DNA of 64,000 nucleotides from assembly GCF_902652985.1 (NCBI RefSeq), contig NC_047024.1, positions 17,856,001-17,920,000 on the forward strand, read 5' to 3'. The notes beneath the pieces were generated by a model. It had not been told where the DNA came from. It searched no databases and worked only from the letters and a program-made list of their open reading frames with translations. The DNA comes from Pecten maximus (Eukaryota). The position numbers and the translations under genes are program-made. Positions 1-64,000 of the stretch are shown here, piece after piece. The first letter of the stretch is position 1, and each line of letters starts with the position of its first letter.

Positions 1-1096
1 CACCTTTGGTGTTGGCATTATAACAGTCGTTGTTGTAGATGACATTGGTGAAATAAGTGGCGGGGCTGGGTGAATGTCACTTGTACCAGAATCGGCCTTC
101 CTCAGAGTTCCAAATAATCCCTCTAGGTCTCTGTTAATACCACCTGACCCATATCGACCTCGGACCTCGGCTTCGTAGCCCTGTAATAGACAAATTAGAA
201 ATTATTGATATTTGTCTTAACGATGCTTTAATTTTATCTAAATGATAGATAACAAATCATTTATTGTATACTAATCCATTTTATATGCCAGTTAAACTTT
301 TATGTGTTTTTGGCAGTGTTTGATACTTACAGAAAATAGATCTTCGCCCCTCTCCCGATAACAGATAGCCATGAGGAAGTCACAGATGTTGGAAAATTCG
401 CTCAGTTTGAGAAAATGTCCTTCTGTGTTTGTGGAAATCGTCTTGTAGAAGTCCTCAACATCTTGGTGTTCAAACACCTGGACACCATATATTTTCACAC
501 CCTGAAAAATAAAGATTGACATTGTTGATTATACAGGAACTAACTCAGTCCTCTTAAGAGATTCATATTGATATTATAAAAGTATAGTTATGTCTGATTA
601 ATACGGCTTATCGATCATTTATGGTTCCATTACTTACCATATTGTGAAGATCATTGACTTCTGCTCTCCAGTCAATGTTATCAACATTCAGTTCATATTC
701 AGGTTCATGGGGTTTGGCGTCTCCAATCATGACCAGGATTTTCTGTGATGTTGGTGTCCATGAGAAATTTTGTCGGACCATTCGGAGAATTAATTCATAA
801 CATTCGTCTTCATCTCCGCCACCAGTTCCTTCCACACCCTTCACGAAGTTACAAAGTTCTACAACGTTTGTACAGAGGTCAAGTTCCTTGGTCAAGTAGA
901 AGACTTTGTCGTCACAGTAATCGCCATGGGCTATGACACCAATTCTGATGCCGGGAATATCCGCCTGGAGGTGCTGAATCATGTCCTGTAGCCTTCCCTG
1001 TACCTCCTCAAGTATGGAGGACATGGATCCAGTAGTATCAAAGGAGAAGACGATTTCAAGGAGTCCTCCAGGGGGAAGGATGGGTGGTGCCGCCAT
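1..1096 (-). CDS. vWA (von Willebrand factor A) domain protein, 5' part; continues beyond the left edge of the window
   Basis: Coding exons 1096-638 (ATG; MIDAS motif FDTTGS, then AHGDYCD, GGGDEDECYE, MIGDAKPH), 501-331 and 180-<1, joined by phase-0 GT..AG introns with the frame preserved. The third exon reads GYEAEVRGRYGSGGINRDLEGLFGTLRK followed by a Pro/Thr-rich linker. An acceptor at 1108-1110 lies just upstream of the ATG. Confidence 0.9.
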
Positions 1097-1643
1097 GATT
1101 ATTAAATCTGAAAGGAGATTTATAGAACAGTTATAGTATGTGCTCCTCCATTACTTTATTTAAATGGTATACTGTAGATAAATATAAGTGAAGTGTGCTA
1201 ACGATTGGTAATATTTACGTCTATACAATGAAAACTTCTAAACTTGCATGAAGATAATAGAAATATTACTGAATTTTGTTTTGTTGAAAACCTATAATTA
1301 TTTCGTTGAAATCACCTTAACCTTAACTTTACGTAGTAGGCCTATATGAAATGAAACAGTCTCTTAAGGCGAACTTTCTTTATAATCCTTACATACGATT
1401 TGTTACTATCAGGGCAAATGAAGGTAAATGCTGTGAGGTTTACTAGCTAAATTTTAACACCAATTACGCTTCCCATAAAATAGTAATGATTAAGTTTGAC
1501 ATTCTTATTCAAAACCTTTAAGATTTGTTTACATTAATCACCTTTTCTAATAACCGTAGAGTAGCTAGGTATATGTAGTTTATAACCAGTCGATACACTG
1601 TATACGTGTGTAGTCGTAGGTATAGTACAGTGAATGTGTTCAC

Positions 1644-1779
1644 CTTGCTGATCCAATACACACTGCTGCCTGTCGTCTGCTCGCAGCCCTATTTATACTG
1701 TTTCACGCGGCAGGATGAGACTTGTTCGCTAAAATACGCTTCTACATGTTTGATCGATTGGTATTGGCGCGCGGAAAAA
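1644..1779 (-). promoter_or_regulatory. Putative core promoter and short non-coding first exon of the vWA gene
   Basis: Minus strand: TATAAATAG at 1697-1689, initiator-like GCAGT about 30 nt downstream, donor CAAG|GTGAAC at 1644/1643, two CCAAT boxes (1757-1761, 1763-1767) and an E2F-like TTTTCCGCGCGCC (1766-1778). Confidence 0.6.
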
Positions 1780-2206
1780 GGCAAAGATGTACCGAATTAG
1801 AAAAATACGTCACAGGCTTTTCGGACTTCTTTATAGAAACCCTCACATCTATAATTATACATATGTCAGCATGTTTAGTATAGAATAAGACAGTATATAG
1901 ACTGTAGCACTATTTCAAGTAATTCGTTTAAAAAATCATTACATACACACGTATAATTTAACAGTAATTATTATTGTATATAGTCATTGTGTAAGGTGTT
2001 GTCAATAATAACACGTTGTTACGTAGCTTATATGTATCATAGACTTGTACTTGTTTTTTTCACCAAGACAGAAACACGGGTATCGAAGTGCTGTCAATGC
2101 TGCTCCCAAAGGTAATATTATATAAAAAATGTAATATCTTCACTCTAGGGTAATTGCATTTATTAAGTACTTTCCAGTATATACTTACTAAAACCCATCA
2201 ATGTCA

Positions 2207-5200
2207 CGATATCCACCTAACTCTGGTTACCTATAAAGTCAAAGGATCTACGATATCGACCTACACTCTGGTTACCTATGAAGTTATAGGATCTACGATA
2301 TCCACCTACACTCTGGTTACCTATAAAGTCATAGGATCTACGATATCCACCTACACTCTGGTTACCTAGAAAGTCATAGGATCTACGATATCCACCTACA
2401 CTCTGGTTACCTATAAAGTCATAGGATCTACGATATCCACCTACACTCTGGTTACATATAAAGTCATAGGATCTACGATATCCACCTACACTCTGGTTAC
2501 CTATAAAGTCACAGGATCTACGATATCCACCTACACTCTGGTTACCTATAAAGTCATAGGATCTACGATATCCACCTACACTCTGGTTACCTATAAAGTC
2601 ATAGGATCTACGATATCCACCTACACTCTGGTTACATATAAAGTCATAGGATCTACGATATCCACCTACACTCTGGTTACATATAAAGTCATAGGATCTA
2701 CGATATCCACCTACACTCTGGTTACCTATAAAGTCATAAGATCTAAGATATCCACCTACACTCTGGTTACCTATAAAGTCATACGATCTACGACATCCAC
2801 CTACACTCTGGTTACCTATAAAGTCACAGGATCTGCGATATCCACCTACACTCTGGTTACCTATAAAGTCACAGGATCTACGATATCCACCTACACTCTG
2901 GTTACCTACAAAGTCATAGGATCTACGATATCCACCTACACTCTGGTTACCTAAAGTCATAGAATCTACGATATCCACCTACACTCTGGTTACCTAAAGT
3001 CATAGGATCTACGATATCCACCTACACTTTGGTTACCTATAAAGTCATAGGATCTACGATATCCACCTACACTCTGGTTACCTACAAAGTCATAGGATCT
3101 ACGATATCCACCTACACTCTGGTTACCTAAAGTCATAGGATCTACGATATCCACCTACACTCTGGTTACCTATAACGTCATAGGATCTACGATATCCACC
3201 TACACTCTGGTTACCTATAAAGTCAAAGGATCTACGATATCGACCTACACTCTGGTTACCTATGAAGTTATAGGATCTACGATATCCACCTACACTCTGG
3301 TTACCTATAAAGTCATAGGATCTACGATATCCACCTACACTCTGGTTACCTAGAAAGTCATAGGATCTACGATATCCACCTACACTCTGGTTACCTATAA
3401 AGTCATAGGATCTACGATATCCACCTACACTCTGGTTACATATAAAGTCATAGGATCTACGATATCCACCTACACTCTGGTTACCTATAAAGTCACAGGA
3501 TCTACGATATCCACCTACACTCTGGTTACCTATAAAGTCATAGGATCTACGATATCCACCTACACTCTGGTTACCTATAAAGTCATAGGATCTACGATAT
3601 CCACCTACACTCTGGTTACATATAAAGTCATAGGATCTACGATATCCACCTACACTCTGGTTACCTATAAAGTCATAGGATCTACGATATCCACCTACAC
3701 TCTGGTTACCTATAAAGTCATAGGATCTACGATATCCACCTACACTCTGGTTACATATAAAGTCATAGGATCTACGATATCCACCTACACTCTGGTTACC
3801 TATAAAGTCATAGGATCTACGATATCCACCTACACTCTAGTTACCTATAATGTCATATAGAATCTACGATATCCACCTACACTCTGGTTACCTATAAAGT
3901 CATAGGATCTACGATATCCACCTACACTCTGGTTACCTATAAAGTCACATGATCTACGATATCCACCTACACTCTGGTTACCTATAATGTCATAGGATCT
4001 ACGATATCCACCTACACTCTGGCTACCTATAATGTCATAGGATCTACGATATCCACCTACACTCTGGTTACATATAAAGTCATACGATCTACGATATCCA
4101 CCTACACTCTGGTTACCTATAATGTCATAGGATCTACGATATCCACCTACACTCTGGTTACCTATAAAGTCATAGGATCTACGATATCCACCTACACTCT
4201 GGTTACCTATAAAGTCATACGATCTACGACATCCACCTACATTCTGGTTACCTTTAAAGTCATACGATCTACGACATCCACCTACACTCTGGTTACCTAT
4301 AAAGTCACATGATCTGCGATATCCACCTACACTCTGGTTACCTATAAAGTCACAGGATCTACGATATCCACCTACACTCTAGTTACCTATAATGTCATAT
4401 AGAATCTACGATATCCACCTACACTCTGGTTACCTATAAAGTCATAGGATCTACGATATCCACCTACACTCTGGTTACGTATAAAGTCATAGGATCTACG
4501 ATATCCACCTACACTCTGGTTACCTATAAAGTCATAGGATCTACGATATCCACCTACACTCTAGTTACCTATAATGTCATATAGAATCTACGATATCCAC
4601 CTACACTCTGGTTACCTATAAAGTCATAGGATCTACGATATCCACCTACACTCTGGTTACGTATAAAGTCATAGGATCTACGATATCCACCTACACTCCG
4701 GTTACCTATAAAGTCATAGGATCTACGATATCCACCTACACTCTGGTTACCTATAAAGTCACAGGATCTACGATATCCACCTACACTCTGGTTACCTATA
4801 ATGTCATAGGATCTACGATATCCACCTACACTCTGGTTACCTATAAAGTCATAAGATCTAAGATATCCACCTACACTCTGGTTACCTATAAAGTCATACG
4901 ATCTACGACATCCACCTACACTCTGGTTACCTATAAAGTCACAGGATCTGCGATATCCACCTACACTCTGGTTACCTATAAAGTCACAGGATCTACGATA
5001 TCCACCTACACTCTGGTTACCTACAAAGTCATAGGATCTACGATATCCACCTACACTCTGGTTACCTAAAGTCATAGAATCTACGATATCCACCTACACT
5101 CTGGTTACCTAAAGTCATAGGATCTACGATATCCACCTACACTTTGGTTACCTATAAAGTCATAGGATCTACGATATCCACCTACACTCTGGTTACCTAT

Positions 5201-8200
5201 AACGTAATAGGATCTACGATATCCACCTACACTCTGGTTACCTAAAGTCATAGGATCTACGATATCCACCTACACTCTGGTTACCTATGAAGTTATAGGA
5301 TCTACGATATCCACCTACACTCTGGTTACCTATAAAGTCATAGGATCTACGATATCCACCTACACTCTGGTTACCTAGAAAGTCATAGGATCTACGATAT
5401 CCACCTACACTCTGGTTACCTATAAAGTCATAGGATCTACGATATCCACCTACACTCTGGTTACATATAAAGTCATAGGATCTACGATATCCACCTACAC
5501 TCTGGTTACCTATAAAGTCACAGGATCTACGATATCCACCTACACTCTGGTTACCTATAAAGTCATAGGATCTACGATATCCACCTACACTCTGGTTACC
5601 TATAAAGTCATAGGATCTACGATATCCACCTACACTCTGGTTACATATAAAGTCATAGGATCTACGATATCCACCTACACTCTGGTTACATATAAAGTCA
5701 TAGGATCTACGATATCCACCTACACTCTGGTTACCTATAAAGTCATAAGATCTAAGATATCCACCTACACTCTGGTTACCTATAAAGTCATACGATCTAC
5801 GACATCCACCTACACTCTGGTTACCTATAAAGTCACAGGATCTGCGATATCCACCTACACTCTGGTTACCTATAAAGTCACAGGATCTACGATATCCACC
5901 TACACTCTGGTTACCTACAAAGTCATAGGATCTACGATATCCACCTACACTCTGGTTACCTAAAGTCATAGAATCTACGATATCCACCTACACTCTGGTT
6001 ACCTAAAGTCATAGGATCTACGATATCCACCTACACTTTGGTTACCTATAAAGTCATAGGATCTACGATATCCACCTACACTCTGGTTACCTACAAAGTC
6101 ATAGGATCTACGATATCCACCTACACTCTGGTTACCTAAAGTCATAGGATCTACGATATCCACCTACACTCTGGTTACCTATAACGTCATAGGATCTACG
6201 ATATCCACCTACACTCTGGTTACCTATAAAGTCAAAGGATCTACGATATCGACCTACACTCTGGTTACCTATGAAGTTATAGGATCTACGATATCCACCT
6301 ACACTCTGGTTACCTATAAAGTCATAGGATCTACGATATCCACCTACACTCTGGTTACCTAGAAAGTCATAGGATCTACGATATCCACCTACACTCTGGT
6401 TACCTATAAAGTCATAGGATCTACGATATCCACCTACACTCTGGTTACATATAAAGTCATAGGATCTACGATATCCACCTACACTCTGGTTACCTATAAA
6501 GTCACAGGATCTACGATATCCACCTACACTCTGGTTACCTATAAAGTCATAGGATCTACGATATCCACCTACACTCTGGTTACCTATAAAGTCATAGGAT
6601 CTACGATATCCACCTACACTCTGGTTACATATAAAGTCATAGGATCTACGATATCCACCTACACTCTGGTTACCTATAAAGTCATAGGATCTACGATATC
6701 CACCTACACTCTGGTTACCTATAAAGTCATAGGATCTACGATATCCACCTACACTCTGGTTACATATAAAGTCATAGGATCTACGATATCCACCTACACT
6801 CTGGTTACCTATAAAGTCATAGGATCTACGATATCCACCTACACTCTAGTTACCTATAATGTCATATAGAATCTACGATATCCACCTACACTCTGGTTAC
6901 CTATAAAGTCATAGGATCTACGATATCCACCTACACTCTGGTTACCTATAAAGTCACATGATCTACGATATCCACCTACACTCTGGTTACCTATAATGTC
7001 ATAGGATCTACGATATCCACCTACACTCTGGCTACCTATAATGTCATAGGATCTACGATATCCACCTACACTCTGGTTACATATAAAGTCATACGATCTA
7101 CGATATCCACCTACACTCTGGTTACCTATAATGTCATAGGATCTACGATATCCACCTACACTCTGGTTACCTATAAAGTCATAGGATCTACGATATCCAC
7201 CTACACTCTGGTTACCTATAAAGTCATACGATCTACGACATCCACCTACATTCTGGTTACCTTTAAAGTCATACGATCTACGACATCCACCTACACTCTG
7301 GTTACCTATAAAGTCACATGATCTGCGATATCCACCTACACTCTGGTTACCTATAAAGTCACAGGATCTACGATATCCACCTACACTCTAGTTACCTATA
7401 ATGTCATATAGAATCTACGATATCCACCTACACTCTGGTTACCTATAAAGTCATAGGATCTACGATATCCACCTACACTCTGGTTACGTATAAAGTCATA
7501 GGATCTACGATATCCACCTACACTCTGGTTACCTATAAAGTCATAGGATCTACGATATCCACCTACACTCTAGTTACCTATAATGTCATATAGAATCTAC
7601 GATATCCACCTACACTCTGGTTACCTATAAAGTCATAGGATCTACGATATCCACCTACACTCTGGTTACGTATAAAGTCATAGGATCTACGATATCCACC
7701 TACACTCCGGTTACCTATAAAGTCATAGGATCTACGATATCCACCTACACTCTGGTTACCTATAAAGTCACAGGATCTACGATATCCACCTACACTCTGG
7801 TTACCTATAATGTCATAGGATCTACGATATCCACCTACACTCTGGTTACCTATAAAGTCATAAGATCTAAGATATCCACCTACACTCTGGTTACCTATAA
7901 AGTCATACGATCTACGACATCCACCTACACTCTGGTTACCTATAAAGTCACAGGATCTGCGATATCCACCTACACTCTGGTTACCTATAAAGTCACAGGA
8001 TCTACGATATCCACCTACACTCTGGTTACCTACAAAGTCATAGGATCTACGATATCCACCTACACTCTGGTTACCTAAAGTCATAGAATCTACGATATCC
8101 ACCTACACTCTGGTTACCTAAAGACATAGGATCTACGATATCCACCTACACTTTGGTTACCTATAAAGTCATAGGATCTACGATATCCACCTACACTCTG

Positions 8201-8418
8201 GTTACCTATAACGTAATAGGATCTACGATATCCACCTACACTCTGGTTACCTAAAGTCATAGGATCTACGATATCCACCTACACTCTGGTTACCTATAAC
8301 GTCATAGGATCTACGATATCCACCTACACTCTGGTTACCTATAAAGTCATAGGATCTACGATATCCACCTACACTCTGGTTACCTATGAAGTTATAGGAT
8401 CTACGATATCCACCTACA
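2207..8418. repeat. 45-bp tandem satellite, about 138 copies, with higher-order structure
   Basis: Unit ATATCCACCTACACTCTGGTTACCTATAAAGTCATAGGATCTACG, with occasional 43- and 47-bp variants. The variant pattern recurs at a 3009-bp offset. Confidence 0.98.
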
Positions 8419-11211
8419 GTTAAGGTCATATTAAACTGGCATCGAAGTAATCCAGAATTTACTCTAACAGAAAGAACCTTCGTCTCACTTCCACTTTTCC
8501 TTTCAGTGAGACAAGAAAAACAGTAATTGTTTGATATTGGTGTTGATGAATTGTTGCTAAACAACTGAAATATTGAAATATGGCATATTCACAGAAGACT
8601 AAGCGATGAAAGAGAAAACAGAAAACGTCTGAATACCTCGTAGAATTTATTGTGAATATATGAATATTTTTTTCATCATACACTATTGCACAGTATCTTC
8701 ATTCATGAAACATAAAGGCGTGAATTGTGTTTACCAACATATCGCTCTGGATACAGCTTCCAAACAGTACAAAGTGGTGTGACATCTTTATATAACTTTC
8801 CTCAGCTAAGAGGAATCCAACATCTAATAACTTGTATCATGAATAATTCAGTATGATAAAGTATTATCACATTTGAAACAAATGTAGCTAGCACTTGTTT
8901 GATGTTTATTAGTATTACGTACAACATCTAGGGAAATGGATTGTGTCCCCTTACACGACTACTAGAGTATCAGTATCAAATCACCCTCAGTTCAATGTAT
9001 AACATGTTTTCAAGCAAAATGAGGTATTATGAAGAAAATTACCGGGACAATGTTTACATGAATTGTTTAAATTACAGCAATAAACAAAAAATTCATTAAA
9101 ACACAGTAAACACCCAGTAAATAACTGACTTAGTCTAAGTATAAACCTGAAATTTAAAGTAAAAACAGCTGCATTAAAGAAATAATATCAATACTTTATC
9201 CTAAGATATCAGCCCCAGTTCATGTGAAGTTGTAATATCACTTTCAACAATATAAGCATTGCGCTCATTGCAAGTCAGCCTTTGATGAAATTATAAAATC
9301 ATTTTTGGTCGACTGATGTCGAGTAGGTAATGGTCGTATAGAAATTAAAGGGTAAAACATGTTTTGAAGAAATAGAGATAGTTTTACATCTTAATGCACA
9401 ATGGAATTGATATCTTAACTGAATTTCTATCAATAGAAATACTGAAGGGTGATTGAAGTGAAAATATACATCTGAATAATTCAAACACCTTAATTTCTCT
9501 CAACATTTTACATTTTTTTTAATCTCAATGTGATAAGACACATCTTTGTCAGTAACAAACTCTTAATACAGAATGTTATGACATTCATTATAAAATATTA
9601 CTGATTTTTTCTTCAGAAAAACTAAAATCATGAATTTTTTTATCCGTGCTTTAATCATTGGTCCTTTAACAATATTTGAAAGACTGATATTGGTCAATTA
9701 TCAAACTATACTACTAGTATTTAGGTAGCAGCCAACATTGTACAACCTAAACTTACATTAATAGTTCTGATGTGATGTACCAACACTACATTTACCTATG
9801 ATAATACATACATGGAAATACAAAACAACTGCCCAATTTATTTCCCTTCTGATATTAGGTATAGCGTGCCTTCTTCAAACTGGGTATACTCAGCTTCAAA
9901 AAATAATAACCCATCTGAAAATAGGCTTCAATATAACAGTATGTGATGATGCCCATCAAAAGACCAGCTAATTTAAGTAGCATATTGTAAGTGGAAAAAA
10001 CGTTTACAGCTTTTCGTCTTCAGAACTCAATTAGCACTTTAACATCCAATACTAACACATAACCTCAGGTACGATGTACTGAAAATTTTGAAAAATTAAA
10101 CTGAAACTGAACATAACTTTTGAACTGGAAATTGATTTGTGGTTTGTTCAAATGTTTACAAATCTAAGACTGTTTCAGGAAATTTTTTTATTACCAACGT
10201 AAGAAAATTTTGAGTTATTATAATCATAGAGAATTTTAATTAATGCTTAAAAGAATTCTGAGTCATTATAATTATATAATAACATTATAATCAATAATTC
10301 AAAGAAGTAACCTAATACACAGAATACAAAATTTCAGTTGAGCCTCTGTCACCAACAATCATACATGCTGTGTGCACTGTCAACCGAAGTATTTTGTGTG
10401 TTCTTTGAGTCCGCAAAGTTGTGTCCCTTGTATTTCTTGGGAAATCGTAGAGTTTGTTTGGTATACTCAACACCCATCACATGTAATTATGGTTGGTGTG
10501 TCTGCTCAATAGTTTCTGAGAAGATCGTGTGATGCTCATGAGTTCCTTGGTGATTTTGTCGTACATACACTGAAGTATGGCTGGTTGTGACGGAGGTTTT
10601 ACATTTACAACAACATGCAGCACATTTCAAGCAGTACATACATACAGACATGGCTAAATTTATACAGACATGGATGAATGATTACATACATGGATGAATT
10701 CACATTTACGTGATGCTTCATACAACTTGTATTTAATACAGTTATAGACATTGAGTAATAATCCATTTTTAGGAAAATCAATATCACATTCCGCAGCAGG
10801 ACAAATATACGTAGTGTACACTGTATACACCTCAATCTTACCTGATCATTATAAACTGTTAACCTCCTGATGAGAACATTGGTCCAGTTATCATTACAAT
10901 GGTACGGGTGAAGATGTACGATAAGACATTGTATGGTAAAATTCACAATTATGGCAGATTTCTGATACATGCATTTTGAAAGACATTTGTAGCAGTGACA
11001 GAATTGTGAGTCACTTTACATGGAATACCAAGCAGTACAATTCCTACTACAACTAACTACTATACCCTACAAATGTACTGAAACATCCCTCAAACATTAT
11101 AATAAACACTGCTCATATGATATCTTCAGTCAACATACAAAATTACTGGATATTTATGAAAATGAAACCCCATATAAATTTCTCATGCACACTTTAAATT
11201 TTTTTTTTTAA

Positions 11212-11295
11212 CACTTTCAACCCTAAGAAACTTTAGTGGACTCTGCCATTCATTTATCATGTGAACTCCCAACATGGTCAGTAGGGGTGAAAGGG
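11212..11295. mobile_element. 84-bp piggyBac-like MITE
   Basis: TTAA on both sides (11208-11211, 11296-11299). Terminal inverted repeats CACTTTCAACCCTA / TAGGGGTGAAAGGG (12/14 match). Confidence 0.6.
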
Positions 11296-11375
11296 TTAAT
11301 TCAGGTTGTCATATACATGTATGTATGCTGATGACTTTTGAAAATGAAACCCACAACAATTATGATTTCTTATCT

Positions 11376-11822
11376 GAACAATCCGTTCAATCACATACAG
11401 AAGTTATTAAGTACGTGTGTAGCTGTGTCACAAGAAATAGCGATCATCTAAACAGTCTGTTCAATCACATACAGAAGTTATTAAGTACGTGTGTAACTGT
11501 GTCACAAGAAATAGCGATCATCTAAACAGTCTGTTCATTCACATACAGAAGTTATTAAGTACGTGTGTAACTGTGTCACAAGAAATAGCGATCATCTAAA
11601 CAGTCTGTTCATTCACATACAGAAGTTATTAAGTACGTGTGTAACTGTGTCACAAGAAATAGCGATCATCTAAACAGTCTGTTCATTCACATACAGAAGT
11701 TATTAAGTACGTGTGTAACTGTGTCACAAGAAATAGCGATCATCTAAACAGTCTGTTCATTCACATACAGAAGTTATTAAGTACGTGTGTAACTGTGTCA
11801 CAAGAAATAGCGATCATCTAAA
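11376..11822. repeat. 74-bp tandem repeat, about 6 copies
   Basis: Unit AAACAGTCTGTTCATTCACATACAGAAGTTATTAAGTACGTGTGTAACTGTGTCACAAGAAATAGCGATCATCT; copies nearly identical. Confidence 0.95.
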
Positions 11823-12751
11823 AGCTTGGTACCGCCAATGTACAACAAAAGGTTGACAGCAAATATATATACAGAGGCTAACTGTTAAATATTTCGAAGG
11901 AACACTTAGTAATAGAGACCAAGTTGAGCAACTAGTCTACATGTACTTTCAGTTTCAACATGAACCATGTTTAGTTTGAACAATTGGTCTAACATACGAA
12001 TCTGCTTAACACCAATATTACCCCTTATGAAATATCTGTTTATAAGAATGAATCATTTGTTTTTTTGAACATTTTTGGAATAACATAAAAGTTATAGAAA
12101 AACCATTGATGAACTGAATATTTAATGTAACAAGCAGTCTAAAATGAATTATAAATTTAATGACCATGTTTTCTGTTGAATTATCTTTATGATGTGAATA
12201 TCATTTCAAATTAAATACCCATAAACATATGTAGAAATCTATATATAGCATGCATGCCTGTTATAATCATAAAGCCATATACCAGCATTTGGGGTCGACA
12301 GCCAAATTGTCTGTAGCAAGTTTATTGTAGATGAAGATTACTCAAAATAAAGCACTTAGTTCATTTGTTGTGTCATGACAAGTTCTTATGGACAACAAAA
12401 TACTAATTCATTAACAACATCAAATAAATATCAGGAGGCAAAACCAATCACAGAAAATCAGCTGATTTAACTTAGACTTACCTTCATTCAAAACTAAAAC
12501 AATCTAGAACATATTAGTAATACTAAAGTAATGATCAGTATGCAGTCTTTTTCATGCATGAATTTATTCAATGAAAAAGTTTCTGATGAATTAAAATCAA
12601 ACAGGTTTTTATCAATGTCACCAGCACATGTAATGGGAAAAAGGCTGTTTAACATGTTTTCAATAAGTGTAAAATACAGGTAATTCTCAGTGACAACGAG
12701 AGAAAAAGGAAAGTAACAATATATATATATGTAATTGTATTTAGTAGTGTA

Positions 12752-12877
12752 AAACAGATGTAATTCTCTGAGAAAGAGAGCAAAATAATGGAAACCATAA
12801 ATAAGTATTTTTAACACATGCAATTCTCCGAGAAAGAGAGCAAAATAATAGAAACCATATATAAGTATGTTTAACAT
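12752..12877. repeat. 60-bp tandem duplication downstream of the TBC1D9 stop codon
   Basis: AATTCTCYGAGAAAGAGAGCAAAATAATRGAAACCATAWATAAGTAT occurs twice, 60 bp apart. Confidence 0.8.
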
Positions 12878-13073
12878 ACAAAGAAAAATACTACAAGATT
12901 ACTTGATACGTCGAGTAAAATGAATATTCTCAGCTGTCAGTAATGAATCTTTACAAAGTTAAGTGTTTTTAACAAAAGACCTCGAGAAAGCTCAATACAT
13001 ATAATGTTTCTAACACATGGTAGGCTACACTCACCAAATAGCCGCCATTTTGTGTCGTGTTATCCTGAAATGA

Positions 13074-16000
13074 TCATTTCTTTTTATCATCTGGAAAATC
13101 ACTAATTTGTCTCTTCATCAGCCTTCGATTCCTCACTTTAGCAACAGACTCTGTTACATCTGTGTGCTTCTCAAAGAATTCAACCAATGGGGGCTCAGTT
13201 AACATAGAAGCTATGAACTGTTCAAATGATATTGACCAATCAGAGTCTGGCTTAGAAAATGACTGATTAGAATCTGAAGAGGAATCTGCTGTTGTCTTGG
13301 AGGATTCACCTGTTGAAGTCTCTGCATTGTTCTCTGACACTGATTCGATCCCCGAGGTCAGATCACTTCCGTCCTCCTCCAGATTTTCGTCCCCCGATTT
13401 GTCCGTGTCCAGGCGAGTACGCTGAATATTCTGCGCAAGACGATCCACATCCATGCCGCTATCTGCACTACAGGACAGAGGCGTGTCCGTTACAGAGCTT
13501 TCCGATGGCGAGGATTTCTTGAGGTAGAATTTCTTTCCCACCTCTCCCAGTTCTAGAAGTAGTGTTCCGACTGTAGCTATGGAGTGATAAAGTTCCTGTT
13601 CCTCGCTATGATCACTGAACATGTCATACAGCGTCTTCCAGAGCTGAATAAACTGTATCTACAAGACAAAAATATCCACATTTATTACATATGTGTCCCC
13701 TATCCCGCTCTGTCAGTAAAGTAAGTTTTAGGCACATTGTGAAATTAATTAAGTTTTGAAAAAATTGAAGCACCCTGTAATATTCTAGTAATACAAATAT
13801 TGATGCAGTGCAAATCAAACTTCAAAAAAAAATCCCCAATTCTAGTAAATATGGCATATTTACCCCAAAAATTACTTTTCCTGACAAGCGACAAGAAAAC
13901 ACATCTGACTAATTATAGAATTTATAATTCCACTTTGCCAATAAACTAATTCATTTGTTATATAATAAGTCAATTGGGGAAGAAAAAAGCTGATATACTA
14001 ACATTTCTCGAAATCTATAGTTTTCAACCCAAAATACTAACAGCAAAATATTAAAATTTGCTTAATCTGTAGACACCCTACAGATTAAATGTTGAGATGT
14101 TCATCCTACAATTCAGCCACAATCTACGTTTGGTTGGAATTATACACCGAAACTGTTTGAGAAACTCCGCAAAACACAAAACTTAAAATGTTCAGATTCC
14201 CAACATCCATAGCTTCTGAAGTCAGTGGACCATAAAATTCTGGATGATAATCTGTAAATGACGGCTGTGTTGAAATGTCCACTTTGTGATCTAATCACAT
14301 ACAAAGTTGGGTTCGACTTGTGAGCAACGGATCTAAACCTTTAAAGCTAAATGTTGAAACCGATGCCGTCACCATCACCGCAGAAAAAAGAAGCACCATA
14401 GTCTTGCTTTGCGACTTCATCACAAGAACTGAGGCAAAAATCACCAATTCAACTGTCTTCCACTCATTTATTGACAGGGGAGGCATCAGTGAGAGAACCT
14501 CTTAGGTCCAACCAAATCTAGGATTACTTTTTTCACAAACTGATCTACTCATCCTTTAGTACCAACTAACATGACATATTCTGTGCGCTGTAAGTTCCAG
14601 AGTTTTATTATAGAAACATATCTACAGTTAAATACATCATAATTGATACCTTTGTTGGCCTGGGTTGGCTCCAAGATGGAAAACTTACTTAGACCCGCAA
14701 ATCAACCGTTGGTCATCTATAAATTCCAGTTGTTGGTTTATTAACGAAACAATTAATTAGAAATGTAATCCTTGGAGTATAACAACCACTTTGGAAAAAA
14801 TACCTGTCACTCCTACTTGATTAAATTAAAAGCAGTTTTGCTGCACTGTCTCTGTTCCCAAGCATACCTGTGTCAATCGGGGAACATCCTTGAAGTCAGC
14901 TTTGCTGTCCTTTTTCTTCAACTCTTGTCGTTTCTGGTACATTTTTCTCAGACTGTCACCTATATCAGACACTGTTAAAGAAATTGTCACATTTTATACA
15001 ATTTTACTTTTAATATTAATCTATGTAAAGTTTAGCAGAAAAGTAATTAGCATGCATATCAGATATAATAGATGCACAATGGTGATAGTACTACAATATC
15101 CATTAACTTAAACTGATCACTTATTCCAAATTTACATAACAATCATTGACTTCCTGATGAAAACCTGAAGCAACCAGCTGATTATAGCTTTTCTCTTTGT
15201 CTAAATCCGTTATGTTAGAGGTTATAAATAAAAAAGAAAAGATTTTTTCTACAATTTTATTTGTATAAATAATGTCAACTACAATTTTGAGAACCCAGAA
15301 TATATCATTTGGTATAAGTGATGTTTGAAATTTGTAAAACATAAACCACTCAAAGTCAAGAAATCCCAAAATGTAACCTTTTGCTGAGCTGCTATCGGAA
15401 GCCTCACTGGGTTCATCCGGAGAGGAAGCATCAACAGATTCCACCTGTGAAACGGCCTCTCCATCGACAGATTCTGTTCCGGGGCCATCTTCAGACTCTG
15501 CCTTTTCATTGGCTGTATCGGCCTGTCTGTCACTAGACTCCGCCTCCTCCTTGTTAGAGGTAGTCACCTCCTCATCTGAATCGCCAGCCTCCGTAGTCTG
15601 GTTTGAGATACTTGTAGAATCATTTTGGTCCCCGGATGCAACGTCTCCCCCTCCTAGGTCCTCGTTTGAGGGCTGATCCTCCGTGACCACTTCCAATGGC
15701 GGTGGTGATGGGTCTCCTGGAAGTTCAATCTCTACAAAAAGAAATTTATAAAAGTATTGAATAGAAATCATACAAATGCAGTATAAACTCACATAAAATA
15801 CCAGTGTTAGTATAGTATTGTTTTTTATAGTATGACCAGTTGGAAACAAATAATAATATCAAATCACTATCAACCAAACATCCTGCAGGGTGTCAGGTAA
15901 AATCTGGACAACACAGCTATTATGCTACAAGTTTACTTCGAGTTCGAATGGAATGGGCATGGATCTACTGAGTGCCCTTAATACAACCTTCAGTCTACAT

Positions 16001-19000
16001 ACAAAATTGTGTGATCACTTCTGGGGTTAATTATAAATCAATCAACGCTTTACTTACATTGACTTGATCATTGCTTGCTCTTTCTGCATGAATTTTAAAC
16101 TAGATGGCAAGAAAATGTAACCATTGTAAATATTAGCCGCAATATACCGCTCGGCTAGAGAGATCTTCTCTTTAGCTTGATCGGTTGAGCATTATTCTGG
16201 TAAGCCAGGGGTTCTGGGTTTTATCCCTAGCGGAGGCAGTGATTTAAATATAATTAATCATGCTCTCTGTTTCATTGGCGCCCCATGTAGGGACCCAGGA
16301 AAAATACTCATTCTTGCCCCATAAGCATCTCTGTTACCTCTGGATAACTTGAGGATGAGTTTTCTCCTGGATTGGGAGCATGTAACCCTGGTAAATACTA
16401 GCCAGAATTATACCGCTCAGCTATTCAGATTTTCTCTTTTGCTTAATCGGTTTGATCCCTAGTGGAGGCAGCGATTTAATCTTAACTAATCATGCACTCT
16501 GTCACAGAGATGGAAACCATCTCTAAATACCCCACTGTTACACATCTCCACGCCCTGATTAAAAAATCCTGAAGTTTGTTGAATTTTGTCAATGAGTTTT
16601 GAAGGAGTTGCAAATCAAAAAGGGACCATATTGACAATGGAGGATGACAGATAGTGATCTTGACATTAACAAATTTATCAGACAGGAATGTCTGGTTATG
16701 ACAAGACATAACTGATTACAAAGTTATGGAGCAGACACAACTTTGTGTAGTTCATCAAAAGGACACAATGAGAAGCCCTTTGTTTGAAACCTTGACCTTT
16801 GAGGGACAAAGCAAATTAATCATGTGTCTCACTTTCTTATAATGATTGACATTCATCATGAAAAGTTCTGTACCTCTACTATGACTGTTTACAAAGTTAT
16901 GAAGCTGACATGAATGTGTTTCGGACAGATGCACACATGGACAAATACAGGGGTCCCATGAAAAACACTAAATTTGAGAATCTGATCTTTGAAGAACAAC
17001 TATACTATATATGCCCATGATTACATATTTTTTCAATGCCATGAATATTTCATAGCCATGATTCTTTTTCAGATCATGGCCTTCAAATAAACTCATACAA
17101 AAAATCATGACCATAAATAAAGTCATGGCCATGGAAATTGATGGTTATGAAACATGTTTTTCATTGAATTATGATGAGAACCAAAACGCAATTCATGGAA
17201 TTTTCATGGCACCATGAAAAAAAAAATTTTAATGGCACATTTTCATGGGTTCATGGTAATTTTATGGATATTTCATTGATATTTCACAGCTTTTTCATAA
17301 AACTACATTAGGTAGTGTACTATGACTGGTAACAAAGTTATGAAGTGGACACGAAAGTGTTTCGGATGGCTGGACAGACAGGGCGATCACTATTGGGTGT
17401 CGGCCAATATGTGGCAAAGCTCTAATAATCTTACAAAACTACCAACCATCTTGTAAAGTGTCACCACTGTCAAAAAAGTCTGTGGCTTCCACTGCACTCT
17501 CTGTTGACTCTAAAACATAAAAGTAATATCTGAAATGTTTAAAACTATTTTCAAATAATTCTACTTCAGAAACGTTTAATTACATTCAAAAATAATATCA
17601 TACAAGTTTAATTATTAAAAGTAACATATAATTTGAACTGATATCAAACATTTTTTAGGGCTGTTCCAAAACTACCGGTGTGCACGTGAGAGGGGACTGA
17701 TATCAAACATTTTTTAGGGCTGTTCCAAAACTACCAGTGTGGGAGGGGACTGATATCAAACATTTTTAGGGCTGTTCCAAAACTACCAGTGTGGGAGGGG
17801 AGACAGCATCTTTTTAGAGACCCCACCGCCAACAAATATGAAAACATACACTGATACGGATGTTTTAGTTACCTGATTTAGGAGAGGTAGGTATCTCTGA
17901 ACTGTCGAGGTCGTCGTTAGGCAGTAGAGCTGGGGGCTGATGACACTGGTACAGAAGTTTAAGTTTGTGTGTGAGATCTCCGTGACAGATCACACCCAAC
18001 AGGTATACAAACTCCTTAAAGTTGATCATGTTGTCACCATTCTCATCCAGGTACTGAATACAAGAAAGTATATAATATTTTAATATTTATCATGCTATAA
18101 AAAATAAATCCGGAAAATGTTTATGCAACATGTATGTTCTCATTCCTGTTTTGATGAAAATGGAGTTAAAACCAAAACTTAGCCAAAACTTAAATAATAA
18201 CAAAAATTAAAGATTTGGAAAAAAAAAAGATTTCAAATTGGACTACACAGTAATGATTTGAACTTAAAAAGAACTTTCCTGCAATATATCATCATCCAAA
18301 TTTGTGATAGACTGACATTTCACATTTGGTTACAGACAGCTTGATTTGGTTTACTTTGTTTAACGTCCTATTAACAGCCAGGGTCATTTAAGGACGTGCC
18401 AGGTTTTGGAGGTGGAGGAAAGCCAAAGTACCCGGAGAAAAACCACCTGTATACAGTCAGTACCTGGCAACTGCCCCAAACTCGAAACCCAGAGGTTGAG
18501 GGCTAGAGATAAAGTGTCGGGACACCTTAACCACTCGGCACCGTGGCCCCATTACAGAGAGCAAGCAGTGATTACATTTAACATACTCCTTTCAACTCAC
18601 CCTAAAGGCCCTGAGAGCTAGCACATGACCTTGTGACCCGGTTGACCAGGGAACTAGAGATAGGAACATGGTCTTGAACTGGTCAAAGTCGACCTTGTAG
18701 ATCTCGTAGTAAGGTCGTGAGGGGTCAAATTTGTCTGCAGAATCCACAGGCTGCTGACTGGTCCGCCAGTAACAGGATGTTAGGTACTCCTCCTGTAGGT
18801 CAAGAGTTCAAAGGTCAGAGGTCAAATTATGAGACGAAGAATGGAAATATACATTGGAAATTAACAAGTTATGAATCGGAGGTATGAAAATATTACATTA
18901 AGTTGTTAAAAGTTGAGGAGGTCGACCAATTCTGAATTACCATTAACATTCAGTCATTAACATATACATGTATATACTTTATGTAAATCAGGTACAGAAA

Positions 19001-22000
19001 GGTAAAAAAGGACAAATTTTAATTGTGTTCATTTCAAATGATTTTCAATATGATGACAACGCAGGCCTTTACCTTGAATAGGATGAACAGGTTCTCCAGT
19101 TCCTTGCCTTTAAATAACGTATGAGAGGCAACACTTCGGAGCACATTTTTCTTGGTGCTGTCCTCAATATTCTTGAACAAACAACATACATTGTAAATCA
19201 TATATTCTGAATACACAAATATGGAATACTTTGTCAACTAAACCATATACATTGTAGCTACTGAATAAGTAATGAGTACTTTTAAAACTGATTAATTTTT
19301 TGAAAATTATTCCAGAATAAATCACAATCAAATTATCAGTTTGACATAACACAAACATTTGGTTGAAAAAAAAACAGATATTTTCTCTTATCTTTGAAAA
19401 ATACTTCTGAATCAAAAAACTTATGGAGTAATTCAATATTCTGGCCTTGTAACAAAACTTTCATTGTCTTGTGGTTTACATGTCCACTCACCTGTACGAC
19501 CTGCAGGCGGTACTTAAGTCGCAGTTTGTCAATATCCTGGTTGTTCATGTGACCAAAGTTACGATAACTTTCATCAATGAGCTCACTGACGTCCACAGAG
19601 GGCTGTCCAAAAGGAAACCCAGCATTTTAAGTTTTCTTAAAATTCACCAGTCAAAACTTAGTACAAGTTACTAAATGGTAATTTAAATACAGTCTGTATA
19701 TAAAGTGTATGCATTGATTGAACTTCTGAAAATGTTAAAACTGACTGGTCTACTGAAAGCCCTGTTCAATGACAGACTATTTATGGCAGTTTCATGTAAA
19801 CTAGTTGGTGCAATAATTTTGACCTGTCTATAAAGGCAACCTGTCTATAGTGACCGTTTTTTTTTTTGCCTCCCCTTGAGCGGTCTTTATAGACAGGTTT
19901 AACTGTACACCTTCTTTGAAATCCCAGTTCATTTTTCTACCATGTCTCTTAATATTTCTTCTAAATTCTGCACAATTAAAGGAATTTTTTTAATACAAAT
20001 CTTATTTATTTTACTTAACTATTGCAAAACAAGCTATAGCAAATCAGATGGAGCGTGCAAGGGGTCTTACTGTGGGAAGAAACCGGAAAACCAGGAGAAA
20101 ACCCACGTGGTTGGGCAGGTGACCACATACCTTTTGATGTCCGATCGAGGAATCAAACCCCGGTCACACAAGTGAAAGGTAAGTGTGTTACCACTGTGCC
20201 ACCCAACCACCCATCAAAACAATTTATAGTAAAGACATCACAAGATGAGATGACAATTGTGACACTTGGACTTCGTAACTGACAGTAATTTGCATAACAC
20301 AGATTAGTGTAAATACAGTAAAACCTGCTCTAACGGCCACCTTGAATAAGCGGCAAGTCTGTGGTCCACCCGATGGAAAACACTATATAATGAACCTTAA
20401 ATAAGCGGCCATCTGTCTAACACGGCCAACAGCCACAAAAATCTGCCCCGAGTCGTTGTATTGTTCTGTATTAAGCGGTCATTTTGTCCAGAAGTAGACA
20501 TCCGTGATGATCACATGACCAGGTATTTTTTATCAAATTCATCAAAACTTTGATCTTTGTTGGTTTTCATTTAAAAATACACTATAAATGGTATATTGTT
20601 ATCAATATCAATAAGTGCATCATACAGTGGAACCTCTATAAACCGAACATGCACGGGACATGGATATTTGTTCGGTTTACAGAGGGTTCGGTTTTGAGAA
20701 GTTGATCGAAATGACCCGGTCGAATTCCGGATATAATTGACCCGACGATGTTTTGTTACTAGATGGTAAAACCGGCACTAAGCTTACTGTACGTACGTTG
20801 ACATTTTTTTTTTTTTGAAGAATATGAATATCATGGAAGTAAATCAATGCATATATTGCAGATTATTAATAAATGAAAATGACTATAACCGTAGTTATAT
20901 ACAGCATTTGTACATGTAACTGCATTTCACGATCGACCCACATTCTGTTACGTACGACTGAAGCTTCGCAATGTGGTGGGGCCCGATAAGGGGTACATGT
21001 ATTTGACACATTATAATAAAGAACAAACACGTAAAACATATGTATTTTCAATCTCAAATAAACACATACAACAAACGTGTGCATTTGCTATCATTATGAA
21101 ACGCATTGGAAAGAAAAGTCAAGTTCTTTGAAATAAAATATTTTGCGTCTTACGATACTGTACACACTTATATTCTACATAATGTAGTTAATCCAAGAAT
21201 GAATGTAGTGTGTGAAGATGTGTTGTTTCAATATCAATTACAATCGATCAGTCGATACCGGTCGTATCCCGACATCGGTATAAAAACAAATAGGACACTG
21301 GCTTCCTTTCAGTGTGTATATTTCTGACCCTGTAAAAACACCCACTTTGGGCCTCATTTATATTAAATGCGAAACTCCGGCTTTCTATAGCTCTACTTGA
21401 ACAATCCGCCATGCTTCAATGAAGTGTGGTATTGTTTCATAATTATCGTGTTGATTATACCATGTACACTATCATCATAATACCCCTCGGGGTATGTATT
21501 GGATACCTTACAAATCACCTATATAAGTAGGCTTAACACAATACCCGTCACAGGTGTTGTTTCACGGTTGACCGACCGGACCCTGTGGCATGATCGCTCA
21601 GGTAAGGCCGGTTTTCAGAAGTAATTTTTCGTATATTTTAACAGGGACCGGACACAAAATTGGTCCGGTGTTCGGAATTCAGAGGGTTCGGTATTTGGAA
21701 GTTTTTTAATACTATAATAAAGAAGGAACCATTCTGTACATTGCCAATTCGTTCGGTATTCAGAGGTGTTCGGTTTTTAGAAGGTTCGGTTTTCGGAAGT
21801 TGCACTGTAATATGATAAATTCAATAAACTGAATAAACTGTTGAAAAAAGAATTGGGCAACAGACCGTTTCTGGCCAACCTGGTTTAAACAGCCACCTGC
21901 CTTAAGCAGCCAATATCTGTCTGTCCCTTGGGTGGCCGCTTTATACAGGTTTGACTGTATAGGAAGAACCACTCACTTCTTTCTTGACACCATTAGTACA

Positions 22001-25000
22001 CAGCATGTTGGTGTGGATGATGTTCGGCATGGTCGAGTCACGGTTGGATACATTCTCCAGGTACCCTCCAAGGATGGTCATTGCCTCTCCATCATCTCTG
22101 GCCGCTAGTAATTCATCCTTCTTGGCATCAAGTATAGTCAACGCCACTTGGAAGATCACCTGTAAAGGTACAGATATACTTGTATACTAATGTAGGTCAG
22201 AGATAGTTGTGGTGAATGGTGATAATCAACATCAATTTCATTGATTTGATTGATTTTGTTTGTTCTTGTTTAACGTCCTACTAACAGCCAGGGTCATTTA
22301 AGTATGTACAAGGTTTTGGAGATGGAGGAAAGCTGGAGTACCCAGAGAAAAACCACCGGCCTACGGTCAGTACCAGACAACTTCCCCACGTGGGTTTCGA
22401 ACTAGCGACCCAGAGGTGGAGGGCTAGTGATAAAGTGTCAGGACGCCTTAACCATTCGGCCACCGCGGCCCCACGTGGGTTTCAAACTCAAAGGTGGAGG
22501 GCTAATGATAAAGTGTTGGGACACCTTAACCACTCGGCCACCGCGGCCCCTTTGATTGATTTGAAATATTGGTTAGCTAATTAACTATATGTATTTAACC
22601 CATTGTTCAGTTCTGTAATGTGAACTTGGTAGGTATCTGCGTCACCAGCTTGATGTGATCAATTATTAAAAGGATTTTGTTGAAAGCCTCAAGGAAGTAG
22701 ATTTAAAGGTAAGATGTTCCTGGACAACACTTCATGAGTTGATGCCAGTCATATGACAATGTTTCAAATATCATCTAATAGCTACAGCAGATATTACCCA
22801 AGACTAAAAGGAATAAATAATGTAGTTGGCTGGGTATGGAACAGAGGTTCATATGGAGTGTTGGAGTAACAGGATATTATGCGAGAGATGACCCAAAAAG
22901 TATTAACTTATAATTATCGGGATTTGAATTTGTGAACAAAAACATGTGTCCCTTTCTCCTACACATAGTAAGCATTAAAAATTTTGCACTCAATTGACCT
23001 TTGACTTCAAAATGGTTTGCAGTGACACGATTATAGTACAATGCACAATACCTGTGGGTGATACATACTTATTCTAGAATAAGTTTTAAAGTTTTGTCAA
23101 GATATCTTTAAACTGTTCAAAGACAAGATTGTAATAGAAAAACAATGACAACAAGAAGAACCAATACTACAACAGCATGTCTTCCTTCTAATGATAAGGA
23201 GATACAATTAGAGATAAGAAAATCTATATTTGACAGATAGTTGAAACATAAGCTCAGCTTCAGCAGCTGAGAGAGATGAGAAATTAACTTACTCGAGCAC
23301 CGTCGTAAAAGAAACAATCCAGTATATTTACTGCACAGCTGAAAGGCATTACACTGAAACAAAGATGGACATCAAAGTTTTCAGTATCAGACGTCAAATT
23401 CTTACAGTTCGTTAATCAAGGATATCGTTGTTCGATTAAATCTTATTGAATTTTCTGGACTCGCAAGATAATTCAATAATCGTTTTTAATTATAAATTAT
23501 ATGACTGTAAATTATGGGTTATAAGACGAAAGGAGTAATACATTAATTTACATAATAATTATTAATTAATAATTCCCATATTTCTGAAGCTCAACTTTAA
23601 AATCGTCGTAATTCAAACAATTTCCAATATAATCTCAAGATTCTTTCAATTATGCGTTCTATACTGTGTACACTACATGTTCTGCCAGGGGGACGGGGCA
23701 TATAATTCACATTAAAGCCTGGGCAGTAAGGGTGGGGCCCGGGCGGAACTATTACAGCTCTGACCTATAACATTACCAGACATAAAATACCTGAGAAATA
23801 TGGTGAGAAACCAGGACAGGGAGATCATGCTGAGTAATCCAAGGGTCTCTAACTTCTGGTACAGGCTAGGTAGGTTGTCCTTGATCAGCTCCTCAAACAC
23901 ACCTGTTTAATATAAGTTATCCAATAGCAAATATCTAGATAAATCTGTTGTTCCAACCAGCACTAGTTGTATACTATATCACACGACTTTTTAATTTGAT
24001 CGGATGTTCAGCTTAATTAGCATCTTGATATTTAGGTAACTCTGTTATTCCCACTAGTAGTACTAGTAGTTGTACACTATCACAGGGCTTTTTAATTTGA
24101 TTCTGATGTTCAGCCTAATCTGTCCGGTTCTCTAAATTTTGACCCTTACAAATTAGTTTTAATAATAAAAAAAAAAAATCATTGATGTTAGAAAAACCAA
24201 TTAATCAGAAATTTCTGAAAGTGTACTGTGTTCATAAATCTTTGGCTTCATGTATTTTTGGGATGTTACGAAACCAATAAGTAGTTGATAATTTGGCATT
24301 AAGACAAGATACAAAATACCTGAATCATTAAGAAACAAAAACATATATATACTATATACATTTTTGACTAGTAAAAAACAAGGTTAAACAACTTCTAACT
24401 TGAATCATGTCCCTTTTGTCATGCCTATCTTATAGTGACCTATCTCCATGACTTACTTTGGTCTATAAGAGCCCCGACTACCTTGGTGTTATAGTAGTCG
24501 GGTAGTAGTCTCTCACACACAGCCGTCAGTAGCCAGAACGCCTCCTCCTCATCAGTATAGAGGAGCAACACACTCGTTACAATGTTCATTGCCTGGCAGT
24601 AGCCTACAACAGATGGAGATATATATGTTCTAATCACCGACTAGTATTTGAATAATTATATTTCATTCAATGATGATATTTCTAAAATTCTTTTATATAG
24701 AATGATTCATTCAATAATAATATTTTTAAAATTCTTTTATAAATATACAAAGGTTAAAAAAAAAATTGTATTATCTAATTTTAAAATTATTTATTGTTAA
24801 ATTAGTACTTGTTCAATAATGCATATTAGTGTCATAAAAATGCTGCACTGGTTTTTTTTTAATATTAAGCCTGAAAATTATCTCAATTAGTACATTAATT
24901 AATTAGTAATTAACACAATACTGTATCTACCAATTCAATAAACTCATTCATTTCTATTGTTGCTCAGTAGAATTTCAAACAAACAGTACTATATAATAAT

Positions 25001-28000
25001 AACATAAGATTACCCCTGGTTTTGAGTCAGTGGTCATGTTTTGGCCTCTACCATGATAAACGTGTTTTAATAAATATGTATAAAATTAATAATAACAGCT
25101 ACTCTTACCTATTGTAGGGTTTCTCCAAGCATAGGCTGTTAGAACCCTTCTCAGGGCCCCAATCCCGAGGTCGGACTGGAAGGCTGGGTGTTCCGGTAAA
25201 GACCTGTTGATCAAATAAAGGAAAACTGTAAAATTCATAGGAATATGACATGTCATCAAACCAATACACTTACTTCAATGACTCTTCACTGCTAGTTAAA
25301 TATATATGTAGTCATTTCATTAGTCCCATACTGGTGAAACCATGGAGACTAAAGGTTTCCTCCCAGTCCATCTGTCTCTGTCTGCTTGTCAGTCCGTTTA
25401 ACAATACCCAGCTTGCTTGTTATCATTGACAAGAACACTGTCAGAGTGCTGCCTGATTACCTAACACAAGACATGGAGATTTCAAATTTAATACATTATA
25501 TAGGACAGGCAAAACATATCCACAGAGGTTGTATCATTATGACTTCCCAATTCATAGCCAAGACGTTTTCGATTTCGAAGCCATTAACGGATAAGATATC
25601 TTTTGATGGTTTCTATTTCTATCATATACATGTACATCAATATTAAAATGGACAAAGCCAATCTTTTTTAATAAATTAATATTTAGGTGTTTTATTTTTT
25701 CTCACAGGAATATGAACTCACAAAGCTGTTAAATATGTGAAATATTGATTGGAAATTTTACAAAACCAACGGAAACCTCACGTCATAAAGAGTTTTTAGG
25801 TTATCATGCAAGCAAATTGCTTCCTCAATTTTTACCTGTACCACTTCAGGTATAAATCTTAATGAATCTGTAGCTGTTGATATAGACATTAAAAGTTTTT
25901 GTTAAAAGTTTTCTGAAACACACGGTCACTTGAAAAGGTCCATCCTTATTCATTAATGAACAACTCTGGTTTAATCATGTAAACTGTTTGGCCATGATAA
26001 ATTGAATGGCCTGCAGCTGTCTGTAGAAAATATGAGTAGGTGAATTGTCTATATGTATAATTAAAACTTATCTGCTATCAACTTTTACCTGTGAAGATCC
26101 CTCTCTATTTCATCTGTTGCCAGTGAGTATTTGCCAGAGCTTTCCTCCACAAGTCTGCTGTAGTACCCGGGATTACAAGATTTCTACAACACATCCAGTA
26201 ATTATATGAGCAATAAATGTTTTTGTCGTGGGGAAGTCAACATATATCATAACAATATTTTACTAATTAACATACAGTTTTAATACAGAGGGGAATGACA
26301 GTTTTTTTTACTGTAACTACCAATCTATGACACACAGAAAATCGATTTATGTATTCATTAATTGCAAGCATATTTGTTATTAACATGAATCACTAGTATA
26401 TAATATGCTACTGATTAAGTCAGAAGACAGACTTTGATTATTACACAGGTGAATGATTTTAATGTTTAGATTTCTTTGCTATGTTTTGATAATATAAGTC
26501 GAGTTACCTGATAATAATCAGGTAAATTCAATATCAAAGTACATACAGGTAAACTTAATACAACTGTACCTCATTGATGGCTCCTGAGAACAACATCCAC
26601 ACCTCACCACGGTATTTCTCTGGGAGACCTTTCAGTATCAGCTGTAATGTAGCCACTGTCCGGTACATACACACACCCCTGTAAATAGTTAATATTGGAA
26701 AGTCTCTTTCAGGAACACCAAATGTTAACCAATTATTATCAAATATCATCCTTTCTATGATTTAACTCAATGACCTCTAATTAACTAGTAACTAGTTAAT
26801 TTCTGTGAGACATAAATGCCCCCGCTGCCACTTGTCACCCAAGAACCTTAGCAGTTCCTGAGATTAGCTAGTTACATTGCCATCAGGATGCGACAGGACA
26901 GGAAGGGTGGGGATGGGACGGGATGGGACGGGATTGGACGGACATGGGTAACACTATATGCCCCCCCCCCCCCCCTTCCCCCATTTCATGGCGGGGGCAT
27001 AAATAGAGTTCCATGAGCATATCTGATCACATATCCTTATAAGGTTATGTTTCAAGGTAGAAATTCTGTATTACTGGCAATACAGAAGTTAATTATTTCA
27101 AAAGAAATAATAATTATTAGCAATAGACAAGTTGGTCATGGCAATAGAGGAGTAAAGTATTGCAATATATAAAATACACAGTATATAATTATTGGCAATT
27201 GACAAGTTAATTACTGTAATAGACAAGTTAATTATGGCAATCGACAAGTTAATTATGGCAATCGACAAGTTAATTATGGCAATCGACAAGTTAATATTCA
27301 TAGGACACAACTTACCTGCCATACTCAGCAAAGTGGATGTTCCAGAGATGTTCCTTGACCGTTTCTCTGGATGACAACTCGTCAGAGTCACGTCGACAAA
27401 AGAGACTGACCAAAGCTGGCTGTAAATCAAAACTGGCACCAGACTTGTCTGTCGACTCGTTCACTGAGCTAGCATCATCCGACTTCTCCGACTTCGTTCT
27501 CGGCCTGTGACATAACCAAACCAAAACATAATTTATAAACACTGTCGACTCGTTAACAGAGCTAGAATCATCCGACTTCGATCTCGGCCTGGGACATAGC
27601 CAAATCAAAACATAATTTATAAACACTGTCGACTCGTTAACAGAGCTAGAATCATCTGACTTCTTTGACTTCGTTCTCAGCCCTGGGACATAACCAAAAC
27701 ATAAATTTATAAACAGACAACACAAAGAAAACATTAAATGTGACATCATGATCATTACAAAACTACTATGAATGTTTTTAAACATCATAAATTATCAAAA
27801 AATATAAAATTTCTGCTTGTTTTAGTTACTGTAATCAGAGATTTAATAAGATTTCAAGTCTTACCTTGCACTCGGCTGTTGTTGTTTTGCGAGGAAATCA
27901 GATATCTTCTCCAATATGAAATCTCGATCTCCAAGTTGTGAAAACATCAAATTCAACTGTGGATTGATATGAAAATGAGAGATATATATTATATGGTTTG

Positions 28001-31000
28001 CAACCAACCTTGGTCATAAAATGAAACAAATAATTGTTACCTAATAACTGAATTATCAGATATTCACAGATTCTGATTCAGAACATGTAGATAAAAAAAT
28101 TACCTATATATGGATTTTGAGGAAATTCAAACATAACTTTTTGTTTTCTAAGAAAAACTTTGAAATAAACTTATGTTGGTTTGATAAACTTAAAATCATG
28201 CAAACCTTTGCAATGGGGGCATCTACAGATTATATTGATGTGATGACAAATATAATATTAAAGTTTCACTAAAAATCGTTCATAATTAAGATAAATGATT
28301 ATACACAGCACATTCAATGAAATATGGGTACTAATTTCTGTCGTAAGAACAACTTTCATAGCATTAACTATACAACGGTGTTGGAGCTCCCTGTATGATG
28401 ACATTATGATGGATATGTGGTTACCATGGTTACAGTGTACAGTACCATGGTTACAGGGTACAGACCTTGCCCTTGGTCGTGATGACCAGGCCTTTCTGGT
28501 TGCCGTCCGATGATGCAGAGTTGTCTACCTTTTCCACCAGCTGAATCTCGCGTGTTGGCATGACAATACTGACTAGTTCGCGTACCTGAAGATAAACAGA
28601 ATATCAAACCGTTGCCTGTTAAAAACCGTTATGCACACATGTAGCAAAATTTACACAAGTATTGGTAAGACTTACATCACATCACATGATTGCTGGGACA
28701 ATTGAATGTTCTTCACCTGTAAAATCCATACCAGCTGCCTAGTACTACAGTGTAAGTTTTCTTTTAACATGAAATAACTATATATAATTATAGCAGTATG
28801 CTTTGCAGTTCTGAGACAAGTCATGCGAGTATACCAACCCTATTGGCAAAGCAAATGTAGTTCTGAGACAAGTCATGCGAGTATACCTACTCGATCTACT
28901 GGCAGAGCAGATGTAGTTCTGAGAAAAGTTTTTTTTTTTTTTTCATTTCAATAAATTTTATTGTACAGAAATATACAATAAGATCAGATAACAGACTAAG
29001 CCTATGTAAATCCTCTCCAGGACAAGTCATGCGAGTATACCTACCCTACTGGCAAAGCAGATGTAGTTCTGTGAAAATCATGCGAGTATACCTACCCTAC
29101 TGGCAAAGCAGATGTAGTTCTGAGAAAGGTAGAGTCTGCCCCAGACATTCTGTTTGTTATATGGTGTCCACAATGTACAGTCGGTGTCGCCATCCAATTT
29201 CTCCATCAATGGCAAACGAAACGCTAACCTAAACCACAAAATGTTAACAAGTGAAAAAATGTTAAAATTATTGGCAAGACAAAAGGAAAATCGTGCGAGA
29301 TGTTCTGTAAATGAGGTTATTTTTGCAAGGGATGAACTTCACAATGTAAACTATACATGTAGGGGTAGGGGGTATTTTCACAATCGATCCATCATTATTT
29401 GTAGTTTGAGATTACGTTTGTCAAATTGATATCAAAATAATATGCATGGAGGAAATTTTCGCGATCAAAAGGACTGCATATTAAGCGTAAATTTCCTCCT
29501 CACATAAATTTATCACCATTTTGTCTTAACTTATTATCTTTATTTATCAAGTAACTTTTCAACATAAATATTGTAGAACGTCATGTGCAGTAACACTATT
29601 ATACTGTAATCAATGACTTATTATCATAATGGCGCAATAAATATATGATGTCATATGATTTTCTCTGTACCAAAAGCATACTGTTCAATTTGAATGCCAG
29701 TCTCATTATAATAAAAAAAAAAATATTAATAAATAGAGTTATTATATTCTCATAACTAAGAGTTATGTGATACACAGAATCACACGTTTTAAAAGCACTT
29801 GCCATATAAAAATTCTTTAACTTGTTTAGGAAATTCCATATGGCATAGCCACAAGTGTTAAATCCTTTGTTTCTGCTCTGTGTGAGGTTGTAAGATACAT
29901 TAATATCCAAACGGAGACTCTAAAGTTAGACATTTATTAATACTCATGGCTGAATTTTCGCTTCAGAAACCAAAAAAGTTGATATACTGCCAAAATTTAA
30001 TTCTATACTGTTAAACTGTAACGAGTTATACATTTAATTTTTTTTTTTACTTAAATCATGTTTGAAAAACATTGTACAAGATAGGCATGTTTCTATTTGT
30101 TTCAGCTCTGAATATTTTTGACACTTTTTGGTATATGGCATCAAGTTGACAAACCTAAATGCATCACTTCTAGCTCTGGCATCCAAATCTCTTTTTATCG
30201 ACGATGTCTTCTTTGGCGTCTTTTTTCCTGAAAAAAATGATATATGTTTTCATTTCCCTAATTAATATCATCCATAAACCATATACAGAGTAGTTGAAGA
30301 GAGACTGTCATAGTTATACCATATTTTCAAATCTTTAAGATTTAGTGCCTTTACGCTCTTATTCTGTTATTTTCAACACTGTCCATTTATTATTGATACA
30401 GAATACATGTTCTGAATATCTTTTCATACACAAGTTCTGAAAAGCACTTTAACCAAATTATAGCAAACTTTGCAAAACATCCTGAATTAATTTAAATTTG
30501 CTACTTCAAATGGACATGCCTTAAAATACAAGATATTTCTTGATATTTCTTAAAGTATTACTGACTTTAGTTTTCATACATCTGTTTTTTAATTTATAAT
30601 TCAAATTTTCTTTAATTCCATACAATATTTCCCTTACTTTGTCCTATCTGCAATAGTCTTGTCTTCCTCAAATCCACCTTCCTGCATCAACCTTAAATGG
30701 AAACAATTTAAAATTATCTTAACTTTATCACATCAGTCAATGGTGGAAGCTTTCTGATTTTGATCATTCCAATACATTATATTTATTTTTATTTCACAGA
30801 TATTTTAAATGGCAAGAGAGTATGTTTAACAAAATAATTTTACATTAATTCTTCAAATTAACACAGATATTTGAGCTTGATGTTCATACAGATTTGATAT
30901 CTGTCGCTTGCTGATAACTATAGATGAATGATCAAAGATACCAGTTTAAATTTCTAATTTTATAAAATATGTGAAAAAATACTATAACTCACTGTTTCAT

Positions 31001-34000
31001 AGCCATATTAGCCAGCTGTTCCATTAGTCGAAAGGTCTCCCCACTTTGCAGAAGCATGGAAAAATAATACTGAAACAAGATATTTGAGAAAAAAAATCTC
31101 AATTTAGATTTGTTCCTGTTTAGACGAAGACTTTAAACTATAGAACATATTGTTATCAGGTTCTGGTGTGAAATAAATTTTCAACTTGGAAAATAAAAAC
31201 GGGCTGATATTTTTTGTCAGTATTATGGTTTTACAAGCTGATTTTAACATTACATATATATATATATATATCATGTTTTTCTCTAATATAAGAGGAAATT
31301 ACCTCTCCTTCTCTTGTCTTCACCACCAGACTATCGGGAAACAGCACATTGTTACCAATATCTAATTTCTGAAAAAGAGTAATTTGTAATGACATGCAAT
31401 GTGCTAGTACTGATTTTATTGTTGTAACAATTGTCTTCAGAAATAACAAGATAACAAAAGCAATATTTAAAAAAAATCTCTTTCTTGATGTGTTAACATT
31501 TAATTCCTTCATTTGAATAAAGTTTAGGTTGTCAAAATCAAGCTGACTGGAAAATATGTATTTTTTTCCAAGAAGTAAAAGTTATAATCTTTACACTAAT
31601 AAGTCAGTTTCACTCTCAAGATAAACCAAAGTTCTTCGAGCACTAAGTCCTGAAAATTCTTAATTCGACTCGAAGTATCACTAATTACCGCAAAGACATA
31701 CAGTATTTGTATACGATACGCCTTTTTCTTGTACATTAATCCGGCTTTAATTTCATTACATATAGGCACAAACACTCATATAATCATCGTTCGGACATAG
31801 ATTTCATCCATAGAAATTGTGCATGTTTCTGATTTCCGAACGAAGGAATGCCCTGCCCCTTTAATCAGAATATCAATTCTTTCATGGCAGAAAATGTTTT
31901 CACCGCCTACAAAAGAGGCACATATAAATGAAAGGGCATCTGTATGCATAGAATTTTTTACAATCAATCATAATCTCCAACTGGAAAAACTGATGAGTTT
32001 CAAATTTGAATATGTTAAATGTGTACAAGATATGGTGTCTATTTGTTGGTTTGGCGAACTTGTTCACCTCTTTTGTTCGTTGGTGTGCAAAACATATTCA
32101 TTTATTTTGTTCATTGATTTGGCGAACCTGCTCATCTAGTTCGTTTGAGTGGCAAACTTGTTCAACTATTTTGCTATAAATTTCAGACAAAATCCTAATG
32201 AACAGCTGGATTTAAATTCTGGCCTTGGCTGTCTTTGTGAAGACTTGCCAGAAAGCCAAAAAAAGTCAAACCATTGGCACTGTGATAAATCTAGATGGTT
32301 CAGATGTCAATATCTCACGCCCCATACTGACCAGTATGTCTGTCCAGCGGATGATGACCTTGTCCTCACGCCCCAACAGAAATGAGTAGAAACACAAATG
32401 GTTAACACTCAGATACATCCATCCCTGACGAGGCATGCGACTCTTCCAGTAGCTGCATGAGTAGTCTACAACACAAACGGTGTCCAGGTCATTTACAGGG
32501 CTCAAGTAGCGCCTATTTTAGTGGCCATGGCGCCTTAAAATCACCATTGGCGACCAGTTATTGACCTATAAGGCGCCTGCATGACCACTTAAAAATTGTG
32601 TAAATTTGCAATTTGGTTAATCTTTCAAAGGTTGCAATTAAGATTTCTTTTTTTTTAAAAGATAAGACAACTTGAGTACTTTGGCAACTAACTTTTCAAA
32701 TTTTGTCTAGACTTTATAATTTGGTAGCCAAATAGACCACCTGGTAAAAATATCCTCTTTGAGCCCTGTCATTATCAATAGTGGTGTTCTGTTGAACATT
32801 GTGTAAATAAAACACAGTAGCAACATAATCACAAACTGTCAGATATTGTTATCCTCGATCGGTGTTTAAACTGCGTGATCACAAAATGACTTTCTACAAT
32901 ACATCCCAATATAATTGTTGCTAATACGTATTGTATTGATATATAGAGGATATTGTATGGTTTTCCATTTAATATAACATATATTTCTGAGTATAACAGA
33001 ATATCGAAATTTTCTGTCATATGAGTGAAATATATATAATATATGTTATATTAAACTTTAATATTTCAGAAATACAGCAAAATAACCAATTAATCTATAT
33101 TCGCTTCGATTGGAAAAATCAGCAAGTTTCAATGAGTTGAATACAAAGGTTCGCTCTGATTGGTCAAAAACGAAAAACTTATATTTTCCCTGCAAAAGTT
33201 TTATTTTCACTGCAAAATTTTATATTTTCACTGCAAAATTTCATATTTTCACTGTTCATCGCTGCATTGAAAATATAAATTTTATTAGTTTGATTTTCTA
33301 TATTTCACTAGCAAAAATGCAATACATTGTATATAATTATACACTTTAGTGGATTACTCTTGGCTCTGAATGACATACATGATAGACAGTTGAACAACAC
33401 AAACCCTTAAATGGGTATGGGGAAAGTTTTGATTTGAATCAAACATTATTTATCAATATGTTAATAACCCATGATATATAACTTACATTATTTACCAATA
33501 TGTAAATAACCCATGATATATAACTTACATTATTTACCAATATGTAAATAACCCATGATATATAACTTTCATTATTTACCAATATGTAAATAACCCATGA
33601 TATATAACTTATTTAACTGCTTTTCAGATAGCCTAGGTGACTGTTTTTGTTTATCAATTTGGTGATCAGTCGGTTTTTGTTTATCAATTAGGTTTGGTTA
33701 AGTATTGTTAAACATCCTAGTATCAACAGCTAAGATCATTTACAGACTGTCTACCCTGTGTACGTGTGAGATGCATGCATTTGTGTTTTGGGAGACTGCA
33801 GTATAAATATGTTTGTATTATTTCTCCTCTTGATAGCACAGAATCGATTCAGAGATTGGTCAGTTTTATTTATATTTTGCTGGTAAGTGATTGGTCAATT
33901 TGTTTAATTGATGGACCAAACCCTGCCATGAGAAATCAAAATATGCAGAGAAAATAACTTAAATTGCACCAATTTTAAGACGGGTGTTGGAATACCATGT

Positions 34001-37000
34001 TGGATACTAATTTCTTTTGGATATATATATACCAACAGATATTTTTTGTATCATGTCACTTACAATTGACTAGCTTCTCTTCCTTGGGCATGTTAAACAG
34101 CTTCATGAACTTCCTGGTCGCTGTTTTATATCTTTTAGTTTCATCATCTACAAAAAAAGACATTTTTTTCATAAAAATCATACTCAAACATTCTCTTCAA
34201 TCTCCAATCAATACAAGATACAAAGAATCTTGTAATCTAATACGAAAAGGAAATTCCTAAATTCAATCCCACTTTGATAAACTACCAAGTTATCAATAAT
34301 GTAGCATTTTGAGCATGCATAACCATTTAGTAAGAGATAAATTCACTTCTCCACACATCTATCAGACAGGATGGAATGTATCAATAAACAAGTACACTGA
34401 TCCCACAATTTACATCAATCATGTCAACAATCTCATTAAAACCTAATTAATTGTAAAAGGAGTGGGTCGGTGTGGCTTGTACATAGTGTTAAATACAGTT
34501 TCTGTCGGTCAGCTGACGGAGCATGCTTCTTTGGCTGAGGAGGTAGAGCCGTGGCTTATAATTATCATACCTGAGACCTGGGTTGGATTCCTGTTAGGGC
34601 ACTCGACAAGAAGGTGTTTTTCCCTGTGCTTTCACATACTATTTAATATAAACCCTTACATTTACGTGTAACTGTAATTTTGGAAATCTAAGAAAACTCC
34701 ATGACAACTCTCTTTACAATCTTTTCCCATGACTTGATTGGCTAGCAGACTTACCATCTTCTCTCTTTACTTGATTGGCTAGCAGACTTACCATCTTTTC
34801 CCTTCACTTGATTGGCTAGCAGACTTACCATCTTCTCTCTTTACTTGATTGGCTAGCAGACTTACCACCTTCTCTCTTCACTTGATTGGCTAGCAGACTT
34901 ACCATCTTCTCTCTTCACTTGATTGGCTAGCAGACTTACCATCTTCTCTCTTCACTTGATTGGCTAGCAGACTTACCATCTTCTCTCTTCACTTGATTGG
35001 CTAGCAGACTTACCATCTTTTCCCTTCACTTGATTGGCTAGCAGACTTACCATCTTCTCCCATGACTTAATTGGCTAGCAGACTTACCATCTTTTCCCTT
35101 GACTTGATTGGCTAGCAGACTTACCATCTTCTCTCTTTACTTGATTGGCTAGCAGACTTACCATCTTCTCTCTTCACTTGATTGGCTAGCAGACTTACCA
35201 TCTTCTCTCTTCACTTGATTGGCTAGCAGACTTACCATCTTCTCTCTTCACTTTATTGGCTAGCAGACTTACCATCTTTTCCCTTCACTTGATTGGCTAG
35301 CAGACTTACCATCTTCTCCCATGACTTAATTGGCTAGCAGACTTACCATCTTTTCCCTTGACTTGATTGGCTAGCAGACCTACCATCTTCTCCCATGACT
35401 TAATTGGCTAGCAGACTTACCATCTTTTCCCTTCACTTGATTGGCTAGCAGACTTTCCATCTTTTCCCTTGACTTGATTGGCTAGCAGACTTACCATCTT
35501 CTCCCATGACTTAATTGGCTAGCAGACTTACCATCTTTTCCCTTCACTTGATTGGCTAGCAGACTTACCATCTTCTCCCTTGACTTGATTGGCTAGTAGA
35601 CTTTCAATTTTACATCTGATGAATTCTGTTGCATCCTCATTCGCCTCAAATGCACCTAGAGAAAATGTAGAAGTTTTATCAAGTGTTTTTCATCATTTGC
35701 TCTTCATCACTTGAAGTGCGTTTGCTTTTTTTTTTTCGTTTTCATAGTCACAAATATTGATGACATCATCATGATATATTATGACATCACATCTTCAATC
35801 AATATTTCTTTGAAGTATAAAAATTCAAAATGTTATTTTGTAGATTCTTCGGGTAATGACTGTTTTTTTTTACACTAATAAAATAATAAACTAATTTAAA
35901 ACCACTTTCCTTTATTAAATTATCAAAGGTCATTGATCTCAAAAGATTTTCTTTTTAAGAATAAGTAGTAACATGTACCTGGTAATATGTTAAAAGACTT
36001 TGTTTTTAATAATTTACCAAACATAATCTTGTAACAAATTTTTTTGAAAACTGCCACAAATCATTTTCAAGAAATTATTAATTATTGCTTACTTATCTAC
36101 AGAGTATTTTGTGCAAATGATTACCTAGCTAGCTGTCATATAGTCATCAAATGCTTTCACAGGAAAAAGATTACAAATTATACTAATTTGTTTATAATTA
36201 CCCAGAGTTTCCATCAAATGTTGTTCTAGCCATTCCCAATCTTTATGAATTTCTTTTTTGTTATTGGCCACAGCCACAGCTGAAAGGTAACAAAAATAAG
36301 GTAGACAATGAAAGAGATTTCAAAACAATTATATATGCAAATGAATTTCAACTTTTCAGGATGACTTCTTGTGGTTATCAATTAATTTAAAGTGCTTTTA
36401 TCAGATAATGAGCATAAAAACAAAGCAATTAGAATCTTAAGTTTTTTTCAAATAATGACAATACATATATATTAAGTAAACCAGTCATGATAACTAGTGT
36501 TGTTCCAATAATCAATTTAATTGATGATTAGTCGTTTTACCTCTGACTATGACTAATCGATCATAATTTTTTATGATCAATGATGTTTTGACTTTAATAT
36601 AGAAATGTTCAAGATTTACAGCAGGCTTCAACAATCAATAAAAGAACAATATCACCGGTAAATTGAATTAAATATGCCTTAATTCAACATTTAAAAAAAT
36701 AGCTAAATGTCTAAAACATAGCCACATTTCTGCCTATTTTAGCTACTGTTTTTTGCAGATTTTTTCCCTTTCTGTTCATGATCGATCAATAATCGATCAT
36801 TGATCGATTAAGAAATGGTGATGATCGATCATGAAATTCATATTTATTCCCAACACTTATGATAACATACTGTAGCTGACGTCTGATCCATGGGGCTGGT
36901 GAAGTATTCTATATGGAGGTGTCTGAAAATATGTCAATTATCATCATTAGAAAGCAAGGAAATGTGAATTAAAGCGGATACAAAATGTATACAATTATAT

Positions 37001-38735
37001 TAGTATCTTAAATGAGTTTTTATTTCATTTAAGGTTTAAGTTAACAAGACATAGATTTTTTTTTTGTTTTTGTTTTTTTGCAAGCTTTGGAAAAGCTTTA
37101 ATTTGGTACCACCTTTTAATCTGAGAAAACTTATATTTTGACAGGTCTGATGTAAAAAAAGACGGCCATTTTGTAATGTCATTCACAATTGATGACATCA
37201 TGTCATTGTCCACATTATAACGTCAAAAATCAGTCTCAGACTTGTACAAGTGTACAGCAAATGAAAAACGCTCAGGATATAATTACACTAGCACTTGTGA
37301 CAAAAAGTATTACACGGGATAATTCATTTGATAGCAGGCCAATTATGTGATAAATGTACAATATGTACATTATATTCATAAGAATGTCATAGAAGATATG
37401 ATAATACACCTTCATACATACAATATGTAATGCTTAAACTAGCTATCTTTAAATTTCCCAGCTTAAATATTTCCTGTAATCTGCCATTTTTGATGTGACA
37501 GTCAGTTTACCTTGCCAATCAGCAAACCTGTGTCAATCAAGACTTATACTGCTGTGTACGTGTATTTACATGGTGAATTAACTCTTTTGTTTAGTGGTAT
37601 ATTATCCAGACTAGTGATAAAATTTGTCAATAATTTTCAATAGTCCTTTTAAAAGCCTCAGCCTATAGGACACCATGCTGGTTTTAAATACTAGCTAGAC
37701 TATAGCTAACTTTGTATTGAAGAACTAATAAAGAGAAATTATCTCTAACCAAGTCAGTTAAAGAAGCAGTTAGCAACTTAGCATTTCTTATACCAGGGTT
37801 ACATATATAAATTAGAGAAAAAATATGTAACTGGTTGGATAGAACCTCAGGCTCAACAACAGTGCAAGTGGCTGTCCACAGCGATGAAAACTTGAATCTT
37901 CCAAAATATCTTAGCTTGTACGTAGCATATATTCACTCAGAAAATCAATACCAACAATCTCAATATGATAAAAACCAGCAGCCAGCTTGTAGCTGCAGGC
38001 ACCAAGAAAAATGTTTGCAGTTTTATTATTTTATCCATGTTCATTTAATTATACACAATATACCTTGCTATCTAGGACAGTGTCCAGAGTACCAACAAGG
38101 AGACCGGTCAACCCTCCTCCTCCGTACCCCTTCCTTCGCTGGAGGATGAAGAAAGGGTTGGCTCTTTCAGTCACCCTGAAATGTAAATATCAAAATGAAA
38201 ACAAGTCTGATTCTATTTTTAGCATTTTTTACCCGGACCTTAAGCTTGAGGCCAGAATACTTTGAAGTATGAACTTGTAAGATTGTATCGAATTTCAATT
38301 GGAGAGGCTAAGATGGTAGATATCTACAAGTAGTGTATATCTGTCTTATGTATATACACGTCAGGCCAAGCCTTACAGATCTCGATAACTGATAGGGTCA
38401 CTGGCCTTGTAAACTGTTTATCTTTCGATTTATCAGTTTGGCCAGACCATAACTTTTTAGTTTTACCAACTGAATACAATATAGATCAAATTGGTTATGT
38501 AATTTAAATAAAAGCAGTTTCATTTATATGAGAATATACATAAATGTTTTATTATTAAAATACGTATCGCGAATACACAGTAATATTGAGGAAATGTAAG
38601 AGGTTCTTCCGAGAGCAAAAGGGACAAGGCTGGGACGACAGGGGGTGTGATACTTTGGAAATGTATGTCATTCGTTTTCAAAAATACAAACCAGAGAGCA
38701 TTTGCCAGCAGGATTTCTTCTGGCTTAAGCCACAT
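13074..38735 (-). CDS. TBC1D9: TBC1 domain family member 9/9B-like Rab-GAP (2 GRAM domains, TBC domain, EF-hand), about 1290 aa, 30 coding exons
   Basis: Exons: 38735-38692, 38175-38064, 36922-36871, 36279-36202, 35655-35569, 34147-34064, 32465-32332, 31368-31303, 31069-30993, 30691-30638, 30227-30155, 29228-29096, 28585-28466, 27956-27865, 27504-27316, 26678-26570, 26183-26089, 25203-25109, 24603-24457, 23902-23791, 23353-23293, 22159-21977, 19602-19492, 19171-19073, 18792-18601, 18053-17873, 17509-17447, 15731-15378, 14971-14868, 13658-13074. Diagnostic peptides: [58 protein letters not shown] (GRAM), [14 protein letters not shown] and GYCQAMN (TBC R- and Q-fingers), [14 protein letters not shown] (EF-hand), [19 protein letters not shown]. 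All junctions are GT-AG and phase-compatible except exon 10/11 (see findings). Confidence 0.96.
16116..16506 (+). mobile_element. TRIM-like non-autonomous LTR retroelement with tRNA-derived sequence in its LTRs
   Basis: LTR1 16116-16274 (TGTAAC...TTTCA) and LTR2 16381-16506 (TGTAAC...TCACA, internally deleted) are diverged direct repeats. The PBS TGGCGCCCCATGTAGGGA at 16276 matches the tRNA-Lys(CTT) 3' complement TGGCGCCCAACGTGGGGC at 14/18. A purine-rich GGATTGGGAGCA precedes LTR2. Internal region is about 106 bp. Confidence 0.75.
16600..17428. mobile_element. Degenerate non-autonomous repeat, HINE/Helentron-like, with an internal CATG-rich insert
   Basis: Repeated ACTATGACTG...ACAAAGTTATG modules, a GGAC/AGAC microsatellite and a terminal short palindrome near 17390-17425. 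The family assignment is inference. Confidence 0.4.
17636..17801. repeat. Tandem repeat of about 52-59 bp, 3 copies
   Basis: ACTGATATCAAACATTTTTAGGGCTGTTCCAAAACTACCAGTGTGGGAGGGG occurs three times, about 70 nt from the exon-26 donor. Confidence 0.85.
18343..18550 (-). mobile_element. tRNA-derived SINE (family A, V-domain-like core)
   Basis: Minus-strand head GGGGCCACGGTGCCGAGTGGTTAAGG (A box), B-box-like GTTTCGAG, core TTTTCTCCGGGTACT...TTTCCTCC, tail CCTGGCTGTTAATAGGACGTTAAAC. Flanks TTACAGACAGC / TTACAGAGAGC resemble a TSD. A second copy is at 22257-22550. Confidence 0.85.
19820..19905. mobile_element. Terminal fragment of a Tc1/mariner/pogo-like MITE
   Basis: Ends GGTCTTTATAGACAGGTTTAACTG-TA, similar to the terminus at 21935-21957; contains internal ACCTGTCTATA repeats. 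Confidence 0.55.
20001..20212 (-). mobile_element. tRNA-derived SINE (family B)
   Basis: Minus-strand head GGGTGGTTGGGTGGCACAGTGGTAA (A box) and GGTTTGATTCC (B box), V-like core GGGTTTTCTCCTGGTTTTCCGGTTTCTTCCCAC, A-rich tail. Confidence 0.75.
20316..21957. mobile_element. Outer Tc1/mariner/pogo-like non-autonomous element (TA TSD), interrupted by a second element
   Basis: TA-CAGTAAAACCTGCTCTAACGGCCACC ... GGTGGCCGCTTTATACAGGTTTGACTG-TA terminal inverted repeats. Confidence 0.75.
20625..21807. mobile_element. Inner Tc1/mariner/pogo-like non-autonomous element, about 1.18 kb
   Basis: TA-CAGTGGAACCTCTATAAACCGAAC ... GTTCGGTTTTCGGAAGTTGCACTG-TA, with subterminal GTTCGGT repeats. No transposase ORF. 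Confidence 0.8.
22257..22550 (-). mobile_element. tRNA-derived SINE (family A) with duplicated 5' head
   Basis: Same family as 18343-18550. The head GGGGCCGCGGTGGCCGARTGGTTAAGG is present twice (starting at 22472 and 22550). TTTGATTGATTT on both flanks is a possible TSD. Confidence 0.88.
25318..25540. mobile_element. Degenerate HINE/Helentron-like fragment
   Basis: Short palindrome TTAGTCCC...GGAGACTAA followed by a GTCC/GTCT microsatellite. The family assignment is inference. Confidence 0.35.
26806..27003. mobile_element. Short HINE/Helentron-like element
   Basis: Starts GAGACATAAATGCCCCC, contains GGGAC/GGGAT repeats and ends with the hairpin TATGCCCCC...GGGGGCATA. Confidence 0.4.
27110..27295. 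repeat. 21-bp tandem repeat next to the exon-15 donor
   Basis: AATTATGGCAATCGACAAGTT, about 5 good copies plus degenerate ones. Confidence 0.85.
27448..27716 (-). repeat. Triplicated intron/exon junction (3' splice site plus start of TBC1D9 exon 15)
   Basis: Three copies of about 84-94 bp. CAG acceptors give exon starts at 27504, 27588 and 27682. Confidence 0.9.
28800..29125 (-). repeat. Tandem repeat of about 51 bp made of the TBC1D9 exon-12 end plus donor, interrupted by a poly(A)-tailed insert
   Basis: Unit (minus strand) CAGAACTACATCTGCTTTGCCAGTAGG|GTAGGTATACTCGCATGA..., about 4 copies. The insert spans 28929-29020. Confidence 0.88.
28929..29020 (-). mobile_element. Short 5'-truncated retroposed fragment
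   Basis: On the minus strand, AATAAA (28962-28957) is followed 13 nt later by A15. Flanks GAAAAG / GACAAG may be a TSD. Confidence 0.55.
32496..32768. mobile_element. hAT-like MITE
   Basis: Termini CAGGGCTC...GAGCCCTG. Flanks GTCATTTA / TCATTATC resemble a degraded 8-bp TSD. Confidence 0.55.
33443..33612. repeat. 42-bp tandem repeat, 4 copies
   Basis: ACATTATTTACCAATATGTAAATAACCCATGATATATAACTT x4. Confidence 0.9.
34452..34636 (+). mobile_element. Possible solo LTR containing a tRNA-like segment
   Basis: TGTAA...TCACA ends, with internal A-box-like TGGCTGAGGAGG and B-box-like GGTTGGATTCC. Flanks are TAAT / TACT. Confidence 0.4.
34719..35603 (-). repeat. 37-bp minisatellite (about 24 copies) built from the last 35 nt of TBC1D9 exon 5 plus GT
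   Basis: Unit (minus strand) AAGTCTGCTAGCCAATCAAGTGAAGAGAGAAGATG|GT. The first copy is the coding exon end ([12 protein letters not shown]). Confidence 0.96.
36495..36858. mobile_element. hAT-like MITE with a perfect 8-bp TSD
   Basis: TSD ATGATAAC at 36487-36494 and 36859-36866. Termini TAGTGTTG...CAACACTT, with ATCGAT-rich subterminal motifs. Confidence 0.8.
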
Positions 38736-41700
38736 AATGGCAGATTAGAGATAACCAAACATTCTTGACAGTAAGCAACGTGTCGGTTTTGTATTAATAG
38801 ACATGAACATGCACTCGTCAGCTGACTGCCATTACTGGCGTTAGGATTGTCTCGGTAGCGTTTATCGTTTTTAATAGATAGCTTCAGAGGTATTCCGAAA
38901 TATAATGTTTACGTTTTCTCGTGATCTCGTCCGACTGTGATCATTGTAACATTTTAGGTTATATGACACGTGGGAAATGATACTTTAATGACGCAGCGGT
39001 ATTAGTCATAAAATAAAACGATACTTGTCAACAGATCACATGTTTTATTCAAATATTTAAATTGCAAGAAAAAACAAATAATGCGCGGGAAAATTTGATT
39101 TCATATGACTAGGTAGACTAAAATAGTCTTGTCTGCGTTGTAAAGGTCGCATCTTCCAATGAACTAATTTAGTAATTATATGCCCCGGTACAGTTTTAAT
39201 TGTTGCATTGCAAGGAAAAAAAAGAAAGAAAGAAAAAACGCTCTAAAATACCAATCGGAAAACAATCTAGATTTCTATTCCTCTCAACATCAAGTGAAAT
39301 ATTGTGCATGTACACAAGTTTCTCAGAAAGCATTTGACTTTTCATGAGACAACATGCATGGTGGACGAAATTAGCAATCGGAGTAGATAATGTCGTTTTG
39401 GAAGAATTTATTTAGAACCTAGTTTAAAATTTCTTTTATTTCACTTTAAAGTTGTTACAACAATGAACAGTTAAGAGAAATGGAAACAGGAACACGTGTC
39501 ACAGCAGCTTATCTAACTTGACCTATCACCGGTAAAAATGGAATGTCTGACGGAAACTTGATTAATTAGGCCTTGGACACTCAACATTTAAAAGGGCCCG
39601 GGAAACATATCCCTGGCGTACTCCATGGAACAGTCTATTCACAAATCGCTAAAAGGGTAAAAAACATATAATGATAATGATGATAATAAAACAAGGAAAC
39701 CTGGTACATCTTAATGGACATATTAAATTATTGACATTCTTAATTCATTTGTCACTTTTTCATGGGTATTCAAAAACATTTTCTAGCAGAGCTTTTCTGG
39801 ATCGTTGAGCAAAAAAACCTTCACTTTTTCGCCACAATATTCGTTTGGTGTCTTGGTGATAAAATGAAATGCATTATTTGGTACTTGTAGTAATCATTTT
39901 ATCCAAGGACAACCACTAAAACATGATCCTAAGCGATGCTGTTGTCACAGAATATAATTTATTGCGACCTTGCATTTTGACCAAATCATGAAATCCTCCT
40001 CGGTTACTAGAACGTAATTAATGATTATATATATAATACACGTTTTAAAAGCTAATTATTACAAAACTTGCATTTAAACGTAAATGTGGCCGGTTCCTTT
40101 CTAGAAGGGAGCTTGGGGTTTAAAATATTTGAGGAGCCTCGATGCAGGGATATTTTTGAATGTGTGTATTGCAATTTCATTCTCATCAAGTGAACAATTC
40201 AATTTTGTTTTACTGCCTGAAATACTTTGGGATATTATCTCCCTTAGCACAATTCAGTTCGAAATCGCAGAAAAAAATGCAATTTTCAAGCTTTGATATG
40301 TTTAACACAATATATTAATTCTTTAAGGTAAATAAGAATCCTAAAAGAAGTTGTTCATGTTTTTATTTTCCCTCGATAATACAGACAATGCATGCATTGT
40401 TGTTACCCACGATAATAACTACAAAAAAATCATGTGAAAATCTGGACATTGATTTGATGTCAGCTAATTGTATTTTATACGTGGAGTCAATTAATCTCAG
40501 CTGATTCCTACTTTAGAAGAGATGCTCGCTTTTATATTTAAATATCCATCAATATCGCGCGTGCTTGCCATTAGTCTGGTGAGCGCTGACTGGCAGCGAT
40601 ATCGACCTTGGTCTTCATACCCGAGTACGGGAGTGTCAGTCTGGAAGATTTTTGTTCATAAGTATTGAGACTGATCCGAGGACCAGTTCATGCCGGTAAG
40701 TTAAACACATATAAAAGTCTTATAACTAAGTATTTTAATTTCTAACCTATAATCTCATACCTATTAATGTTAAGTTTTGTTTTGGTTTGTTTGTTGTTGT
40801 TTTTTTTCTCTCTCTCAAATTTGTACTTGTAGTCTATTTGATAGACATTGAATTTAAGATGTATAATCGGAAAGGCAGCGCCTTGAACATTTGTGATCTG
40901 GAAAGCAAAAGATATCTTTTAAACCAGTTATTGTCAAATATTGGATAAGTTTAACATAACAAATCGGCAACATTTCATGTTCTGAATGAAAAGTGACATT
41001 GTTGAATATTTTAGAACGAATTCTGAATGAAATGAAAAAATAACATATTTCTCCATAGTTTATATATGACAATGTCTCCCATTATCATTATGCCTGTCAA
41101 ATACCGACAGAATTCCTTCAAGCATTCTTAAAACTTGTTTCTTGTGTTGTAACTGCTATTTTATTGCATTTCACATTAACTGTGGAATTTAGTTTTGTAT
41201 AGTTGAATATTACCAATATGTTGTTTCATTTTTTTAATATTTTATCATTTTCTGATTTTTTTTCTTTGAAAAAAAATTACAACAACCTAATATCTCATTC
41301 CTGCGAAATGGTGGTTGAAATTCCACATGTTTCTTTTACCGTTTAATTTGGTGTAGTATAGTGCGATGTAGCGTAGGAACGTCATTCAGAACGGGATATT
41401 TCTTCTTTATCGTCCTTTTCATTCCTATGTCCATGGATTGTTTTCTTAAACGTCTGTTTCTGTACCCTGACGGGCACAATGTAATGCTTTTGAAATCTAA
41501 TATGTATCATGCTGTTAAGTTTTGAAGGTTAATACCAGTGATGAGTGAATTGTCAACACGATTTTTCAGGATGAGTGACATAGTGTGTCACTATTTGAAA
41601 TATATTCTCTTGCTTAACAAATGTATCCATGTATTATATCATATGTCCTGTACAATTCTGTATGTATGCCGTTCTCTAAACTTTATATGTTTATGAGAAT

Positions 41701-42176
41701 AAAATATTGTCATTGTCATTGTCATGAGATGACGTTTCAAAGTTAGACATCATCCATAGACACGGTCTTTATGTCACATTTGCTACAGACTGGATAATGA
41801 ATGAAAACATACCGAACAAGCCATAAGCTCTTCATTTTTAGATTTCTTGTGTATATTATTACATTAAAATGTCATATTTTCCAATATGGTTTAATTATAC
41901 CCTAGTGTAGTAATTAATCCCTCTGGCTTTGGATCAGAAGGTCGTGAGTTCAATACTACTGACGACAGTGACAGTTGATTTTTTACAGAGAGGTAACCAT
42001 TTATCCTTCAAGAATGACGAAAAAGTGCCATCAATAAGCTTTAACAAAGCTTTCAAAGACACCAAGACTGTGATTGTATGATTCTGTACAACAAAGACTG
42101 TGCCGAATGCCTTGATGGCTTCACATTTCATTTGCCAACATTGACGTTTTTCTTTTTCAGGTTGAAATTTGTGACG

Positions 42177-45100
42177 ATGCCGACCATTGTTCAGATGTTT
42201 GCGCATGAAGATGGGAATTTGGCGGGCGGGTACAGTACTCAAAATTTCATGGAGGTGAGGAATAACATCCGCCTTGTTATGCTATGTGTGGATATCTGTC
42301 TAAGGAACGTTGCCTGTATGAGTATTTTCTACAATACCTTGTCGAAGGCCTGTAGACTTCATGACAATGTCTTCTACAACCCCGACTCGTTTGTCTTGGA
42401 ACCAGGATGGCACTATTACAGAACCGTAGGAGGTAAGAACTGTACCGATGGTGAGGACCAAACGTTTAGAAATTCAAAGATGTTCTGATCAATTCGGTAA
42501 TTCGGGACATTGGATAAATAACAATAAAGAGAATACTAGTAATGTATAGTACTATATAGTAATATATTGTATTGTAATGTATTGTAATATATAATAGTTT
42601 ACAGTAGTGTACAGCAATGTATAGTAATATAAAGTACTTTATAGTAATGTATTAAAGTAATGTAAACTAGTGTATAAAAATGTATAGTAATTTAGCATTA
42701 TAGATAATAATGTTAAGTAATTCATAGTAGTGTATAGTAATGCATATTAATGCAGAGTAGTGTATATAATATGTTGTAATATATAATAGTGTATAGCAAT
42801 GTATAGCAGATATATAGTATACATTAATATACAATATATAAAATCGCTTTATGATATTCTTGCCACTTTCCTGCACTTCAACATGTTTCTTCTTTCACGT
42901 TCCTGATTTCCATATGCGTTTTATTGCATTCTATTTACATCTGTGTCTTTAATTGTTGACACGTTAAGTTGTGGAGTAGAGGGCTTCTATAATTTGTAAT
43001 CTCTTGTGCCCAATGCTTTTACTAGATTTTAAGAAGCATTAAAATATGCTCAAATTAAATTAGTAAAAGTAAACTCAATACTATTAAAGTAACATCAGTG
43101 AAATAATCTCTGACAAGGTTTTTTGTTATCTCGTCAGGTCTTTAACAATTAAATCTTAATTTAAAAAACAAACAAACAAACAAACAACAAACAAGCAAAC
43201 AAGCAAACAAACAAAAAACAAAAAACAATAGTGGTCTAAAAAAAATAGGTGATTGTCCATTGTTGATTTCCAGCAGTGGCTAAACTACATTCACCTTCTC
43301 GTTGTGACAGAGACAAATATATATCCACGTGACGTCATCCTGTCAGAATCAATCGATAGTAATATACAGGATATGATGGGAATAGATATGTTGTGATGAT
43401 GCTGTTCACTCTTTGGTGTATCTCCAAATATAATTACACGCATGACTGAACACAGGGAGAAAATTTAATTACAACGCTTTCAACCAAAACATATCAATAT
43501 GTTTTACACCTTTGATATATTGAATAACTTGTTCTACCTCGATTTAACGGTTCCTGATAATGGTTGGCCTTGATGTTTTGCAGTCAAATCATACCATACA
43601 CATGTACATGACACATTTAATCAACAAAGACGAACCAGTTGACACGTGAGATAAGTATCTGCTTATGGTATGTTCTATAGAGAAGAGAGAACATAGACGT
43701 GGTAGTCAATAATTTTAAAATAAATAGGTCTAGTTTTATCTACAATCAAAAACATTCTCCTATTTTGAAATGAGTTGCATATGACAATCTAAAATAAACT
43801 TCTCTTAGGAAAAAATTAAATAGCAAACCAATATCATTTCAGGAACAATAAAAGGACTCTATAAACATTATTGCCTACATCAGCGAAAACATTGTAAATG
43901 GGAAGTCGACGTCATATCTGGCTACTAACATTCAACGATGACTCGTTGTCGCTGATTTTTTATGACAATCTCTTTTTGATACTGATAGAGAAATTATAGC
44001 ACAGAAGGTAATATTATATACATATATGCGTTTTATGGATATATATTTCTTACTTTATCACAGTGATACACCAAAGCATCAAAATAATGCCAACGTTTTA
44101 AAAATCTGAATTATTGCTAAAAGACACTGGCTGTTAATAGGACGTTAAAAAAAAAACCTAACCCCCCCCCCCCCCCCCAAAAAAAACCACAAAAAAAACC
44201 ACAAAACTTATTCTGTTCAGAAATGAGACAAACAATGATACCTGGTAACCTGGAATTGTATTTTGTAAATAGATAAGATATAGATAAGTAGATGAAGTCC
44301 ACAAAAATTCTCGCTCTTAAACTAAGAACCGTGTTAGTGATAGCGAAATTTCCGCAATGAGATCCTGATGAAAATGCCTTTGTGTTTATACTTATCTTGA
44401 GACCATGTGCTATCTATTTGAGAAGCAAATATTGGAAAGAAACCTTTGGATATCGATCGAAATTTGTTACACTGAATATCATATGTTTCGGAAACATGTC
44501 ACGCTTTATTTGTGACAAGAAGACGGTGTCCCTGTTAGCTGGATTCGAACTAATGATCACTGTCGTAACGAATAACATGATGAGCCACGTTATCATACAT
44601 CTATACTACATGCTGAATTGAAGGCATCTTATATTTCTATGTCGTAAACGAACAATAATTTGTCTTTCCTACGTTTACTAATACCTACGATTGAGGAAAA
44701 TGCTTTTGGCGTCACTGACAGCGTTTACACACGTTGATCAGAATGTTTCTTTTTTTGTTTTTTTTTGGGGTTCTTTTTTGTGTGTTTTCGATTAAAATAC
44801 ATGTATGATGGAAACTATTTCGATTTTAAGTTTATGAAGTATATTTCTTTTCAGTAACCATTTTACATACGTACACTAAAAACCTCGATTTTTAGTTCCG
44901 AAAACTACCCAGAGTTAACATTTGCTAGTGAAGGACTCGGGAAGATGAAACCCAGTAACTTTGATCAGTCTCTTTTGTTTCCCAATTCACATGCAGATCC
45001 TAAATGTGATGTCTACCATGGATTCGTTCATCAACGAGACGCAGGATTTTGTTATCGGGCAGAATCTGACCTCCTCACCTCCTCACATGCAGAAAACGCA

Positions 45101-47666
45101 TGCGCAGCGAAAAGTTCCGCTTTAGCCATTCTGGACAATGCACAGAAACAAAATGTGGTGGTCGGAACCCTTAACTTTCTATCAAGTAAGCAAATACTGT
45201 TGATTCGATAATGACAATCCACGCTAAGAAATATCAGCGATTCTCATGAAAATATACCTTCGGTTTTCGTTAGGGTCAATGGCGTCTGTTGCTGCATGGC
45301 TTTAGATTGTGATGTTTGCATCTGTCCCATATCCTTAGAAACCTTAGACAAATGATTAATCTCTAAAACGGGATATATTTCATATCAAATACAAATCAAG
45401 CCATTAAGAATGGTAAGTTGGCCTGGTATCGGTAATGTGTACCTAGTGGGAAATCGAATACTAATACTATTAGTACTTTGGAAACCTTTACCAACTGAAA
45501 TATGAGAGGACCAATATACTGCTACAGACTGATCGTAATAATAACCGCTCAAATACTTTGTTTATAAGTAGTAATCAAATATGCCAAGATAAAATGCTCA
45601 GAAAAGATGTTAGCGATATGACTTTCGACAAAATGTATGAATGTTTAAAAAAAAAAGGATAAATAAATAAATGAATAAATATATAAATAGAACTATTTTA
45701 AGAGCAGTTTAAATGATGAAAAAAAATTAAATCGGAATTCCCACCAAAGAAACAATATAAAGGAATTATATTTACATATGGACCATGCATTTTTACTATC
45801 ATTAATATTATATTGTTTTTCTCTACGTTAACTCGATTTTATTGTGTTTTCCTAGCCAAAGATCCTGCCCCGGCCCAGATATCAACTGTGGAACCAGTTT
45901 TACAAGGATGCTACATGATTTCTGAGGTTGACAACCTTAGCACACAGTTTACCGGTGATCTGGCGCTGACAGTGCAGAAGTGTTTCGATGTATGTCAACC
46001 ATTGGGTAGAACGCATACCATGCTTGAGGTACGTTTGATAATAATGCAAATGAAGTACTGTACATATATATATCAATATAAAATGACGTATCTATTTCGG
46101 GATATTGAAATCTTGTCCCATTACTGAATTCAAATAGATTAGCAATTATTGGCACAGCCACAGAACTTGCCACAGAAAACAATTAACAGAAACTGCAATT
46201 AGCGAAAAAAATATAGTGGTAGTGGAATGTTTTTAGCGCGAAAAACGCTAGGATAAGACAACCACTAAAATGCGTACGTTTACAGTAAAACATAGAAATT
46301 TGCACTGCAGTGTCGTTATATATAAATCTATTATAGTTGTAAGTTCCGTTTCGGGTTATAGGAATTCGAACTGAAATGAGTACAGTAAGAATACGGACGC
46401 GATAAGAATGTAAACAATTAATGCTAGTCACACTTGACTCTCGTTTGGACGAAAGTTATAGAAAACATCATTGCTTTATTTTTTCGTGTGGATTACCATA
46501 TTGTATCACTTCCGATTAGAAGAATCGATTTGGTAGTAAGAACGTACACGTTTTCAAGGGTTTCCTTTGATCATTAATTTTGAGTATATGCTAAAAACAG
46601 TGAAAATGATAGAGAAGTTACCAATAAAAATAGAAACTTTACATAATGCAATTTTTGTTTGTAAATTGTTTCCACAGAATGATTTGTATCTTTTTCTCTC
46701 TTTTTTTTACGTTGCTTAGATACAGACAAAATGTCACTGTGGTGATCTCAAGGCTAATGCAGCAAAAATTGCCGACGCAGGTTGTAATAAGATATGTTCT
46801 GACGGAAAGTTTTGCGGGAACTTATCCGGGATGTATGCAACATACGAGCATGTTACCACCTCTACAGCCGGTAAGATCCACAAAGATACACCACACATAA
46901 ATGTACACAGTTCTTAAAATGTTAAACTACTGAAGTGAACGATAGATTTTGTATATAATTGCATTACTCCAATTGAAATAAAAACCGAAACGAAGTCATT
47001 GTATATCCTATTTAACCAAATAAACATTAACGAAGGCATACTTAATATGTTATGTTAAATTTATCTACGTTCCAATATATATATATCAAGGAAAAGTATA
47101 GAGTCTTTCTTTAAAAGAACAAATTGCCGGCTAAGTATATTCTCTATATTCTCATATAAGCAAGTACGGTGAAAAAAGACGCGCGTGATATATATTTTGA
47201 GTAGTTGTTCTCTCAAAATAAATATTGAATACATTTAAAGTTTAATCTATGACATTGGGAATTGAATCCTAGTCTACTGATAAACAATATGTAGACAAAT
47301 CCAAACGTTTCAGACGAGTCCCATATTTTACCACTGTATCTCTCAATTTTTATTCAAATGTGCTTATATCTTCTGTGACATTTGTAAAATCCTTTGGATG
47401 GTTTCAGTTGACACCAGTTTGAATATTGTTGTCTGTTTGTTATAGGTCCTAGTTTCGTTGGGTTTTACATAGGAGCAACATTAAACGCAACTGCTGTCCA
47501 ATGGATCTGGAGGGATACAACACTAGTTGTGTACAATGCGTTCGATACATCAGACGACTCCCCGCTATCAGAAACCTGTGCTGTGATGTCATCAGATGTT
47601 GCGTACAAGTGGTATTCAGAAGCGTGTACCTACACTGCTGGATATGTCTGTGAAGTTGATCTCTAA
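42177..47666 (+). CDS. PAN/Apple domain plus C-type lectin-like domain with an inserted WSC domain, about 329 aa
   Basis: Exons 42177(ATG; acceptor at 42160)-42432 (PAN-like CVDICLRNVACMSIFYN...CRL), 44997-45185 (CTLD N-half: C..GF..GFCY...AENAC....LAILD), 45856-46028 and 46720-46870 (WSC: GCY...LTVQKCFDVC...LE / KCHCG...CNKICSDGKFCG), 47446-47666 (CTLD C-half: FYIG...WIWRD...CAVM...W...C...YVCE, TAA). All GT-AG and phase-compatible, 990 nt in total. The true N-terminus is uncertain; a probable upstream exon ends at 40695. Confidence 0.85.
42535..42835. repeat. Degenerate low-complexity repeat of about 10 bp
   Basis: GTATAGTAAT-like units. Confidence 0.6.
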
Positions 47667-47830
47667 GATGTTATGACGAATATAGCATCAAATGTCATGT
47701 TTTGTGCCGGCGATATGATACTTTGTTTCTTATCCTGGACAGGGTAATCCCCAATTTTACCAGTGTGAGATTTTCTTTTCTTTTACCATGGACAGGGTTA
47801 TCCGCAGTTTTACCAGGGTGAGATTTTCTT

Positions 47831-61197: not shown

Positions 61198-62310
61198 GAA
61201 TTGCCAGTTGTAAAAAAATTCAGAACAGAATCAATACTTGTTAAAAGGTGGCCCGACTTTCTACACGGGTAATGACATGGCGATGGGACAACCTAGTTAG
61301 TGATGAATGGATAGTACAACAAAATGATAAAAATAATGGCGGCTGAAATAGCGAGGCTCGACTGTGATGTTCTCATCCATGTTAATAATTTAATTCTGAT
61401 GATTTTTTGTGTGATATATACCGGTACAGGTGTTTGTGATACATCTATTTTGGATACAGCTGCTCACAGATATACATGTATACATTATTTTGTTTACAAT
61501 TATTATTTACCGGACAAACATTCCCTTCCATGGAAAAAGTCCTCCCAGCATCAATAAAACTTCAATAAAGTAATTGATATTTCAATTTCTCTTTGTCATT
61601 TTCATGAATGGACGTAACACTTCAGACATACTAGATCAGCTTAGGTAAGGCAACAGTTACACGTCACGTGGGCGGAATGGCTATACATGTGTTACTCTTG
61701 TGTGACAAGGGTTACACGCACTCTATGACGTCAGGAGGTCCTGAATAATAGTTGGTGTTAACGTTGTAGGAATTGATGAAGTTTGAACCTTGAGTTATAC
61801 ATTAATCCGACAGCTTTTGTTACAGCTACATGTATATGCAGATTAGATAGGATCTCCTAAACGTTTGCTATTAGTTAATATCCGGCGATAGAAAAATTGG
61901 AACTATTCGGACAATATAGTCTGGACAGAATCTTTTATAGATGAGCATATGTCGTCATATAAACTCGTCATATTTAGTTAGGGTCCTGTCTAATACTGGT
62001 CAGGTCAGGTGAAATAAAAGCCGGATACTATAATTACATACACTAGCGTACCAGTCTAAAATTTGAATATAAAGAAGATTCTAAGGAGTAACAAGAGCCC
62101 TACAACCAATGTAGTGGTTTTATAAAGTCCCTCCACTGGGTCAGTAAGTTACATCGAGGCCATACAAATATTCCAAGAATTAATAATTAGGTCATTCTCT
62201 CGTTCCAATAAGTTACAATGTCATACACGTGTTACAATATTATACAATGACGTCATATTCCAATAAGTTAATCTCCAGTGACGTTAAAATCACAGTTACA
62301 CGATCTTGTG

Positions 62311-62400
62311 ATAGACAATATTTCAATGATGACCAAAAATTTGATTTGATATAGACAATATTTCAATGATGACCAAAAATTGATTTGATTTAGACACCAT
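62311..62400. repeat. Tandem duplication of about 40 bp
   Basis: ATAGACAATATTTCAATGATGACCAAAAATTTGATTTG occurs twice, plus a partial copy. Confidence 0.8.
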
Positions 62401-64000
62401 TTTAAATATGACCAATAATCGTATTAACAAAGACGTCAGCTTCGCCAGCAATGGGTGTTAAATTGTGAAAAGGAGAGTATCGTATTGAACACTCATGTCT
62501 GGCGAAGTTGCAAAGACGTAAGCAAGTGAGAAACGGACAGTGTTATACAGAGCGAGAAATTGGAGTTGTGTTAGTGGCTTAGCAGTAGTCACTGTAAAGG
62601 ACATGGGTCAATCGGAACACCTCGCCTGCGTCTGATATTTAATTAAAGATATGAATGATTTCTGCATCTTACCAAATGTCAGATAATGAGCAAAAATTCC
62701 AGTAGTGGACTTCGTACTCGATGCACATAAATAACTCCGGATCTGTTCTTTTTATTAATGTTTTAAAACTATTTTCAAATAACAGTTACGTAACAAATAT
62801 GCAAATGAGCCTTCACCTAGGTTTTCGGTTTTAGAAGTTCTTTATGAGAAATGCACTGAAGGGAGAATGGTGGGCTAGAACAGACATCAAAAAAATTAAA
62901 ATGTTACTATGCCAAAATTTTACTTGAATGAGCTATTTAAATATTTAAATCAAATATCACCTCCAATTTTCACCATTCGATCATACACTACATATACGTC
63001 CAACATTGCCCCCTCTCATCTCTCTTTAACAAATAGGCAGCTAAAAATCGGTGATGTGATTAAAATAAGTTAATCTTCTTCAGTTTTCATTGGAAAACAA
63101 TCTGTTTGAGGAATGCTAAAAACAATTTTTGTTTATGTTTTTGATATGATGTGGCACGTTGCGTCTTATTTGAAACAATTTGCAACAAGGTGTATTATTA
63201 TTGCCTTTATTTCCTCCAAAATGAAGAGCATGGCATAATAACAATGTTCAAAACACATATATGTATATGTTAAAGAAAATGCATGACAATATGATAAGGA
63301 TCAATGTACATAGAATATATATATATATACTTGGTAAACATAAATGGTATGATTATTAGTTTAAGTTTGAAAATGAGCAAAATTATAGATTATTTTGAAG
63401 AAACTAGTTTTGAATATGATGATCATCGTACAGGTCAAGCATACACTGTATATGATACATTGTATCCAGCCTGAACTGTTCTAGTATATCTGTTTCCAAT
63501 GGATAAGCCATAGGGCCTTACAGTAAAATGTGAACTAATATATTTTTACAATGAATGCAAATATGAAATAATTTCAATATCTGAAATAAATACGAGTGCA
63601 CACCACAATTTGTCACAAATAGATTCTGTTAGTGAACATTTTATCCAGAATAATGACATAGGGATTTTGAATTTAAGTTTCTAATGGAAACGATGATTTT
63701 GATAATATAACTTATATTGTCAAGACACTTTTGGTAATGCAGTGCTATTCCATAGATAATGTGGATTTAGTGAGTCGTGCAGTAATGAAAATCTTGAAAA
63801 ATCTTCATCCTCAGACAATCTCTGAGACGTTTTTTTTTTTTTTTTTTTTTACGTAATCATGTTAGCCTGCGTCAATGAGAATAATTCTGACTTTTTTCTC
63901 TTTGCTATTTCATTACTTATCTCTAAACAGTACTAGCACACACATACGTGGTATACAACGTTGTATAATACATATTTTAAATTGTATTACATACAGTACC

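What the first reader, a model, noticed from the sequence alone, without database searches (positions are those of the whole stretch)
44997..47666. A complete WSC domain is inserted inside a C-type lectin domain on a skippable phase-1/phase-1 exon pair
Seen: exon 44997-45185 encodes the N-half of a C-type lectin-like fold (GFCY, AENAC, LAILD, helix 2), and exon 47446-47666 encodes the C-half (FYIG, WIWRD, CAVM, W..C..YVCE). Between them, exons 45856-46028 and 46720-46870 (324 nt, 108 aa) encode an 8-Cys WSC-type domain with T/P-rich linkers. The module starts and ends in phase 1, so splicing 45185 directly to 47446 restores an uninterrupted in-frame lectin domain. The C-half lacks the EPN/QPD and WND motifs (DSP and WYS instead). 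Established: WSC domains are putative carbohydrate/glucan-binding modules, and CTLD sugar binding uses EPN/QPD plus WND. Inference: exon shuffling placed a second glycan-binding module into the helix-2/beta-2 loop of a lectin that lost its canonical site, possibly switchable by alternative splicing. Domain scanners would probably miss or split this CTLD.
Basis: partly seen in the sequence, partly recalled or inferred. Interest (0 to 1): 0.82.

Follow-up and report, generated by a model that had tools for sequence, protein, structure and literature searches.

The report
WSC domain nested inside scallop lectin domain
A king-scallop gene really does carry a complete WSC sugar-binding-type module on two exons in the middle of a C-type lectin-like domain; this unusual nested architecture arose by exon shuffling, is shared with another scallop, and is missing from the gene model of a third.

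Summary
Four exons (44997-45185, 45856-46028, 46720-46870, 47446-47666, + strand) have consensus AG/GT sites and the stated phases (1 | 1-0 | 0-1 | 1).

- **One lectin domain in two halves.** The outer exons encode the N- and C-halves of one C-type lectin-like domain (CTLD). The inner two encode an 8-Cys WSC domain.
- **Species.** The genome is Pecten maximus, by exact assembly size.
- **Nested orthologue.** RefSeq XP_021353004.1 (Mizuhopecten yessoensis, 328 aa) has PAN, CTLD-N, WSC and CTLD-C with the same junctions. Pfam finds WSC above threshold but only the C-half of the CTLD.
- **Orthologue without the insert.** XP_060069621.1 (Ylistrum balloti, 221 aa) joins the halves at the same point and scores as one Lectin_C domain.
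- **Fold.** An AlphaFold2 model of the nested orthologue packs the two halves into a CTLD: pLDDT 86-96 and 76-93, Z 18.7, 1.7 Å to codakine.
- **Mechanism.** Other P. maximus CTLD genes have a phase-1 intron at the insertion point. Other WSC genes have the same two-exon cassette. This supports DNA-level exon shuffling.

No signal peptide was found. Glycan binding is inferred.

The parts
42161..42432 (+). PAN/apple-like exon. The conserved Met is at 42177 and the exon ends in phase 1. It has 4 Cys.
   Evidence: Sequence with acceptor and donor. Pfam PAN_1 gives 19.7 bits on the open frame. It is 76-79% identical to the PAN part of P0001 and P0031, whose PAN_1 scores pass the cut-off.
44997..45185 (+). 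CTLD N-half exon: beta0/beta1 hairpin, helix 1 and helix 2. It carries Cys C0, C0' and C1 and is phase 1 at both ends.
   Evidence: It is 69-79% identical to residues 87-148 of the orthologues. It aligns with the N-half of uninterrupted CTLDs of the same genome.
45856..46028 (+). WSC exon a: a P/T-rich linker plus the first half of the WSC domain (3 Cys). It starts in phase 1 and ends in phase 0.
   Evidence: Pfam WSC positions 2-40 of 82, E 0.031. It is 56% identical to M. yessoensis residues 150-205. Its exon boundary is the same as in two-exon WSC paralogues.
46720..46870 (+). WSC exon b: the second half of the WSC domain (5 Cys) plus a T-rich linker. It starts in phase 0 and ends in phase 1. 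A second in-frame acceptor lies at 46726.
   Evidence: Its only PDB hit is yeast Wsc1 7pz2, residues 67-108. It is 66% identical to M. yessoensis residues 204-253. Pfam WSC on the orthologue gives 33.3 bits over positions 2-81 of 82.
47446..47666 (+). CTLD C-half exon: beta2 (FYIG) through beta5, with Cys C2, C3 and C4. It starts in phase 1. The TAA stop is at 47664-47666.
   Evidence: Pfam Lectin_C positions 42-106 of 107, 31.8 bits. PDB hits fall on the C-halves of many CTLDs. It is 76% identical to P0001 residues 151-221.

Best explanation
This is a five-exon scallop gene (Pecten maximus, chromosome-scale scaffold C10). Its product is PAN, then CTLD N-half, then a whole WSC domain, then CTLD C-half.

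**Origin.** The WSC domain arrived as a two-exon, phase 1-1 cassette with an internal phase-0 intron. It was copied at the DNA level from a WSC gene into a phase-1 intron that already split the CTLD just before the WIG strand. Phase compatibility kept the reading frame.

**Structure.** Flexible P/T-rich linkers let the 8-Cys WSC fold on its own as an excursion from the helix-2/beta-2 loop. The two CTLD halves still pack together, tied by the C1-C4 disulfide.

**Age.** The cassette is present and conserved in Pecten and Mizuhopecten, which sit on the two sides of the Pectininae versus Chlamydinae + Palliolinae split. So it is old and kept under coding constraint. The Ylistrum model without it is then a secondary loss or a skipped form.

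**Function (inferred, not shown).** The CTLD has lost the EPN/WND calcium-sugar site. The most likely role is a multi-module extracellular binding protein for recognition or adhesion, in which the WSC and PAN modules do the binding and the CTLD serves as a scaffold.

The confidence given applies to the anatomy and origin. The functional part alone would rate about 0.4.
For: - **Gene anatomy and phases:**
- **Nested orthologue:** XP_021353004.1 has identical junctions. Pfam gives WSC 33.3 bits (cut-off 27.8), Lectin_C only over 257-325, and PAN_1 24.2 bits.
- **Second annotation:** an independent GenBank model of the same species (OWF50763.1) also splices CTLD-N to both WSC exons.
- **WSC-less orthologue:** XP_060069621.1 joins the halves at the same codon and scores Lectin_C 45.6 bits over profile 8-106.
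- **Fold:** the AF2 model of the nested orthologue has pLDDT 86-96 for residues 100-150 and 76-93 for 258-328. Foldseek gives TM 0.75-0.84 normalised to whole CTLDs. VIA-align gives Z 18.7, rmsd 1.7 Å, 123 of 129 residues to codakine over model 88..328.
- **Pre-existing intron:** many P. maximus CTLD C-half exons start at profile positions 37-41. About 13 of 17 have a phase-1 acceptor a few residues before WIG.
- **Cassette:** two-exon WSC modules on scaffold C2 have the same phase-0 intron (YAGTQ|YRTQCYCG against HTMLE|IQTKCHCG) and phase-1 flanks.
- **Conservation:** the WSC is 56-66% identical between the species, with all 8 Cys kept. The intron read-through after it is not conserved.
- **Cys parity:** 3+3 Cys in the CTLD halves and 8 in the WSC.
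- **Species and phylogeny:** (PMC7191990; PMC11354973).
Against: - No transcript evidence for P. maximus.
- No P. maximus protein for this gene appeared in the protein searches, so inclusion of the cassette here rests on conservation and on models from another species.
- No signal peptide was found. All three orthologue models (P0001, P0031, P0032), from two other scallop species, start at the Met that corresponds to window 42177. That is odd for a protein with 18 Cys and three N-glycosylation sequons.
- The AF2 model used an alignment I built with the CTLD rows gapped across the insert, so it is not independent of that alignment.
- The WSC and PAN parts of the model are low-confidence (pLDDT 25-45) because there were no aligned homologues.
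- No close donor WSC remains in the genome.
Confidence: 0.8

Rival explanations
1. The WSC pair is an alternatively spliced in-frame cassette. One gene makes both a plain PAN-CTLD protein (221 aa) and a PAN-CTLD[WSC] protein (329 aa), perhaps by tissue or after challenge. This extends the best explanation and does not contradict it.
For: Skipping keeps the frame and gives an even Cys count. The Y. balloti RefSeq model is exactly the skipped form, joined at the same codon.
Against: Each species has only one annotated form, with no isoform labels. All six splice sites around the cassette have strong consensus and pyrimidine tracts, as expected for constitutive exons. No reads were available.
Confidence: 0.25
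2. The WSC exons are present in the DNA but no longer used in P. maximus. They would be a decaying cassette or pseudo-exons, and the real product would be the plain PAN-CTLD protein, as annotated in Ylistrum.
For: No P. maximus protein or transcript was seen here. The Ylistrum model lacks the cassette.
Against: Both exons are open. They keep all 8 Cys, both linkers and consensus splice sites, and are 56-66% identical to the Mizuhopecten exons. The sequence just past the donor is not conserved. That is the pattern of coding constraint, not decay.
Confidence: 0.07
3. The flanking exons are not one domain. On this view the N-half exon is an unrelated piece, and the gene is simply PAN - X - WSC - partial CTLD.
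For: The N-half exon alone has no Pfam hit. Pfam reports only the C-half of the CTLD in the nested protein.
Against: The joined orthologue gains 14 bits and extends the Lectin_C match to profile position 8. The only PDB hits of the N-half are CTLD N-halves. It carries the C0/C0'/C1 Cys pattern and aligns with uninterrupted paralogues. The AF2 model superposes on whole CTLDs at 1.7-2.4 Å.
Confidence: 0.03

Closest known systems
XP_021353004.1, uncharacterized protein LOC110450080 of Mizuhopecten yessoensis (P0032); also OWF50763.1 / UniProt A0A210QPV4, 'WSC domain-containing protein' (P0031)
   Same: It is the orthologue. It has the same order PAN, CTLD-N, WSC, CTLD-C and the same exon junctions, and is 56-79% identical exon by exon.
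   Different: It comes from another genus. Databases call it uncharacterized or only a WSC protein, and Pfam sees just the C-half of its CTLD. The GenBank version runs into the intron after the WSC and lacks the CTLD C-half.
XP_060069621.1, 'C-type lectin domain family 4 member E-like' of Ylistrum balloti (P0001)
   Same: It is the orthologue of the PAN and CTLD parts, 69-79% identical. The halves are joined at exactly the codon where the cassette sits in Pecten.
   Different: It has no WSC. Its CTLD is uninterrupted and is recognised as one Lectin_C domain. I could not check whether the WSC exons are gone from its genome or only skipped.
Tandem WSC + CTLD proteins: polycystin-1 (WSC and a C-type lectin domain in its ectodomain, from my own knowledge) and P0018 (WSC followed by three CTLDs)
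   Same: They use the same two module types in one extracellular protein.
   Different: Their modules lie side by side. Here the WSC lies inside the CTLD.
Classical nested domains, from my own knowledge: the integrin alpha I (VWA) domain inside the beta-propeller, and the PH domain split by a PDZ in syntrophin
   Same: One autonomous domain is inserted in a surface loop of another, which still folds.
   Different: The domains are different. Here the exon cassette and the recipient intron can still be traced in paralogues of the same genome.
Two-exon WSC cassettes of P. maximus on scaffold C2 (52.03-52.11 Mb and 19.757 Mb; L037, L040-L044, L046)
   Same: They have the same exon structure: phase-1 flanks and a phase-0 intron four residues before the CxCG motif.
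   Different: Their sequences are only distantly similar. No close donor copy remains. None of them lies near a listed Lectin_C match.

Membership tests
C-type lectin-like domain (Pfam PF00059, CTLD fold) | Lectin_C profile match above the curated cut-off | tested here: met
   The C-half exon alone gives 31.8 bits against a cut-off of 22.6, over profile 42-106. The uninterrupted orthologue gives 45.6 bits over profile 8-106. The joined window model was not sent to any search tool.
C-type lectin-like domain (Pfam PF00059, CTLD fold) | Long-form Cys pattern C0-C0', C1-C4, C2-C3 and a WIG-type beta2 strand | tested here: met
   The N-half has KC..FCY..NAC. The C-half has FYIG..TCAVM..EAC..YVCE. 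Both align with paralogues. The disulfide pairing itself is inferred from the family.
C-type lectin-like domain (Pfam PF00059, CTLD fold) | The two halves adopt the CTLD fold together | tested here: met
   This was tested on the nested orthologue P0032 (72-79% identical in the halves), not on the window protein. AF2 pLDDT is 86-96 and 76-93. VIA-align gives Z 18.7, rmsd 1.7 Å, 123 of 129 residues to 2vuz_A. Foldseek TM is up to 0.84.
Calcium-dependent carbohydrate-recognition domain (true C-type lectin) | EPN or QPD motif plus the WND motif of Ca site 2 | tested here: not met
   The aligned positions read D-D-S and W-Y-S, whereas many paralogues keep EPN/QPD and WND. So it is a CTLD but not a canonical CRD.
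WSC domain (Pfam PF01822) | WSC profile match above the curated cut-off | tested here: inconclusive
   The window exons were searched apart. Exon a gives 14.9 bits (E 0.031, profile 2-40) and exon b gives no Pfam hit. The orthologue with both exons joined by its own annotation gives 33.3 bits against a cut-off of 27.8, over profile 2-81.
WSC domain (Pfam PF01822) | Eight conserved cysteines | tested here: met
   There are 3 + 5 Cys, all conserved with M. yessoensis.
WSC domain (Pfam PF01822) | PAN/apple-like WSC fold | tested here: inconclusive
   The AF2 model has pLDDT 24-35 over residues 151-257, because no WSC homologues could be aligned in place.
PAN/apple domain (Pfam PF00024) | PAN_1 profile match above the curated cut-off | tested here: inconclusive
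   The window open frame gives 19.7 bits against a cut-off of 21.4. The orthologues give 21.8-24.7 bits.
Exon-shuffled symmetrical module (phase 1-1 class, Patthy's rule) | Module bounded by same-phase introns and inserted in an intron of that phase | tested here: met
   The cassette is phase 1-1. The recipient position carries a phase-1 intron in about 13 of 17 paralogous CTLD genes. WSC paralogues have the same 1|0|1 cassette.
Alternatively spliced cassette exon | Both inclusion and skipping junctions seen in RNA of one species | not testable with these tools

The most novel reading that the evidence does not exclude
The WSC pair is a regulated in-frame cassette. By including or skipping two exons, the scallop would toggle a whole folded binding domain in and out of the helix-2/beta-2 loop of an intact CTLD. 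That would be a natural domain-insertion switch, and the Ylistrum form would represent the 'off' state.
Probability: 0.22. Interest if true: 0.72.

Novelty: new variant of a known kind. Interest (0 to 1): 0.52.

Why it matters
**A clean, traceable case.** Domain insertions inside another domain are uncommon in animal extracellular proteins, and their origin can rarely be traced. Here all of the pieces are visible:
- the recipient intron, still present in sister CTLD genes
- the donor-type cassette, still present in WSC genes
- the phase rule that kept the frame
- an orthologue with the insert and one without

That makes it a clean case for studying how exon shuffling can build nested architectures, and how a CTLD tolerates a 108-residue insert.

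**An annotation blind spot.** Profile scanners report only half of the CTLD, so such proteins are filed as 'WSC protein' or 'uncharacterized'.

**A candidate receptor.** For bivalve immunity research it adds a candidate recognition protein with three binding-type modules and a CTLD that has lost its calcium-sugar site.

Tried and rejected
- **Orthologue DNA.** That ruled out checking for WSC exons in the Ylistrum intron and any dN/dS estimate.
- **Word-index searches.**
  - The C-half exon found nothing in the permitted length range.
  - A profile of CTLDs gave only 9 hits, too few for a deep alignment.
- **First AF2 run.** Folding the WSC-less orthologue with a 7-row alignment failed (pLDDT 34.5) and says nothing about the fold.
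- **WSC rows in the folding alignment.** WSC fragments from the genome were pulled onto the CTLD C-half by MAFFT. I left them out, so the WSC part of the model is uninformative.
- **Own-genome searches.** The four exons found no paralogue of the whole gene and no close WSC donor.
- **Signal-peptide exon.** A scan of 30-42.1 kb gave only two weak candidates (40522-40634 and 40767-40822). Neither has support.
- **Literature.** Searches for WSC with C-type lectin, scallop or nested domain found nothing relevant.
- **Joined window model.** In the sandbox I used it only to count length, stops and cysteines.
Full report
**What is in the sequence.**

Each has a pyrimidine-rich AG acceptor and a GTAAG/GTACG donor.

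- Exon 44997-45185 enters and leaves in phase 1.
- Exon 45856-46028 enters in phase 1 and leaves in phase 0.
- Exon 46720-46870 enters in phase 0 and leaves in phase 1.
- Exon 47446-47666 enters in phase 1 and ends with TAA.
- An upstream exon, 42161-42432, encodes a 4-Cys PAN-like module and also ends in phase 1.

Counting only length, stops and cysteines in the sandbox:

- With the middle pair, the frame from Met 42177 is open for 329 aa and has 18 Cys.
- Without the pair, it is open for 221 aa and has 10 Cys.
- Cys per part: PAN 4, CTLD-N 3, WSC 8, CTLD-C 3.

Exons were searched one by one by reference.

**Exon-by-exon family evidence.**

| Exon | Result |
|---|---|
| CTLD-C (47446-47666) | Pfam Lectin_C positions 42-106 of 107, 31.8 bits, above the cut-off; aligns to the C-halves of many solved CTLDs |
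| CTLD-N (44997-45185) | No Pfam hit; only PDB hits at E ≤ 10 are residues 9-52 of rhodocetin delta, a C-type lectin-like protein |
| WSC a (45856-46028) | Pfam WSC positions 2-40 of 82, E 0.031 |
| WSC b (46720-46870) | Only PDB hit is residues 67-108 of the yeast Wsc1 domain, 7pz2 |

Taken alone, these half-domain hits are weak. The orthologues make them solid.

**Species.**

The assembly behind the window has 918,306,378 bases in 3,983 contigs. These are exactly the figures of the Pecten maximus assembly (PMC7191990).

**Orthologues.**

A full-library phmmer search with the last exon gave one close hit, P0001 (76% identity). It is XP_060069621.1 of Ylistrum balloti, 221 aa.

- P0001 is PAN plus an uninterrupted CTLD.
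- Its two halves are joined at exactly the codon where the cassette sits in the window.
- Pfam then matches Lectin_C over profile 8-106 at 45.6 bits, 14 bits more than the C-half alone. So the joined halves do score as one CTLD.

A word search with P0001 found P0031 (OWF50763.1, Mizuhopecten yessoensis). Its 90% cluster also holds P0032 (XP_021353004.1, 328 aa).

- Pfam on P0032 gives WSC 33.3 bits (cut-off 27.8, profile 2-81), PAN_1 24.2 bits, and Lectin_C only over residues 257-325 (profile 37-106).
- P0031, from a different annotation pipeline, also splices CTLD-N to both WSC exons. It then reads into the next intron and lacks the C-half. That would leave an unpaired Cys, so it is probably an incomplete model.

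Window-to-orthologue identity:

| Part | Identity |
|---|---|
| PAN | 76-79% |
| CTLD-N | 69-79% |
| WSC exon a | 56% |
| WSC exon b | 66% |
| CTLD-C | 76% |

All eight WSC cysteines are kept. The read-through peptides past the WSC donor are unrelated in the two species. That is the signature of coding constraint ending at the splice site.

**Fold.**

A first AF2 run on P0001 with 7 rows failed (pLDDT 34.5).

For the nested P0032 I built a 40-row alignment. It used single-exon and half-domain CTLD pieces taken by reference from the P. maximus genome. In that alignment, uninterrupted CTLDs run straight across the insertion point.

- The model has pLDDT 86-96 over residues 100-150 and 76-93 over 258-328.
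- PAN and WSC are low-confidence because no homologues were aligned there.
- Foldseek matches whole CTLDs with TM 0.75-0.84 normalised to the target. The alignments span about 230-245 columns, that is, across the insert.
- VIA-align gives Z 18.7, rmsd 1.7 Å, 123 of 129 residues to the bivalve lectin codakine (2vuz_A) over model range 88..328. Dozens more CTLDs score Z 14-18.

One caveat applies. The alignment already encoded the split, so the model shows compatibility rather than independent proof.

**How it arose.**

A Lectin_C scan of the whole genome shows many C-half exons starting at profile positions 37-41. Inspection of their upstream sequence finds a phase-1 acceptor a few residues before the WIG strand in about 13 of 17. 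A phase-1 intron at the insertion point is therefore a common feature of scallop CTLD genes.

A WSC scan and inspection show two-exon WSC modules on scaffold C2.

- They have a phase-0 intron at the same place as in the window: YAGTQ|YRTQCYCG against HTMLE|IQTKCHCG.
- They have phase-1 introns on both flanks.

The inserted module thus has the exon structure of a resident WSC cassette and fits the recipient intron's phase. This is the expected footprint of DNA-level exon shuffling. No close donor survives, so the event is old.

On published phylogeny, Ylistrum is basal within Pectininae (with Pecten), and Mizuhopecten lies in Chlamydinae in the sister clade (PMC11354973). Presence in both Pecten and Mizuhopecten therefore places the cassette in their common ancestor. 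The Ylistrum model without it is then a secondary loss or a skipped isoform.

**Binding site.**

In the alignment with paralogues that keep EPN/QPD and WND, the window and both orthologues read D-D-S and W-Y-S. The canonical calcium-sugar site is gone.

From the known CTLD topology (my own knowledge), the helix-2/beta-2 connection lies in the lower lobe, away from the long-loop binding face. An insert there should be tolerated. I did not measure this on the model.

**What remains open.**

- **Transcripts.** No RNA evidence could be obtained for P. maximus. No P. maximus protein for this gene appeared in the searches.
- **The splicing switch.** It is untested. Each other species has a single annotated form, and the cassette's splice sites look strong. 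I put a switch at about one in four.
- **Signal peptide.** None was found. All orthologue models begin at the Met matching window 42177, although the protein has 18 Cys and three N-x-S/T sequons. The first exon, if there is one, must lie between about 38.8 and 42.1 kb, because a TBC1D9-like gene starts divergently at about 38.7 kb on the other strand.
- **Function.** It is inferred from family knowledge only.

**Comparison and novelty.**

WSC and CTLD occur side by side in other proteins. Examples are P0018 (WSC plus three CTLDs) and polycystin-1 (my own knowledge). PAN occurs with CTLDs, as in P0019.

I found no description of a WSC, or any other domain, nested inside a CTLD. The protein itself is already in RefSeq for M. 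yessoensis, as 'uncharacterized'.

I rate this a new variant of a known kind. It is real, tidy and mechanistically traceable, and of moderate interest.

Noticed in passing
window 23775-24607 and 36125-38735, minus strand: A TBC1D9-like gene lies on the minus strand. RabGAP-TBC exons are at 24452-24607 and 23775-23903. N-terminal exons include an ORF at 38520-38735 that starts [15 protein letters not shown]. The gene is head-to-head with the lectin gene, about 3.4 kb from the PAN exon, so the lectin gene is not nested in it.
   Followed up: partly
window 46714-46726: Two in-frame AG acceptors lie 6 nt apart at the start of WSC exon b (46720 and 46726). The two M. yessoensis models differ by exactly this 'IQ' dipeptide.
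   Followed up: partly
window 57223-58016: A minisatellite reads as a long repetitive ORF (TNINLYTNVYLY...) on the minus strand.
   Followed up: no
window 2001-8000: GC skew is strongly negative (-0.31 to -0.35) over 6 kb, unlike the rest of the window.
   Followed up: no
G000:C2:52027894-52116089 and C2:19755656-19759505 (L037, L040-L044, L046): A cluster of two-exon WSC cassettes has phase-1 flanks and an internal phase-0 intron. One copy (L042) carries an in-frame stop.
   Followed up: partly
window 47667-48600: There is no AATAAA or ATTAAA within about 930 nt after the stop codon. The 3' end of the gene is not defined.
   Followed up: no
window 40522-40634 and 40767-40822: Two weak candidates for a signal-peptide first exon end in the phase needed to join 42161. 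The second lies in a T-rich, low-complexity stretch. Neither has support.
   Followed up: partly
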